The position numbers and the translations under genes were made by a program. Under the pieces are notes generated by a model. That model ran no database searches. It had not been told where the DNA came from and saw nothing but the letters and a program-made list of their open reading frames with translations. From Planctomycetota bacterium (GTDB lineage: Bacteria > Planctomycetota > UBA1135 > UBA2386), in contig JBKAGP010000001.1 of assembly GCA_046290465.1 (NCBI GenBank), positions 2,976,001-3,040,000 on the forward strand: a stretch of DNA of 64,000 nt, in the 5' to 3' direction. Positions 1-64,000 of this stretch are shown in pieces. Positions within the stretch are counted from its first letter, which is position 1. The number at the start of each line of letters is the position of its first letter.

Positions 1-226
1 GCGACCGCCGAACAGTCCCGTCCGAAGGCCCGAAACGGCAAGTAGCCTTGGCCGCTCCTTGCGCCCAGCGAAAGCTGGCGCCAGGGAACGGCCCTCGGGC
101 CCGCCGCGAAAATAACCTAGGATCCCCGTGTTCCGCCCCCCCCCCGACGTCATTCGGTGGTTCCCGGCACTACCCACAACATCGTCACTCAAGAACCCGT
201 GACGAAACGAGCGCGCACAGCATCTG

Positions 227-2329
227 ATGAACCGACCTCCATGGAGCCTGCTCCCCGTCTTTGCACTCATCATGTTTACGGCAGCCCAAGAGTGCACTGC
301 GCAGGCCACGGGCTCTGAGGTTCCCTCGGGCAAGGACGTCGTCCGCTACGAGCTCGTAATCGCGGAGACTCCGGGCGCACCCGCGGGCACAGCGACTACC
401 GTGCTCACCGTCAACGGCACCTCCCCTGGCCCGGTCTTGAGATTCAGAGAAGGCGACCTCGCCCAAATCACGGTCAAGAACCGGCTACCATCCGAGGAGA
501 CTTCGATCCACTGGCACGGGCTGCTCGTGCCCAACGAAATGGACGGAGTCCCATACCTGACCACCCCTCCAATCCCTGCTGGCGGCGAACACACATTCGA
601 GTTCCGGCTGCGGCAATCGGGCACCTATTGGTACCACTCGCACACAGGGCTGCAGGAGCAACTGGGCGTCCAGGGTGCGATCGTCATCGAACCCAGAAAG
701 CCCGATGTTGCGTTCGATCGTGAGCACGTCGTCGTCCTGGCCGATTGGACCGACGATGATCCGACCACGGTCATGCGCTGGCTGATGCGCGGCAGCGAGT
801 GGTATTCGGTGAAGAAGGGGACGCAACAGTCGCTGCTCGGAGCCTGGCGGCGAGGCGCCGTTTCGGATTACTTCGAGCGCGAGGGGGACCGCATGCCGGC
901 GATGGACTTGTCGGACGTGGGCTACGACGCGTTCCTGGCCAATGGCAAGCGAGCACTGAAGCTCGATGCCCGCCCGGGTGAACGCGTCCTGCTGCGCATC
1001 GTTAACGCCGGGGCCTCGACCTACTTCTACCTCGGCGCTGGCGAAGGCAACCTGACGATCGTGGGCAGCGACGGCATTCGCGTAGAGCCGGTCGAGGTCC
1101 GGCGCCTCCTCATCGGCATGGCGGAGACGTACGACGTCGTGGTTACCATGCCAGAGACCCGGTCCACGCTCGAGATCCGAGCCACGGCGCAAGATGGCAG
1201 CGGACACGCTTCGATGCTGTTGGGGGATGGGCCGCTGATCGAGGCCGTCGACCCGCCGCGGGCGAACCTATACGTGATGGACGAGATGCTTGCCGCGGGG
1301 CTCGCAAGCCAGATGCCAAAGCGCGCGCTGGAAGCCGCTACTGCGGAACGCCCATTCGCGCCCTACGGCCTGCTGCGTGCAGTCTCCGACACTACCATCG
1401 CCGGACCGGGCACCGAAGTCCGCGAGCTGACCATGCGCCTCACCGGCGACATGCGCCGGTATCTGTGGGGCTTCGACAACGAGACCTTGGCCGAGAACTC
1501 GACGATCCGCGTCCGCAAGGGCGAGGTGCTGCGCATCCAGCTCATCAACGACACGATGATGCACCATCCGCTGCACCTGCACGGTCACTTCTTCCGCGTG
1601 CTCAACGGGCAGGGCGAACGCTCCCCGCTCAAGCACACCGTGGACGTCCCCCCGATGGGCAAGCGCACGATCGAGTGGGTCGCCGACGAAGAGGGCGGAG
1701 ACTGGTTCTTCCACTGCCACCTGCTCTACCACATGGATGCCGGCATGGCCCGCGTGTTCAGCTACCAGCAGGATCCGACGTATCAACCCACCGTAGACCC
1801 GAAGCTCCTCGAACCGGCCTACCTATTCTTCGATGCAACGGTACAGAACCACATGACCATGGGCCGTGCCATGCTCATGAAGGGGCGGAACGACTTCTTC
1901 ACCCGGTGGGACATCGGACTGCCATCGGCGTTCGGCGACGACCACCGAGACGGTGGACACGAGGACAACATCGAGGTCGATTTCGGATGGTCACGCTACA
2001 TCGATCAGAACTTCGCCACCGAGTTGGGCTGGCGCTACGCTGATGGTGACGGGGCAACGAGTCGCGCATTCGCGGGCGTGCGCTATCGCCTGCCCTACCT
2101 CGTGATGTCAAACCTCAGCGTAGACAGCCGGGGAGACTTCCGACTTTCACTCGACAAGGGGCTCCAGCTTACCGACCGTCTTGGGATCGGCACCTCCGTC
2201 GAATACGACACCAATACGCAATTCGAGTGGCTCGTCGGCATCGATTACACGATCACGCAGAACCTGGGTTTCTCGACCTCGTATCACTCCGACCATGGCT
2301 ATGGCCTTGGCCTGGTCTTGACCTTCTGA
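227..2329 (+). CDS. Multicopper oxidase (CopA/PcoA-like) with a C-terminal beta-barrel-like (CopB-like) extension
   Basis: Copper motifs IHWHG, YWYHSH, HHPLHLHGH and WFFHCHLLYHM; N-terminal signal peptide; the last ~170 aa have alternating aromatic strands and end in Phe. Confidence 0.93.
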   Translation: MNRPPWSLLPVFALIMFTAAQECTAQATGSEVPSGKDVVRYELVIAETPGAPAGTATTVLTVNGTSPGPVLRFREGDLAQITVKNRLPSEETSIHWHGLLVPNEMDGVPYLTTPPIPAGGEHTFEFRLRQSGTYWYHSHTGLQEQLGVQGAIVIEPRKPDVAFDREHVVVLADWTDDDPTTVMRWLMRGSEWYSVKKGTQQSLLGAWRRGAVSDYFEREGDRMPAMDLSDVGYDAFLANGKRALKLDARPGERVLLRIVNAGASTYFYLGAGEGNLTIVGSDGIRVEPVEVRRLLIGMAETYDVVVTMPETRSTLEIRATAQDGSGHASMLLGDGPLIEAVDPPRANLYVMDEMLAAGLASQMPKRALEAATAERPFAPYGLLRAVSDTTIAGPGTEVRELTMRLTGDMRRYLWGFDNETLAENSTIRVRKGEVLRIQLINDTMMHHPLHLHGHFFRVLNGQGERSPLKHTVDVPPMGKRTIEWVADEEGGDWFFHCHLLYHMDAGMARVFSYQQDPTYQPTVDPKLLEPAYLFFDATVQNHMTMGRAMLMKGRNDFFTRWDIGLPSAFGDDHRDGGHEDNIEVDFGWSRYIDQNFATELGWRYADGDGATSRAFAGVRYRLPYLVMSNLSVDSRGDFRLSLDKGLQLTDRLGIGTSVEYDTNTQFEWLVGIDYTITQNLGFSTSYHSDHGYGLGLVLTF

Positions 2330-2361
2330 TGGCCAACATCTCTTAGCGAGGCATCTCCAAA

Positions 2362-2610
2362 ATGAAAACGCTCCGTTCCAAGCTTCCCGTTCTCGCACTC
2401 GTCCTGTTCGCGGCGTGCGCTTCGGGCCCAAGCGCAGACGTCATCCCCTACACGAGTGACCTCTGCATCGTCACCGACAACAAGCTCGGCTCGATGGGCG
2501 ATCCCGTCGTCAAGGTCTACGGCAACCAGGAGGTCAAGTTCTGCTGCCGTCCGTGCGTGAAGGAGTTCGAAGAGGACCAGGAGCGGTTCCTTGCGAAGCT
2601 GAAAAAGTAG
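2362..2610 (+). CDS. Small lipoprotein with a YHS/TRASH-like Cys motif
   Basis: Lipobox FAAC; CIVT...KLGSMG...VKFCCRPC pattern; directly after the oxidase. Confidence 0.75.
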   Translation: MKTLRSKLPVLALVLFAACASGPSADVIPYTSDLCIVTDNKLGSMGDPVVKVYGNQEVKFCCRPCVKEFEEDQERFLAKLKK

Positions 2611-2719
2611 GTATCGGCAAGTGAGTGAGAAGCCGGTGCATCAACATCGGCCTCGCTTGCCACACCGTGGCCACCAGAGGGCCGAACCGCCCACCAACCA
2701 CCTACACACACCAAGCTCC

Positions 2720-3265
2720 ATGAGCCCCCGTCCCAACTACGTGGCACTGCTGCTCCTGGCGCTCGTAGCCTCCTTGGTCGGCGGTTGCTCGACGATCCGA
2801 ACCAGCGGACGCCCCGATTTCGACCTGAAGAACATCCGGAGCTATGCGTGGATCAACGCACCGAGCTTCACAGGCGACGTAAGCGAGCACTCTCAAGAAA
2901 GCCTGCTCGCCCAGGCGCAACGCGCGATCGACAACTACCTGCAGCAGCTCGGAGCCAGGCCATCTACGGAGAGCGAGGCGGAGGTCCTCCTCACGGCGAC
3001 CCTCGGTATTGAGACACGGCGACGCCTGAACGACCCTGACTACGATCTCTACGCCGTCCAGAAAGACGAGCTGGGTTCCTTGACCATCACGTTCTTCGAC
3101 AGAGATCAAGGAGAAGCCTGGACAGGCAGATGTCGGCATACGCTCCGCATCGCTTCTCGAAGCGAGCGACTGGGCCGCACGGAGTTCATCCCAACGGGGC
3201 ACGCGCGTGATTGGCGCATCGAGCAGATGGCCGAACGCATCCTGTCGCGTGCGACAGCCCAGTGA
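2720..3265 (+). CDS. Lipoprotein, DUF4136-like
   Basis: Lipobox VGGC, then DFDLKNIRSYAW and later GSLTITFFD...AWTG; start moved to ATG 2720. Confidence 0.65.
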   Translation: MSPRPNYVALLLLALVASLVGGCSTIRTSGRPDFDLKNIRSYAWINAPSFTGDVSEHSQESLLAQAQRAIDNYLQQLGARPSTESEAEVLLTATLGIETRRRLNDPDYDLYAVQKDELGSLTITFFDRDQGEAWTGRCRHTLRIASRSERLGRTEFIPTGHARDWRIEQMAERILSRATAQ

Positions 3266-3337
3266 GGCAAGCCTCCCAGCCGGGCGAGTGTGCACAGCCC
3301 CCGCCATCCGCTCGACAGCGGCGCAACGGATGCTCCC

Positions 3338-4702
3338 CTAGCGCAGTTCGTAGTCGACGATCTTCTTCCGCAGCGTGGTTGGCGAAATGTCCAAGACCTG
3401 CGCCGTTCGCGTGATGTTCCATCCCGTACTGTCAAGTGCGTGGCGGACGTGATCCCGCTCGACCTCCCAGAGCTTCTTGACCGGACCATCCTCGGCGACG
3501 GCTTCGTGAGAAGGCCTAGCCGGCGCAATATCCACTTCCTCGATCACGTCTGCACGAGCGAGCGCCACGGCACGGGTGAGCACGTTGTCCAATTCGCGGA
3601 CGTTGCCAGGCCACGAGTGCAACTCGAGCTGCTTCAACGCTGTCTCAGAGATGGCAGTGACCTCGCTTTCCAGGCGCCGCCGGATCCGATGAAGAAGGTG
3701 GGTCGCCAAGATTCGAATGTCTCCGGGACGCTCTCGAAGCGGCGGGATTTCGAGCCGCGCAACGGATAGGCGGTATAGCAGGTCTTCCCGGAACTCACCG
3801 CGCTCGACCATTTCTCCGAGATCTCGATGGGAAGCTGCAAGCACTCGCGCTTCGAAGGAGACGCTGTGGTTGCCCCCTACGCGTTCGAATGTGCGCTCCT
3901 GCAAGGCCCGTAGGAGTTTGGCCTGGAGTTCGAGTGGCATGTCGCCGATCTCGTCGAGGAACAGCGTTCCGCCCCCTGCATCCTCGAGCCTCCCTTGCTT
4001 CTTGGAATCCGCTCCAGTGAATGCCCCCTTCTCATAACCGAAGAGCTCGCTCTCGAGGAGTGTGGGCACGATCGCCGCGCAGTTGATTGCCACGAAGGGC
4101 TCAGCAGGCGATGACGCGTTATGAATCGCCCGGGCGACAAGCTCCTTTCCCGTGCCGCTCTCGCCTTCGATCAGGACCGTAACCTGACTCCTTGATAGAA
4201 GGCCGACCTGCTTCAGGAGTTCGAGGATACGTCGGTCTGACCCGACGATTTCATCCGGGTGCTCCGCACCGGGAGTGATCGGGACGAGGTCCGCCCGCTG
4301 TGCCATTGGCCGCCGCTGCCGGCGCCGTTGCCGACACTTCTCGATCGCCACGAGCACATCCTCTACCGCCAGCGGCTTGCGGACGTAGTCCAGTGCTCCA
4401 ATCTGGATCGCCTCGATCATCGACTTCATGTCCTGAACCCCCGTGATCATGACGACCTCGGGCGCGTCCGCGGCGTCGGTCAGGTCCTTCAGAACCCTCA
4501 ACCCATCGCGATCGGGCAAGCGGAGATCCAGGAAGACGATGTCAGGTTCGAACTCTCGCACCGCCTCGCCGGCAGCTCCGCCCTTCGTGCGCGTCGCGAC
4601 GGCGTGTCCCTGCTCTTCAAGGAGGATCTGTAGCGACCTACAGATGGCCGCATCGTCATCGACGATCAGAATGCGGAGGGCGTCATGCTGGCTCTGGCTC
4701 AT
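3338..4702 (-). CDS. Sigma-54-dependent response regulator (NtrC/ZraR family)
   Basis: Receiver (ILIVDDD, FLDLRLP), AAA+ (GESGTGKE, GAFTGA, LFLDEIG, WPGNVREL) and a Fis-type HTH; ATG 4702 overlaps the end of the kinase gene. Confidence 0.95.
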   Translation of the reverse strand: MSQSQHDALRILIVDDDAAICRSLQILLEEQGHAVATRTKGGAAGEAVREFEPDIVFLDLRLPDRDGLRVLKDLTDAADAPEVVMITGVQDMKSMIEAIQIGALDYVRKPLAVEDVLVAIEKCRQRRRQRRPMAQRADLVPITPGAEHPDEIVGSDRRILELLKQVGLLSRSQVTVLIEGESGTGKELVARAIHNASSPAEPFVAINCAAIVPTLLESELFGYEKGAFTGADSKKQGRLEDAGGGTLFLDEIGDMPLELQAKLLRALQERTFERVGGNHSVSFEARVLAASHRDLGEMVERGEFREDLLYRLSVARLEIPPLRERPGDIRILATHLLHRIRRRLESEVTAISETALKQLELHSWPGNVRELDNVLTRAVALARADVIEEVDIAPARPSHEAVAEDGPVKKLWEVERDHVRHALDSTGWNITRTAQVLDISPTTLRKKIVDYELR

Positions 4703-6536
4703 TGGGCAACTCGATTCGGAACACGGCACCAGCGACCGCTCCGCGATCATCCACGCGGTTCGCTGCGCTGACACGGCCCCCATGGTAATCGACGATCTTC
4801 CGAACGATCGCCAGCCCGAGCCCCGTGCCCTGCTCCCGGGAGGTGAAAAATGGCTGAAACAGTCGCTCTCGGTTGTCTTCTGGAATCCCCGGACCGTCGT
4901 CCGAAACCTCTAGCGCCACCATCCTCGCTCGCTCGTCGAGCAGGACCGCAACGTCGATTTGCCCGTTAGGCCCGGTCGCGGCCATCGCGTTCTCAAACAG
5001 ATTGACCAACACTTGCCGGATCCGCTCCGAATCAATCCGGAGTTCAAGGTCCTCGTGACCATCCTCGACACGGATGCGACAGCGCAGCTCCCCGGCCTCA
5101 TTCTCGACCGCCTCGAGCGCCGCCACGATCACGTCCCGAAGTCGATGCACGCGGTAGTCCATCGACAACGGACGGCTCAGCGACAACAGGTCAGTGAACA
5201 TCCGCTCAAGGCGAGAAACCTGCTCTTGTGCAATATCGGCAAGCTCGACATGCCTGCTACCGGCTGCGAGACCCGACCGGATTGCTTGGAGGTTCATCTT
5301 GATCGACGAAAGCGGATTGCGCATCTCATGAACGACGGCCGAACTCATCTCCCCCATCGCAGCTAGGGTCTCTGAATGCACGATTCGCTGCCGAGCCTGC
5401 GACAACTCGTCGAGCATGCCGTTCAACGCACGACCTACAGCATCTACCTCGGGCTGAGCCAAGGGCACGACGCGGGCTGCGTGATCCCCGCCACCGACAC
5501 GATGTGCGACCCGGACCAACTGCTGCAGTGGTGTCGTGAGTTGCCGAGCCCCCACGCGCACGATGAGAACAACGATCAGGGCGACGACGAGCGCCGTGAG
5601 CGCCGCCCTCGAGCTGAGCTCGGGGAGCCACGCCAAGGCCTCTGCAGCGTCCTGCTCGAGCAGCAGCACCCACCCCATCTGGGGAAGCGCGGTGAAGCCA
5701 CCTACCACCTCGCGGCCGCTGGCGTCGGAGTAGAGCGCCGCGCCCGAGTCTCCTCCTTTCGCGCGACGAAACCCAACGGTGTCAATCTCGGCTTGGAGAG
5801 CATCCCCGGAATCTCGCAGTCCGGACGAAGTCAACAGTACCCCTTCCGACGACACCAAGTAGCAGCGACTGTTGGATAGCCCTGCGCCTACATCCGACAA
5901 GATGTCTTCGAGCTTCGATTCGTCGAGAGCCGTCAAGACATACCCAGTGATGACGCCATCACGCATCACTGCAGCACCGAAGTGCATGCCCAGCTGCCCG
6001 TTCTCATGCCGGTGTATTCGCCCCGCGGCCCCCGACGTTGAGGTTCGCACCGCGAGCTTGATGTCTGATCGCTCGAAATCTTCGATTCCGTGCGCATCAG
6101 TCCCGGCCCCAGCCAGCTCCCGCCACTTCAGATCGTAGAGCCCAACCGCTTCATACAAACCGTTCCTCGCCACGAACTGACCTAGCAGAGCGTTCGCACC
6201 ATGCTCCACGCCCCCCTGAGAACTGTCAGTCGTACACCGATGCCGCACTGCCGGACAGCCAGCGAGGAACCCCGCATCCGCGACTCGTTCGCGGAACCAA
6301 AGCTCTAGTTGGCGCTCGCGCGAAGCGGTGAGCTGAGCCAACCTGGCAGTCGCGGCATCCAGGACGGCCGACTTGGCACAGTGGTAGCCTTGGGCCGCCA
6401 GCAAGATCATCGGCACCAAGGCGATCCCGAGTGACCAAAGCAACAGACGGCGCCGCAGGTGCCCACCGGCTTCGTGCGCTGGCTTCGCCACGGTATCGCT
6501 CCGCTCGCTGTGAACAGTTTCTGGTGAGGATGGCAT
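4683..6536 (-). CDS. Sensor histidine kinase with a His/Cys-containing periplasmic Cache-like domain and HAMP
   Basis: Two TM segments, H-box HEMRNPL, N/G1/F/G2 boxes (NLFENA, DDGPG, FQPFFT, GTGLGL); start uncertain (6536 or 6557). Confidence 0.93.
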   Translation of the reverse strand: MPSSPETVHSERSDTVAKPAHEAGGHLRRRLLLWSLGIALVPMILLAAQGYHCAKSAVLDAATARLAQLTASRERQLELWFRERVADAGFLAGCPAVRHRCTTDSSQGGVEHGANALLGQFVARNGLYEAVGLYDLKWRELAGAGTDAHGIEDFERSDIKLAVRTSTSGAAGRIHRHENGQLGMHFGAAVMRDGVITGYVLTALDESKLEDILSDVGAGLSNSRCYLVSSEGVLLTSSGLRDSGDALQAEIDTVGFRRAKGGDSGAALYSDASGREVVGGFTALPQMGWVLLLEQDAAEALAWLPELSSRAALTALVVALIVVLIVRVGARQLTTPLQQLVRVAHRVGGGDHAARVVPLAQPEVDAVGRALNGMLDELSQARQRIVHSETLAAMGEMSSAVVHEMRNPLSSIKMNLQAIRSGLAAGSRHVELADIAQEQVSRLERMFTDLLSLSRPLSMDYRVHRLRDVIVAALEAVENEAGELRCRIRVEDGHEDLELRIDSERIRQVLVNLFENAMAATGPNGQIDVAVLLDERARMVALEVSDDGPGIPEDNRERLFQPFFTSREQGTGLGLAIVRKIVDYHGGRVSAANRVDDRGAVAGAVFRIELPNEPEPA

Positions 6537-6686
6537 CAGGATCTGGTCGCGCCGCAACGGGGCCAGCTTCGTTCAAGTCGCCCAATTGGGCGTCGCCGGA
6601 GGGGAACATGCTGCCCCTACCGCGGCAAGGCAATGGCTTTCGTCGTCGCAGTGTGTGCAACGACCGTACCTCAGGCTGCTGCGAAA

Positions 6687-6702
6687 CGGCATGCATGTTG
6701 CT
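6687..6702 (+). promoter_or_regulatory. Sigma-54 (-24/-12) promoter
   Basis: CGGCATGCATGTTGCT = GG-N10-GC with TTGC; 54 nt upstream of ATG 6756; divergent from a sigma-54 activator operon. Confidence 0.75.
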
Positions 6703-6755
6703 CTCCGCAGTCAGGACATCAACACGCGACGACTGCGGACAGTCCCCGGAACACC

Positions 6756-7757
6756 ATGAACCCTACCTCCCCAATGGTCGGCCCAGCGCTCACAGCGGCC
6801 TTCTTCCTCATCGCTGCAGCCATTCCAGCACAGGGGATCGCGCTTCGAACCGGCGAGGTCGTTATCGGACGAGTCGTGAACGTGCAGGCATCGACCATCG
6901 AAATCGCCGTTACGTTTCCACGCGTCGAAACGCGCGTTCTCAAGCGCGGCGACATCAAGCCTCGGTCGATGTATGCGATCCTGTCCGGACGCATGGATCA
7001 AACAAGCGGCACGGCTCATCTCGAGCTTGCTCAGACGTGTCGTGAACTTGGTCTGTTTGCCTTCGGCATTGCCGAGGCACGTGAATCTGCACGTCGCGAC
7101 CCTGCCCTGACCGATGCGAGCAATCGCCTCATCAAGGCTCTCAGGCAATCCATCGCGACGCAACTCCTGCGCGCTGCCAGTTCCGACGCAGAAGCGGGTC
7201 TCTACGGCTCCGCAAAGCTCGCTGCACAGACGATCGTCCGGGACTACTCAGACACGGACGCCGCGGCCGCCGCACGAGCCCTGCTCAAGAAGGTCCGCTC
7301 GGTCGCCACACCATTCGCGCGCGTCGTCACCGAGAAGGAAGCAACAGCGGCCATCAAGAAGGTCAGGCGCGCGCTGGAGCGGAGCGCGTCTGACTCTGCG
7401 CCCCCCGCCCACGGAAAGATGCGAGATCAACGCCGCCTACAACGAGGGATCGCGCGCATGGAGAAGACCTGGAAGGCCGTGCACGACCTGGTCGGCCCTG
7501 AAGCATCAGAAACTGAACAAGCGTCGACAAATGCTTCCAGCACCGCCGACCGCCTTGCGGCCGCCCAAGCGGAGCTACGCAGCCGCCTGACCGCGGCGTA
7601 CCTCGCACTCGGTCAAATCTACCTCGAACGAGAGGCGTTGTCGGACGCAAGCGAGTGGTGCAACAAGGCGTGCGAGACCGACCCGGAGAACAAGGGGTCC
7701 CACCGACTCCACTCGTTGATCCTACAGGCGAAGATCATCAGCGGGTCCGGCTACTGA
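6756..7757 (+). CDS. Secreted alpha-helical/TPR-like hypothetical protein
   Basis: Long ORF with a signal peptide (ALTAAFFLIAAAIPA) and a TPR-like C-terminus (AYLALGQIYL...WCNKACETDP). Confidence 0.7.
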   Translation: MNPTSPMVGPALTAAFFLIAAAIPAQGIALRTGEVVIGRVVNVQASTIEIAVTFPRVETRVLKRGDIKPRSMYAILSGRMDQTSGTAHLELAQTCRELGLFAFGIAEARESARRDPALTDASNRLIKALRQSIATQLLRAASSDAEAGLYGSAKLAAQTIVRDYSDTDAAAAARALLKKVRSVATPFARVVTEKEATAAIKKVRRALERSASDSAPPAHGKMRDQRRLQRGIARMEKTWKAVHDLVGPEASETEQASTNASSTADRLAAAQAELRSRLTAAYLALGQIYLEREALSDASEWCNKACETDPENKGSHRLHSLILQAKIISGSGY

Positions 7758-7793
7758 GCCCACCAAACCGAGCGCCCCTAAGATGGTACGGGT

Positions 7794-7810
7794 CACCGCC
7801 TATGGGGGTG
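7794..7810. promoter_or_regulatory. Possible CsoR/RcnR-type operator
   Basis: CACCGCC-TAT-GGGGGTG, a C-tract/G-tract pseudo-palindrome (6/7 match) 38 nt upstream of the TolC start. Confidence 0.35.
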
Positions 7811-7847
7811 CGGCTCTCATGATCCGCACATATCGAGTCAACTCACG

Positions 7848-9251
7848 ATGAAGACGACAGCACAACGTCGGTGGACGCGAGTCCGCGTCGGCAACGCCCT
7901 CTGTTGCCTCCTACCCACGATTGCCGCGTGCAGCATGCATCCACGCACGACGCCCATCGGTCCGTACACCAGCGCACCAGCCGGAATGCGCGCCGAACGG
8001 CCGCAACTGCCCGACTTCACAATCAACTCCGATCTCGATACCTACATCCGGTACGCGCTACTGAACAACCCCGGCTTGGAAGCCGCGTTCCAGGACTACA
8101 TCGCCGCGATGGAGCGCATCCCCCAGGTGACGGCGCTCCCGGATCCGAGGTTCAGCTACCGGTACTACATCCAGGAAGTCGAGACCCGCGTCGGTCCGCA
8201 ACAGCACGCGTTCGGCCTATCACAGACACTGCCTTGGTTCGGCAAACTCGAGTTGCAGGGCCAGATCGCCTCGGGCGCTGCAGGTGCCGCTAAGGAGAGG
8301 TTCGAGGCGAAGAAAGACTCGCTTGTCGCAGAGGTCATCGATGCCTACCTGGAGTACTACCATCTGGGGCGTGCCGTCGAAGTCGTCCGCGGCAACCGCG
8401 ACCTCATCCAGCAGCTTGAGCGAGTAGCCCGCGCCCGCTACGGGGCAGGAGCCGCCAACCACCCCGATATCATCCGCGCCCAGGTGGAACTCGGCCAGCT
8501 GGAGAACCAGCTGGCCAGCCTGGACGATCGCAAGTCGCCATTCATCGCACGATTGAACGCGGCGCTCAATCGACGCAAATCGACTCCGATCCCGTTCCCA
8601 AAGAAGGCCGACGTCCATCCGCTCGGGGCCCCCGACGAAGAGGTTCTCGGGTGGATTGCCACCAGCAACCCGGAGCTCATGGCGATGCGGCACGAAATCG
8701 ACGCCGCAAGGGCAGCCGCCCTGCGTGCCGAGAAGGACTTCTACCCCGACTTCACCTTCGGTGTCGATTACCTGGCCACCGGCGATGCTCGCATGCCTGG
8801 AGTGGCGGGCAGCGGCGACGATGCCGTCATTGCTGGCGTCTCTTTCAATCTTCCAATTGCACGCGGCAAGTACAACGCGGCCGTTCGTGAAGCCAAAGCC
8901 CGCCAGTTTTCGACGGCACTGAGACGAGGAGACCTGCTCAACAAGCTTCAGGCAGAAGCGGCGACTGCGCTGTTCCGCATCCGCGACGCAGAACGACAGA
9001 TTGCCTTGTATCGCGACACACTGCTTCCCAAGGCGCGCGAGTCGCTCGCGACCACTCAGACAGCCTACAGCGCGGGGAATGGAAGCTTCTCCGACCTGGT
9101 GGATGCGCAGCGGATGCTGCTGTCCTTCGAACTGTCATTCGAGCGATCCCGTGCCGACCACGGACAGTGGCGAGCGGTACTCGAGCGCCTCGTCGGCCAC
9201 GCGATCCCCACGAAGAGCGCGGACGTGAAATCGTCCGACAAGGAGAAGTAG
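7848..9251 (+). CDS. TolC-family outer membrane efflux protein (CusC-like lipoprotein)
   Basis: Lipobox IAAC; OEP repeats (ALLNNPGLEAA, LSQTLPWFGK, SFNLPI); first gene of a tripartite efflux cluster. Confidence 0.92.
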   Translation: MKTTAQRRWTRVRVGNALCCLLPTIAACSMHPRTTPIGPYTSAPAGMRAERPQLPDFTINSDLDTYIRYALLNNPGLEAAFQDYIAAMERIPQVTALPDPRFSYRYYIQEVETRVGPQQHAFGLSQTLPWFGKLELQGQIASGAAGAAKERFEAKKDSLVAEVIDAYLEYYHLGRAVEVVRGNRDLIQQLERVARARYGAGAANHPDIIRAQVELGQLENQLASLDDRKSPFIARLNAALNRRKSTPIPFPKKADVHPLGAPDEEVLGWIATSNPELMAMRHEIDAARAAALRAEKDFYPDFTFGVDYLATGDARMPGVAGSGDDAVIAGVSFNLPIARGKYNAAVREAKARQFSTALRRGDLLNKLQAEAATALFRIRDAERQIALYRDTLLPKARESLATTQTAYSAGNGSFSDLVDAQRMLLSFELSFERSRADHGQWRAVLERLVGHAIPTKSADVKSSDKEK

Positions 9252-9255
9252 CAAG

Positions 9256-11595
9256 ATGAACGTAAGCAAGACCACCCGTCTGACCGCGCTGCTCGTCGCC
9301 ACAACCATCGCCGGGCTCGGAGTCGGCTACCTCCTATGGGGTGATGCAACACCGCCCACGCACCCCGAGCACTCGACGACTACGCACGAAGGCCATGCCG
9401 CTGCAGCCGAAGTGTGGACCTGCTCCATGCACCCACAGATCCGCATGCCATCGCAGGGCAAGTGCCCCATCTGCGGGATGGATCTCATCCGGGCCTCGAG
9501 CGGCGGCGACTCGGGTGGGCTACGACAACTGACGATACGTCCGGAACAGCGAGCCCTCATGCGCGTTCGAACCGTCCCCGTCGAGCGACGCTTCCCCGAT
9601 GCAAGGGTGCGCCTCGTCGGCAAGGTGACCTACGACGAGACACGACTCGGCTACATCACCGCTTGGGTTCCAGGGAGAATCGACGAGCTCTACGTAGACT
9701 TCACCGGGGTCACCGTGCGCAAGGGTGACCACATGGTGAAGCTCTACAGCCCTGAGCTCTATCGCGCGCAGGAGGAGCTGCTACAGGCGCTAGCATCGCT
9801 TGGAGACCTGCAGAAGAGCGAGTTCGAATCACTGAGAGCCTCGGCTCAGGGCACCATCGACTCGGCACGAGAGAAGCTGCGCCTCTGGGGCCTCTCGAAG
9901 GAGCAGATCTCGGCAATCGAGAAACGGGGATCTGCCGAGGAGCACGTCACGATCCACGCACCTTCATCCGGCCTCGTCATCCACCGTAGTGCCCAGGAGG
10001 GCATGTACGTGCAGACGGGAACGCGCATCTTCACGATCGCGGACCTCAGTCACGTCTGGGTGCAACTGGACGCATACGAGAGCGACCTGGAGTGGCTTCG
10101 ATATGGTCAGCAGGTCTCGTTCGAGACCGAGGCCTACGGCGGACGACGGTTCAACGGCCGAATCTCCTTCATCGACCCCGTCCTCGACCGTCGCACACGC
10201 ACCGTCAAGGTCCGCGTGAACGTGCCGAATCCCGACGGCCTGCTCAAGCCAGACATGTTCGTGCACGCAACCGTCGCGGCCCGGATCGCTGGCGCTGGCA
10301 AGGTCATGGATCCATCCCTCGTCGGAAAGTGGATCTCCCCCATGCATCCCGAGATCGTGAAGGACGGCCCCGGCAAGTGCGACGTGTGCGGCATGGATCT
10401 CGTCCCTGCCCACGAACTCGGCTACGTCCCCGCAACTGAAGTTCAGGACGAAGCCCCGCTCGTTGTGCCGGTCTCCGCCACCTTGGTGACCGGAACGCGC
10501 GCCATCGTCTACGTCGAGCTCCCCGACCGAGAGACTCCGACCTACGAGGGTCGGGAGGTCGTGCTCGGACCGAGAGCCGGCGACCAGTACGTCGTCCTTC
10601 ACGGCCTCCAGGAAAACGAGCTCGTGGTGGCCGAAGGCAACTTCAAGATCGACAGCGCTCTCCAGTTGCAGGCCAGACCGAGCATGATGAGCCCTGCGGG
10701 CGGCCAGCCCGCGGGCGGCCACAACCACGGCGGCGGAGCCGGAACGAAGCCAGCAACGATGCCCTCGGGTCAGAGCCACGCTTCCATGCTCTCGGCGGGC
10801 GCGCGGACTCGACTGCAGCTGATCGAGCGGGTCTACGCTGACATCACCGCGTCCGTAGATGCAGGCGACCTCCACGAAGCAAAACAACGGTTCGAGCAAC
10901 TCGGCAAGGCCGTTGCCGAAACCCGGATGCAGCTGTTCGAGGGGGATTCCCACAAGATGTGGATGGAGCTGTCGATGCGCCTGTCGAACGACGCATTCGA
11001 AGGCAGTGCTTCGCCTGACACGTCGACCGCGAAGTCAAACCTCGGGAAGCTCACCACGTCGGTCGAGATGATGCGGAAGCACTTCCAAACGACGGCAGAA
11101 TCCCCGTCAGGTACGCCCGTCGAGTTGCCGGAGGAGGTGCGCTCAGCGCTTCGACGGAACTGGGAGGCTTACTCTGATCTGCATTCGGCCCTCGCAGCTG
11201 ACGATCTCAGCAAGGCCAAGTCGGCAGCGTCGAAGCTGGCCGCCGCAACCGACGGCGTTTCGTCGACGTCTCTACCAGCACCGGCGCAAGTCGCGTGGCA
11301 ATCGTTGACGAACGCAGTGGTCACGAGCGCGCGCCAGATTTCCGAGGGCGACGACATCGAAGGTGCGCGAGCGGCGTTCGAGCAAGTGTCCAAGGGTATT
11401 GAAACGGCACTCCGCGCACTCGGTTCGCCTGCGAAGGTCCGTGTCATGCATTGCCCAATGGCATTCGACGGCCGCGGCGCGCGTTGGTTGCAGGGTTCGG
11501 ACGAGGTGCAGAACCCCTACTACGGCGCCAAGATGCTGGATTGCGGCTCCGCCATCGAAACCCTCGAGCCTCGCGAGGACCTCCGTGGCAAGTGA
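9256..11595 (+). CDS. cusB: CusB-type RND periplasmic adaptor with heavy-metal-binding domains and a C-terminal DUF3347-like region
   Basis: WTCSMHP..CPICGMDL and WISPMHP..CDVCGMDL; MFP core (YSPELY.AQEE, RTRTVKVR, LKPDMF); C-terminal CPMAF..W...NPYYG..ML.CG. Confidence 0.9.
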   Translation: MNVSKTTRLTALLVATTIAGLGVGYLLWGDATPPTHPEHSTTTHEGHAAAAEVWTCSMHPQIRMPSQGKCPICGMDLIRASSGGDSGGLRQLTIRPEQRALMRVRTVPVERRFPDARVRLVGKVTYDETRLGYITAWVPGRIDELYVDFTGVTVRKGDHMVKLYSPELYRAQEELLQALASLGDLQKSEFESLRASAQGTIDSAREKLRLWGLSKEQISAIEKRGSAEEHVTIHAPSSGLVIHRSAQEGMYVQTGTRIFTIADLSHVWVQLDAYESDLEWLRYGQQVSFETEAYGGRRFNGRISFIDPVLDRRTRTVKVRVNVPNPDGLLKPDMFVHATVAARIAGAGKVMDPSLVGKWISPMHPEIVKDGPGKCDVCGMDLVPAHELGYVPATEVQDEAPLVVPVSATLVTGTRAIVYVELPDRETPTYEGREVVLGPRAGDQYVVLHGLQENELVVAEGNFKIDSALQLQARPSMMSPAGGQPAGGHNHGGGAGTKPATMPSGQSHASMLSAGARTRLQLIERVYADITASVDAGDLHEAKQRFEQLGKAVAETRMQLFEGDSHKMWMELSMRLSNDAFEGSASPDTSTAKSNLGKLTTSVEMMRKHFQTTAESPSGTPVELPEEVRSALRRNWEAYSDLHSALAADDLSKAKSAASKLAAATDGVSSTSLPAPAQVAWQSLTNAVVTSARQISEGDDIEGARAAFEQVSKGIETALRALGSPAKVRVMHCPMAFDGRGARWLQGSDEVQNPYYGAKMLDCGSAIETLEPREDLRGK

Positions 11596-14500
11596 TCTCA
11601 CCAACGAACCGAAGTCGTTCCTGGACCGCCTGATCTGGTTCTGCCTACGGAAGAAGCTGATCGTCTTCCTCCTTGTGCTCGGCGTCATGGGATGGGGTGC
11701 GCTCGTCGCCCCGTTCGATTGGAAAGCAGGTGGCTTGCCACGCGATCCGGTTCCGGTCGACGCCATCCCCGACATCGGTGAGAACCAGCAGATCGTATTC
11801 ACCGAGTGGATGGGGCGATCGCCACAAGACGTCGAGGACCAGATCACCTACCCGCTCACCGTCGCGCTGCTCGGGCTGCCCGGTGTCAAGACGGTACGCA
11901 GTTACTCGTTCTTCGGCTTCTCGACCGTTTACATCATCTTCGATGAGGACATCGACTTCTACTGGAGCAGAAGCCGCGTCCTCGAGAAGCTCAACAGCCT
12001 GCCGAGAGGCACCTTGCCCGCGGACGTCCAGCCAGCGCTCGGACCGGACGCCACGGCACTGGGTCAGGTCTACTGGTACACACTCGAGGGGCGCGACCCC
12101 GACGGCAACCCCACTGGAGGATGGGGGCCACAGGAGTTGCGCAGTGTGCAGGACTGGTATGTCCGCTACACGCTGCTTGCTGCAGAAGGCGTAAGCGAGG
12201 TCGCCTCCATCGGTGGATTCGTCGAGGAATACCAGATCGACGTCGATCCGGACGCCATGCGGGCACACGGCGTCACGCTGGATCAGGTCTTCGCGGCAAC
12301 GAAGATGTCGAACCTCGACGTCGGCGCTCGCACGATCGAGGTCAGCCGAGCCGAGTATGTGATCCGCGGCCTTGGCTTCGTCAAGAACGTCGAGGACATC
12401 GAGGAGACCGTCGTACGTGTCAACGACAACGTGCCGATCCGCGTCCGCGATGTCGGCCATGTCACCAAGGGGCCCGCCCTGCGTCGAGGGGCGTTGGACA
12501 AGGGCGGCGCAGAAGCCGTTGGCGGTGTCGTTGTGGTCCGTTACGGCTTCAACCCGCTTCAGGCGATCAAGAACACCAAGGCGAAGATCGCGGAGATCGC
12601 CCCTGGACTGCCGACGAAGGCAATCGCTGACTTCACGGCAACGTCGAAAGACGCGCTACGCGGCTTCGCAGCCCTACAGGGGTTCGAGGCGTTCGATGGT
12701 GACGACCTCAACCAAGCGGCCTGGGTGCCGTTCTTGAGATCCAATGAGAAGTCGGCATGGCCTACCGGCGTGAACCTCAGCCAGGTGACCATCGTCCCGT
12801 TCTATGACCGAACGGACCTCATCTACGAGACTCTCGGCACGCTCAACTCAGCGCTCGTCGAGGAGATCCTCGTGACGATGATCGTGATGCTCATCATGGT
12901 GCTTCACCTGAGGAGCTCCTTGCTCATCAGCGCTTTGCTCCCAGTCGCCGTACTGATGTGCTTCATCGCCATGCGAACGTTCGGGGTCGCGGCGAACATC
13001 GTCGCGCTTTCGGGTATTGCAATCGCCATCGGCACGATGGTCGACATGGGCGTAATCATCTGTGAGAACGTCCTGCGCCACCTCAGGGAAGCGGATCCCG
13101 ACACACCTCCCATCGAGACGATCTTCCGTGCTACACGCGAGGTTGGCAGCGCCGTCATCACCTCCGTCGCGACGACCGTCGTCAGCTTCTTGCCCGTATT
13201 CACGATGACGGGCGCCGAAGGCAAGCTCTTCCAACCACTCGCCTTCACCAAGACGTTCGCCCTGGTTGCATCGATCATCGTCGCACTGACGGTGATCCCA
13301 CCGGCGGCCCACATCCTGTTCACGGGCTCGATTCGCTCGACGCGCACCAAGGCTCTCATGCATGCGGGGCTTGCCGCCGCAGGACTCGTCGTAGCTATCA
13401 CAACAAGCATCGTCGGAGGGAGTCTGCTCCTGGCATTTGCGGCATTCCAACTCCTCAAGAGCAGGATCCCGCGCTGGACCGGTAACTCGGGGCCGATCGT
13501 CGTCAGCCTGGCTGTTGCGCTATTCGTTCTGATCGAACTAACGCAATCGTGGCTACCGCTCGGTCCCAGTCGCGGGTTCCTCAAGAACCTGGCATTCGTC
13601 GGGGTTCTGATCGGCGGACTGCTAGGAACGTTCCTCGCCTTCCAACGCGTTTATCCGCGCGTCCTGCGATGGTGCCTGCGACACAAGCTCCTGTTCCTGT
13701 CGGCGCCAACCCTCATCGTCGCTCTCGGCGCCTGCTCCTGGTTCGGTTTCGATCGCGTCTTCGGCTTTGCGCCCGAGTTCATGCGACAGAGTGCACCCTG
13801 GCAACGGATGGCGAGCGTGTTCCCGGGGCTCGGCAAGGAGTTCATGCCACCACTGGACGAGGGCTCCTACCTGTTCATGCCGACGACACTCCCCCATGCG
13901 TCGATCGGTGAGTCCATGGAGGTCCTGCAGTATCAGGACACCTCCATCGCCAGGATACCGGAGGTCGAGTCAGTCGTCGGGAAGCTGGGTCGAGCTGAAA
14001 CTCCTCTTGACCCAGCCCCGATCTCGATGATCGAGACGGTCATCAACTATCGGCCCGAATACATCACCGATAAAGACGGAGACCGCATCAGCTTCCGCTT
14101 CGACGAGGAAACGGGCGAGTTTGCGAGAAACGAAGAAGGCGACCTGATCCCCGACACGAACGGACGCCCGTTCCGACAGTGGCGCGATCACATCAAATCT
14201 CCCGACGACATCTGGGACGAGATCGTCGCGGCATCCGAGATACCCGGCACGACATCTGCCCCGAAACTGCAGCCGATCGCGGCGCGCATCGTCATGTTGC
14301 AAAGCGGCATGCGAGCGCCGATGGGCATCAAGGTGAAAGGGCCCGATCTCGCTACGATCGAGGAGGTCGCCGTGCAGCTGGAGCGCTACCTGAAGCAGGT
14401 CCCAGGCGTATCCGCTCCGACGGTGACCGCCGACCGCCTGGTTGGCAAGCCCTACCTCGAGATCGAGCTCAACCGCAAGGCGCTCGGCAGGTATGGCCTC

Positions 14501-15505
14501 CATGTCGGCTCGGTGCAACAGGTCATCGAGGTAGCCATCGGCGGTAAGCGAATCACCACGACGGTCGAGGGTCGTGAGCGGTACCCGGTACGCGTCCGGT
14601 ATCTGCGGGAGTTGCGCGACACGCCCGAGAGCCTCGGAGAGATCCTTGTTCCCACTCCGACCGGCGCGCAGGTCCCGCTCTCTGAGCTCTCGGAGATTCG
14701 CTTCGTTCGCGGACCACAGGCCATCAAGAGTGAAGACACGTTCCTCATCGGCTACGTGGTTTTCGACAAGCAAGCGGACAGCGCAGAAGTCGACGTTGTT
14801 GAAGAATGCCAGGCGTTCCTACAGCAGAAGCTCGACTCCGGCGAGTTCGTACTGCCCGCCGGCGTGAGCTACAGCTTCTCCGGAAGCTACGAGAACCAAA
14901 TCCGATCCCAAAAGACGCTTGCGCTGGTCTTGCCCGTCGCGCTGTTCGTCATCTTCCTGATCCTCTACCTCCAGTTCGGTTCGGTCTCGACCTCGCTGCT
15001 GGTGTTTTCGGGCATCGTGGTCGCATGGGCAGGAGGCTTCCTCCTTATCTGGATGTACGGCATCGGAGGCTTCCTCGACATCGACCTGTTCGGCGAGAAT
15101 CTGCGCGCCCTCTTCCAGGTCGACACCATCAACCTGAGCGTCGCCATCTGGGTCGGATTCCTGGCCCTATTCGGCATCGCGTCAGACGACGGCGTCGTGA
15201 TGGCGACCTACCTCGAACAGAGTTTCCGCGGAGCACATCCGCGGTCTCGCGAAGACATACACAACTTGGTCGTGGAGGGAGCCAAGAAGCGTATCCGCCC
15301 CGCGCTCATGACGAGCGCGACGACGATCCTCGCACTCATCCCGGTCCTGACCTCGACGGGCCGCGGGTCCGACATCATGGTCCCGATGGCCATCCCTTCT
15401 TTCGGTGGGATGCTGATCGCCATGCTCACGGTATTCGTCGTACCCGTGCTCTACTGCACCATCAAGGAGCGGCGGCTCGGTAGCCAGCACACGACGACGG
15501 GCTGA
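11585..15505 (+). CDS. cusA: CusA/SilA-family heavy-metal RND permease (1306 aa)
   Basis: VDAIPDIGENQQIVFTEWMGRSPQDVEDQITYPL, GTMVD, EFMPPLDEG, RIRPALMT; GTG 11585 has an upstream GAGG and overlaps the cusB stop. Confidence 0.93.
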   Translation: MASDLTNEPKSFLDRLIWFCLRKKLIVFLLVLGVMGWGALVAPFDWKAGGLPRDPVPVDAIPDIGENQQIVFTEWMGRSPQDVEDQITYPLTVALLGLPGVKTVRSYSFFGFSTVYIIFDEDIDFYWSRSRVLEKLNSLPRGTLPADVQPALGPDATALGQVYWYTLEGRDPDGNPTGGWGPQELRSVQDWYVRYTLLAAEGVSEVASIGGFVEEYQIDVDPDAMRAHGVTLDQVFAATKMSNLDVGARTIEVSRAEYVIRGLGFVKNVEDIEETVVRVNDNVPIRVRDVGHVTKGPALRRGALDKGGAEAVGGVVVVRYGFNPLQAIKNTKAKIAEIAPGLPTKAIADFTATSKDALRGFAALQGFEAFDGDDLNQAAWVPFLRSNEKSAWPTGVNLSQVTIVPFYDRTDLIYETLGTLNSALVEEILVTMIVMLIMVLHLRSSLLISALLPVAVLMCFIAMRTFGVAANIVALSGIAIAIGTMVDMGVIICENVLRHLREADPDTPPIETIFRATREVGSAVITSVATTVVSFLPVFTMTGAEGKLFQPLAFTKTFALVASIIVALTVIPPAAHILFTGSIRSTRTKALMHAGLAAAGLVVAITTSIVGGSLLLAFAAFQLLKSRIPRWTGNSGPIVVSLAVALFVLIELTQSWLPLGPSRGFLKNLAFVGVLIGGLLGTFLAFQRVYPRVLRWCLRHKLLFLSAPTLIVALGACSWFGFDRVFGFAPEFMRQSAPWQRMASVFPGLGKEFMPPLDEGSYLFMPTTLPHASIGESMEVLQYQDTSIARIPEVESVVGKLGRAETPLDPAPISMIETVINYRPEYITDKDGDRISFRFDEETGEFARNEEGDLIPDTNGRPFRQWRDHIKSPDDIWDEIVAASEIPGTTSAPKLQPIAARIVMLQSGMRAPMGIKVKGPDLATIEEVAVQLERYLKQVPGVSAPTVTADRLVGKPYLEIELNRKALGRYGLHVGSVQQVIEVAIGGKRITTTVEGRERYPVRVRYLRELRDTPESLGEILVPTPTGAQVPLSELSEIRFVRGPQAIKSEDTFLIGYVVFDKQADSAEVDVVEECQAFLQQKLDSGEFVLPAGVSYSFSGSYENQIRSQKTLALVLPVALFVIFLILYLQFGSVSTSLLVFSGIVVAWAGGFLLIWMYGIGGFLDIDLFGENLRALFQVDTINLSVAIWVGFLALFGIASDDGVVMATYLEQSFRGAHPRSREDIHNLVVEGAKKRIRPALMTSATTILALIPVLTSTGRGSDIMVPMAIPSFGGMLIAMLTVFVVPVLYCTIKERRLGSQHTTTG

Positions 15506-15562
15506 TGAATCGAAACCGAGACGCTAACCGCGACGTGGGAAGCGTCACGGCTGCAGCTGAGC

Positions 15563-15587
15563 GCCAACGCCACGTCGTGGCGTTGGC
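15563..15587. terminator. Perfect hairpin between convergent genes (probable terminator)
   Basis: GCCAACGCCAC-GTC-GTGGCGTTGGC, an 11-bp perfect stem; no strong U-tract. Confidence 0.5.
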
Positions 15588-15640
15588 CTTGCATTGGCCC
15601 GCAGCCAGCGCCCGGGGCCCGATCGTCTAGCCGACCCAGC

Positions 15641-16264
15641 TCAGAGCTTCTTCTCGGCCTTGATGCCTGGTTTGGCAGCCTTCTTCGCCGCCGGTTTCTT
15701 CTCGACCAAGGCGAAGGAGCTCACCTTGAACTTCGTGTCTGCAAGTGCCTTGACGACAGCCTCGCGAGTGAGCGAGCCCTTCTTCATGGCTACGGTCACG
15801 GCCTTGGCCTTGAGGTCGACTTCGACGCTATTCACACCCGCGATCTTGGCGAGGGTCTCACGGACCCCCGAGGCGCAACCGCCTCAAGTCATTCCCGTCA
15901 CGCCCACGACGTAGACGCCCTTCGGAGTCATGCGCGTAGCCTTGACCGACGCGAAGGAGCTCACCTTGAACTTGGTGTCCACGAGCGCCTTGACGACAGC
16001 TTCGCGCGTCAGCCCCCCCTTCTTCATGGCTACGGTCGCGGTCTTGGCTTTGAGGTCGATCTCGACGCTCTTCACGCCTGCGATCTTGGCGAGGGTCTCA
16101 CGGACCCCCGAGGCGCAACCGCCTCAGGTCATCCCCGTCACGCCGACGACGTATGTGGCCGGGGTAGTCGACTTCGCCGCAGGAACGTTCTTGGTCTCCT
16201 GAGCGATTGCTTGGACGCCTCCAAAGACGACTCCGCATAGCAGTGCGAGCACGGTGGTTCTCAT
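15641..16264 (-). CDS. Secreted tandem heavy-metal-associated (HMA, CopZ/MerP-like) protein with two in-frame UGA codons; probable selenoprotein (207 aa; Sec47 and Sec127)
   Basis: One frame reads MRTTVLALLCGVVFGGVQAIAQ...YVVGVTGMT*GGCASGVRETLAKIAGVKSVEIDL...VYVVGVTGMT*GGCASGVRETLAKIAGVNSVEVDL...KKL; each TGA (16126-16124, 15886-15884) sits at the first Cys of the GMxCxxC motif; alternative start at 16276. Confidence 0.88.
15840..15886 (-). promoter_or_regulatory. Putative bacterial SECIS element 2
   Basis: Identical over 47 nt to element 1, while the rest of the 240-bp repeat has diverged. Confidence 0.72.
16080..16126 (-). promoter_or_regulatory. Putative bacterial SECIS element 1
   Basis: UGA followed by the hairpin CGGGGGUC-CGUGA-GACCCUCG; apical loop begins 21 nt after UGA and has G at position 2 followed by U. 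Confidence 0.72.
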
Positions 16265-16798
16265 ATGTCCTCTCATGGATCTCTCTCGACTGGGCTAGGC
16301 GGATGCACGGCCGAGATAACGCGAAAGCGCCTCACCCTGACAACCAGGTGCCGCTCAGGAAATCCACCTGAAGGAGTCCCAGGGGCCGCAATGTAGGCGA
16401 AACTCATCCGAGCGCAACGGCCGCAGGCGCGGAGCTAGCCTCACGCCGGCCACTTGATCGCCGCTGGTTCGGCATGACGAACGACTTCTCCCCCGAATGA
16501 TCCCGCTCGCCAAGTGTGGTCTGTGCCAGTTTAGGGCCATCCGCGATCTAGCGCTGGAACGAGACGCCCTTCGACTGCCTCCCCGCAAGCGCCACGTCTG
16601 CCTCTGGGCTCCAACATCCGGCCCGAAGAGGGCCGAAAGCGCATTCTCGTCGTCATGGGCGCGGCGCATGAGGTACGAGGGAGCTCCTCGCGATCGCTGA
16701 TGGTCAGCTCAGAAGCGCGTAAATCCCGATCCCAAGGGGCCTTGACCCGCCCTCGGACCACCTCCTGGTGACTTCCCACGAGAGTTTCATTCAGCAAC

Positions 16799-16839
16799 TT
16801 GCCCTGCGCGGTCGATTCATCATATACTGAAATGATGAA
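16799..16839 (+). promoter_or_regulatory. Sigma-70 promoter with an overlapping ArsR/SmtB-type operator
   Basis: TTGCCC-N18-TATACT; inverted repeat TTCATCAT-N8-ATGATGAA (16816-16839) covers the -10 box and the start codon. Confidence 0.7.
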
Positions 16840-17230
16840 CGATACGCCGAAGTCGAAGAGCCCCAAGGCCCGCGAGGGGGCCTGCGAGATCAACCAGGTC
16901 GATTGCTCGATGGTCTCGGAAGCTCAGGCGTCGCTTCCCGCAACCACAGAGCTCCAACGAGTCGCTGACGCCTTTCGAGTCCTCGCGAACCCGAACCGGT
17001 TGCGCGTACTGAAGGCCCTTCAGGGTCGGGAGCTGTGTGTCTGCGACCTCCGTGAAGTGCTCGGGATCTCCATGTCCGGCACCTCGCAGGTCCTCCGAGA
17101 GCTGCGCAACCTCGGAGCAGTTGAGTTCCGCGCCGAAGGCAAGCTCGCCTACTACCGGCTAGCCGACTCGTCATGGCTCGACATTGCCGAGAGCGTGCTT
17201 GAGAAGTTCGTGGGTGCCGAAGCGAGATAG
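16832..17230 (+). CDS. ArsR/SmtB-family metalloregulator (CadC-like, N-terminal Cys)
   Basis: ACEINQVDC; FRVLANPNRLRVL..L...ELCVCDL; GKLAYYRL. Confidence 0.93.
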   Translation: MMNDTPKSKSPKAREGACEINQVDCSMVSEAQASLPATTELQRVADAFRVLANPNRLRVLKALQGRELCVCDLREVLGISMSGTSQVLRELRNLGAVEFRAEGKLAYYRLADSSWLDIAESVLEKFVGAEAR

Positions 17231-17270
17231 CGCTCGCCCGTTTTTCGCGACGAGGGAGAGAACGATTGTG

Positions 17271-18872
17271 ATGTCTACCAACAAACGAGGAAGGTCTTGG
17301 TTTCTTGCCGGCATGCTCGCCTTGAGCGTTGCCCTTTCCGGTTGTGGGCAGGAGCCCTCTCCTGGTCCTGGTTCCGAACCTGCTGCAGGTGAATCGACCG
17401 CGACTGGCAGGAATCCGACGAGCACCGCACACAAGCACGACACACCCGGCGAGACGTGCTTCATCTGTGATCCAAGCAAGCGTGAGTCAGGACGCCTGTG
17501 GTGCAAGGAGCACGGCCGTTACGAGAATCGATGCTGGATGTGCCAGCCGCAGCTCGAGGAGAAGGGCCGCCTCTACTGCGAAGAGCACGGCCTCTACGAG
17601 GACGAGTGCTTTCTCTGCCATCCCGAGCTGAAGAAAGACTCCAAGGACGAGAAGCAGCCGAAGGACAAGAAGGGCGCGCAACTGGATGCTCCCCCCCGCA
17701 CTGTTCCAGGTCTTTTCTGTAAGGAACACGGGGTGCCGGAGGCGGATTGCGGCATCTGCCAACCACAACGCACGGCAGAACTGCAGCCAGGCGACGAACT
17801 CAAGGTGCGTTTCGAGTCGGCCCGTGCAGCTGCGAAGGCAGGTGTGCAGACAGTTCCCGCCCGCCAGGCCACGGTGCGGGAAAGCGTTCCGGCCATCTGC
17901 GAGATCTCCTACAACCAGAATGCTCTGGCCCGCATCACGCCACTGGCCGCGGGGATCGTGCGCAAAGTGCTCGTCGATGTCGGTGCGGACGTGAAGGCGG
18001 GAGATGTTCTGGTGGAAGTGCACTCCACCGAAGTAGCGAGCGCGAAGGCTGCGTTCGTCTCGTCCGTGGTCGACCTCGACCTGAAAGAGGTTGCCTGCAA
18101 GCGAGAGAAGCGCCTGGCGAAGAAGAGCATCTCTTCGGAGAAGGAGGTGCAGGAGGCCGATGCTGCGTGCAAGACCGCTGAGCTCACGCTGAGTACAGCA
18201 AGACAGAGACTCCTCAACTATGGCTTCACGGCGGATGAGGTTGCAGCGATCAAGAAGGATCGCGACACCTCAGCTCGCTTGTTGGTCCGCGCTCCATACG
18301 AGGGCACATTGGTCGAGAGAAGTGCGGTGGTCGGCGAAGCTGTTGAGCCAGGCAAGAGCGTATTCTCTCTCGCGGATCTCGGCTCGATGTGGCTCTCGCT
18401 CTCGATCCCTGCCGATCGCGCGGGTCTCATCAAGAGTGGTCTGAGCGTGGAGGCGACCTTCCACGGCCTTTCCAGCGAGGCGTCACGTGGTGAGATCACA
18501 TGGGTCAACACCTCGATCGACGAGAAGACTCGCATGCTGCGGGCACGTGCCGTGGTCGGCAACCCTGACCGGAAGCTCAGCGCAGGGATGTTCGGCGACG
18601 CGATCGTCTTCACTTCGGATGCCAGAAGCGCAGTGGATGTGCCCAAGGAAGCCATCCAGCGGTTCGAGAAGAAGCTCTACGTCTTCGTCAAACTCGAAGA
18701 CGACCTCTACTCGTTGCGTCGCGTCGCCACGGTCGAGCGACCGTCGAACAACATCGTTGCGGTGGTCGAAGGTCTGCGCGCGGACGAACCTGTTGTTGCT
18801 ACAGGAGCATTCACCGTGATGTCCGAGTTCCTCAAGTCGAGGCTCGGCGCTGGCTGTGTCGATGACAAGTGA
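17271..18872 (+). CDS. RND periplasmic adaptor (CzcB-like lipoprotein) with N-terminal Cys/His repeats
   Basis: Lipobox LSGC; three CxEH-x6-CxxC repeats; MFP core (VKAGDVL, VRAPYEG, KTRMLRAR, LSAGMFG). Confidence 0.9.
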   Translation: MSTNKRGRSWFLAGMLALSVALSGCGQEPSPGPGSEPAAGESTATGRNPTSTAHKHDTPGETCFICDPSKRESGRLWCKEHGRYENRCWMCQPQLEEKGRLYCEEHGLYEDECFLCHPELKKDSKDEKQPKDKKGAQLDAPPRTVPGLFCKEHGVPEADCGICQPQRTAELQPGDELKVRFESARAAAKAGVQTVPARQATVRESVPAICEISYNQNALARITPLAAGIVRKVLVDVGADVKAGDVLVEVHSTEVASAKAAFVSSVVDLDLKEVACKREKRLAKKSISSEKEVQEADAACKTAELTLSTARQRLLNYGFTADEVAAIKKDRDTSARLLVRAPYEGTLVERSAVVGEAVEPGKSVFSLADLGSMWLSLSIPADRAGLIKSGLSVEATFHGLSSEASRGEITWVNTSIDEKTRMLRARAVVGNPDRKLSAGMFGDAIVFTSDARSAVDVPKEAIQRFEKKLYVFVKLEDDLYSLRRVATVERPSNNIVAVVEGLRADEPVVATGAFTVMSEFLKSRLGAGCVDDK

Positions 18873-18883
18873 ACGGGGACTCC

Positions 18884-21800
18884 ATGCTTGAGCGCCTCGT
18901 CGAGTTCTCACTTCGCAACCGCCTCCTGTTCTTGCTGCTGGGATTTGCCCTGGTCGGCGGCGGGATCTACACGGCAACGCGTACGCCAGTTGACGCCTTC
19001 CCGGACACAACACCCGTCCAGGTCCAGATCAACACCGTGGCCCCCGCGCTCAATCCGGAAGAGATTGAGCAGCAGCTCACCCTTCCAGTCGAGCTCTCGA
19101 TCGGCGGTCTTCCTGGTCTGGCCGATGTTCGTTCCATATCCAAGTTTGGACTGTCCCAGGTCGTCGCGACGTTCGATGACGACACGAGGATCATCGATGC
19201 GCGCCAGTACGTCTCCGAACGACTGGCGACAGTAGAGCTTCCCGAAGGCATTGAGCGTCCGCAGCTCGGCCCCATCTCCACCGGGCTCGGAGAGATCTTC
19301 CACTACGTCCTTCGTTCGGAGAACCCGCGCAGGACGCTCGAAGAGCTGCGAACCCTTCACGACTGGGTCGTCAAACCGGAGCTCCGCAAGGTTCCTGGTG
19401 TCGCTGAGGTCAACTCGTGGGGCGGGTACGAGAAGCAGTACCACGTGGTTGTCTCGCCCGAGGCGTTGCTCAAATACGACCTCACCCTTGGGGACGTCTT
19501 CGAAGCGCTCGAGAAAAACAATCAGAACGTCGGTGGTGGCGTGCTCACGTCGGGTGGGCAGTCGCAGCTCGTGCATGGCCTCGGGCGTGTTTCAACCGTC
19601 AACCAGATCGAGAACATCGTTGTCTCCGCATTCGACGGTGCGCCGATCCGCATTCGAGATGTCGCGCAAGAGGTTCGGGTCGACCACGAGATCCGGCGCG
19701 GTGCGGTCACGGCGAACGGTCGCGGCGAAGTCGTGCTAGGCCTTGCTTTCATGCTGATGGGCGAGAACGCCCAGGCCGTCACCGAAGAGCTCAAGGAGCG
19801 GCTCGTAGGTGTCCGGAGATCGCTCCCCGAAGACGTTGTCGTTGAAGTCGTCTACGACCGCACCGAGCTGACAACCGAGGTGATCGGAACCGTGCAGCAC
19901 AACCTGTTGGCCGGAGCCTTGCTCGTCATCGTCGTGCTCTTCGTACTGCTTGGCAACATTCGCGGCGGTCTCCTGGTAGCCCTCGCCATCCCACTCGCGA
20001 TGTTGTTTGCCTTGATCGGCATGTACCACTTCGCGATCGCGGCAAGCCTCCTCAGCCTTGGTGCAATCGACTTCGGCATCATCGTCGACGGCTCGGTGGT
20101 GATGACCGAGGCCAACATGCGGAACCTGGCTCAGCGTGCGCGTGAGCTGAAGAGACCGCTGACCAAAGATGAGCGTCTCGCGGTCATCACCGAGTCGGGC
20201 AAGCAGGTGGCTCGACCGATCGTCTTCGGCATGGCCATCATCATGGTGGTCTTCTTCCCCGTGCTCGCGCTCGAGGGAATCGAAGGAAAGATGTTCCGCC
20301 CGATGGCGTGGACGTTCATCTTCGCCCTTGGCGGGGCACTGCTGATCGCCCTCACCCTGTCACCGGTCCTTGGCTACTACTTCCTTCCGAAGCGTGTTCG
20401 GGAGCGAGAGGGTGTTATCGCTCGCGCGATGAACGGCGCCTTTGCCTGGTTCCTTGCGGCAGCGATGCGGCTGCGGTGGTTCGTTCTCAGCGGAGCGATG
20501 CTGCTTCTAGTGTTCGCCGGATGGACTGCGACACGGCTGGGAGGAGAGTTCATCCCGCGCTTGAGCGAGGGGGCGGTGGTCTTGAACACCATCCGCCTGG
20601 CCGGTGTCTCTATTGAGGAGTCCGTTCGCTACAACACGCGCATCGAGAAGCTCTTGCTCGAGAACTTTCCGGACGAGGTTCGGCACGTCTGGAGCCGCAT
20701 CGGGACAGCTGAAATCGCCACTGACCCCATGGGCACCGAGCTGACCGACATCTTCTTGTCGCTCAAGCCCCGAAGCGAATGGAAGAGGGCCAGCACGCAG
20801 ACTGAGCTCGGCGCTGCCATGCAGAGCCTGGTGGACGACCTACCCGGCGTGAACATCATCGCAACCCAGCCGATCGAGATGCGCCTCAACGAGATGGCGT
20901 CGGGCATCCGTTCAGACATCGGCATCAAGATCTACGGCGACGACTTCGACGAGCTCGTGCGCATCAGTGACGAGGTACAGCGCATTCTTGTCGACATCCC
21001 CGGACAGTCAGACGTCGCTGTCGATCAGGTCACGGGGCAACCAACGCTCCGCATCCGCATGGACCCCGACGCACTTGCCCGCGTTGGAGTGTCAGGACGG
21101 GAAGTGCTCGAGTTCGTGGAGGTCATCGGGACACGCCGTGTCGGCGAAGTCTTCGAGGGACAACGTAAGTTCCCGTTGGCTGTCCGGTTGCCGGATTCCC
21201 ACCGGGGCGATGCCGACGCTCTACGTGCGACGCTGATTCCAACGAAATCTGGGCTTCGCCTACCTCTGCGAAGCGTGGCTGACGTCTCAGAAGAAGAGGG
21301 CATCTCGACGATCAACCGTGAGTGGGGTCGAAGGCTGATCCGCGTCCAGTGCAACGTAGCCGGCCGCGATGTTGCCTCGTTTGTTGAGGAAGCGCAGACG
21401 CGGATCGCCAACGAACTGGAGCTCCCCGATGGCTACGTCATCAACTGGGGCGGTCAGTTTGAGAATCTGGCCAACGCGAAGGTGCGGTTCATGATCGTTG
21501 TTCCGGTCACGCTCCTTCTCGTGTTCTTCCTGCTGTTCTTCAGCCTGAAGAGTCTTCGGGAGGTCCTGCTGATCTATACCGGGATTCCCTTCGCCGCTGT
21601 CGGAGGTGTCTTGGCGCTCTGGCTGCGCGGAATGCCGTTCAGCGTGAGCGCCGCCGTGGGCTTCATCGCGCTCGGAGGCATCGCCGTCTTGAACGGACAG
21701 ATCCTCGTATCGGCCATTCGCTCTTTCCTTGCTCAGGGCAACGAGCTCCGTTCGGCGATCACAGAAGCCACACAGCAACGGCTTCGTCCCGTTCTGGCGA

Positions 21801-21997
21801 CGGCTATCACGGATGCTGTCGGTTTTCTTCCGATGGCGATCTCCACGGGAGTCGGTGCCGAGGTGCAGCGACCACTTGCGACGGTTGTGGTGGCAGGTGT
21901 GCTGACGTCAACCGTCCTGACTCTCTTTGTGCTGCCGATCCTCTACCTGCTTGTCATGAAGAAGGTCCCAGCAACAACCGACGGGGAGGTTGCGTAG
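18884..21997 (+). CDS. czcA: CzcA-family heavy-metal RND permease
   Basis: PVDAFPDTTPVQVQINT, SLGAIDFGIIVDGSVV, GIAVLNG, RLRPVL, GAEVQRPLATVV. Confidence 0.93.
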   Translation: MLERLVEFSLRNRLLFLLLGFALVGGGIYTATRTPVDAFPDTTPVQVQINTVAPALNPEEIEQQLTLPVELSIGGLPGLADVRSISKFGLSQVVATFDDDTRIIDARQYVSERLATVELPEGIERPQLGPISTGLGEIFHYVLRSENPRRTLEELRTLHDWVVKPELRKVPGVAEVNSWGGYEKQYHVVVSPEALLKYDLTLGDVFEALEKNNQNVGGGVLTSGGQSQLVHGLGRVSTVNQIENIVVSAFDGAPIRIRDVAQEVRVDHEIRRGAVTANGRGEVVLGLAFMLMGENAQAVTEELKERLVGVRRSLPEDVVVEVVYDRTELTTEVIGTVQHNLLAGALLVIVVLFVLLGNIRGGLLVALAIPLAMLFALIGMYHFAIAASLLSLGAIDFGIIVDGSVVMTEANMRNLAQRARELKRPLTKDERLAVITESGKQVARPIVFGMAIIMVVFFPVLALEGIEGKMFRPMAWTFIFALGGALLIALTLSPVLGYYFLPKRVREREGVIARAMNGAFAWFLAAAMRLRWFVLSGAMLLLVFAGWTATRLGGEFIPRLSEGAVVLNTIRLAGVSIEESVRYNTRIEKLLLENFPDEVRHVWSRIGTAEIATDPMGTELTDIFLSLKPRSEWKRASTQTELGAAMQSLVDDLPGVNIIATQPIEMRLNEMASGIRSDIGIKIYGDDFDELVRISDEVQRILVDIPGQSDVAVDQVTGQPTLRIRMDPDALARVGVSGREVLEFVEVIGTRRVGEVFEGQRKFPLAVRLPDSHRGDADALRATLIPTKSGLRLPLRSVADVSEEEGISTINREWGRRLIRVQCNVAGRDVASFVEEAQTRIANELELPDGYVINWGGQFENLANAKVRFMIVVPVTLLLVFFLLFFSLKSLREVLLIYTGIPFAAVGGVLALWLRGMPFSVSAAVGFIALGGIAVLNGQILVSAIRSFLAQGNELRSAITEATQQRLRPVLATAITDAVGFLPMAISTGVGAEVQRPLATVVVAGVLTSTVLTLFVLPILYLLVMKKVPATTDGEVA

Positions 21998-21998
21998 C

Positions 21999-23408
21999 AT
22001 GGCAACAACTACCAGATTGGAGACTGGGCGGCTCCGTCGGCAAACGCTCGTGGCCGCTGCTGTGGCGCTGCTAGTCACCTTGAGCGGATGTGCCACTGTA
22101 GACCCAACGCCGGATTACGAACTAGCGCGAGAGGAGGTAAAGGCAGCGACCGGCGAAGACACCCTCTATCAGCCCGGAGAGGAAGAGCGTGCGCGCAAGC
22201 TGGTTGCAGAGCTCATGAAGGATGGGTTGACCTCAAAGGACGCAGTCCAGATTTGCCTTCTCAACAATCGACTTCTGCAGCAACAGCTCTACGAGATCGG
22301 TGTGCGGCGTGCGGATGCAGTGCAGGCTGGATTGCTCTCGAACCCGTCGCTCCAACTGATGGTGCGCTTCCCACTCGATGGAGGAAGCACGAACATGGAG
22401 GGCGGACTTCTCCACAATCTCATCGAGCTCTGGCACTTGCCCGCGCGCACGAGGGTTGCGGAAAGCCAAGTAGACCGAACCGTGCTCGAGGTTGCTCGCC
22501 GCGCGGTCACGCTCGCGGCTCAGGCGAAGTCGGCGTACTTCACGGCCGTTGCTTCGAGTGCTTCTCTCGCTGTTGCAGAAGAGAATCTCAAGACCGCACA
22601 GGAGTTCCTCGAACTCACGCGTGAACGCAAGGCTGCCGGTGCTGCGACGCAGGTTGACGAGAACGCCGCGCGCGCCGGTTTCCTCGAGCAACAGGTGCTT
22701 GTTCGTTCCACAAGCTTCGCTTCGTTTGAAGCGAAACGACGCCTGGCGATGGTGCTGGGTGTTTCCGTACCGCCGCAGGAACTTGAGCTCACGAGTCCAC
22801 CACTCACGCCACCGGAGTGGAGCGTTGACCTCAAGAGACTGCTCGCAGTTGCCGAAGAACACCGGCTTGACCTGCGCGCGGCGAAGAAGGCCGTCGAGGC
22901 CGCAGGCAACGCAGTGCCTCTTGAGCGGCGTCGGCAGCTGCGCAAGCTAGGTGGTGGCTTGGCCTTCGAAACGGTCGGCAGCGATGTAGAACTGGGTCCA
23001 GCATTCCGGCTTGAGATTCCGATCTTCGACCGAAACCAAGCACAGATTGCCAAGGCCGAGTTGCGCTTCTCTCAGGCGATACGTCGCCTTGAGGGAGTGT
23101 CCGAGAACGTGTCCCAACAAGTACGGGGTGCGTACGAACGCTACGCGATGGCGCAGGAAACCGCTCGCCTCTACCAGAAGGAGCTCTTGCCGCTTCAACA
23201 AGCCAGCCTTGACCTTGCCCGAGAGTCGTTCGCGGCAGGCAAGACAGGCTTTCTATCTGTCCTCGAGGCTCAGAACCGACTTCTTGCCACTCGGCGTGAC
23301 TATGTCGTACGGCTTGAGTCTGTGGCCCAGAGCATCCCCGAGCTGGAGGCTGCTTGTGGGCGACCGCTCGACGTGCTCCTTGCTACGGATGCGGATCGTG
23401 ACAAGTGA
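21999..23408 (+). CDS. TolC-family outer membrane efflux lipoprotein
   Basis: Lipobox LSGC; QAGLLSNP, IPIFDRNQAQIAKAE. Confidence 0.9.
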   Translation: MATTTRLETGRLRRQTLVAAAVALLVTLSGCATVDPTPDYELAREEVKAATGEDTLYQPGEEERARKLVAELMKDGLTSKDAVQICLLNNRLLQQQLYEIGVRRADAVQAGLLSNPSLQLMVRFPLDGGSTNMEGGLLHNLIELWHLPARTRVAESQVDRTVLEVARRAVTLAAQAKSAYFTAVASSASLAVAEENLKTAQEFLELTRERKAAGAATQVDENAARAGFLEQQVLVRSTSFASFEAKRRLAMVLGVSVPPQELELTSPPLTPPEWSVDLKRLLAVAEEHRLDLRAAKKAVEAAGNAVPLERRRQLRKLGGGLAFETVGSDVELGPAFRLEIPIFDRNQAQIAKAELRFSQAIRRLEGVSENVSQQVRGAYERYAMAQETARLYQKELLPLQQASLDLARESFAAGKTGFLSVLEAQNRLLATRRDYVVRLESVAQSIPELEAACGRPLDVLLATDADRDK

Positions 23409-24027
23409 TCAGGCGCGGACAGCAACGCTCATGCGCGCAGCGAGCCTCGCCTACCTGACAATCGGCTGGAATGTCGTCGAGGGTGTCATCGCCGTTTCCG
23501 CAGCGGCTGCTGCTGGGAGTGTCGCGCTGCTCGGCTTTGGCCTTGATAGCTTCGTAGAGAGCGCCTCTGGTTTGATCGTTCTGTGGAGACTCTCTCGAGA
23601 ACGGCGCAACACGGCCGTTGCGGCGGAAGCTGTCGAGAAGCTCGACCGCCGGGCGCATCGCCTGGTGGCCGGCACCTTGTTTCTCCTTGCTGCCTACGTC
23701 TCCGTGGATGCTGGATTCGCGCTGTGGAACGGGGATCGCCCTGAGACGAGCGTCGTCGGGATCATTCTTGTCTCAGTCTCGATCGCAGTCATGTGGTGGC
23801 TAGCGCGTGCAAAATCGTCCGTGGCACGTGTTCTGGGGAGCCGAGCGCTTGAAGCCGACTCCTTTCAGACCCTGGCATGCTGGTGGCTTTCGATCGTCGC
23901 CCTGTCAGGGATTGTTCTCAACGCCGCGTTCGGTTGGTGGTGGGCAGACCCTCTTGCGGCCCTAGGGGTCGCAGCCCTTGTTGTTCGCGAGGGTACCGAA
24001 GCTTGGCGTGGTGAGGCGTGCTGCTGA
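23398..24027 (+). CDS. Cation transporter (CDF-like TM domain only), C-terminal Cys-Cys
   Basis: LTIGWNVVEG, SVALLGFGLDSFVE, ALEADS, GWWWADP; GTG 23398 overlaps the tolC stop. Confidence 0.85.
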   Translation: MTSDQARTATLMRAASLAYLTIGWNVVEGVIAVSAAAAAGSVALLGFGLDSFVESASGLIVLWRLSRERRNTAVAAEAVEKLDRRAHRLVAGTLFLLAAYVSVDAGFALWNGDRPETSVVGIILVSVSIAVMWWLARAKSSVARVLGSRALEADSFQTLACWWLSIVALSGIVLNAAFGWWWADPLAALGVAALVVREGTEAWRGEACC

Positions 24028-24050
24028 GACTGGGAGTCGAAGAAGGCGAA

Positions 24051-26468
24051 TCAGACAACGCTTGCGGTGTCTTCAAATCTCAGTAGGCGCAGAGCGTTGA
24101 GCACAACGACCAACGTAGACCCTTCGTGGACGACAACAGCCGGGCCAATCCCAAGGCCTAGAATCGTGGCCGGAACCAGAAGAGCCACGACACCGAGGCT
24201 CATCCAGAGATTCTGCTTGATCGCCCGGCTCGCGGCTCGACTCAGCCCAACCGCGAATGGAAGCCGTTCAAGATCGTCAGCCATCAGAGCCACGTCCGCC
24301 GTCTCGAGAGCTACATCCGACCCTGCAGCTCCCATGGCGATTCCTACCGTCGCGCTAGCCATTGCCGGAGCGTCGTTGACCCCGTCGCCGACCATGGCCA
24401 CAAGTCCTTCTGACCGAAGCATCTTGATAGCTTCCACCTTGTCTTCGGGCATTAGATCCCCCCTGGCGTCATCCAGACCAACGGTTTCAGCAATCGCTGC
24501 AGCAACTTGTTGGTTGTCACCTGAGATCATGATCATCCGCCCGACGCCGATGGCCCGCAGTCTCTCGATCGTTCGGTTGGCAGCTTCGCGAGGCGTGTCC
24601 ATCAGCCCGAGGACACCGAGGTACTGGTCCCCGTGCCGAACGATCATCGTGGTTCGCCCATTCTCCTCAAGTTCCGCCACGCGTTGTTGCAGCTCTTCAG
24701 GAAGTGCTGCGCCGGGGACTTCCTCGAACAAGTCATCCTTGCCGATGAGCACTTCTTGACCCTCAACCTCTGCGCGAACCCCGCGGCCAGTCACGCTTTG
24801 CAGTCCGGAGGCGGTGGCCGGAGTAGTTGCACCGAGCCGTTCTATCCCATCTCGCTCAACTGCAGCAGCAAGTGGATGGTCGCTCAGCGCCTCCACCCCA
24901 ACTGCAACGCGTAGCAACTCTTGCTGTGTCGCTCCTGACGCTGGATGCACGTCGACGAGCTTTGGTTTCCCCTCCGTCAGCGTCCCAGTCTTGTCGAAGG
25001 CTATCGCGCTTACTTGCCCAAGGTTCTCAAGCGGACCTCCGCCTTTCACGAGAACCCCTCCCCTCGCTGCCCGCGCTACCGCACTCAACACCGCACTTGG
25101 TGTCGCGATGGCAAGCGCGCACGGACTTGCCGCCACTAACACGGCCATCGCGCGGTAGAAGCTCTTTGCGAAAGACTCCTCAACGACCACCCAGCCGAAG
25201 AGCATCAGTACGGCAATTCCAAGAACAGCCGGGACGAAGACTCGCTCGAAACGGTCGGTCAGCTTCTGCGTCGGTGAACGGCTTGTCTCTGCTTCACTGA
25301 CCATCTGCACGACACGAGCCAGTGTCGACTCCGTTGCCGCTTGGGAGACGTAGACGTCCAGAACGCCACTGCCATTGATGGTCCCTGCGAAGACTCTGCT
25401 CTCAGAGCCGACCGCGCCTGGTCTTTCTCGTGCTCGTCGCGGGTCTTCGACCGGCTGCTTCTCGATTGGCACGCTTTCCCCGGTGATCGGAGCCTGGTTG
25501 ACGCTGCTTTCGCCCTTCGTGACGAACCCGTCTGCAGGAAAGCGCTCGTTGGGCTTCACGAGGACGGTGTCTCCAACGCGTAGCTCCTCGACTGGCACCT
25601 TGTCTACAGTGCCGTTCCTTCTCACCCAGGCCGTCTCCGGTGCAAGTTCGGCGAGCGACTCGATCGCATTCTTTGCCCTGCGCATCGCATAGCTTTCGAG
25701 TGCATGACCGAGGCTGAAGAGGAACAACAGCAACGCCCCCTCTGCCCACTCGCCAAGAACAGCCGCACCAGCGGCGGCCAGGAGCATCAAGAAGTCAATC
25801 TCGAAGCGCCCGTGCCGAAGGTTCGCAACAGCCTCCCTGAGCGGGAAGGTCCCACCGAACACATATGCCGCGATGAACCCACCGAGCACTAAGCTCGGTG
25901 GCACTGCAGCAACCTTCGGAAGCAGCCAGCCCAGAAGGAGAAATGCACCCGATAGCGCAGCGAAGACGAGCTCTACCTTCCCTCCTCCAGCGTGTGCATG
26001 ATCGTGTTCTTCTTGGACAGCGTCTGGTTTGTCTCCGAGGAGTGTGGCGAGACGCGCGCGAACGGTTGCTTCATCCGTGACTTCTCGCTCGAACTCGACA
26101 CGGGCCGAGCCATCGGCAGACACACACGCTTCAACGACACCTGGTTCTCGCAGAAGACTCTCGCTCAGCTGCCGGGCCTTGCGGGCATGCATCGAGGGCG
26201 CTCGTGAGGCGACGTGTCCATACCGCTCGTGGAGCTCTAGCCCCGCTCTCCGTGCGTAGTCGCAGACATCTGCCACGGATAGCCGGCGACGATCGAAGTG
26301 CACGCACAGACGCTCCGGAGTGCCGTCATCGCATTCGATGATGCGATGCACTTTGCTGACGCCGCTCTTCGCTTCCAGAAGCTCCTCCAGGCGACGAACA
26401 CAAGCATCGCGTCCTTCCTCAACATCTGGCAGCACGACGGCCAGAGATATCGGTAGTTTCGCGCTCAT
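24051..26468 (-). CDS. Heavy-metal P1B-type ATPase, P1B-4-like
   Basis: TGES, SPC motif (AASPCALA), DKTGT, HP, GDGVNDAP, HEGST. Confidence 0.95.
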   Translation of the reverse strand: MSAKLPISLAVVLPDVEEGRDACVRRLEELLEAKSGVSKVHRIIECDDGTPERLCVHFDRRRLSVADVCDYARRAGLELHERYGHVASRAPSMHARKARQLSESLLREPGVVEACVSADGSARVEFEREVTDEATVRARLATLLGDKPDAVQEEHDHAHAGGGKVELVFAALSGAFLLLGWLLPKVAAVPPSLVLGGFIAAYVFGGTFPLREAVANLRHGRFEIDFLMLLAAAGAAVLGEWAEGALLLFLFSLGHALESYAMRRAKNAIESLAELAPETAWVRRNGTVDKVPVEELRVGDTVLVKPNERFPADGFVTKGESSVNQAPITGESVPIEKQPVEDPRRARERPGAVGSESRVFAGTINGSGVLDVYVSQAATESTLARVVQMVSEAETSRSPTQKLTDRFERVFVPAVLGIAVLMLFGWVVVEESFAKSFYRAMAVLVAASPCALAIATPSAVLSAVARAARGGVLVKGGGPLENLGQVSAIAFDKTGTLTEGKPKLVDVHPASGATQQELLRVAVGVEALSDHPLAAAVERDGIERLGATTPATASGLQSVTGRGVRAEVEGQEVLIGKDDLFEEVPGAALPEELQQRVAELEENGRTTMIVRHGDQYLGVLGLMDTPREAANRTIERLRAIGVGRMIMISGDNQQVAAAIAETVGLDDARGDLMPEDKVEAIKMLRSEGLVAMVGDGVNDAPAMASATVGIAMGAAGSDVALETADVALMADDLERLPFAVGLSRAASRAIKQNLWMSLGVVALLVPATILGLGIGPAVVVHEGSTLVVVLNALRLLRFEDTASVV

Positions 26469-26494
26469 GTCATCTCCTCATCCACCGGCTCCCA

Positions 26495-26935
26495 CTAGTG
26501 GTCTTCGTGGTGGTGCTCGAGTGCGGGGTTGTAGTTCTTCCCGCCAATCTCGATAGAGATCCGCCCCTCTGGGCCATGTTCCTTCAGAGCAGGGTCTGTC
26601 ACGGCAAAGGCTCCGGCCTCACCGCTGACCGCAGTTGTCGAGAGCACCTTGGGTCCCGAGTCCGTCGTCAGTTTGACTTGCGGGGCTTTTGCGCCCGTGA
26701 AGGCTGACTTCGCGTCCGGACCAAGAACGTAGATGGTCATCTTCCCCGCGGATTCGTCGTGCATGACTTCCAGATGCGCGACATGGTCACCCACCTCGAG
26801 AAGGTGGCCACCGTGCGGGCCTTCGTGGCCGTGCGCAGCTACACCGGACTTGCCTGGCTTTTCTTCGTGCTTCTCGTCGGAACAAGATGCAACGACAAGC
26901 AGCATCGGGAGTGCGATCGAAACGAACTTCATCAT
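26495..26935 (-). CDS. His-rich lipoprotein, putative periplasmic metal-binding protein
   Basis: Lipobox VASC; HGHEGPHGGHLLE, C-terminal HHHEDH; overlaps the RND stop. Confidence 0.8.
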   Translation of the reverse strand: MMKFVSIALPMLLVVASCSDEKHEEKPGKSGVAAHGHEGPHGGHLLEVGDHVAHLEVMHDESAGKMTIYVLGPDAKSAFTGAKAPQVKLTTDSGPKVLSTTAVSGEAGAFAVTDPALKEHGPEGRISIEIGGKNYNPALEHHHEDH

Positions 26936-29900
26936 CAGTCTTCACCTTCTGGGGTTAGGCGTGGCCCACCGGCCAACGCAGGTTGCAATTGGTCATCCTC
27001 CTGCTCGTCAGGCAGGAGTTGCTTACGAATGTGCTCGATGTCTTCGTCCCGTACGGTCTCGCTGGCTAGCCTCTCAGCCTCTGCACGTCCAAACCGCCAG
27101 AACAGGCCAGGCATCACCAAGAAGTCGAGTAGCGTGTTCGTGACGAGGCCGCCGATGATCACGGTCGCCACCGGGTACAGGAGTTCTCGGCCAGGTTGAT
27201 CGGCAGCAAGTGCTAGCGGTACGAGGCCGATGCCGCTTGTGAGCGCGGTCATCAGCACGGGTACGATTCGTTCCTGTCCAGCGCGCACAAGCATCTCTAT
27301 GGAGAACGACTCGCCCTCCTCACGCATCAAGTGCATGTAGTGATCGACTAGCAGGATTGCGTTTCGAGCGGCTACGCCGAGCAAGGCGATGAAGCCAACG
27401 AGCGTCGCAACCGACATCACTTGCCCGCTCAGCACCACATATGCACCAGCGCCGATGAACGCCACTGGTCGAGTAAGCAGCACAAGCATCGCTAGCCGCA
27501 TGGACCGGAAGTGCATGTAGAGAATCAGCACCATCAAAACGATCGACAGCGCGCTCAGCGACATGATCAGTTGCGTCGCCTCTTGCTGTGCCTCGAACTG
27601 ACCGCTGATTCGAATTGTGTAGCCGGACATGGCCGCGAGCTTCTCGCGTACAGGCTCCAGCGCCGCGGTGACCTCGGTGACGACCTCGCCCAGTGAGCGC
27701 CCTCCTACGTTGTGCTGGACCACGATCCGGCGCTGCACATTCTCTCGGTTGATGTTGTTCGGAGTCTTCGACACCCGGACATCGGCAACGTCGGCGATTC
27801 GGACCAACGACGCGTCTCCGCGCCGCAAGTAGAGGCCTGCCAGTTGGGAGAGGTTCTGTCGGTCCTCCTCTCGCAAACGCACCTTGATCGGGTAGGCGAT
27901 CTGGCCGACCTGCAGTCGGGAGACCTCCTGACCTCCCATGGCAAGTTCGACAGTCTCCGCTAGTGTGTCGACACCGATGCCTTGGCGCGCGAGCTCGGTA
28001 CGCCGCGGCTTGACCTCCACTTGATCGATGAGCACTTGTGGCTCGGTGTAGAGGTCCCGAACCCCATCGATCGCCTTGACCTTGGCTTCGACCTCGGCCG
28101 CTGTGTCCCGAAGAACGTCAAGGTCCGGGCCGGCGATTTTGATCGCGACCTGCGCCGTGACGCCCGAAAGTAGGTGGCTTAGCAAGTGAGCGAGCGGTTG
28201 CTCTGCTGAATACGCCACGCCCGGGAACTCGTAGGACATCTTGTCGCGAATCTCTTCGATGACCTCCTCTCGAGACCGAGTCGAGTTCGGGTCGAAGTTC
28301 ACGATTGCTTCGCTCACACTGACCGGCATCGCGTGCTCATCCTGCGGAGCCCGACCGGTTCTTCGAGCCACGCTGCCGACGCCCTCGATGTCTTTGATCA
28401 GATCCTCCATGCGGCGGCCGAATCGGTCAGACGTTTTCAAGCTCGCATCGGGAGGAAGCACGATGTTCACCTGGGCCGTTCCTTCGTTGAACGGCGGCAA
28501 GAACGTCGACCCTGTGTTCATCAACAGAGTTCCGACGATCAGGAACGCAACGACGCATACCGCAAGGATGCGTTCCACGTGTCGGGTGCTGACGTGCACA
28601 CCAGAGGCCGCGGCAGCACGCAAGCGCGTGACCAACCAGCCGCCGTATCTCTCTTCGGAAGCTTGCTGTGCGCGTCGCCCCAGGAGGTAGTAGCAAAGCA
28701 CGGGCGTGACCGTCAGGGCCACGAGGGTCGACGCGAACACGCTGATAATGTAAGCAAGCCCGATTGGAGCGAAGAGCCTTCCCTCGATGCCACTCAAGAA
28801 GAACAGGGGCAGGTAGACGACTGTCACGAGAAGGGTGCCGTACATGACGGGCTTGCGAACCTCGCTCGATGCCACGAACAGAATCCAGAGCACGGGTTCC
28901 TTGCGCTCCCTGCGCGAGTTCTCGTGCAGACGCCGAAACACATTCTCCACGTCGACGATTGCGTCGTCGACGAGTGTCCCGATGGCCACGGCGAGACCAC
29001 CGAGGGTCATCGTGTTGATCGTCAGCCCGAATGCGGCGAAGACGAGTGAGGCGATCGCGACAGAGAGCGGAATCGCGGAGAGCGTGATGAACGTTGTCCG
29101 GAAGTTCAGCAGGAACAGGAACAGAATGATGACGACGAGGATGGCACCGTCCCGCACCGCCTCGAGCACGTTGTCGATGGCGCGCTCGATGAATGCGGCT
29201 TGCTGAAACACTCCGTCGTCCACGACGACGTCCTTCGGTAGCTCTCGCTGAATCTGCCGCAGCTCTGCGTTGACACGCTCGGTCAGTGCCAGAGTGTCGA
29301 TACCAGGCTGCTTCATGATCACCATCACGATGCCTGGCTCTCCGTTGATCCCGGCAGTGCCCGTCGGAATTGCCGCAGGTCCGAAGACGACATCCGCAAC
29401 GTCTTCGATCCGAATCGGGCGAACCGGGTCTTCTCGCACTACGGCTCCGGTCAGCTCCTCGGGTTTCTCCAGGAGGCCCGAGACAGCCACGAGGGGTCCC
29501 TTTGCACCAATGTTAAGGAAGCCGCCTGCCACATTGATGTTCGCACCCTCCGTGGCTTTCGCGACTTCCTGCAGGGTTACGTCGAACACACGGAGCTTGT
29601 CTGCGTCGACGACGACCTGCAGCTCCGATGGCTGGCCGCCAATAGTGATGACCTGCGCGATACCTGAGAGGGACAAGATCCGAGGTCGAACGTCTCGGTC
29701 GATCGTGCGGCGCAGCTCGAGGATGTCGGTCTCCCCGGTCTTGCTCTGAAACCCGATCATCTGCACCTGCCCCATGATGCTGCTGATCGGGGCGAGGATC
29801 GGCTGGACGTCGGGCGGCAATGCCGGTACCGCACTCTGGAGTTTCTCGGCAACGATCTGCCGGTCCAGGTAGATATCGGTTCCCCAGTCGAACTCGACGT

Positions 29901-30180
29901 AGACAACGGAGAGACCGAGCCCACTTGCAGAGCGTACTCGGAACACCCCCGTGGCACCGTTCATCACCTGTTCGATGGGCCAAGTGACGAGCCGCTCCAC
30001 GTCCTCGGGCACCATGCCGTGGGCTTCCGTCATGACCGTGACGATTGGTCGATTCAGGTCTGGAAGCACGTCGATCGGCGTATTCGCGGCCTTGAACAAC
30101 CCATACCCGCCAACCAACAGAGCAAAGAGAAGTACGATGGCGCGATTGGCCAAAGCCGCTGCGATGATTCGATTCAGCAT
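26935..30180 (-). CDS. CzcA/CusA-family heavy-metal RND permease
   Basis: PIDVLPDLNRPIVTVMTEA, MTLGGLAVAIGTLVDDAIVDVEN, FLPPFNEG, PVLMTALT. Confidence 0.93.
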   Translation of the reverse strand: MLNRIIAAALANRAIVLLFALLVGGYGLFKAANTPIDVLPDLNRPIVTVMTEAHGMVPEDVERLVTWPIEQVMNGATGVFRVRSASGLGLSVVYVEFDWGTDIYLDRQIVAEKLQSAVPALPPDVQPILAPISSIMGQVQMIGFQSKTGETDILELRRTIDRDVRPRILSLSGIAQVITIGGQPSELQVVVDADKLRVFDVTLQEVAKATEGANINVAGGFLNIGAKGPLVAVSGLLEKPEELTGAVVREDPVRPIRIEDVADVVFGPAAIPTGTAGINGEPGIVMVIMKQPGIDTLALTERVNAELRQIQRELPKDVVVDDGVFQQAAFIERAIDNVLEAVRDGAILVVIILFLFLLNFRTTFITLSAIPLSVAIASLVFAAFGLTINTMTLGGLAVAIGTLVDDAIVDVENVFRRLHENSRRERKEPVLWILFVASSEVRKPVMYGTLLVTVVYLPLFFLSGIEGRLFAPIGLAYIISVFASTLVALTVTPVLCYYLLGRRAQQASEERYGGWLVTRLRAAAASGVHVSTRHVERILAVCVVAFLIVGTLLMNTGSTFLPPFNEGTAQVNIVLPPDASLKTSDRFGRRMEDLIKDIEGVGSVARRTGRAPQDEHAMPVSVSEAIVNFDPNSTRSREEVIEEIRDKMSYEFPGVAYSAEQPLAHLLSHLLSGVTAQVAIKIAGPDLDVLRDTAAEVEAKVKAIDGVRDLYTEPQVLIDQVEVKPRRTELARQGIGVDTLAETVELAMGGQEVSRLQVGQIAYPIKVRLREEDRQNLSQLAGLYLRRGDASLVRIADVADVRVSKTPNNINRENVQRRIVVQHNVGGRSLGEVVTEVTAALEPVREKLAAMSGYTIRISGQFEAQQEATQLIMSLSALSIVLMVLILYMHFRSMRLAMLVLLTRPVAFIGAGAYVVLSGQVMSVATLVGFIALLGVAARNAILLVDHYMHLMREEGESFSIEMLVRAGQERIVPVLMTALTSGIGLVPLALAADQPGRELLYPVATVIIGGLVTNTLLDFLVMPGLFWRFGRAEAERLASETVRDEDIEHIRKQLLPDEQEDDQLQPALAGGPRLTPEGED

Positions 30181-30192
30181 CTGCCATCCCTC

Positions 30193-31818
30193 CTAGTGGT
30201 TGTGACCCGCATGAGCGTCGACCGCATCGCCGCTCTTCATGGCGAGCCCGAGCTCGAACGCTCCGGACATCACCACAGGATCGCCCGGGAACAGCGCGAC
30301 TTCCTTCGAGGCTGGAACAACCACGACTTCGTGATCCTGGTACGCCACGACAATCGGCACCGGCTTGAAGCTGTCGCCGTCTTGGAGGAAGACAACCTTG
30401 TTCGGCCCGTCTTCAGTTACAGCCGAAGCAGGTAGCACGTACACGTTCTCCATCTTCTGCGTGGGCACGTTCAGCAGATAGCGCAGCCCCTCGCGCAGCT
30501 TCCACGTGCGAGATTTCCGACCGCCGCCGCGGTCGATCTCAGACTGCGGTGTGTTAGCGACCTCAACGAAAGCGAGTGTGCCCTCGTTCTTGGTGGAGCT
30601 CTCGACGTAGCTGATCCGAAGCCCCTCGAGGACGGGCCCGGACCCCTTTACGAGTGGCGTCGCAGTGATGCTGTGGCCATCTCCTGCCGCAGCAAGCACC
30701 GACGCCACTTCTCCTCCAACGGGTTCAGTGCGCAACAGCAGACGCCGCGGGTCTCGCAGGACGATCAGCGCTTGACCTTCGCTGACCTTTGCTCCGCGCT
30801 TCACCTGCACATCGAGGACGTCCCACGTCCCGTCGTTGGTCGGGGCTTCGACACGAACGACAGGCTCCAAAGCGTTGAGTTTGTGGAGTCGCTTGAGGTC
30901 AGCAAGTGTGTGTCCACGCTGCAACAACACGCCGATGTCGAGAAAGTGTTGGGCAACGTCTTCTGACTTGACCCACTCCGTGAGCTCATCGGTCGCAAGA
31001 CCGCTCGCGGCGAGTTCACCGACAGTTGCAGTTGCCCAAGGTAGTTCGCGAATCGCTTCCGGAAGAACTGCGTTCAGCTTCTGCGCCGCCGCGGGCCAGA
31101 GCCCGTTCCTCGCTAGCGCACGCTGCCAAGTCTCTTCCGTGAACTCGGGCAGAGTCGCCCCTCCCTCAACATCGCGAATCTGCTCGTCCGAGAGCCCGTG
31201 CTTCTGAAGCTCCAGCCGAGCCTGTTCGTGTTCTTTCGTCGATCTCGAGAGCTGGTAGCGCAGATCGATAGCGCGCTGCCGCGGGAGAATGGGAAGCTCA
31301 CGCCCCCCGACGTTGCCGGTGAACTTCTCCACGCGCTTGAGCTCTGTGCTTGCGATGCGCACGTCCTCAGCAGACTTGCGCAGAAGCAACACGTTCTCAT
31401 GCAGACGCTCTTGGGCCGGGCGCAGCACATCGGCGGTCAGCGTTAGCGTTGGACGGGGAAGAGGATCACGCACCAACGTGACCACTGTTTTCTCCGGGGC
31501 CACGATAGTACCGGGTTCCACCTCGATGCTCTCGACGCGGCCACCAATCGGTGCAAACACCGGCTGCTCGGTGGAGGGCGTATCGACGATCACGGCCGCA
31601 ACGGAGGCCTTGCGAAAGTAGGTCGACGGCTCAACCTCCTCGATACGAATCCCTAGGTTCGTAATCGTTGCAGCCGGAAGATGCGGCCCGTGACTTGCGG
31701 CGCCCGCATCTTCTGCCGGCTTTGCCGCGTCACCTCCAGCTACCATTCCGCCAGTAAGGAGCCCTGCGACGGTGCACAAGGCGGCCACAACGGTGATCTC
31801 CCACCTGTGCTTTCTCAT
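30193..31818 (-). CDS. Divergent RND periplasmic adaptor
   Basis: N-terminal TM, biotinyl-like segments (APIGGRVESIEVEPG), YVLPASAV, C-terminal DAHAGHNH; lies between TolC and the RND gene. Confidence 0.8.
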   Translation of the reverse strand: MRKHRWEITVVAALCTVAGLLTGGMVAGGDAAKPAEDAGAASHGPHLPAATITNLGIRIEEVEPSTYFRKASVAAVIVDTPSTEQPVFAPIGGRVESIEVEPGTIVAPEKTVVTLVRDPLPRPTLTLTADVLRPAQERLHENVLLLRKSAEDVRIASTELKRVEKFTGNVGGRELPILPRQRAIDLRYQLSRSTKEHEQARLELQKHGLSDEQIRDVEGGATLPEFTEETWQRALARNGLWPAAAQKLNAVLPEAIRELPWATATVGELAASGLATDELTEWVKSEDVAQHFLDIGVLLQRGHTLADLKRLHKLNALEPVVRVEAPTNDGTWDVLDVQVKRGAKVSEGQALIVLRDPRRLLLRTEPVGGEVASVLAAAGDGHSITATPLVKGSGPVLEGLRISYVESSTKNEGTLAFVEVANTPQSEIDRGGGRKSRTWKLREGLRYLLNVPTQKMENVYVLPASAVTEDGPNKVVFLQDGDSFKPVPIVVAYQDHEVVVVPASKEVALFPGDPVVMSGAFELGLAMKSGDAVDAHAGHNH

Positions 31819-33272
31819 CTCTCTACTCCTTGTTCTTCGCTTGCGTTGTCTTTGATGAGCTCTCTTGGCGGCGTACGACCGCCTGCTTCAGGGTCCGAAC
31901 CGAATCGGACTAGAGGCATTCCGACTGCCTTCTCGAGGTCCGACCACGCCAAGTGCTGCGCAAGCCGAGCCTCGAGGACTTCGACTTGCACCTGTCGAAG
32001 GCTGCGTTCGGCGTCAATCAACTGAAGTGCACCGGCGGCGCCAGCAGCGAGTGATTGCTCCGCAATTCTGACGTTGGTCTGCGCGGCCGGAAGCACCTCG
32101 TCACGGAGAATTCGGTGCTGTGCCGATGCGAGTTCGACAGTTGCGCGCGCGCGTTCGACTGCGTTCAAGACCCGATGTGCCTCGCTTTCATAACGTGTAC
32201 GAGTCTCTTCTCGGAGCTTGCGGGCCTGGGCAATCGCTTGCTGGTTGCGGTCGAAGATTGGGAGTTCTATGCCCAGGCTCAGACCGAGGATCGTGCCCCG
32301 CTCACCTGTCTCTCCCCCGATGGATGGCCCAAAGACAAGATCAGGGTATTGCCTGACCACCTCAAGATGCAGCTGGCGTTCAGCGACCTCGTACTCAGCG
32401 CGAATACGGAACAGGCGTGGGTGCTCGTTCACAACCAACTCATGCAAATCCTCGGCGCCCGGAACCTGTGCAGGAAGCTCGGGCAATGCCTGCTCGGGCA
32501 GCACTCCCAATCGCGATGCACGGATGGCCACAAGCTGCGACATATCGGCCGCAGCATTGACTCGGTCCAATCGAGCTCCAAGCACGCGACTGCATTCCCG
32601 AGCATGCTCGAGCTGAAATAGGGAGACATCGAGCGCTGTCGCACCACCGGCAACGACCAGGTCGTTGACGACAGTCAACGAGGCTCGAGCAGCCCCCAGC
32701 ACGGACTCACGCACCAACGCGCGTTTCTCGGCAACGGCAAGGCGAACGTAGGCCGCGCGAAGATCCAGATAGAGTTCCCTGAAGGTCGCGAGCGCTTCGG
32801 CGCGAGCCGCCCCTGCCAGAGCCGCGTTCACGTCGTCCTGCCTTCCCAGTCGCCCACTGATTGGAATCGTGAGCGTGAGCCCGCCGAAGGGAACGACTTT
32901 GTTGATCGGGTCTTCCCGCCCGAAGCCAAACTCGGGTCCCGCGTAGATCCCAGGGTTCGGCCACGGTGTCGAGACCCTAGCCTTGGCAGCAGCTGTGCGA
33001 TAGCGAGCTATTGCTTCTTGCACTCGGGGACCACGCTCGCGGAGCCACTGAGCTGCCCTGGAAAGAGTCAGCTTTCCCGGCTTCGCATCGGCCGACGGAC
33101 CCTCCCGCTCGTTCGAGAGGACAACGAGTTCTTCCCGGAGAATAGGGTCGGGTTCGTAGGATTGCGTAGCGCAACCCGACAACGTGAATGCGAGCCCTAC
33201 CGAGAGCGCAACGCGCCTCGGTGATGTGATGTTCTGCACCGCCCTTGGGACGGATTTACTTCGTGATTCCAA
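31815..33272 (-). CDS. TolC/CzcC-family outer membrane efflux lipoprotein
   Basis: Lipobox LSGC, PWPNP, ELPIFDRNQQAIAQA; TTG start with AGGAGG RBS. Confidence 0.9.
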   Translation of the reverse strand: MESRSKSVPRAVQNITSPRRVALSVGLAFTLSGCATQSYEPDPILREELVVLSNEREGPSADAKPGKLTLSRAAQWLRERGPRVQEAIARYRTAAAKARVSTPWPNPGIYAGPEFGFGREDPINKVVPFGGLTLTIPISGRLGRQDDVNAALAGAARAEALATFRELYLDLRAAYVRLAVAEKRALVRESVLGAARASLTVVNDLVVAGGATALDVSLFQLEHARECSRVLGARLDRVNAAADMSQLVAIRASRLGVLPEQALPELPAQVPGAEDLHELVVNEHPRLFRIRAEYEVAERQLHLEVVRQYPDLVFGPSIGGETGERGTILGLSLGIELPIFDRNQQAIAQARKLREETRTRYESEAHRVLNAVERARATVELASAQHRILRDEVLPAAQTNVRIAEQSLAAGAAGALQLIDAERSLRQVQVEVLEARLAQHLAWSDLEKAVGMPLVRFGSDPEAGGRTPPRELIKDNASEEQGVER

Positions 33273-33275
33273 ACT

Positions 33276-33337
33276 GTCCTCCTGAGGTTCTCAAGACGCC
33301 ACCGACATGGCGGCGCACTCATGGAACTCAGGAGAAC
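33276..33337 (-). promoter_or_regulatory. RBS-sequestering mRNA hairpin filling the intergenic region
   Basis: In the mRNA, GUUCUCCUGAG (first nt after the upstream stop) pairs with CUCAGGAGGAC, which contains the tolC Shine-Dalgarno; inner stem CGCCGCC/GGUGGCG. Confidence 0.65.
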
Positions 33338-33835
33338 TCAGATCAGAAGGACGACAGACCGCCGCAGCTCAAGCTGCTGGCTCGGTCTGTGACGTGCGGC
33401 GTCTACCCACGACTCCACCAGCACGCAGTCGCGGTCAGGCCAGAGGCCTCCACGCCCCCATCTCGTTGACGGCAACGGCGGCAGATCATGCCCGTCCAGG
33501 TCTCCTATCGCCGCTGCAAGCGGCGAACCGGAACTGGACTCCCTGACTACCTCCGAACAGTCAAGAACCAGGTCATCGCACGGTGGGTGCTCTGCATCAA
33601 CTACCTGTGACGGCGCAGAATGCGCCGTCATCGAATGCGCCGTGTCGTGCTGGCAAGGGCACGGAGTCACGGAGTCACCGGTTCCGACCGATGGCACACC
33701 GACGCCCAGTCCAAGATGACCATCATGGCCCAGGCACACCGTCACCCCACTTGCCGGGACCAGGGCGATGAACACGGCAACCAGCAGGCTTAGCCAAGCC
33801 GCCGCGCGCTGCGTGTGGGAGCCCATGGTCATCAT
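33338..33835 (-). CDS. Cys/His-rich exported small protein upstream of the efflux operon (CzcI/DUF2946-like leader candidate)
   Basis: Signal/TM segment; VCLGHDGH, CPCQH, HPPCDD; ends RRSVVLLI. Confidence 0.65.
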   Translation of the reverse strand: MMTMGSHTQRAAAWLSLLVAVFIALVPASGVTVCLGHDGHLGLGVGVPSVGTGDSVTPCPCQHDTAHSMTAHSAPSQVVDAEHPPCDDLVLDCSEVVRESSSGSPLAAAIGDLDGHDLPPLPSTRWGRGGLWPDRDCVLVESWVDAARHRPSQQLELRRSVVLLI

Positions 33836-33923
33836 CTCAGTTTAGGCATCGGGCACCTTCCCGACAACAGTTGAGTACATTTCGGCCTATCGTAGCGGAA
33901 GTCCGACTCCCAAGCCGCAGCAG

Positions 33924-34306
33924 ATGCCCGCTCCGAAGCCCCCCGGAGTTCTTCACGACCGCCATCACCAAGGCGCGCGCGGCCGGCAAGCCGATCGTGA
34001 TCGACTTCTGGGCTGAGTGGTGTGGACCGTGCAAGCAGCTAAAGAAGATCACGCTGGCGGAGACAGAGGTCGCAAAAGCCCTCGACGGTGTCGAGCTCAT
34101 ACTCGTAAGACCTCGACAAGAACCCGGAGCTTGCCAAGGCCTTCGGAGTAAAGGGTATCCCCGATGTGTTCTTCATCAGCACCGAGGGGTTGGTCGTCGA
34201 CAAGCTGCGGAAGTTCGAGGAGGCCAAACCGTTCCTCGCGCGCCTGAAGGCACTCAGTAAGAAGCCCGCGCCACCCCCGGTCAAGCAACCGGAGAAGGGG
34301 AAGTAG
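33924..34306 (+). pseudogene. Thioredoxin-family protein, frameshifted
   Basis: KPIVIDFWAEWCGPCK in one frame; an extra A at 34107/8 shifts to DLDKNPELAKAFGVKGIPDVFF...TAG 34306; a second probable +1 lies in the C6 run near 33939. Confidence 0.8.
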
Positions 34307-34587
34307 CGAAGTAGCCGCGCGGCGGAGTTCCACGCTCAGTTGCCCCTGGGCCTTGCCTCACCGCAACCGCGGCGTGCCAGAGGTGGGCGAACAAGGGAAC
34401 CTCCATGGAGCGACCCACGCCGTCTCGTGTGCCAGTTTAGTGCCGACAATTCGCCCCGCGCATGCCCTCAGGTGTCCCCATCCTCATCACAAGTCGGTTC
34501 ATCTTGGTGATCGCAGGTCGTGCTATTGTCTTGACTTGACCGCGTCCGACCGCGATCGCCCTCACCTGCCCCCGGACCGTCAGACGC

Positions 34588-34634
34588 GCTTCCCAAGCTG
34601 AATGTCGTCGGTTCGATCCCGATCACCCGCTCCA
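34588..34634 (+). mobile_element. 3' fragment of tRNA-Gly(CCC), probable att site (island boundary)
   Basis: GC-TTCCCAA-GCTGA-ATGTC-GTCGG-TTCGATC-CCGAT-CACCCGC-T-CCA covers the anticodon loop, T-arm, 3' acceptor strand and CCA; no 5' acceptor strand or D-arm upstream. Confidence 0.85.
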
Positions 34635-34653
34635 TTCGCCACCCAACACCCAG

Positions 34654-35757
34654 CTACAGCCAGCTTGAACTCCCGAGCGGCGACACATCGTCGCGCACTG
34701 GTCGCATGACCTTGCCGACGAAGGGCGAGGTCATCGCCCGCAGCAGCGCGCTGTAGTTCGGCTCGAACCGGATCTCGGCTCCGACGGGTAGCAGTTCGCG
34801 CCCGGAGTGCACAATCAGATGGTCGCTGCTGGCACCCGAGATCTCGATTCCCCGTGGCGGATGCAGGCCGTCGGGATCCACGTCCTGCCGCCCGACCGCC
34901 AGGATCGCCTGCGGCACGAGCCCGCGATCCCCGGGAACCGGCACTTGCCCGAACGCTGCCTGCGCAGTCACGCCGGCCGGCCGCGACGACTTGATCTTCG
35001 ACTCGATAACTTCGGCGACCAGCACGATCGCGTCGGTATGGAGTCCCTGGATCGGCCGCCGATCCAATGGGTCTCGCCCCAGCAGGATGGCTTCGCCAAG
35101 ACGGAGGTCGTTGATCCTGCCGCAGTCCGCGCCTCCGAGCGCCCACCGGAGGTTCGCGGAGTTGCCACCGGAGACGATGCCGATCGTCAGCCCGAACGTC
35201 GCCTCGATCGAGTCCGCCAGTGCGGAGAGTCTGCCCATATTCTCCGAGTCTGGGATCACACCATATCGACATGCCAGATTCGCACCGAGACCCTCGAACG
35301 TGATCGAGGGCAGGCGCAGCGTCTCGCCGACCATGCGCTCTAGATCCGCAGGCATGATTCCCTCACGGAGGTCGCCGAGTTCGACCATCAACACGACCGC
35401 GTGCTGCTTGCCGGAAGCTTCCGCCGCCGCCGAGAGCTGCGTGATCACTTCGAGTTCGGTGTTGAAGCTCGAGTCTGCGCACGCGACCACTCGAGCCGCC
35501 TGGCTCATCATCGGCGATCGAATCAGGGTGAGCGACGCCGGCGCCTTGCTGCTGCGAAGCGCCTCGATGTTCTCGATCCTCGAGTCCCCCAACGAGCGAA
35601 CACCGGCACGCGTGAAGGCGTCGGCGATCGCCGGAGAACCGAGCATCGCCTTCGTAACACCGGTAATCGAGACCCCGCGCGTGCCGAGGGAGTGGACCAG
35701 GGCGCGCGCATTCTCGTGAATCTTGTCTAGGTCGATCTCGACGCGCGGCGCGCTCAC
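34654..35757 (-). CDS. Alanine/ornithine racemase-family PLP-dependent enzyme
   Basis: GVTKA (PLP Lys), DSRIENI, ELGDLREG, SGGNS, LRLGEAILLG, GASSDH. Confidence 0.88.
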   Translation of the reverse strand: MSAPRVEIDLDKIHENARALVHSLGTRGVSITGVTKAMLGSPAIADAFTRAGVRSLGDSRIENIEALRSSKAPASLTLIRSPMMSQAARVVACADSSFNTELEVITQLSAAAEASGKQHAVVLMVELGDLREGIMPADLERMVGETLRLPSITFEGLGANLACRYGVIPDSENMGRLSALADSIEATFGLTIGIVSGGNSANLRWALGGADCGRINDLRLGEAILLGRDPLDRRPIQGLHTDAIVLVAEVIESKIKSSRPAGVTAQAAFGQVPVPGDRGLVPQAILAVGRQDVDPDGLHPPRGIEISGASSDHLIVHSGRELLPVGAEIRFEPNYSALLRAMTSPFVGKVMRPVRDDVSPLGSSSWL

Positions 35758-36953
35758 GACGTTTGGAGCGTGCGCTTGCAGACAAGCTGAGGGAACGCAG
35801 TGAAGACCATCCCGGTGAGCCTGTCGGCGGGCCCGGTCAGCGGATCGGTCACGGCGATCTCCAATTCGGTGGCGTAGCTGGCAACTGCGAGCTGCACCTC
35901 GGCGTCGGTCATGTTCTCGTGGTTGATGGTGAGTCCAATCACCTTCGTCTTGGCGAACATCTCGATGAGGCGGATTTCGTCGGCAGGACTCGGCATCGGC
36001 ATGCCTTCGAAGTCACATCGGTGTGACCGAGCCGGTGCATGCTGCAGGATGACGCCATCGGGGTGGCAGCCACGCAAGATGAGACTCGACGTCGAGAACG
36101 CTGGATGGCTCAGCGATCCCTGCCCCTCGATGACGATCACGTCCGGTTGCTCCTTCTCGAAGGCTTCCAGAATGGTCGCTTCGAGCTCTCCGGAGCAGAA
36201 TTGCGAAGGCACTGCGTCCAGCGCGACACCGTAGCGGGCCCCCTGGATCAACCCGGTCTGCCCCGTGCCCACCAGCACCGCGTTCAGCCCCAACTCGTTG
36301 AGTTCCTTCGTCAGTATGGTCGCCGTCGTTCGCTTGCCGATTGCGCAGTCGGTGCCGAGCACCGCGATGCGGGGGCACGTGACCTCGGCGATGCGACCGG
36401 TGAACAACCGCAGCTCCCGTTTCGAGCGGGGCTTCCTGATGTCGAGAATGCGCACGCCGTGCGCTGCGCTCGCCGCCAGGAACTCGGCGTCTTCGCTCAG
36501 GAACTCGTGCAGGCCGTTGACGACGTGCATGCCCAGGGCCATCGCGCTCAAGACGACGCCTCGCTCCTTCTTGCTCATCATGCCACTCGCCGGTGCCATG
36601 CCGAAGATGAAGGAGTCCGGCACGAACTCGGCGCTGGACAGCGCATGCTCCAGGTCGCGACAGATCGGGATCGCCTTGTGCTTTTCCCCGAGGGCGACAC
36701 CGGCGTCTTGTCCGGCAAGCGCGCTGTCGATCACCGAGAGGATCCTGTAGCGCTCCGAATGGCGGACCAGCCCGTTGGCGGTCTTGCCATCGATGGCCCC
36801 GAAGTTCCCCTCGCAGTACACGACTGCGGTAGTGGTGTCGACATCGTCGATGGCGGCCGGCGTCATCATCGCCAGGGCCATTTCGCCAGGGTCCATCAGG
36901 GCGGGCGGCGAAAGCGGATTCCGGGACGGGACCGGTCGCGTGGGGTCAGACAT
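35754..36953 (-). CDS. DUF1611 family P-loop protein (DgcN-like N-acetyltransferase family)
   Basis: GKTANGLVRHS, VNGLHEFL, GTDCAIGKRTT, GTGQTG, IEGQGSLSHP; ATG 36953 has a GAGGAG RBS; overlaps the racemase start. Confidence 0.88.
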   Translation of the reverse strand: MSDPTRPVPSRNPLSPPALMDPGEMALAMMTPAAIDDVDTTTAVVYCEGNFGAIDGKTANGLVRHSERYRILSVIDSALAGQDAGVALGEKHKAIPICRDLEHALSSAEFVPDSFIFGMAPASGMMSKKERGVVLSAMALGMHVVNGLHEFLSEDAEFLAASAAHGVRILDIRKPRSKRELRLFTGRIAEVTCPRIAVLGTDCAIGKRTTATILTKELNELGLNAVLVGTGQTGLIQGARYGVALDAVPSQFCSGELEATILEAFEKEQPDVIVIEGQGSLSHPAFSTSSLILRGCHPDGVILQHAPARSHRCDFEGMPMPSPADEIRLIEMFAKTKVIGLTINHENMTDAEVQLAVASYATELEIAVTDPLTGPADRLTGMVFTAFPQLVCKRTLQTS

Positions 36954-37678
36954 GCGTACTCCTCGAGCGAGGCTCAGAAGAGGCGACGCGGTCACGACAG
37001 CCCGGATTGGCCGGTCGACGACGCAATCCCCGCCAAGCAACCCACCAACTCTACCGCCGATGCGAGCCAGGTGTTGCCGCGATCCCTGGCCGCCCCAGAT
37101 TTCATCTGATCTTGCGCTGCTTGGCCGGGTTGAACCCGGCGTCTCGACTGCAGCGGGCGCGGCACGCTTCCTCGGCTACGACTGCAGTCGAAGGTCGAGC
37201 GGCGGCGTCGGCTTGTGGTGTGAGGCCTCGACACGGGCGGAGATTCGGCTCCGCGTCGGGTCGAGAGTCTGGGCTTCGTCGAAGGGCATCGTGAATTCGC
37301 TGCCGTGCCGTGCCCACGGTCGCACGCCAACCCTCGGATCGGAAGCTCGCTGGAGAGTGGTGGGGCACTTCGTCGAGCGCGTCGGCCGCGGCCTTTCCCG
37401 AATTCACGATGCGCTCATGCCGGCCCCCTACAATGCCGGAGATTGGGACATCTCCAGCCTCTCAGAATCCTGGGGAAAGGACTGTACGCGGGGATGCCAG
37501 ACGCAACACGCCTCGCCTTCGGCACGTGGTGGCTAGGCCTGAGCGCGTCTCCGCAATCGGCCCCACGGGTCGGTCGGACTGCTCGGCGCCTTGCCTGCGA
37601 TCCGCTTGCTCTCACCCTCTCGGCTCCAACTCGAATCCTCGCTCACTGCGAACACCACCCCGTCAGCCGTCCCATAAC

Positions 37679-38404
37679 ATGGCCTTGAGACTCGATCCGA
37701 GTTGGAGCTCCGATGGAGCATCGACCACACTCCTGCAAGCGGGCGGTCTAGCGGCCGGGCCCGTGCACGAGGCGCCCTCCAACGAACCACGCCCGTCCCA
37801 ACAGGGCCGCGCCGCAATTCTCAAGCGGCTGCTCGACATCGCCGGCTCGGCGACGGCACTCACGCTCTTGTTGCCGGTCTTCGTCCTGTGCGCAGTCGCC
37901 GTGAAGACCAGTAGTCGTGGTTCGGTGTTCTTCCGGCAGATGCGAGTCGGCCAGGATGGCAAGCAGTTCCCCTGTTTCAAGTTTCGCACCATGCACCCGG
38001 GCGCGCACGCTCACCTCGAAGACCTGCGGGGCTCGAACATCCAGGACGGCCCGGCCTTCAAGATCCGGCGCGACCCACGCATCACGCGCGTCGGCTGCAT
38101 CCTGCGCAAGTTCAGCCTCGACGAGCTGCCGCAGTTCCTCAACGTGCTGTTGGGCCACATGAGCATCGTCGGTCCACGGCCGGCCATCCCCGCCGAGGTC
38201 GCCAAGTACACGCATTGGCAAAGCCGCCGCATCTCGGTGAAGCCGGGGATCACCTGCATCTGGCAGATCTATGGCCGCAACCGCGTCTCGTTCGATCGCT
38301 GGGTGGCCATGGACCTCTACTACATCGACAACTGGTCGTTGCTGCTCGATCTCCAGCTGATCGTGCGGACCGTCGGGGCTGTTGTTCGAGGCAACGGCAT
38401 GTGA
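37679..38404 (+). CDS. Bacterial sugar transferase (polyprenyl-phosphate phosphoglycosyltransferase)
   Basis: [62 protein letters not shown]. Confidence 0.92.
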
Positions 38405-38715
38405 TCCGCGACACAGAGGCACGGCTACCGGCCGCCGCGCGGTTGCGACGAGCTGTCGGATCGATCGGCGTACGTGCTCGGACCTGCCGAGCGCGCATGC
38501 CGACGAGCGTTCGGGTCGCGCCGCCCCGAACGACCCTGGCTCGCGCACTCGCGCCGAACGTGCCTCGACCGACCCGGAGGGGCTGAGACCAGGTGGAGAT
38601 CTTCTGGTTCGTCCTTCTCGCCATGCACGGCGTGGTGACCCTCACGGCATGGCTCGACATCCTGCTGCACTACCGACGCTCGACCGCAGCGGTGGTGTCA
38701 CAGACCGCCCTATGA

Positions 38716-38820
38716 GAGCCACTCCGGTTCGCCCAAGCGGAGCCACCGCCAGTTCGGCCAAACGGAGCCAGGCCAGTTCGGCAGAACGGAGCCACCCTGG
38801 TTCGGCCAAGCGGAGCCACC
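38716..38820 (+). repeat. IS21 left-end subterminal repeats (~24-bp unit GGAGCCAC..CAGTTCGGCCAAnC, four copies plus a partial)
   Basis: Tandem imperfect copies; inverted copies at 41212-41234 and 41317-41349 near the right end. Confidence 0.85.
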
Positions 38821-38913
38821 TGTGACGGGTTGAGCCGGAAGCGAGTCTGGAACTGGGTGAGCCCCCTGCCACCCGGGATCTTCGAGGAATCACTTACCCC
38901 CTCGAGGAACCAG

Positions 38914-40572
38914 ATGGGCAGGAGGCTCAGCATGCATCGTCTACAAGATCTCGTCCGACTCCACCGCGAAGGCGTCCCCGGCCGCACGGCGGCCCGCCTT
39001 CTGAAGATGGGGCGCAACACGATCGCCCGCTACACGAAGGCGCTGTCGGCGGCCGGCCTGCTGAGCGGCGACCCGAGAGACCTACCAGCCATCGAGGAGC
39101 TTCGCGCCGCGGTCGACGAACACGCGCCGCCGAGCACGCCGCCGCAGCAGAAGTCATCGATCGAACGATGGCTGCCGATCGTCGATGCAAAGTCCGACGA
39201 AGGCGTGCCGCCGACGGCGATCTTCGACTTCCTTCGGCTCGAGCACTCGGACTTCGCGGGCAGCCTGTCGGCGATCAAGCGCCGCTGCGCGGCCCTGCGC
39301 CGCGAACGCGGCGTGCAGCCAGGCGAGGTGACGATGCCCGTCGAGACGGCGGTCGGCGACGTCGCGCAAGTCGACTTCGGCTACGTCGGCAAGCTCTACG
39401 ACCCCGAGTCGGGCAAGGAAAAGAAGGCGTGGGTCTTCGTGATGACGCTCGGCCACAGCCGGCACATGGTCGCGCGCCTCGCCTTTGACCAGAAGGTCGA
39501 GACGTGGCTGCGCTTGCACATCGAGTGCTTCGAAGAACTCGGCGGCGTGCCGAAGACGATCGTGCCCGACAACCTGAAGGCGGCGGTCGTCCGCGCTGCC
39601 TTCGGCGTCGACGACGAGGTCACGCTCAACCGCAGCTACCGCGAGCTCGCGCGCCACTACGGCTTCGTCGTCGACCCGACGCCGCCACGCAGCCCGGAGA
39701 AGAAGGGCAAGGTCGAGTCGTCGGTGCGCTACGTGAAGTCCAGCTACTTCAAAGCGCACGCGCCCGAAGACGTCCGCGACGCGCGCGTCGGCATGCAGCG
39801 ATGGCTGATCGACATCGCCGGCCAACGACGTCACGGCACGACGGACCAGCGACCTGCCGACGTCTTCGCCCAGCGCGAGAAAGACGCGCTGCTGCCGCTG
39901 CCGCGTGAGCGCATGCAACTGGTCGCATGGCACCGCGCCAAGGTGCATCGCGACTGCCACGTCGTGTGCCGCGGCGAGTTCTACTCGGCGCCCTGGAACC
40001 TCGTCGGGGAGCACGTAGAGCTGCGTTTGACGCGTTTCGCGGTCACGCTCTACCACGACGACAAGCACGTCTGCACGCACGATCGCGTGTCGCGCGGCAA
40101 GCGTGCGACGATCGAATCGCACCTGCCCGACCAGCGGTCCGCGCTGCGGCACCGAAGCCGCGATCACTGGCAGTCCCTGGCCTACGAGATCGGCAAGCCC
40201 GTCGGCGACTACGTGGCGGCGATCTTCGATTCGGACGACGTGCTCCACAAGCTGCGCCAGGTCCAGGCGGTCGTCACGCACTTGCAGCGATTCCCCGTCG
40301 AGCGCGCCAACGCGGCGTGCATCCGGGCCATGCACTACGGCAACCAGTCCTACGCCGGGATCAAAGACATCCTCCGGCGCGGCCTCGACCTGATCCCGAT
40401 CCCCGGCGATGGCGATCGTCTTGCCAGCCACTGGTCGAACAAGCCGCGCTTCTCCCGTGTCCCATCAAGAGCCACCGATGCCCACGATCCAAGACCTGAC
40501 CAGCGTGCTGAAGAAGCTCCGACTCTCTGGCGTCCTCGAGACGATGGAACTCCGCGAGCGGCAAGCGAGTGA
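38914..40572 (+). CDS. istA: IS21-family transposase IstA
   Basis: N-terminal HTH, QVDFG, VPDNLKAAV, PEKKGKVESSVRYVK, HGTT, YSAP; start 38914 or 38932. Confidence 0.95.
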   Translation: MGRRLSMHRLQDLVRLHREGVPGRTAARLLKMGRNTIARYTKALSAAGLLSGDPRDLPAIEELRAAVDEHAPPSTPPQQKSSIERWLPIVDAKSDEGVPPTAIFDFLRLEHSDFAGSLSAIKRRCAALRRERGVQPGEVTMPVETAVGDVAQVDFGYVGKLYDPESGKEKKAWVFVMTLGHSRHMVARLAFDQKVETWLRLHIECFEELGGVPKTIVPDNLKAAVVRAAFGVDDEVTLNRSYRELARHYGFVVDPTPPRSPEKKGKVESSVRYVKSSYFKAHAPEDVRDARVGMQRWLIDIAGQRRHGTTDQRPADVFAQREKDALLPLPRERMQLVAWHRAKVHRDCHVVCRGEFYSAPWNLVGEHVELRLTRFAVTLYHDDKHVCTHDRVSRGKRATIESHLPDQRSALRHRSRDHWQSLAYEIGKPVGDYVAAIFDSDDVLHKLRQVQAVVTHLQRFPVERANAACIRAMHYGNQSYAGIKDILRRGLDLIPIPGDGDRLASHWSNKPRFSRVPSRATDAHDPRPDQRAEEAPTLWRPRDDGTPRAASE

Positions 40573-41212
40573 CGACAACCTGAGCAACCGCGACTTCCTG
40601 TTTCGCGTGCTCAACGACGAGGTCGAGCGGCGCGAGGCCAAGCAGCTTCACCTGCGCCTTCGCCGCGCCGCCTTCGACTGCCAGCGAACGATCGAAGACT
40701 TCGACTTCGCCTACAACCCGCAGATCCCCAAGGCCAAGATCGTGGACCTGGCGACGTGCCATTTCGTCGAGCGACACGAGAACGTGCTGCTCGTCGGCCC
40801 GACCGGCGTCGGCAAGTCGCACCTCGCGCAGGCGCTCGGTCACCGCGCGTGTCGCGCTGGCTACTCGGTGCTCTACGTCGCCGCGCACGAGATGCTGACC
40901 AAGCTGCGCGCGTCGCGAGCCGACGGCAGCTACGACCGATGCCTCGCCAAGTTTGCGAGCCCCGACCTGCTGATCATCGACGATCTCGGGCTGCGACCGT
41001 TGGAGAACGACGAGCCCATCGACCTCTACGAGGTCATCCGGCAACGCTACGAGCGCGGCGCGATGATCGTCACGAGCAACCGTGCGCTCGAGGAATGGCC
41101 GCCGCTCTTCGTCGATGAGCTGCTCGCCAGCGCGGCGATGGACCGCGTGCAGCACCATGCCCACGTCGTCGTCATCGATGGGCGGTCTTTCCGCCAACCG
41201 CGGAGCGCGTAG
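40478..41212 (+). CDS. istB: IS21-family helper ATPase IstB
   Basis: LKKLRLSG, TIEDFDF, GPTGVGKSHLA, LLIIDDLG, IVTSN, DRVQHH. Confidence 0.95.
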   Translation: MPTIQDLTSVLKKLRLSGVLETMELRERQASDDNLSNRDFLFRVLNDEVERREAKQLHLRLRRAAFDCQRTIEDFDFAYNPQIPKAKIVDLATCHFVERHENVLLVGPTGVGKSHLAQALGHRACRAGYSVLYVAAHEMLTKLRASRADGSYDRCLAKFASPDLLIIDDLGLRPLENDEPIDLYEVIRQRYERGAMIVTSNRALEEWPPLFVDELLASAAMDRVQHHAHVVVIDGRSFRQPRSA

Positions 41213-42833
41213 TGGCTCCGTTTGGCCGAACTGGGCGCGATTCCTGCCGAACGCGATCAGGCTTCTGTGCCAATCCCGAAACGTCGCCTGTGCCAGTCCG
41301 AATCCGGCTTCGAGAGGTGGCTCCGAATGGCCGAACTGGGGTGGCTCCGATGAGGCGGCCCTTGACAGGTGGCGTGGTTGTTCAGCGTGGCGACGCTGCC
41401 GCTGCTCGGTGTCCTCGTCTACCTGGCCTTCGGTGTCTACCGCGGTCCCCATCGCATCCGCCGGCTACGGCAACGCGCGAGCATCGTGCGCGCCACTCGC
41501 AACCGTCGTGAAGGCCGGAGCGAGACGGCCTACCGGCGAGATTTCGCCCACTCGGGTTTCGCGACGCTGATGGCCAAGACGTGCACCTTCCCGCTTACCT
41601 CGGCCAACACGATCAAGGTGTTCGACAGCGACACCGAGGCTCTCGCGCGGCAATTGGAGTGCATCGCCGACGCCGAACGCGAGGTCGTGCTCTTGACCTA
41701 CATCCTCGTCACGGGCCAGATCCAGCGATCGCTGTTCGCGGCGCTCGCCACGGCCGCGCGACGCGGGGTCGCCGTTCGCCTGCTCGTCGACGGGTTCGGG
41801 TCCTATCGCCTCACCAGGCGCAGCATCCGCGAGCTCGAGACCAGTGGCGTCGAGACGCGGTTCTTCCAGCAACCGAATCCGCTGCGCGGACGGTTCCAGA
41901 TCAACTTCCGCAACCACCGCAAGCTGCTCGCGGTCGATGGCCAGGTGGCCTTCACCGGCGGCCGCAACTGGAGCGATAAGTACTACTCCAGCGCGCCCGG
42001 CCCGACGTTCCGCGACACCAGCTTCGAGGTGCGCGGGAGTGCACTGATCGACATGCGCCGGGTCTTCTTCGAGGACTGGACACTCGCGGGCGGTCGGCCC
42101 GAGCCACCTCAGGTCGAAGAACTCCCCGGGCTCGGCACCGTCGATGGCGGCGACGTGGAGATCCGAGTCCTGCCCGCCGGACTGGACGAGCCCATCGACG
42201 ACATCGCGACCGTGCTCTGCGCGGCGTTTCGGAGCGCGCGCCACAGCATCCTGATCGTGACTCCCTACTTCGTGCCGGCCCCACGCTCCTACGACGCCCT
42301 GCGGCTCGCTGCACTAAGCGGCGTCGACGTGCGCATCCTGGCGCCACGGCATAGCGGCCGACTGGCGATCGACTTGGCGGCCGCGAGTTGCTTCCGGCGT
42401 CTTCTTCAGGTCGGCGTCAGGATCTGGCTCCGACCCGCTCCGTTTCTGCACAGCAAGGCGATCGTGGTCGACGAAGCTTGGGCGACCGTGGGGAGCGTCA
42501 ACTTCGACGCGCGCTCGATGGAGCTGAACTTCGAACTCAACCTGGAGGTCGTCGATCGCGCGTTCGCGAGCAGGTTGCGCGCGCACTTCGACCAGGACTT
42601 CGAGGTGTCGACCGAACTCGATGCAGGCGAGTTCGCGAGGCCTCCGACTATCACGAGGCGGCTCTTGGAGAACATCGCGTCGATTTTCGCCCCGATCCTG
42701 TGAACGCCACACCCCCCGTTCGTCCGAGCGCGGCAAGTCGGTGGCAACCAAGCGTCTGCGCCGCGGGACGCGGGCCTTCCAGGCACGTGAGTCCCACGCC
42801 GGGCCGCTTCGCCGAGGCGCGGTCCAGCTCGTC

Positions 42834-44210
42834 CTATCGTGGTACAGGCTCCTGGCCGCCGGGCGCGTTGCACGAGGCAACACCTCTCGAGCCCCCGACC
42901 GGCCACGCCATCACGGTGATGCCGATGACCGCCGAGACGGCCGATGCGACGAGCACGCCGAGTTTCGCTCCGTCGATCGTCGCAGCGTCGAATGCCAGGT
43001 CGGCGATGAACAGCGCCATCGTGAACCCGATGCCGGCGAGGAAGCCGGCTCCGACCAGCATGCGCCAGCCGATGCCAGCCGGCCGCCTGGCCATGCCAAC
43101 GCGAACCGCCAACCAAGCAAAGCTGACCACGCCGAGAGGTTTGCCGACCGCGAAGCCGAGCACGATCGCGAGCGCGACCGGGTTCGCCGGATCGGCTCCG
43201 GACAGCGGGATGCCAGCGTTGGCCAGAGCGAACAGCGGCATGACCAGGACACTGACCCACGGGTGCAGCGTCAGCTCCAGGCGCTCGACCGGCGACATCG
43301 TCTCCCGAACGGCGGCTCCGGCGAGCACCCATGACGCGCGGGCAGTGTCGGCATCAACACGCGCGTCCCCGTTCGGGACGGCCTCCATCCTTCCCAGGAT
43401 CCTGCGCAGACGGCTCTGGCTCACCCACGCACGCGCCGGCGTGAGCAGTCCGAGGCAGACGCCGGTGATCGTGGCGTGCAGACCGGAGGCGTCGATGGCC
43501 ACCCAACACGCACCCCCGACCAGCACGTAGACGGCCACGTTCCGGATGCCGACGACCGCCAGCACACGGACACAGACGAGCCCGCCGGCACCGATCGCGA
43601 GCGCCCCCCAGGAGATCGGCCCGCTGTACCCAATCGCCACCACGAGGATGGCGCCGATGTCGTCGACGATGGCCAACGACAGCAGGAACACGCGCAGCCG
43701 TTGCGGGACGCGCCGCCCCAGCAACGCAAGGCACCCGATCACGAACGCGGTGTCGGTCGCCATCACCGCGCCCCAACCGTGCGCGCCCACCTCGCCGCCC
43801 TGCAGCAGCAAGTACAGCCCCGCCGGGACGAGCATGCCGCCGACCGCCGCGGCGATCGAGAAGGCCGCCTGCCGGGGACTGCGCAGCTCCCCGAGCACCA
43901 GCTCGCGCTTGAGCTCGAGGGCGACGACGAAGAAGAACAGCGTCATCAACCCGTCGCCAATCCACTCACGCACGGCGCGCGTGAAGTCGAGATCCCCGAA
44001 CCGCACACCCAGCGGCAGCTCCCAGAACCTCTCGTACGCGTGAGCCCACGGCGAGTTGGCGGCGGCCAGCGCAATCAGCGTTGCCAACAGCAGCAACATG
44101 CCGCCGAGTGACTCGATGTGCAGGAAACGCGACACCGACCGCGTGAATGGGTCGGCGAACCCTCGGGGCAGCCGGGAACTCGCCGTCGTCGCTCGCGGCA
44201 GATGGCTCAT
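42834..44210 (-). CDS. nhaA: Na+/H+ antiporter NhaA
   Basis: [58 protein letters not shown]. Confidence 0.93.
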
Positions 44211-47200
44211 TCCCGTTCCGACGCCCCCCCGCCGCGGTCGACCCGGCCGGCGTCGCCAGCGTGCTCGGCGAGGATGACGACCCGCAGACACCGCGTCCGC
44301 CCATCGTCGACCAACGGGATCACGCCCGGATCTACGGTGGCGCCATCGAGCCGAGCTTCGACGATGCCGGCGGCTACGCGGTCCGGGTTGTCCACCTCGA
44401 TCTCGTAGGTGCTGCGGCCATGGCGCCACGTCGCGGAGAACCCGCGCCAAGAACCGGGAATGCGTGGCGTGATCGACAGGTGCTCACCGTGGCGCACGAG
44501 GCCGAGGATCGACTCGAGCCCGAGCCGGTACATCCACGCCGCCGAGCCCGTGTACCACGTCCACCCACCACGGCCGAGGTGCGCCGGGTGCGTGTAGACG
44601 TCCGCTGCCAATACGTACGGCTCGACGCGGTAGCGCTCGACGCCGACCGCCGTACGCGCATGGTTCACCGGGTTGAGCATGTGGAACAGCTCCACTGCCT
44701 CGTCGCCGTTGCCGAGTTCGGCGATTGCCATGACGGTCCACAGCGCTGCGTGCGTGTACTGGCCGCCGTTCTCCCGAATGCCAGGCAGGTAACCCTGGAT
44801 GTAGCCCGGGTCCGGGACCGAGGCGTCGAACGGCGGATCCAGCAGCTGCACAAGGCCGGCTTCTCGACGGACGAGATGCATGCGCACCGAGTTGATGGCG
44901 CGCGCGGCGCGGAGCGGCGACGCCGCGCCGGAGAGCACCGCCCAGCTCTGCGAGATCGCATCGATCCGGCATTCGCGCGACTGCGCGGAGCCGAGTGGCG
45001 TGCCATCGTCGAAGTAGGCGCGGCGGTACCATTCGCCGTCCCACGCCTGCTCGAGCATCGCGACCAGGTGCTCACGTTCGGCGCGCCATCGCTCGGCGCG
45101 CGGCCTATCACCCCGCTCGGCGGCGATCGCGGCGAAGTCGCGCAGGATGCAGGCGAGGAACCAACCCAGCCAGACGCTCTCTCCGCGACCGCGCTGGCCC
45201 ACCCGGTTCATCCCGTCGTTCCAGTCCCCGCAACCGATCAGCGGCAGTCCGTGGGAGCCTACCGCCAGACTGGCATCGACGGCGCGGGCACAGTGCTCGT
45301 AGAGCGAGCCGTGCTCCTCCGCGACGGCCGGCTCCCCATAGGCCTCTTGCTCGCCTGGCTGCAGCGGCGGCCCGATCAGGAACGGGATCTGCTCGACGAG
45401 TACGGCCAGATCACCCGTGCACGCGACGTAGTGGGCGACCGCGAACGGCAGCCACAGCCGGTCGTCCGAGCATCGACTTCGAATCCCTCGACCGGTGTGC
45501 CCGTGCCACCAGTGCTGCACGTCACCCTCGACGAACTGCCGCGATGCGCAGCGCAGCAGGTGCGCGCGGTAGAGGTCCGGACGGGCCGTGCCCAGCGCCA
45601 TCACGTCCTGCAGCTGGTCGCGGAAACCGTAGGCCCCGCCGGGCTGATGGAAGCCGGTGCGGCCCCAGAGCCGCGAGCTCACCGTCTGGTACAGCAGGAA
45701 CCGGTTCATCATCAGGTCGAACGAGTCGTCCGGCGTTCGGACCTGCACCGCACCCAGGAGCTCGTCCCAGCGCGCCTCGACCTCCGCGAGTGCTCTGCCC
45801 GCCGCTTCGACGCTTCCGAAGCGCTCCGCGAGCTTCAGGGCGTGATCGCGGTCATCACCCTGGCCCAGAAGCACCACCACGTCACGCGTCTCACCAGGTT
45901 CCAGGTCGAGGCGGATCTGCAACGCGGCGCACGGATCCAATCCGGCGCCGAAGCTCCCGGAGAGCGACTCGCGCCGCAGCGCCGCCGGCCTCCGCAGCGA
46001 GCCGTTGCGGCCCAGGAACTCGAGGCGGTCCCCGCTGGCCGAAGCCGGCCGCACGCTGGCGTGCGCGAACGCGACCCGTCCGTGGAAGTCCACGTTGTAG
46101 GCGTTGCGTGCCATCACGGTGCCCCGTTCGGCATCCCGTTCGGTCACGACGAAGGCGTTCTCGCCGGCCCTGGGCGGACACAGCGCCCACTCGACGTATG
46201 AGAAGACGCTGACGCGGCGCGCGACGGCGCTGTGGTTGGTAAGCGCGAGCAGGGTGAACTTGACCGGCTCGTCCGCGTGCACGAACACCGACATCTCGCA
46301 GCCGATGCCCCGGTCGTGGTGCGTGTAGCGCGTGACGCCGGCGCCGTGGCGCGTAATCCAGCGACCGCTCGCCGCCGTGCGCGGCAGCGGCCCGGGCGTG
46401 GCGCCGAACGCGTAGCCGCTGTCCTCGTCCCGCAGGTAGACGGCCTCGCCGCTCCACTCGCCGACGGGGTCGTTGCCGAACGGAGTCAACCGGTTCTCGC
46501 GACTGTTGCCGGCCCATGTCCACATGGCGCCGGTCGCGCCGACGACGCTGCCGAAGCCCTCATTCGCCAGGACGTTGACCCACGGCAACGGCGTATCCGC
46601 GTCCCCCTCGAGCACCACGACGTATTCGCGGCCGTCGACGGTGAAGCCGCCGAGGCCGTTCTGGTGGGTCAGCTCCGGCACCGCGGGCCCCGGCACCGCG
46701 GCCGCGGCGTCCGCGAGTGCCGGGGTCGGACGAGGCACGAAGTCGACCGGCCAAGAAGGCACCGGATCGAGCACGATGAGCTGTTCGGCGAGCGCACCGC
46801 GCGCGCCATCCAGCACCGCCCGGGCACTCACCATCAACAGCGTGCGCGCGGAATCGGACATGCCGTCGCCGCGCAGCAGGAACACGCCGCCAGCACGCTG
46901 CCGCCAGGCGGCCCACGGACCGATCTCGAGCAGGTCGCCGAGCCTCGCGTGCACCTCGTCGAGGTAGCTCGACGGGTGCTCGTTGAGCACGACGACGTCC
47001 ACGGTCAGGCCCATCAAGCGCCAGAGTTCCTGCGCGGAGAGCACCTGGCGCACGAGGCCGTCGTCTTCGCTGCGCACGACCCGTACCAGCAGGATCGGCA
47101 GGTCCCCGGAGATGCCGTGCTGCCAGAGGCCGGATTGACCGAGCGTGTTGTCGGCGAACGCTTCCGGACGCGCCCGCAACGAGGCGTCGGCCCAGAACAC

Positions 47201-50200
47201 GTAGGATGCGAGCCGCTCGTAAAGCCGCGCCTCGTCATCGGAGATGCCGAGGTGGCGCATGCGCATGCGGGTCTGCGACACCGCGAGCGCGAAGGTGCGC
47301 GCCGGCGCCGTCGGGTCGGCATACTTCTCGGTCAGCACGATCGCTTCGGCGCGACTCGTGGCGATCCCCGTCGCGAAGGCCAGCCGCACCCGGGCTCCGG
47401 GCGCAATGCGCACGCGCCGCCGGAGGCTGAGCACCGGTTCGAGCACGGCGCCGACGGTCCCCGACAGGGCTCGGCCGTCGAGCGCCACAGGGCTCTCGTA
47501 GGTGCGGCCGCGGCCCACGAAGCGCATGCGGTCGGTCTCCCACTCGATCGCTCCGTGCACGCCGCTCTCGACGCTCATAACGTGCACCGCCCATACCTCC
47601 GGATCGTCCGGAGCGCGACGGCGCCGGCCGCACAGCAGCGCGCAGGAGCCATGCACATACTCCGTCTCCAGGAACAGCTTCTGGAACGTCGGGTGGGACA
47701 GGTCCTCGGCGAGCGGCGCGAGCACGATCTCGACCAGGCTCGTCACCTCGATCTCGCGCATGGTGTCCGAATGGTTGGTGAGCGAGATGCGACGCATCTC
47801 GACGTCGTCCTCCGCCGACACCGCGACTTCGAGCCGGGTCTCGATGCCTTCGTCGACGCGCTCGAACCTCGCCCCGTCGGCTTCGAACCACACCTCGTAT
47901 TGCTCCGGTTCGCGGCACAGCGGCTGGTAGGTGGCGGACCAGGTGCTGCCCAGGCGCACGTCGCGCAGGTAGACGAACTGGCTGCCGGGGTCGCAGGTGG
48001 CATCGGCGCGTTCCCGTGTCACCGACATCCCGCGCCACCTGCTGGTGCCGCCGCCGGCGTTGGTCACGACGCTGACGTAGCGACCGTTCGACAGGAAGTG
48101 GGCGCTCGGGTGTCCCGTATGCGGCGTCAGGAAGCGATGCGGCGACACTCCGGGCACGGCGGGTTGGGGCCGTGCGGGCTCCTCGGCGAGCGGCTGCATC
48201 GACGGCGCGAAGCGCGGCACCCGCTCCTGCAGCAGCGCTTCGGTGGCCTGCACGCGCCGGTCGCTGTGGAAGCGTCGCACCATCGGCGCTCCGAAAACCG
48301 CGTTGGCGAGCGCCAACATCAGCATGCCCTGGTGGTGCGCGAACCACGCGCGAACGCGCCGGGTTCGCGGGTCGTCGGGCGTGTGTCCGCGGCTCGCGAG
48401 TCCATGGTCGCGCGGCGTGTAGTCGAGGGCCTCGAAGAACCCGTAGGTGCCGACGGCGCCCTCGCGCGTGAGACTGCGCAGGTTCGCAGCGGCCGCCGTC
48501 GGGTCGACGAGCGCGGCGAGCGCGGTCGCATAGGGCGCCACGACGAGGTCCTCCGAGAGACCCCGCTTCATGCCGAGCCCCGGGACCCCGAACGCCTTGT
48601 AGCCGTAGTCGCCGCGCGGGCTGACGACGTCGTAGGCCGATTCGGAGATGCCCCACGGCACCCGGCGACCATTGCCGTAACGAACCTGGATACGCACGGC
48701 CTCTCGGCACGCATGCTCGAGGAGGGTCGCCGGTGTGCTGCGGAGCAACAGCTGCGGCATCAGATACTCGAACATCGAGCCGCTCCACGACAGCAGCGTC
48801 ATGCTGCCCCCAACGTAGACCAGGGCGCGCGACAAGCGGAACCAGTGCTCCTGCGGGACGTCTCCGCGGGCAATGGCGATGAAGCTCGCAAGCCGGGCCT
48901 CGGAGGCCAGCAGGTCGTAGTGGGATCCGTCGCACCCGCCCGGCCCGTGTTCGTCCGGAAGACGGAAGCCCGTGACGAAGACACGACGGTCCTCGTCGAA
49001 CAGGAACCTCCACTCCATGGCGTCGGCGAGCTCGGCGCTGCGCTGCGCGATCTCCCGCAGGCGGGCCCGCAGCGACTCGCGCCATCCGGCGTCGTCCGGC
49101 GCCCGTTCCAGCGAACGGAGCAGCAGCCCACCCCAGGTGCTGACCTCGTCGGCCAGCGCCTCGCGAGGCGCCAGGGCGGCGAGCTCGGCGAGCTTGGCGC
49201 GCAACGACGCGGTCCGATGTCGGGCGGCACCGCTGCGTTCGCCGTCGGGCTCGCCTGCAGGCGCGACATCGGGAGCGACGGAGGTCGGCATGACGAGCAA
49301 CCCGTCGAGCTCCTTGCGGACGGCCGCGCAGGCACCGCGCAGTGCCCCGCGATCGTCCGGCATTCCCGCCAGCGACTCCAGCATCTCGGCCAGAACACCA
49401 GCCGTGTCGACGACTCCGGCCTGCATCCGTGACTCGTGGTCGTCGCCCTCGGCCAGCTCCGAGAATCCCGCGGCGAGCGCCATCAGGCATCCGGCCAGAT
49501 TGCCGCTGTCCACCGTCGACACGTAGTGGGGCGGCAGGACCTGCAAGCTGTCGGTGTCGTACCAGTTCAACAGGTGACCGCGGTGCCGTTCGAGCCCTTC
49601 GACCGTGCCGAGGGTGCGGTCGACGCGCTCGACGAGCTCCTCCGTATCGAGGAACCCGTGGTCGTGCGCCGCGAGGGTCGCGAGCAACCCCATCCCAATG
49701 TTCGTCGGCGACGTGCGGCGGGCCACACGGAGCTCCTCCCCCTCCGCGACGTTGTCGGGTGGCAGCCAGTGGTGCTCGCCGGTGACGAACTCCTCGAAGA
49801 AGTGCCAGGTCCGGCGAGCGACACGCCGTAGCTGACGCTCGTCCTCGGCGTCGAGATGGCGACTCGGAGCGACTGCCGGCCGGCTCAACCACCAGGCCAC
49901 CAGCGGCGAACTCCCCCACGCGACGAGGAACGGCAGCGCCGCAGGCACGGCGCCCGTCCGCTGCCACAACACCGCGGCGAACACGCCCGCTGCCAACGCC
50001 GGGCCGCTCCACATCTGCGCGAAGAAGTCACCCGGGCCGCGGTCGGCGAAACGCCCGGCCGACCGGGCATCCGTCGAAGCGGCAGTCTCCCACTCGAGCA
50101 GCCGACGCCGCGTCACGCCCATGCGCACAAGCGTCACGCCGATGGCGTGCATCGTCGCCATCGCATGGTGTACGAGCAGCGTGGTCTGCAGCGCGATCTG

Positions 50201-52855
50201 GGCGGCGGCGAGTCGGCACTCGCTCGCCACGTCCTGTAGGAAGGCCCAACGCGGCTGCTGCGGCCGCGGCCCGGCGATCAGGTGCGCCAGCGGCGGAAAC
50301 AGCGGGAACCCGAGCAACGTCAGCGCTACCAGCGTCCAGGCGAGCGCGCTCCCCGGCAGCACGGTCCACGAAAGGATCAGCAGCGCGAGCAGACTCGGCG
50401 CGACCAGGCTGCGCCGCAGGTTGTCGAAGATCTTCCAGCGGCTGATCAGAGGCAGCACGCTGCGACGCCGGCCAGTAGCCGTGGACACCAGCGGCAGCAT
50501 TGCCGCCAGGATCTGCCAATCCCCTCGCACCCAGCGGTTGTGGCGGCGCGCGTGGGCGAGCACGCTCGACGGGAAGTCGTCGACGAGCTCGATGTCGGAG
50601 ACCAGGGCACAGCGCGCAAACAGGCCCTCGTACAGATCGTGCGAGAGCATGGTGTTCTCGCGGACCCGGCCGTCGAGCGACGCGCGGAAGCTGTCGACGT
50701 CGTAGAGCCCTTTGCCGATGTAGCTGCCCTCGGCGAACAGGTCCTGGTAGGTGTCCGAGACCGTCGTGCTGTAGATATCGACCCCGGTGTGTCCGGCGTA
50801 GGCGCGGGCGAACAGCGACCCGGTCGCACTCGCCATCGTCACGCTGATTCGCGGCTGCAAGACACCGTAGCCCTCGACGACGCGCTGCTCTGCCGCGTCG
50901 AACCGTGGTCGGTTGAGCGGATGCTCGATGACGCCGATGAGCCGCCGAGCCGCGTCACGCGGCAGTCGCGTATCGCTGTCGAGGGTGATGCAGTAGCGGA
51001 CGCGGAGCAGGATCGACGGGTCGCCCACCTGCACGACGAAACCCGTGTCCTCGGCGCCGCGCAGCAGCCGGTTGAACTCGTCGATCTTGCCGCGCTTGCG
51101 TTCCCAGCCCATCCAGGCGCCTTCGCCGTCGTTCCAGCGCCGGTCCCGGTGAAACAGGAAAAAGCGGTCTCCGGCCACGCCGTTGTGGCGCGCGTTCAGC
51201 GCCGCGATCGCGGCGGTCGCCGCAGCGAGCACCGGGGCGTCCCCTGGCATCGTCGCCTGCGCGGCATCCGGGAAGTCGGTCAGGAGCGCGAAGTGCACGT
51301 GCGGGTCGAGGTTTCCGAGCGCGTGGATCTCGAGACGTTCTGCCAGCTGGCGCGCGCCGGCCGCCGAGGTCAGCATCGACGGCACGATGACCATGGTCCG
51401 TGCCCGTTCCGGAACGCCCGCGCGAAGATCGAGCCGCGGCAGCGGAACTGGTGCGACGAGTCGATGTACGAGGTGTTGCAGCAGCAACGTCGCCAACTCG
51501 CTCGCCGGCACGAGCGCGAACGACGCCGCCAGCAGGGCCAGAGCCAACGGACCGCCGGCGGCCCCCGTCAGCAGCATCGCCCCACCGAGTCCGGCCGCCG
51601 TCAGCACCGCCAGCGCTCCGAGGTAGAGCCCGGTCGCGTGGTCGAAGGCGAAACGATTCAGCCGTTGCCGCCACCGTGGGCGGTGGTCCACGTTGCGCTC
51701 GAACTCGCGGCGTCCGGGGCCGATCAGGTGGTAGCCCACGTGCGCTGTGCGCGCCTGCACGCCGGCGACCTCGCTGGCCTGCCTCGCGCTTTCGACGGCC
51801 CGTAGCGCCACCCGAACCTGGGCCTCGCCGGTGCGGTCCGCCAGCTCTTCCACGGCGCGGCGGTAACGATCCCGCGTCGAGAACTCCATGCGGCCGTAGT
51901 CGCTGGACGGATCGCGCCGCAGGACCTCCTCGATCTTGCTCATCCCCTCGATCTGTTCGCTCCAGTCGAGCGTCACGCAGAGCCGCAGGCTCGTGATCGA
52001 GTTTCCAATCGACAGCAGGTTCATGGCCTGCCGCTGGTGCTGGGCGCGCACCGCCTCCTCGACCGTCACGCCCGCCGCGCCAAGGTGCTCCTCGAGCTGC
52101 TTGCGCAACGCGGCAGCGCCGTGGCCGTGTTCTCGCATCCGCTGCAGCAGTCGATCGGCGAACGCAACGTGGAACGAACCCGGCAGCGGCGGTGGCAACC
52201 CCGCGCCCCGCTCGAACGCCTCCAGGTGGCGATCCGCTGCCAGGTGGCCGGCGCGACTCTCGACGAGCTCATCGACGAGCCGACGCAGGTGGGTGATCAG
52301 GGCCATCTTGAGCATGCACGGCCACGCCCACAGCTCGCCGATGGTTAGCGGTGCGACCGACTGGTAGGCGAGTACGAACCGGCCGATCCGGTGTTCGTCG
52401 AGCCTGGCGTCGCTGCAGCGCAGTAACTCGGTGGCCATCGCGTAGACGCGCGCCGTACCCGCCAGCTCTCGGGCGGCGAGCTTCGGCAGCTCGCGATAGA
52501 AGCGCGCAGGCAGATCTCGCCGGACCTCGCGGATCACGCTCGTCACCAGGTGGAAATTGTCGAGCAACCACTCCGCAGCGCCTGACGAGGCGCCCTGGTG
52601 CGCGTCCTCCGCGAAGGTGTGATGGCCGCGACGCAACGCTCGCTCGTCGACGGCGAGACATCGCAGCAGCTTGCGAGGACTCCGCCGCGATCGCGACAGC
52701 CTGTGCGCAGCAGCCATCAACCGGGCCCGCTCCTCCAGCTGCTCGACGCCGATCAGCTCCCCCCGCAAGGGGCTCGAGTCGAGTCCTATCAGTCGTCGGC
52801 AGGCCCCCTCTCGAGAACCGGCAGGCTTCGAATCATCCAGGTGGCTTGGGATCAA
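44207..52855 (-). CDS. ndvB: Cyclic beta-1,2-glucan synthase (Cgs/NdvB/ChvB type: GT84 plus C-terminal GH94 phosphorylase)
   Basis: 2882 aa; [79 protein letters not shown]. Confidence 0.92.
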
Positions 52856-53001
52856 TGAACGCTACCGCGGCGGCTTGATTACGGTCGAGGACGCGCCGAA
52901 TGCGCCCTCGACCGGGCGGCACAGGGCTCGACACGATCTGGGCAACAGCGAGCCCCACTGCTCGCCGCCTCGGGAAGCGACGACGATGGAGACCATTCCG
53001 T

Positions 53002-53556
53002 TCACGGCTTGACTCCCACAGCGGAGCTGCTCTGCGGCTCGACGGCCCGCGCCGGGACGGGGGGCTTCACCGTCCCATCGACCGGCTCTACGGGGACCGA
53101 GCTGCGGGGCCGGCCGATTGCGGCGAGCGTCCGCACCAGCCGCACCGCGTCGCTAGGCTTAGTACCGAGCGAGCCGCCGTCATCGACCCACCGCAGCAGG
53201 TCGTTGCAACACAGCATCCCCAGCAGCTGTCCATCAGGATCGACGACCGGCAGGCGATGCACGCCCCGGGAACGCATCAACATCTCCGCCGCCAGCAGAG
53301 AGTCGTCCGGCCCGATACCTGAGACGTCCTTGGCCATGCTGTCGCCGACATTCAGGTCCGCCAGCGGCTTTCCGGTCACGAAGGCCGCCATGCAGATGTC
53401 CCGATCCGTGATCATGCCCCGCACGTGGTTGCCCTCGTCGACCACCGGCATGCTGCCACAGTCCTTCTGCCACAGCCGACTGGCAGCATGCGCCAGGTTG
53501 TCGGTCACCAGGCAACACGCGGTGTCCGTCGTCATTCGTTCTGCAGTTCGCATCAT
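53002..53556 (-). CDS. CBS-domain protein
   Basis: DCGSMPVVD...GMITDRDI, VHRLPVVD; GAGG RBS before ATG 53556. Confidence 0.88.
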   Translation of the reverse strand: MMRTAERMTTDTACCLVTDNLAHAASRLWQKDCGSMPVVDEGNHVRGMITDRDICMAAFVTGKPLADLNVGDSMAKDVSGIGPDDSLLAAEMLMRSRGVHRLPVVDPDGQLLGMLCCNDLLRWVDDGGSLGTKPSDAVRLVRTLAAIGRPRSSVPVEPVDGTVKPPVPARAVEPQSSSAVGVKP

Positions 53557-54074
53557 CGTTCCTCGAATGGACCTGGATCCCCTGGTCGTTCGTCGACGCA
53601 GGCGAGGGGCAGCGCGGAAATCACACTGCGTGTCGCTCGTTCGCTGCGGCACCGGTCCATGGAGAGCGCCACCGCGGAGACAATGCGGGGCCGCCTGCCC
53701 CCAGGACCGTCACGAACTCTCGTAGAGAGGCTCGCTGATCGCCGTGGACCAGACGCTTCGCATGCTCAGGACGTCACTGATACGGCCCCGGCCTGAGTCG
53801 TGCATGAACTACGAATGAGGAGCACTTCACCTCATCAAGTGCACCGACTCCGGCCCGACTCCGGCCTACGACTGCTCGTGTGACGACTGCGCCTCACCGC
53901 AGTGATCGCATGATCCCCTTCTCCTGCGCAGTTCAGTCGGCCTTCACGACCACCGACTAATCACGCGTCCGAAAGAGGGTGACGTGAGAGGGCCATTCCG
54001 GCTGTCTACGACCATCACTCATCATCGCGGGCGATAGGGCGCTGCCCATCTTCCGCTTCACAAGGAAACTGTTC

Positions 54075-54794
54075 ATGCTCCATTACAAGATCGCACTCAC
54101 GGCGGTGACGCTATTCCCCTCGCTCGCACTCCAGGCCCAGCGCGCGGTGGGGTCCGAGGCTCCCGTGACGCAGATCACCGAACGCGAGGCCGTGAGCGCT
54201 CGCGACGCTGACCCGTTGCTCGCCAGCTGGCTCGCCGCGGGATGCGACACCGAGGTCGCGATTGCGCGCCTCGCCCTTCGCAAGTCGCAGAGCGGCGAAG
54301 TCAAGAAGTTCGCCCAGATGATGCTGGACGACCATGCCAGGCTATCGACCGACCTGAAGAAGATCGCCGTCGTCGACGGGCCGCACGACAGCGCCAAGCC
54401 TGTCACCGGCCAAGGCAAGGAAGATGTCAAGCGGCCCATTCGCGACACCGCCGAAGCCAGCAGCAAGCGTGTGCCCGCGACCGAAGGCGGTTTCGACCAC
54501 ATCGCGCTCATCCGCGACCTGAACGATCGGTGCCGCGCGGCCCAGATCGAGATGCTCGAGGCGCTGTCGACGGACAAGTTCGATCATGGGTTCATGTCCG
54601 CACAGGTCGCCGCACACACGCAGGCCATCATCATGACCGAGGTATTCCGCGACCACGCTTCCGACGGTCTGCGCCCGACACTGGAGCGGGCCGGCAAGGC
54701 GCTGCGCGATCACCTGGAACAGGCCAAAACCCTCTGCAAGAGGATCGAGGTCGCGGCCGCAGACGGCGAGCCGTCTCGTGGCAGCCGGAAGTAG
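54075..54794 (+). CDS. DUF4142-like exported protein
   Basis: Signal peptide; EVAIARLALRKSQSGEVKKFAQMMLDDH, FDHGFMSAQVAAH, HLEQAK; AAGGA RBS. Confidence 0.82.
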   Translation: MLHYKIALTAVTLFPSLALQAQRAVGSEAPVTQITEREAVSARDADPLLASWLAAGCDTEVAIARLALRKSQSGEVKKFAQMMLDDHARLSTDLKKIAVVDGPHDSAKPVTGQGKEDVKRPIRDTAEASSKRVPATEGGFDHIALIRDLNDRCRAAQIEMLEALSTDKFDHGFMSAQVAAHTQAIIMTEVFRDHASDGLRPTLERAGKALRDHLEQAKTLCKRIEVAAADGEPSRGSRK

Positions 54795-55066
54795 CTAGCT
54801 ACGGACACCGGCTCTCCGCTCGCCCGAGCGCCTCTTGGGCCTGAGTTGGCCACGAGGAGTCCACTTCGTCGATCGCCCACCGAGCCCCGATCGGTCTGGC
54901 CCCTGACGTGCTCCAAGGTTGGGCGATGTCGAGACGCAAGAGACCGCCAGCTCCCGCGGATGCCGCTCCGGGCCGCAAAGAGCAGACGAAGCGACGGCCT
55001 CTCACCTCCTGTCAGCTCCGCGACCCGTGCAGGAGCGAACACCTCCATTCCAGAAGCATGCCTACC

Positions 55067-55279
55067 ATGCCCAGATCCTGGCCCCAGATCGTCATCGCAC
55101 TCGAACAGGTGGCCGCTTCAGCCGCCGTCGTGCGACCCGGCTTGTACCGACGCGTCCTGCAACGCCTGTTCACCGAGGGCCTGCTGCCAGCAGGTCACGT
55201 CATGGTGATGCCTAATGACGACGTCGAACGCGGCCATGCGGCGCCCCCCGCCGCAGCACCCGAAGATGCGCTACCGTAG
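55067..55279 (+). CDS. Small hypothetical protein
   Basis: Short ORF with plausible codon usage; no recognised motif. Confidence 0.3.
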   Translation: MPRSWPQIVIALEQVAASAAVVRPGLYRRVLQRLFTEGLLPAGHVMVMPNDDVERGHAAPPAAAPEDALP

Positions 55280-55327
55280 TCGCCCGTTCGCCCGACCGGG
55301 ACCGGCTCCGTTCAAGGCGTGTCGTCC

Positions 55328-55723
55328 ATGGCCGCCCCGTCCTTCGGCGCGACGACCTGTCTCGGGGGCCGTGGCCGTTCGGCCCCGCGACTCTGATCTG
55401 CGATGGGAAGCGAGCCGCCTGGCTGCCCGAGACCGGTCGACTCGTCGGGCTCCTGAGCGAACGCGACCTCGTTCGGCGAGTGCTCATCGAGGACTTCGAC
55501 ATCGACGCCACACGCGTGTCCGAGGTCATGACCAGACAACTCGTCATCGGACGCCCGAATGACCGAAGCAGCGACGCCGCGCGGCTGATGCACCTCCATC
55601 ACATCAGGCACCTGCCCCGTCGTCGACGAGCACAACGGCTTCATCGGCATGGTTTCTATACGCGATCTTCTTCGCAGCAAGATCCAAGATCTTCACGACT
55701 ACATGAGGCAGTCCGGCGAATGA
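55328..55723 (+). pseudogene. Frameshifted CBS-domain gene, paralogous to 56741-57157
   Basis: GRLVGLLSERDLVRRVL...HIRHLP, then an extra C at 55615-18, then VVDEHNGFIGMVSIRDLL...TGA 55723; the 5' part is in further shifted frames and the start is uncertain. Confidence 0.75.
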
Positions 55724-55873
55724 CGATGACCGCCGCGATCGCGGCAGGTCAGGTCCGAGCCTGACTCCGACCCAGAAGACCGGGTGCTTCGCGGCGACCG
55801 CCACGGACACGCCGTCAACAGGGACTCGTCCGCCGATCGCCGGATCGGGGCGTCGCCCGCGACCTCATCCGGC

Positions 55874-56152
55874 TCAGGACTGGCCCACCGAACTCGCATC
55901 GTCGTCGGCCCGGAGGTGCCGCAGTGCGAGCGCCATCTGTGACTCATGCAACTTCTCGGTTGGCACGACAGCGTTCACGATGTTGACCTGCTGTGATCGT
56001 GCGTAGCCCGCCTCGAGCGACGCCGGGTACGATTCGATGAGCCTGTCGCTTGCGTGGAGCGCGCCGAGCAGGTCACGCGTCTTGTAGTGAATCGAGTGGG
56101 CCTTCGAGTAATGCTCACGGGCATCGTCGACGCGGTCGTGGTTGTCGTTCAT
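55874..56152 (-). CDS. Small hypothetical protein (92 aa)
   Basis: GAGGTG RBS before ATG; natural-looking helical sequence (YSKAHSIHY...YPASLEAGYARSQ). Confidence 0.6.
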   Translation of the reverse strand: MNDNHDRVDDAREHYSKAHSIHYKTRDLLGALHASDRLIESYPASLEAGYARSQQVNIVNAVVPTEKLHESQMALALRHLRADDDASSVGQS

Positions 56153-56740
56153 GTTGTCACCTCGTATGGAGAAGCGGGCTGGGGGCGAGGAGCGGCCAGC
56201 ACCGTCAGCACGCGCACATCGCTCGCGCCGATCGGGTCCCGGCAACGCCCGACCGCTGAGATCACCACGTCGCTGAAGTAGACCAGCTCGCGCGCAGTTG
56301 TCTCGCCGTCGGCCAACCGGCACGTTTGCAGTAGAGAGTTCTCGACCAGATCCGACAGGTGTCGGACCTCGATGCGAGGTAGTGCTAACCACCCCGTACC
56401 GTGCGCGCGAGCGCCTGCTCACCTCATTCCCGACCGCCCTCGCCGTCGACCTCGCGCCAACTCGAAGCCGCGCTGCCCAACTCCCAAGCCATCGCTTCGT
56501 CGAGAATTTACTTTGTGCAGCGGCTGGATCCCTCCGTCGCCGCGACCCATGTGAGTAGATCCGAGCCTGGATGCATGCGGCCCGAAGAGGCCGCCCCTGC
56601 GAGCATCCGGCGCTGCGGGGATCCGGCAGCGTGCCTTCCATGGACACGGCGGCCGAGGAGTCGCGACGCTCATCTCGCGCGCACCGCGATACACGGTTGC
56701 TCCGATGTGACCCTCGGCGTCCACATGGAATCCGGAGCAA

Positions 56741-57157
56741 GTGACCCTACTCAAAGAACTGATCACGAGGCTGCCAAAGTTCGTATCGGTGGCGCCGACG
56801 GACTCGGTGCGTACTGCCGCGAAAGTCATGACCGACACCAACAGGAACGCGGTGGTCATCATCGATGGCCAGGACATGGTCGGGATCGTCACTGAGCGAG
56901 ACCTAGTAAGGCGGGTGCTCCTCGGGGGCCGGGACGTGGACCAGGTGACGGCCGCAGAGATCATGACCGAGGATCTCGTGGTCGCCCGACAAGACTCGAG
57001 TGTCGGGGCGGCGATCGTGCTGATGCGACGACACCACATCCAGCATGTTCCGGTGGTCGGCCACCACGGCACGCTGCTGGCCGTGCTCGCGCTCCGGGAC
57101 CTGATCAGTGAGGAAGTGCACGAGATGCGGGACTACCTGGCCCTCGGAGACGGCTGA
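56741..57157 (+). CDS. CBS-domain protein
   Basis: GGAG RBS; VGIVTERDLVRRV, HIQHVPVV, LRDLI. Confidence 0.9.
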   Translation: MTLLKELITRLPKFVSVAPTDSVRTAAKVMTDTNRNAVVIIDGQDMVGIVTERDLVRRVLLGGRDVDQVTAAEIMTEDLVVARQDSSVGAAIVLMRRHHIQHVPVVGHHGTLLAVLALRDLISEEVHEMRDYLALGDG

Positions 57158-57312
57158 TTCCCCTCGGTCGCGTGCGTACGTCGCTTGCGCGGAGCGACAT
57201 CCGCGCACCCGTGACTCCGGCGGCGCTAACGGCTTCATGCGGGCATCACGTGCCTTTGGCATCCTCCCCCTCGGCTGCAGGCTTGCTGTCACGACAACCA
57301 AGCGAACCCCCG

Positions 57313-57474
57313 ATGCTCCACACGACGCTACACATCCTCTCCCTCACGCTGGTCACCGGACTCGTTGCGTTCTACGGGGCGAGCCCCAACATCGCACTGC
57401 CGGGGCAACTGTTCCTCAGTGGCCTGCTGCTGCTCGGCCTCGATCTGCTGGACAGACGACGGAGGCGGGCATGA
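57313..57474 (+). CDS. Small two-TM membrane protein
   Basis: Two hydrophobic segments and a basic tail; ATGA overlap with the next ORF. Confidence 0.45.
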   Translation: MLHTTLHILSLTLVTGLVAFYGASPNIALPGQLFLSGLLLLGLDLLDRRRRRA

Positions 57475-57758
57475 GCATCGATCCCACCGGTGGCGGCCAG
57501 CCGTGCAGCGGCGAGAACACCGCGCCGGCATGGCCGGACGCCTGCATTCGCCGGCAGGCCATCGCCATACGCGATGCGCTGCGCCACCGCCGACAGGCCC
57601 GCGACCTCTGCCTCCAGCAGCGTCTCTACGACGAGCACTGTCTGTTCGGTCCGGCGCGGGAAGCTCGTGATGGCGTGATGCAGTCGCTGCGCGCTACGAG
57701 CCTCTGCTGGCGGCTCGCACTCGGGCTCGATGCCAGCGGCGGTGATCGTGGCTCGTAG
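57471..57758 (+). CDS. Hypothetical protein
   Basis: GGAGG RBS and ATGA coupling; no recognised motif. Confidence 0.35.
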   Translation: MSIDPTGGGQPCSGENTAPAWPDACIRRQAIAIRDALRHRRQARDLCLQQRLYDEHCLFGPAREARDGVMQSLRATSLCWRLALGLDASGGDRGS

Positions 57759-57942
57759 CCCATCGGCGCCCGTACCACCGGCTGCCGCTCGAGGCCGGAC
57801 TTCCGGTCACGAACGGCGGCCCTCGTCGCGGCCAGGATCTGCGTCGGCGTCGTCGAGCGTCGAGGCGGTTCCGTCGCGGATCACGCGGTCGCCGGGCAGC
57901 CCACGGTCACCAAACGCGAGAGTCGTAGGTCGGGAGGAGACG

Positions 57943-58644
57943 ATGCGCATTCTGATCATCGAAGACAACGAGAAGCTGTCCAGCAGCATCAAGGTCTGCC
58001 TCGAACAGCACGGCTACTGCATCAACGTCGCGAAGGACGTGGCGGAAGGTGAGGAGATCGCCTGCATCGAACACCACGACGCGATCATCGTCGACGTCAA
58101 GCTCCCCGACGGCGACGGAGTCGATCTCTGCCGGCGGCTGCGTGAGCAGAAGGTCAGCTCCCCGATCCTGATCCTGTCGGTGCTCGCAACGACCGCCGAC
58201 AAAGTGCGCGGTCTCGACGCAGGCGCCGATGACTACCTCACCAAGCCGTTCCAGACCGAAGAGCTGCTCGCGCGCCTACGCAGTCTGCTGCGGCGTTCGC
58301 AGGCGATCCCGGGCGGCATCCTGCAGTCCGGCGATCTGCAGCTCAACCTGATCGAGCGCAAGGTCTACATCGCCGACGTGGAAGTGCGCATGTCCAACAA
58401 GGAGATCGCGCTGCTGGAATACCTCATGCGCAACCCGCGAAAGCTGCTGTCGAGGACGATGATCAGCGAAAGCGTCTGGGACATGAACTACGAGCCGAGC
58501 AGCAACGTGATCGACGTCTACGTCTCGAGCCTACGCCGGAAGATCGACACCGGCGCCGTGCAGCGCATCGAGACGGTCATCGGCAGCGGCTACCGGTTCC
58601 TGGATTGTCCCGAACCCCGTGGCTCGGTGGCGCCCGTGTCGTGA
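57943..58644 (+). CDS. OmpR-family response regulator
   Basis: MRILIIEDN, DVKLPDGDG, GADDYLTKPF, SNVIDVYVSSLRRKID, GSGYRF; GGAGGAG RBS. Confidence 0.95.
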   Translation: MRILIIEDNEKLSSSIKVCLEQHGYCINVAKDVAEGEEIACIEHHDAIIVDVKLPDGDGVDLCRRLREQKVSSPILILSVLATTADKVRGLDAGADDYLTKPFQTEELLARLRSLLRRSQAIPGGILQSGDLQLNLIERKVYIADVEVRMSNKEIALLEYLMRNPRKLLSRTMISESVWDMNYEPSSNVIDVYVSSLRRKIDTGAVQRIETVIGSGYRFLDCPEPRGSVAPVS

Positions 58645-59615
58645 TCGCCCGCCGGGGGCCGTTCTTCGTGGCAGTCGGGCTGATAATGGCCGTGGCGATC
58701 GGCGTGCTCGCGCACGCGTCGTGGCTGCCAGCCGGACTGCTGCTGCTCGCGGTGATGCTGCTCGTGTTCGGCCGACGACGTGCCGAGGCGCTACGCGAGC
58801 TGGCGCTGACGGAGAACCGTCGGTTGTCGGCGCGCATCGACGAGTTCGCGATCATGCAGGGCCGATTCGTCGGCAACATCGCGCACGAGATCAAGACGCC
58901 GCTGGCGGTCGTACTGGGCGAAGCCGAGGTGCTGCAGCTACGCGGGGGCGATGCGATCGCAGTGCAGGCCATCGCGGAGAGCATCGTCGCCGATGTCCGC
59001 CACCTGGCCGATCTCGTCGACAGCTTCCTGCAGCTGGCGCACCCCCTCGCCCAGGACGAGACGGTCGAGCACGGCCCCGTCTACCTCAGCGACGTGGTGC
59101 TCGCGGCGGTCGGACGCTGTAGTGGCATGAGCACCAAGCACAAGGTGCGCCTGGTGACGCTGCTGGCGCCGCCGGACAGCGGCGATCCCTCCGCCGAAGT
59201 GCTGGGTGACGCGGTGTTGCTGGAGGTGATGGTGGAGAACCTGCTGCGCAACGCGGTGCGCTTCTCCTCGGCGGGCGCGCAGGTGACGGTGCGCACGACC
59301 GCCGATCGACGCTCTGTCGGCCTGATGGTCCAGGACCACGGCGTCGGCATTCCCATCGAACGACAGCAGGCAGTGTTCGACTGGTTCTTCGACGGCCCAC
59401 TACGCCCATCCGGCGCGTCGGGCATTGGCTTCGGCCTCTCCATCACCAAGCGCATCGTCGACCATCACGGTGGCACGATCGTCCTGCGCGACACGCCGGG
59501 CGGTGGCTGCGAATTCGAGATCACGCTGGCGCGGTGGTGGCCCGAGGCTGATGAGCCAGCGGGCGAAGGGTGCGCGCCGCCGGTGGAACCGACCGCTACG
59601 CCGGCGTCGTGGTGA
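58641..59615 (+). CDS. Sensor histidine kinase (short membrane anchor, no periplasmic domain)
   Basis: AHEIKTPL, NLLRNAVRF, DHGVGI, GFGLSITKRIV; GTGA overlap with the regulator. Confidence 0.92.
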   Translation: MIARRGPFFVAVGLIMAVAIGVLAHASWLPAGLLLLAVMLLVFGRRRAEALRELALTENRRLSARIDEFAIMQGRFVGNIAHEIKTPLAVVLGEAEVLQLRGGDAIAVQAIAESIVADVRHLADLVDSFLQLAHPLAQDETVEHGPVYLSDVVLAAVGRCSGMSTKHKVRLVTLLAPPDSGDPSAEVLGDAVLLEVMVENLLRNAVRFSSAGAQVTVRTTADRRSVGLMVQDHGVGIPIERQQAVFDWFFDGPLRPSGASGIGFGLSITKRIVDHHGGTIVLRDTPGGGCEFEITLARWWPEADEPAGEGCAPPVEPTATPASW

Positions 59616-60333
59616 CGAGGCGACCGTCGCCCCCGTCCGACTTGCCTGCAATGCTCCGCGTTCGTCGGTGCCGTCAGGCGTCGTGCGAGACGGTGACTGC
59701 CGAGCGCCCTCCTCGGCGAAGAGGCGGTTCGGGCCCAGCATCAACGACCGCGAACGTCTCGATGGCCTGAGAGCGCAAGCTCCGCCCCACGACTTTGTGG
59801 CCCGCCAGCGCGAGCGCATCCGCGTCAGGTCCTGTTCAGCGCCCGCGTCGCGAAGGTGGCATCTGCTTCGTAGAGGCTCTGCGCGCGCAACTGCGAGCAG
59901 TAGAACAACGAGCACGACATCAGGCATGCGAGCGGAAGGAGGAGATCGAGGGATGACGGCAGGAAAGATGCTCGAAGTTGCATGGCGGTGGCTCCTGCCA
60001 GACGAGGCAGGGGGTGCGCCCAGGACGGCATCCATGCCGCGCCGCTTCGGTAGCACGATATCCGGCGGGAAGGAACGACAAGCTGCGGTCCAGCTCATCC
60101 GAAACCCACCGCCTGGCGCCCGCCGGCCGGTCGCGGCCCGAATCAGCAACCGCAGTGAACGCCCAGGCCCCACCACAATGCCCTGTTCGCAGCCTGACCC
60201 GTTCGCAACGGTCGCGTAGTTCGCGATTGGCACCGAATGGGTTCACCCTGGCGGCACGCGCGCTCGCATCGCCTGCGCCAGCGCCTCGCCACTCGGTGGC
60301 GCTCCGTCCGCACCCCTCGACAACCGCGGCGCT

Positions 60334-60636
60334 ATGCTGGCTCGAATGCTTGGTGGCGAACCGCGCGACTCGGAAGTGACACATCCTGGTTGGAACCGGA
60401 GCAACTGGCTGGCCGAGAAGATCCTCAGCGGCGAGCTGCCGGCGGCGAAGAACGAGGTCCTGCGGAGATGTGATCGGGTCTTCGCCGAAGACGGCGACCT
60501 CGACGAGCACGTGCACGAGCTCGCGGCCGTCCTGGGTGGCGCCGATGCCTGCTCGACCAGCCGCCTCGCTGAGGTGCGGGCCTACCTGGAGCGCCTGCTG
60601 CACGTCCGCGAGATGTGGGCGTCGGAGCGCACCTGA
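60334..60636 (+). CDS. Small hypothetical protein
   Basis: High GC3 codon pattern from about 60377; no recognised motif; start uncertain. Confidence 0.45.
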   Translation: MLARMLGGEPRDSEVTHPGWNRSNWLAEKILSGELPAAKNEVLRRCDRVFAEDGDLDEHVHELAAVLGGADACSTSRLAEVRAYLERLLHVREMWASERT

Positions 60637-60812
60637 AGATCCGGAGCGCGGGTAGCAGGGGCGCCTCGGCGCCTACCGCTCCGGATCGTCGACCTCGATG
60701 ATGATGGCGACGATCGTGCCGCACGCGCCGTCATCTTCGACAGCGAGATCATCGCCGCCGCCGACGTGCAGCAAGCGAACGAAGCCGGCAGCGATACCGG
60801 CAGGACCAACCG

Positions 60813-62066
<1,254 letters not shown>

Positions 62067-62156
62067 GGAGTTGGTGCGGCGGGAGCGCCTGGGGCGGTCC
62101 GCGCCTGATCGGATGTCAAGAGCTGCCAGGCCGAGCCCGGACGGCCCGCGGACGCG

Positions 62157-63158
62157 TCATGCGTAATCGCGCTGCCGTGCGACCCTGAGCTGGCGAAAGC
62201 CAACGAGCTTGCCGCTCGCTTCGTCCCAGAGCTTCAGGCTGAAGGTCCGGAGGGAGCGCAGGAGCGTCATCGGCGTCACCTGCTCGAAGTGAGCGTCGGA
62301 CTCGTGACAGGCCTGCAGGTTGTAGTTGGGGATGCGGGCGCTGAGGTGGTGGATGTGGTGGTAGCCGATGTTGCCGGTGAACCACTGCAGCACCCTCGGC
62401 AGCGCGAGGAACGCGCTGCCCTTCAGCGCGGCGTCGGAGTAGCTCCAGTCCTCACGCCGTGCCCAGTAGGCGCCGTCGAACTGGTGCTGCGAATAGAACA
62501 GCCAGACGCCGATGCCGCCCGCGACGGCGAGGATCGTCAGCTGCAGGATCAGGTACGGCAGGAAGCCGAAGATCGCGCTCATGCCGATCGCCATCGCCAG
62601 CAGGCACAGGTTCGTCCACCAGACCGACCGTCGCTCGCGAGCGCCGGCCCGCGAGCTCGGCAGGCGCTGCTCCAGCAGGAACATCACCAGCGGCGCGATG
62701 CCGAGCAGCACGATCGGGTTGCGAGCCACCCGATACGCGGCGCGCTTCCACCACGAGGACTGCTGGTACTCGCGGACCGTCATCGTCCACATGTCCCCGA
62801 CACCTCGGCGGTCGAGGTTGCCGGTGGTCCCGTGGTGGATGGCGTGCTCCCAGCGCCAGTGCGCGTACGGGGTGAAGGTCAGCACGCCGGTGACGAACCC
62901 CCACCGGTCGTTCGCGGTCCGCGACGCGAAGAACGACGCGTGCCCGCAGTCGTGGAAGATGATGAACACGCGCACGAGCACGGCGCCGGCCAGGATGGCG
63001 AGCGGGATGGTCAGCCACCACGACACGGTCAGCGCGAAGGCCATGGCGCACCACAGCGCGACGTAGGGGCCGACGGAGTTGACCAGCTGCCAGCTGGCTC
63101 GCGCGACGCTCGGTCGCTGGTACTCCGCGATCAGCGGCTTCCAGACTTCGGTCTTCAT
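62157..63158 (-). CDS. Membrane fatty acid desaturase (Des-like)
   Basis: Three His boxes HDCGH, HAIHH and HHIHH; multiple TM segments. Confidence 0.93.
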   Translation of the reverse strand: MKTEVWKPLIAEYQRPSVARASWQLVNSVGPYVALWCAMAFALTVSWWLTIPLAILAGAVLVRVFIIFHDCGHASFFASRTANDRWGFVTGVLTFTPYAHWRWEHAIHHGTTGNLDRRGVGDMWTMTVREYQQSSWWKRAAYRVARNPIVLLGIAPLVMFLLEQRLPSSRAGARERRSVWWTNLCLLAMAIGMSAIFGFLPYLILQLTILAVAGGIGVWLFYSQHQFDGAYWARREDWSYSDAALKGSAFLALPRVLQWFTGNIGYHHIHHLSARIPNYNLQACHESDAHFEQVTPMTLLRSLRTFSLKLWDEASGKLVGFRQLRVARQRDYA

Positions 63159-63346
63159 ATGGCTCTGCCTTCTCGCACCTGGACGGCCGGCGCGGAGCGC
63201 GCGGCAGGGCCAGTCGCTCCCGCGCGGCCGCGGGCCACGACGGACCTCGGCCTGGTGCCTGCGGGAGCACCGACTGTGCCCATGGCCGCGGCGCGGCCCT
63301 GGGCTCGATCCACCGGCGAAGTCAGCGCGTCGCCCGGCGGCCTGGG

Positions 63347-63646
63347 TTACCAGCGACGATCGCGGTCGGGGCGGCCGCCGCCGCCGGAGCGGGGCTGGCG
63401 CGCCTGCGCCTCGTTGACGCGCAGGGTGCGGCCATCGAGTTCGGAACCGTCGAGCGCTTCGATGGCGGCGCGTGCGTCATCGGCCGACGCCATCTCGACG
63501 AAGGCGAAGCCGCGCGGCTGTCCGGTTTCCCGGTCGGTGATCACGGAGACACTCTGGACGCGGCGCGAATCGCGCTCGAACGCCTGGGTGATCGCGTCTT
63601 CGGTGGATTGGAAAGAGAGGTTGCCTACGTAGAGCTTGGTGCTCAT
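63347..63646 (-). CDS. RRM RNA-binding protein
   Basis: RNP2 KLYVGNL, RNP1 RGFAFVEM, GRTLRVNEA, Gly/Arg-rich tail. Confidence 0.93.
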   Translation of the reverse strand: MSTKLYVGNLSFQSTEDAITQAFERDSRRVQSVSVITDRETGQPRGFAFVEMASADDARAAIEALDGSELDGRTLRVNEAQARQPRSGGGGRPDRDRRW

Positions 63647-64000
63647 GGATTCGATCCTTGGGGTCGAGAGGTTGCGGAAGTCGAACTCGAGCGCCGTTGC
63701 CAACGTGTCAACGGGTACTCCGCACTGTGGCCGGGTGGGACCCGGCGTCTCGACAGCCCTTCTTCAGGACCGAACCGAGCGCGTCTGCCTGCCGAGGTGG
63801 CTGCAGACGCCGCATACGCACGCGAAATCGATGAGACTGCAAAGCGCGCGACGGGGATTGAGACTCCGCTCACACGCCGGACGCAACATAGGGCAGACTG
63901 CGGCCGTACGCTCTGGAATCTGAGAAAGATCCGCACTGGGCACCTGCCGATCGGGCAGAGACGGACCGCACGGCCATCACCTGGCCCGAGGACACGGAGG

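Follow-up and report, generated by a model that had tools for sequence, protein, structure and literature searches.

Analysis of a 64,000-nt stretch of Planctomycetota DNA (the window) revealed a read-through gene in which two in-frame UGA codons are each followed by the same short stem-loop, and both hairpins are, judging from the sequence, almost certainly signals for reading the UGAs as selenocysteine (Sec). Our main reading, to which we assign a probability of roughly 0.93, is that each hairpin acts as a SECIS, its loop likely bound by SelB-GTP-Sec-tRNA and the UGA lying 21 nt upstream read as Sec, yielding a likely exported protein of 207 aa that carries two HMA domains, predicted to bind metal. 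The evidence comprises sequence identity, predicted fold, covariation in homologues, the Sec machinery of the host, the HMA fold and the genomic island that holds the gene. The frame starts at a minus-strand ATG at 16264 and meets TGA at codons 47, 127 and 208; an alternative in-frame ATG at 16276 would add 4 aa. Its features, in window positions, are as follows.

15641–16264, minus strand: read-through gene, 207 aa, with a predicted signal peptide, two HMA domains each carrying GMTUGGC, and a Lys/Ala-rich tail
16124–16126, minus strand: Sec codon 1 (UGA, residue 47), in place of the leading Cys in the HMA CxxC site
15884–15886, minus strand: Sec codon 2 (UGA, residue 127), placed by translation of the frame
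15641–15643, minus strand: true stop UGA, without SECIS, and with a non-coding score downstream
15941–16153, minus strand: repeat 1, HMA domain 1, delimited by repeat comparison
15701–15913, minus strand: repeat 2, HMA domain 2, 88% identical to repeat 1

The repeat unit is 213 nt long at 88% identity, with a spacing of 240 nt. The first-pass annotation had described 240-bp repeats differing mostly at third codon positions; the codon bias holds, with 17 of the 23 differences in the 204-nt repeat core at third positions and 3 each at first and second positions, and the 240 nt proved to be the spacing and not the length. Its predicted truncation products of 46 and 126 aa agree with Sec at residues 47 and 127. 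Public collections store the gene as three fragments of 46–50, 63 and 64 aa. In two of four DNA sequencing runs, the 47 nt shared by the repeats assembled into a unitig of their own, with a depth roughly double that of the flanks, which shows the duplication to be genuine and no assembly artefact. A contig from run X13 that is a hybrid of repeats 1 and 2 was considered as an independent allele with differences ending at the edge of the 47 nt; the changes checked match repeat 2, and the contig, an assembly join or collapsed gene, was excluded from the evidence. Contigs from RNA runs were confined to the gene in 4/4 runs, at a low depth that is uninformative on expression level or strand, and several pieces from run X19 were unspecific.

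Downstream, the gene is followed by a likely terminator.

15563–15587, no strand assigned: perfect 12-bp inverted repeat between the read-through gene and a convergent cusA-like gene

A terminator scanner found no U-tail at this repeat. Homology to the related loci L245–L247 stops at 15561, and RNA contigs from two studies terminate at 15599 and 15612. A promoter scan found no site for the read-through gene; the sole promoter-like site found (16799–16828) is overlapped by an 8-bp inverted repeat with an 8-nt spacer at 16816–16839, which also overlaps the likely arsR start at about 16832 and is a probable ArsR/SmtB operator.

The longest identical run between the repeats is 47 nt, extending from each UGA (16126–16080 and 15886–15840), and alignment of the repeats confirmed the 100% identity over these positions that had been described earlier. 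When codons were shuffled, a run of at least 47 nt arose anywhere with p=0.033 and at the observed place with p=0.0024. Synonymous differences between the repeats affect 0/14 codons within the 47 nt and 15/45 outside (Fisher p=0.0086). The minimum-energy fold contains an 8-bp stem closed by a CGUGA loop, which begins 21 nt past the UGA and has G and U at positions 2 and 3, bearing out the geometry first proposed.

16090–16110, minus strand: SECIS 1, an 8-bp stem pairing 16110–16103 with 16097–16090, loop CGUGA at 16102–16098, from the fold and homologue covariation
15850–15870, minus strand: SECIS 2, a stem pairing 15870–15863 with 15857–15850, loop at 15862–15858, identical to SECIS 1

We applied a strict version of the Zhang and Gladyshev model as restated in PMC13188914 (Fig. 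2A). As given there, a bacterial SECIS has a loop of 3–9 nt, a stem of 4–16 bp, a UGA-to-loop spacing of 16–37 nt and an energy of -7.5 kcal/mol or lower, with a G in the first two loop positions, usually then G or U. The hairpins of the window gene lie in the coding region and agree on every count: a 5-nt loop on an 8-bp stem, a spacing of 21 nt, an energy of about -12.5 to -13.0 kcal/mol, and a loop C-G-U-G-A whose G is invariant in 37/37 selected homologues. Each follows an in-frame UGA aligned with Cys, in a genome with selA, selB, selC and selD, and compensatory changes occur in the homologues. They differ from the bacterial consensus in nothing of kind: there are two copies in one short mRNA, and the first and last loop bases lack the optional N1–N2 pair. 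The SECIS of this gene is thus an ordinary, textbook-type member of its class. The terminal UGA fails the model, as expected from the earlier observation that it lacks the hairpin. By itself, the fold energy of the 47-mer is modestly unusual (z=-2.35, 5/200 shuffles), and the hairpin of the window gene alone, tested against synonymous shuffles, gives p of about 0.06. An Rfam scan of 15300–16900 returned no SECIS family and four weak chance matches.

The host genome (6.59 Mb, 70% GC) has a tRNA-Sec (72.8 bits, cut-off 47), SelA, a SelB winged-helix domain and SelD, the last itself with an internal TGA. SelA was found in 321/339 genomes of the order, and in 104/104 of good quality; the order is an unusually uniform Sec-using lineage, with no Sec-negative control lineage on offer. 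From 26 motif-bearing read-through candidates in the host, 17 were picked by eye and tested together with selD; the strict SECIS model was passed by 11 of these 18 hand-picked candidates and by both UGAs of the window gene, against a background of 115/1374 true-stop-like host UGAs. The loops of the passing candidates include CGUGC, CGGGC and GGUC, so the window hairpins do resemble the host's own SECIS elements, a comparison suggested in the first-pass annotation. The host is selenoprotein-rich, with about 25–30 candidate Sec codons, many in thioredoxin-like UxxC motifs; others, assigned to families by motif only, are SelD, AhpD-like, peroxiredoxin-like and MsrA-like. Three further HMA-fold selenoprotein genes lie outside the island, at these positions of the host genome (G000).

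1516015 and 1516270, plus strand: L213, tandem two-Sec HMA form without partner Cys
3251155, plus strand: L214, single-domain HMA selenoprotein, likely a lipoprotein
3216888, minus strand: L207, single-domain HMA selenoprotein, likely a lipoprotein

All four UGAs of these genes pass the SECIS model.

Scanning the collection with the Cys-read protein yielded one near-identical copy (L015) and otherwise Cys-type HMA genes, and a protein-database search scored 0/390 candidates; because both approaches miss TGA-split genes, homologues were sought in genomes translated across stop codons. Viral contigs, scanned by pattern, gave 0 matches. The genome searches gave matches in 176/339 genomes of the order, Cys-type included, and 100 distinct Sec domains and 39 Cys domains were assembled, taking mainly TGA-bearing matches, so that the set is no census. 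The TGA falls exactly on the first Cys in these 100 and in 38 further homologous domains from a phylum-wide search held out as a test set. With the protein alignment as anchor, 78/100 Sec and 3/39 Cys domains showed an uninterrupted stem of 5 bp or longer in either of two fixed registers, with loops of the CGUGA/CGUGC or the GGUCU-like type according to register. The strict SECIS model was passed by 67/100 Sec (33/100 failing) and 3/39 Cys domains, and in the held-out set, which is the cleaner test of the two, by 25/38 Sec (13/38 failing) and 0/14 Cys domains. Folding of the hairpin window relative to synonymous shuffles gave a mean z of -1.72 for Sec and -0.49 for Cys domains (p=3e-7); in a downstream control window, the folding z did not differ between them. 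Both signals for which the first-pass annotation had called, conservation in TGA-bearing homologues and a constraint at the synonymous level, are therefore present. The Arg codon in the loop of Sec domains is CGU in 40, CGG in 33 and CGC in 1 of 74, and elsewhere in the Sec-HMA genes CGC is the commonest Arg codon (59/104).

Covariation was examined in 37 copies of the CGU-type register, chosen by eye from the 100; the choice and the relatedness of the sequences overstate the case made by the figures that follow. Two-sided changes occur in 7/8 pairs, the three loop-closing pairs are kept in 37, 37 and 36 copies, and 85% of pairing cells are paired, compared with 63% in shuffles and 37–44% in slid controls. 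RNAalifold recovered the same helix from the homologue alignment. The unselected tests are the shuffle z-scores, the two-register stem count and the held-out pass rate. In the three-domain gene L227 and the two-domain genes L135/L136, the stem-loop is identical between repeats and the spacer differs.

The searches also brought to light several related genes. L227 (genome G523) is an exported homologue with at least three Sec-HMA domains (UxxxC), the same stem-loop following each. L158 (G247) is a Cys (TGT) lipoprotein form with an intact SECIS hairpin, sister to the Sec form L189, and is likely a recent Sec-to-Cys change with a leftover SECIS; the underlying tree comes from a short search over 71 columns that did not run to completion, and only two local sister pairs were taken from it. 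UxxU HMA-like selenoprotein candidates (L096–L098, L120, L183, L229, L232–L234, L239 and L242), often beside Cys-type HMA genes and with the SECIS in another register, are probably related to NF041115. Near a tandem Sec-HMA gene lies a deiodinase-like ORF (PF00837; L099:3048-3392), which could represent the distal portion of a different selenoprotein. In four genomes of the family (L115, L121, L122 and L123), the native tandem two-Sec gene is downstream of a DUF885 gene.

How much of the 47-nt identity reflects RNA structure was assessed in the nine closest copies, drawn from the window, L095, L245–L247 and L226. Only two changes fall within the seven hairpin codons, a G-U wobble and a loop base, and the fold accommodates both; two of the four spacer codons and all three tail codons vary. 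With tail and spacer varying in relatives, and only the stem-loop identical within L227 and L135/L136, about 21 of the 47 nt are under RNA selection, the remainder reflecting protein constraint, young duplication and chance. The earlier proposal that selection on RNA structure points to active recoding can accordingly be kept for the 21-nt hairpin, given its covariation and the host's Sec machinery, and not for the whole 47 nt. A highly improbable alternative is that recent gene conversion, or chance in a young duplication, produced the identity, which would then carry no information on RNA structure. So long a run does arise somewhere in 3.3% of codon shuffles, the three tail codons past the stem are common to both window repeats yet variable in relatives, and the repeats of L245 and L246 are more alike within a gene (93–95%) than to those of the window (84–88%), even though the genes have the linker in common. 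Single-domain (L095, L247) and two-domain (L245, L246) forms coexist at 93–100% domain identity; the single-domain forms could be ancestral, collapsed or assembly-collapsed. Homogenisation or repeated duplication thus happens in these genes, and does not account for conservation across genomes: codons +5 to +11 are identical also in L095, L246 and L247, from other genomes, the two changes among the nine copies keep the fold, and the hairpin covaries across other families and orders. Gene conversion, which the first-pass annotation had named as a possible refutation, can account for the flanks of the run at most; it is possible for the other 26 nt and largely refuted for the hairpin. More improbable still, to the point of being barely tenable, is that the gene is dead, carrying two nonsense codons, or that UGA is read as Trp. 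Public collections do hold the three fragments only, but the TGA sits precisely at the first Cys throughout the homologous domains, the same TGAs recur in independent sequencing runs, and UGA is the normal stop of at least 1374 host genes. The early preference for active recoding over a dead gene is upheld by this TGA placement, by the covariation and by the complete Sec machinery.

A second predicted hairpin overlaps each UGA.

16110–16125, minus strand: UGA-overlapping hairpin 1, predicted, with conservation limited to the nearest relatives
15870–15885, minus strand: UGA-overlapping hairpin 2, predicted fold

It had been proposed that this hairpin competes with the SECIS and could tune readthrough. 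The overlap with the UGA is indeed predicted, but in the 47-mer the two structures have one base in common and form together; displacement of the SECIS requires upstream bases in the folded sequence and, in partition-function calculations, is confined to the first UGA. Once the first 12 nt are masked, as by a ribosome, the SECIS pair probability is 0.88–1.0 at both UGAs. We regard it as unlikely that this hairpin has a regulatory role of its own, hiding the SECIS in free mRNA and tuning readthrough. In favour of such a role, the hairpin is stable, at -11.7 kcal/mol, and 8/9 closest copies keep it, one of them by way of a G-U change; it reaches further upstream in naked RNA and brings SECIS 1 pairing down to 0.01–0.13; similar hairpins follow the UGA of host selD and several thioredoxin-like candidates; and hairpins of -6 kcal/mol or better occur in 20/100 Sec and 2/39 Cys domains. 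Yet relative to Cys domains there is no enrichment over synonymous shuffles (p=0.19; p=0.85 for the -15 to +15 window), so the tuning proposal finds no support at the level of the family. The hairpin is broken in the more distant L226 (-3.3 kcal/mol), which keeps the same peptide and SECIS; masking in naked RNA is predicted in only 8/100 domains; the SECIS at the second UGA prevails in naked RNA too; and Gly-Gly-Cys-Ala-Ser codons are self-complementary in GC-rich DNA.

The mechanism that we favour for the window gene, two SECIS-directed Sec insertions in one chain, follows a known pattern. In systems of the E. coli fdhF type, SelB binds the SECIS loop and delivers Sec-tRNA to the upstream UGA. 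SelB would likewise bind each loop here and bring Sec-tRNA to the UGA before it. With the UGA in the A site, the ribosome would cover the next ~12 nt, melting the UGA-overlapping hairpin and leaving the SECIS folded. The gene probably originated when a module comprising domain, UGA and SECIS was duplicated, so that each Sec needs its own SECIS, and selection would have kept both stems and loops identical as the rest drifted by 12–15%. A full-length chain would need two Sec insertions; under selenium shortage, translation would stop at 46 aa, with no domain, or at 126 aa, with one complete domain.

The only family above its cut-off in the 207-aa protein is Pfam HMA (PF00403; 81.9 bits, cut-off 24.8). 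In an alignment with the ATP7B, CopA, MerA, MerP and CopZ domains, U takes the place of the first Cys in their GMTCxxC motif. A structure model with Cys in place of Sec shows two beta-alpha-beta-beta-alpha-beta ferredoxin-like domains (mean pLDDT 82.7), each superposing on CopZ and Atx1 with an rmsd of 1.7–2.0 Å; by profile score and fold alike, this is an HMA protein. The UxxC loop carries the motif for metal binding and would be the site of it. The protein is likely exported, its signal peptide having been recognised by eye and by a crude hydrophobicity rule only; the same crude rule found a signal-like N-terminal stretch in at least 64/86 homologue frames and a lipobox-like motif in 38. Two or three HMM-detected Sec domains share one frame at 27 loci including the window gene (13 + 12 + 2); this HMM-based tally replaces a multi-domain count that upstream TGAs occurring by chance had made too high. 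No residue other than Sec is invariant among homologous domains, and of the 100 Sec domains 15 have the partner Cys at +3 and 52 at +4, 28 have none and 5 are UxxU.

Comparison with known families places the protein near several and inside none of the selenoprotein models, since no NCBIfam selenoprotein model reaches its cut-off with it. In the Cation-transporting ATPase E1-E2 selenoprotein, Sec lies within the HMA domain. That family, entered as UxxC with one Sec (TIGR01525) in Table 1 of PMC13188914, shares UxxC and heavy-metal handling with the window protein, which differs in having two Sec, in being likely exported and, at 207 aa with PF00403 only, in having no ATPase or membrane domain. 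The UxxU metal-binding (seleno)protein NF041115, a 'putative mercuric reductase' in the same Table 1, is likewise small, has the HMA fold and carries two Sec in each chain, and the window protein matches it at E=9e-20; there both Sec belong to one UxxU, whereas the window protein has one Sec (UxxC) with its own SECIS per domain and scores 70.7 bits against a cut-off of 95. NF045683, the MerT/CopZ fusion-like heavy metal transport selenoprotein, also has an HMA domain in a selenoprotein tied to metal transport, but the window protein lacks the MerT membrane part and matches by its HMA part only (53.2 bits, cut-off 375). MerP, CopZ, Atx1 and the tandem N-terminal domains of CopA/ATP7B (PF00403) share the ferredoxin-like fold and the GMTCxxC-type loop, and MerP is exported, as the window protein likely is; the difference is Sec for the first Cys. 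The scores are 58 bits for MerP (TIGR02052; cut-off 92.55) and 82.2 for the Bacillus CopZ model (cut-off 91), and NF047957 is borderline at 84.2 whole and 85.2 trimmed (cut-off 85), both summed over two domains.

The gene lies on a 77.5-kb island, spanning G000 2933119–3010637, of which the window holds the following.

1–34637, no strand assigned: window part of the island
34588–34637, plus strand: right attachment site, a 50-nt copy of the tRNA-Gly(CCC) 3' end

The island starts at tRNA-Gly(CCC) and closes with the 50-nt copy, and GC falls to 0.61–0.66 over ~80 kb. With an integrase at a tRNA, flanking direct repeats, a TrwC relaxase and a TrwB-type coupling protein, it has the marks of an integrative conjugative or mobilisable element; Pfam recognised no mating-pair (type IV secretion) genes among 34 island ORFs, 14 of which have no family. 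Cargo includes two P-type ATPases, a multicopper oxidase, three RND efflux systems, ArsR and a cation-efflux protein; among the island ORFs scanned, which took in part of the small ones, no merA or merT family was found. The read-through gene sits between a CusCBA-like operon, which faces it, and arsR with a CzcBAC-like operon. The same island, 99.98% identical, occurs in G060, another genus of the family, between unrelated flanks. Both hosts are single-contig assemblies, so there is a small chance that the shared island reflects cross-assembly. The copies differ by 1.4 kb extra in G060 and ~70 extra bases near 11800–11870 in the window. At least half of the gene-region words were present in 14 runs among the matches listed, including algae and plastic metagenomes. 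At ~40 homologous loci (76 ORFs scanned), most neighbours are unrelated genes of the housekeeping type, and only 3 loci (L128, L141 and L150) have an RND pump or P-type ATPase alongside; a single-domain relative of the window gene is near a multicopper-oxidase-like gene (family by eye).

With modest confidence, we favour a function as periplasmic soft-metal binder or chaperone of the MerP/CopZ type, for Cu(I), Ag, Hg or Cd, binding through Sec and Cys alongside the efflux pumps of the island. A plain CxxC-type chaperone role does not appear to be general in the Sec-HMA family, given the mostly unrelated neighbours and the 28/100 Sec domains without a partner Cys. A clearly less probable reading accepts the SECIS and takes the protein for a periplasmic redox or selenium-carrying protein, with the HMA fold as scaffold for an exposed selenol. 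This would suit a family in which only Sec is invariant and the partner Cys shifts or is missing, in which most homologues lie outside metal-resistance loci, the host's own three other genes being off the island, and it would suit the view given in PMC13188914 that redox proteins make up the majority of known bacterial selenoproteins. The window copy, however, retains the full GMT-U-xx-C motif of Cu/Hg-binding domains and lies between two heavy-metal RND operons on a metal-resistance island, and the relative near the multicopper-oxidase-like gene also speaks for the metal-binding function.

As accessible, Table 1 of PMC13188914 (119 families) has as HMA-type or metal-transport entries the ATPase UxxC, NF041115 UxxU and a putative mercuric transport protein, and PMC2398784 lists 'MerP' with 2 sequences, giving neither motif nor domain. 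The exported tandem UxxC HMA form was not found in these accessible parts or in NCBIfam, nor in the accessible parts of 10.1101/2022.07.06.499078, PMC12013277, PMC13326102, PMC1976440, PMC5029168 and PMC4807772, nor, at the level of listings, in full-text literature searches. Haft and Tolstoy 2025, the BSepDB supplement, the PMC4807772 supplement table or the GOS 'MerP' entries may already cover the Sec-HMA family.

A broader idea, which we consider doubtful, is that these genes embody a bacterial multi-Sec scavenger principle: exported Planctomycetota proteins would be built of 1–3 HMA-UGA-SECIS modules in which the selenol alone, often without a partner Cys, traps soft metals, Hg, Ag or Cu for example, outside the cytoplasm. 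Selenium supply would set the number of domains per chain and make metal tolerance selenium-dependent, and, since the same SECIS would be read throughout the order, a conjugative island could move the gene from one genus to another.

The hairpin matters as evidence and is no new RNA: a natural internal duplication reveals which bases selection holds fixed. More than 130 homologous domains now provide a covariation-backed SECIS model for selenoprotein-rich uncultured Planctomycetota. To the HMA-fold selenoproteins listed so far, which are ATPase-linked UxxC forms, UxxU forms and MerT fusions, are added free-standing exported forms with up to three Sec, genes that gene callers split into fragments. 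The occurrence of the island in two genera makes the portability of a SECIS between genera testable, and a selenoprotein gene on a recently transferred metal-resistance island would tie selenium supply to metal tolerance.

Follow-up and report, generated by a model that had tools for sequence, protein, structure and literature searches.

The gene described here lies on the minus strand of a 64-kb stretch of planctomycetal DNA (hereafter the window), and its position and associated features are collected in Table 1. The frame comprises 207 codons followed by a terminal TGA, with a second in-frame ATG at 16276 as an alternative start, and it contains exactly two internal TGA codons (codons 47 and 127), each of which falls within the sequence G-M-T-[TGA]-G-G-C. 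Under translation table 11, no open reading frame of 80 or more amino acids was listed in this frame. When the internal TGA codons are read through, the frame encodes an N-terminal signal peptide pattern, two HMA domains and a Lys/Ala-rich tail, which is the architecture that a sequence-only reading of the locus had proposed. PF00403 (HMA) matches the product with 81.9 bits against a cut-off of 24.8, in two stretches and with Sec (U) read as Cys. As had also been claimed, TGA replaces the first Cys of both HMA loops, since both codons align with the first Cys of GMTCxxC in the metal-binding domains of ATP7B, and the loop-5 Phe of those domains is kept as well. The signal peptide was assigned from sequence pattern and hydropathy, not by a dedicated predictor. 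It begins with M-R, continues with a hydrophobic stretch (11-residue Kyte-Doolittle means of up to 2.75) and ends at A-I-A followed by Q, and the corresponding A-x-A/Q pattern recurs in homologues. The mature form would have about 186 amino acids, with a computed mass of about 19.2 kDa and a pI of about 10.

Table 1. Features of the Sec-HMA locus and its surroundings, with positions in the window
Feature	Position	Strand	Basis or remark
Coding sequence, 207 aa plus terminal TGA	15641..16264	-	Frame reading, dN/dS
Predicted Sec/SPI signal peptide, residues 1-21, cleavage A-I-A/Q	16202..16264	-	Pattern and hydropathy
HMA domain 1, about residues 37-104, loop G-M-T-U-G-G-C, loop-5 Phe kept	15953..16156	-	PF00403, model, alignment
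TGA codon 47, inferred selenocysteine	16124..16126	-	Frame, DNA runs, ATP7B alignment
HMA domain 2, about residues 117-184, loop G-M-T-U-G-G-C	15713..15916	-	PF00403, model
TGA codon 127, inferred selenocysteine	15884..15886	-	Frame, DNA runs
Lys/Ala/Pro-rich basic tail, low model confidence	15644..15706	-	Sequence, model
Candidate SECIS 1, 8-bp stem, 5-nt loop CGUGA, 21 nt after UGA	16090..16110	-	Folding, consensus, covariation
Candidate SECIS 2, same sequence as SECIS 1	15850..15870	-	Folding, consensus
Upstream region, about 85% conserved with the G011 copy	16265..16429	-	Comparison with G011
Perfect 12-bp inverted repeat, candidate terminator	15563..15587		Partly kept in G011, no U tract
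CusC/CusB/CusA-like RND efflux operon, convergent with the Sec-HMA gene	7848..15505	+	Profile matches
ArsR/SmtB regulator, CzcB/CzcA/CzcC-like operon and CDF transporter, divergent from the Sec-HMA gene	16799..24027	+	Profile matches
Right attachment site, copy of the 3' end of tRNA-Gly(CCC)	34591..34634	+	att repeat comparison

A single-sequence AlphaFold model of the product (mean pLDDT 68, pTM 0.39) predicts two beta-alpha-beta-beta-alpha-beta domains between disordered ends. Together with Foldseek, this model, which is of moderate confidence, suggests a ferredoxin-like fold with the metal loop following strand 1, and the Lys/Ala/Pro-rich tail is probably disordered. The top Foldseek matches are the tandem domains of ATP7B and CopA, MerP (1OSD) and CopZ. 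The Foldseek matches also include an oxidised form of MerP.

The region immediately upstream of the gene is conserved where the neighbouring genes of G011 differ, and it is therefore probably the gene's own promoter and leader. A sigma-70 promoter scan found no consensus on the minus strand that fits the Sec-HMA gene, and a terminator scan found no terminator that fits it. The inverted repeat of Table 1 sits between the gene and the convergent cusA-like gene. Rfam gave 0 matches within the window. In two RNA runs, X15 and X16, contigs cover only positions 15599-16345, and they do not show transcription because the runs were found with this stretch.

The two internal TGA codons are well attested as DNA. 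In G088, a single-contig genome from another genus of the family, the gene is identical at 624 of 624 bases. Contigs from two DNA runs out of two (X1 and X9, from different studies) cover both codons and show no other letter there, neither TGC nor TGT, and one contig in each run bridges the unique stretch between the repeats, although one of the runs is possibly the window's own source. Among the 24 runs listed, 20, from 13 studies, hold the stretch wholly or partly, and 14 hold at least half of its words. Given the identity in G088 and the contigs of X1 and X9, the double-TGA frame reflects neither chance nor sequencing error.

The host genome (6.59 Mb, 70% GC, 94% complete) encodes the machinery for selenocysteine insertion. 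Matches to selA (453 bits, cut-off 268), selB (354 bits, cut-off 242) and selD (352 bits, cut-off 125) all pass curated cut-offs, a tRNA-Sec(UCA) is present, and selD itself carries a TGA with a matching hairpin. A selA match was found in 146 of the 151 genomes of the order, and co-occurrence of Sec-HMA genes with selA is therefore uninformative inside the order; one TGA-bearing genome, G109 (89% complete), gave no selA match. Alternatively, UGA could be read as Trp or Cys in these organisms through genome-wide reassignment or suppression, and two database relatives (P0007 and P0087) do carry W at these sites. The W is most simply explained by a gene caller that applied a UGA=Trp code, and the cluster of W-bearing relatives also contains pieces of 38, 66 and 81 amino acids. 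TGA is the commonest stop codon of the host, where it ends 1205 of 2083 long open reading frames, and tRNA-Trp(CCA) is present together with tRNA-Sec(UCA), so UGA is not reassigned genome-wide. The TGA codons of the family moreover align with Cys, not Trp, and decoding as Trp or Cys is barely plausible.

Each internal TGA codon is followed by an in-frame hairpin. In the bacterial SECIS model, as set out in PMC13188914, the loop has 3-9 nt with G in the first two loop positions, the stem has 4-16 bp, the distance from the UGA is 16-37 nt and the minimum free energy is -7.5 kcal/mol or lower. Both hairpins agree with that model, at about -16 kcal/mol for a 39-nt stretch. Hairpins of this kind are a property of the family: stems of at least 6 bp occur at 82 of 108 distinct Sec sites versus 0 of 16 Cys sites of HMA domains, counted with the loop 14-37 nt after the codon, which is slightly looser than that model. 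The mean stem at family Sec sites is 6.6 bp versus 3.4 bp in shuffles. At true terminal TGA stops of the host, a stem of at least 6 bp was found for 199 of 1205 and one of at least 8 bp for 54 of 1205, and the terminal TGA of the Sec-HMA gene itself scores a stem of 3. In an alignment of 12 sites (11 distinct) anchored on the loop-forming codon, 94.8% of cells are paired and 6 of 7 pairs show two-sided changes. None of 500 shuffles reached this covariation score and slid controls were 30-47% paired, figures that do not amount to a probability because related rows were used and the structure itself was derived from them. Taken singly, the hairpins of this gene are modest. Their folding z-scores are -2.3 and -1.3 over 80 nt, synonymous shuffles reach the hairpin in 3 of 200 and 6 of 200 cases (fractions 0.015 and 0.03, for two copies that are not independent), and the minimum-energy fold has a competing hairpin over part of the UGA. 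The loop uses CGT, which accounts for 8.5% of Arg codons in the host.

Comparison with the L152 gene gives a dN/dS of 0.17 before the first TGA, 0.19 after the first and 0.16 after the second, with a pooled value of 0.17 for the two domains; the whole-gene value is left out because a one-codon indel shifts the register. The similarity of these values on either side of the TGA codons indicates that purifying selection acts on the downstream parts just as it does upstream. It might be supposed that the locus is a pseudogene or that both TGA codons are ordinary stops, given that TGA is the host's commonest stop and that mobile islands carry broken genes, such as the frameshifted thioredoxin-like remnant at 33871-34260. 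Against this supposition, both domains and more than 100 homologous ones have TGA in place of the same Cys, the hairpin covaries, and dN/dS downstream is 0.17; it is already largely refuted and extremely unlikely. The gene is almost certainly a selenoprotein gene in which, as predicted by computation, Sec is inserted at both UGA codons to give a 207-aa preprotein. The sequence-only reading had interpreted both TGA codons as selenocysteine, and that interpretation is strongly supported by the decoding machinery, the SECIS hairpins, dN/dS, the homologues and the DNA runs.

In the clade closest to the window gene (the window, G088, G011, L151-L154 and the first domains of L074 and L130), TGA occupies every site seen and Cys none, and a Cys-specific pattern in the metagenome scan gave only 2 weak, unrelated stretches. 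A profile built from 16 domains matches 90 of the 151 genomes of the order, and a match containing TGA occurs in at least 63 of the 151 by a hand count among 150 listed matches of 165. In a sample of the phylum, 82 of 301 genomes match at E 1e-7, and TGA as well as Cys forms are represented. Of 79 genes that were examined, 74 pass a crude, home-made signal-peptide rule, some of whose assignments are clearly wrong either way; 22 have a lipobox and 30 have two Sec domains. An exported, doubly recoded tandem form had earlier been called unusual, a description that does not hold in this phylum, as these TGA-bearing relatives mostly have export signals and many are tandem. A lone-Sec paralogue and three-domain forms were also found. 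The 109 Sec sites that were typed divide into 59 with a lone Sec, 40 UxxxC, 5 UxxC and 5 UxxxU. Since only 5 of 109 sites are UxxC, the canonical two-ligand site is not maintained across the family. P0079, P0015 and L010 have this exported architecture with Cys in place of Sec.

A word-indexed protein search with the read-through protein returned 390 candidates, none at E 0.001, and is uninformative because the databases hold the gene in pieces; the NCBI entry for one relative (MEE9392018.1) comprises just the portion that follows its TGA. A plasmid collection gave no match at E 1e-10.

A tree of 67 domains over 70 columns, from which 9 of 76 rows were dropped for missing the profile and in which the deep forks are open, places the window's two domains and that of G011 in one clade (100/87), joined by L074 and L130 (99/92). 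It also supports two Sec/Cys sister pairs, L131 with P0015 and two genes of L100. Domains 1 and 2 of the window gene differ at 22 of 201 bases. Differences between domains within a gene amount to 7, 11 and 22 of 201 bases, versus 17-25 between the window and L151/L152, and these sequence differences point to repeat homogenisation or repeated duplication. A recent tandem duplication from the one-domain G011 form was considered and rejected, since L152, which is 99.6-99.9% identical to the G011 contig, has two domains. The two-domain copy in L152 suggests that the tandem is older than the single domain of G011, and for the one-domain forms (G011 and L153) assembly collapse or deletion between the repeats is the likelier explanation.

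The gene is carried by a 77.5-kb integrative element of about 62% GC (G000:2933119-3010634), which consists of positions 1-34634 of the window and about 43 kb upstream of it. The element is bounded on one side by tRNA-Gly(CCC) at G000:2933119 and on the other by a duplicate of that tRNA's 3' end. Tyrosine integrase, relaxase and coupling protein genes are present together with the att repeats at the tRNA, which bears out the earlier suggestion of a probable mobile island. Mating-pair genes were found for 0 of 23 element open reading frames scanned, 8 of which have no Pfam match. At least 72 kb of the element is 99.96-99.99% identical in G088, and the identity ends at the attachment site; the heavy-metal element is recently transferred. 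Among its cargo genes are those for a multicopper oxidase, CopA, three RND pumps, a CDF transporter and a Zn/Cd-type ATPase. A second Sec-HMA gene on the island encodes a lipoprotein with a UGGC loop and lies downstream of copA in the same orientation.

The Sec-HMA gene had been placed between a Cus and a Czc efflux operon, and the flanks are as described, with the Cus-like RND operon on one side and ArsR and the Czc-like operon (16799-23408) on the other. The gene belongs to neither operon. Although this position holds for the present island, it is not family-wide: only 1 of 94 Sec-HMA loci (median locus 2.6 kb) has a Cus-, Czc-, CopA- or oxidase-type gene in its short flanks, and 1 of 4 longer loci has an island-type metal gene (an oxidase, in G011). 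Because the position is specific to the island, the earlier term metallochaperone draws on fold and motif. Pfam scans of 85 and 137 neighbouring frames (the latter from 163, after exclusion of antisense and short frames) revealed a mixture of functions in which metal-related matches were only scattered. The G011/L152 copy lies near a multicopper oxidase gene. The gene, about 165 bp upstream of it and about 80 bp downstream are common to the window and G011, where the flanking genes differ, and the L074 copy has unrelated neighbours. In the 94%-complete host genome, neither CusF nor MerT was found, nor was a MerA above cut-off, and the protein itself has no PF11604 match.

By fold and motif the predicted protein is of the MerP/CopZ type, and it appears to be a member of no catalogued Sec-HMA family. 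It shares with MerP, CopZ, Atx1, CopA and ATP7B the fold, the GMT-x-x-x-C loop and the loop-5 Phe. A signal peptide, which is pattern-based here, followed by HMA is common to this protein and MerP (TIGR02052; PDB 1OSD), and the tandem arrangement resembles that of CopA and ATP7B domains 5-6. It differs from these known HMA proteins in that the first Cys is replaced by Sec in both domains of a stand-alone exported tandem. The MerP model TIGR02052 scores 58 bits against a cut-off of 92.55, and of the mer partners neither MerT nor a MerA above cut-off was found in the host. Two CopZ models come closer, NF047957 with 84.2 versus 85 and NF033795 with 82.2 versus 91, each summed over two domains, but CopZ is a single domain that lacks an export signal, whereas two domains and a signal peptide are predicted here. 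The likeness to CusF is confined to the proposed role, that of a small exported protein adjacent to a Cus-like pump; the CusF fold is a different one, and its ligands are Met/His/Trp.

Several catalogued selenoproteins bear partial resemblance to the present one. The UxxC of an E1-E2 ATPase selenoprotein presumably lies in an HMA-type domain. That family, listed in Table 1 of PMC13188914, shares UxxC with the protein described here but is a membrane ATPase, in contrast to an exported non-ATPase. NF041115, a UxxU metal-binding (seleno)protein, is given as a "putative mercuric reductase" with 2 Sec in the same table. Like the present protein it has an HMA-like fold, Sec in the metal loop and two Sec per protein; both Sec, however, lie in one UxxU loop (74-position model), whereas here the motif is UxxC with one Sec per domain. 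It also lacks the layout of two domains and a signal peptide, and its model scores 70.7 bits against a cut-off of 95. Among 25 scanned relatives, NF041115 is passed only by the three-domain P0007 (97.9) and a CopZ model by the Cys tandem P0079, in both cases with domain scores summed; 9 have no match at E 1e-6. NF045683, a MerT/CopZ fusion-like selenoprotein, is likewise a Sec-bearing heavy-metal protein with a CopZ-like domain, but it scores 53.2 bits against a cut-off of 375 and the MerT membrane domain is absent here. SaoB, SaoC and SaoX are exported proteins for which Sec has been proposed as a heavy-metal ligand, according to bioRxiv 10.1101/2022.07.06.499078; they have other folds, CU/CC motifs and a conserved nine-gene operon in anaerobes, unlike the Sec-HMA family, which has no conserved operon. 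Table 1 of PMC13188914 (119 families), as contained in the available part, includes a mercuric transport protein, the E1-E2 ATPase with UxxC and NF041115, and holds no exported stand-alone or tandem HMA selenoprotein. A term search of the accessible portion of PMC12013277 gave no matches for the family, and a literature search found no paper on an exported Sec-HMA family, although BSepDB and Haft and Tolstoy 2025 could hold relatives.

These features suggest a course from translation to metal binding. SelB-GTP-Sec-tRNA would be recruited at each UGA by the in-frame hairpin 21 nt downstream, and the predicted signal peptide would direct the product through the Sec translocon, yielding a basic 19-kDa periplasmic protein with two HMA domains, as pattern and model indicate. 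Each U-G-G-C loop would then offer one selenium and one sulfur ligand in place of the linear S-metal-S site of the MerP, CopZ and ATP7B domains. Selenolate is a softer ligand and is ionised at periplasmic pH. On the evidence of the motif, the loop would bind a soft metal, with Cu(I) and Ag(I) as the likeliest ions, and the protein may act like a periplasmic sink or chaperone for soft metals. This reading as a whole, that of an exported selenoprotein that binds soft metals and serves as a Cu(I)/Ag(I) sink or chaperone, is reasonably probable, with metal binding deduced from fold and motif. It is a further and the most speculative step that Cu(I) or Ag(I) would be handed to the adjacent CusCBA-like pump in place of CusF, and this step is doubtful. 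A MerP-type role in mercury import is unlikely since neither MerT nor MerA accompanies the gene.

The main rival accepts the same selenoprotein but assigns it a redox role, in which Sec and Cys cycle between selenol-thiol and selenenylsulfide forms in the periplasm and the HMA fold is a scaffold. Most relatives have a lone Sec, UxxxC or UxxxU and do not lie beside metal genes, the genome, as judged by eye, encodes many Sec candidates of the thioredoxin, peroxiredoxin and MsrA types that carry the same hairpin, and the fold matches include oxidised MerP. Most uncharacterised selenoproteins probably have redox roles, according to PMC13188914. The subfamily to which the window gene belongs nevertheless keeps the full GMT-x-G-G-C loop and the loop-5 Phe, and two separate Sec-HMA genes lie on one heavy-metal island, one of them directly in the copA string, which argues against redox cycling as the role and leaves it rather unlikely. 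A redox role might take the form of oxidant scavenging or of exchange with exported thioredoxin-like selenoproteins.

Alternatively, the gene could encode a real selenoprotein and metal binder that travels as a passenger cassette unlinked to the Cus and Czc pumps. This possibility overlaps the best explanation and differs from it only in the partner step. It would account for the recurrence of the gene in G011, with its immediate upstream and downstream sequence, amid different genes and for the unrelated neighbours in L074. The gene shares its location, however, with some 30 kb of metal-resistance genes as well as another Sec-HMA gene, and no CusF was found, so that a passenger without ties to the pumps is possible but somewhat less than an even prospect. 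The most far-reaching proposal is that the Planctomycetota Sec-HMA proteins form a large uncatalogued cell-envelope family of which the present member is a CusF substitute that feeds an RND pump and is spread by a mobile element, and this combination is improbable. Such an envelope family would span soluble proteins and lipoproteins with 1-3 domains and UxxC, UxxxC, UxxU, UxxxU and lone-Sec loops. As a CusF substitute, the protein would hold Cu(I) or Ag(I) on Se-S sites, and the element would rely on the Sec machinery of the recipient and on SECIS compatibility.

For the preferred reading, an exported Sec-containing binder of soft metals, the wider interest lies in the ligand. Sec in an HMA loop has so far been known only from predictions in other architectures, and the system would test whether Sec serves as a metal ligand in trafficking or detoxification rather than in redox catalysis. 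The small domain occurs naturally both with Sec and with Cys, so that affinity, selectivity and oxidation resistance can be compared directly. The near-identical island in two genera indicates that genes dependent on UGA recoding can be transferred horizontally as cargo. A multi-Sec HMA family of exported proteins, widespread in a major aquatic phylum and truncated by gene callers, would enlarge the bacterial selenoproteome.

The gene for the exported tandem-HMA protein, with its predicted selenocysteine (Sec) in both UxxC loops, lies on a 77.5-kb integrative element, a heavy-metal island (GC about 62% vs 70%) that carries genes for an integrase, a TrwB-like coupling protein and a TrwC relaxase together with an excisionase-like gene. 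At least 72 kb of the island is 99.96-99.99% identical in G088, a genome of another genus of the same family. The two copies differ by an insertion of roughly 69 bp in the cusA-like region of the window's copy (window 11800-11870) and by a 1.4-kb insertion in the G088 copy relative to that of the window (L084:2352-3773). Other cargo of the island includes a HamA gene adjoining a helicase gene, which we take to be a Hachiman-like pair, and a third RND efflux operon whose atypical adaptor, a protein of 541 amino acids, had no Pfam match. A thioredoxin-like remnant near the end of the island is probably a broken gene.

Features of the island and other Sec-HMA-like genes of the genome containing the window (G000; C1, its contig)
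Feature	Location	Strand	Remarks
Integrative element	G000:C1:2933119-3010634 (window 1-34634 plus upstream part)		At tRNA-Gly(CCC)
Third RND efflux operon of the island	Window 26935-33272	-	
Thioredoxin-like remnant	Window 33871-34260	+	WCGPC site; runs out of frame
Second Sec-HMA gene, L083	G000:C1, about 2970840-2971143	-	TGA at 2971017
Chromosomal paralogue L032	G000:C1:1515985-1516452	+	Exported tandem HMA-like protein
L072	G000:C1:3251155	+	Small lipoprotein gene; Sec in HMA-like loop
L071	G000:C1:3216888	-	Small lipoprotein gene; Sec in HMA-like loop

The second Sec-HMA gene of the same island encodes a lipoprotein whose loop reads UGGC, and it too has a matching SECIS-type hairpin; an ECF sigma factor gene, copA and a small Cys-rich gene lie upstream in the same orientation. 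In the chromosomal paralogue each of the two domains has a lone Sec. Many genomes within the family have a gene of this type next to genes for a DUF885 protein and PEP carboxykinase. The loops of L072 and L071 read UASCC and ULQC, respectively, and the hairpin is of the same type as in the tandem-HMA gene.

Exported relatives elsewhere show other arrangements of Sec. Three-domain forms have one Sec per domain (L126 and the database protein P0007), and some loci have two Sec in one loop, either as UxxxU (L106, L108, L114, L120, L121, L132, L134, L141 and L149) or as UxxU (L138, L145, L146 and L147). In most of these two-Sec loops the first TGA is not followed by a hairpin that satisfies the rule used for the other sites, which suggests that the SECIS there is located elsewhere or is different. 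One-domain relatives with a UxxxC loop (L079 and L080) occur in two Candidatus Binatia genomes, flanked by tatC/DUF4911 to one side and a BamD-like gene to the other; L155 is a relative of this kind that has Cys in place of Sec.

A genome-wide scan of G000 found 41 sites that combine a coding-like TGA with a hairpin, and about 25 of these look, by eye, like selenoproteins. Putative types, named from their motifs, include TlpA/thioredoxin-like, MsrA-like, deiodinase-like and AhpD-like proteins, peroxiredoxin, rhodanese and FG-GAP propellers. Across an order-wide sample of this Planctomycetota order, selA is present in 146 of 151 genomes, including all 72 of high quality.
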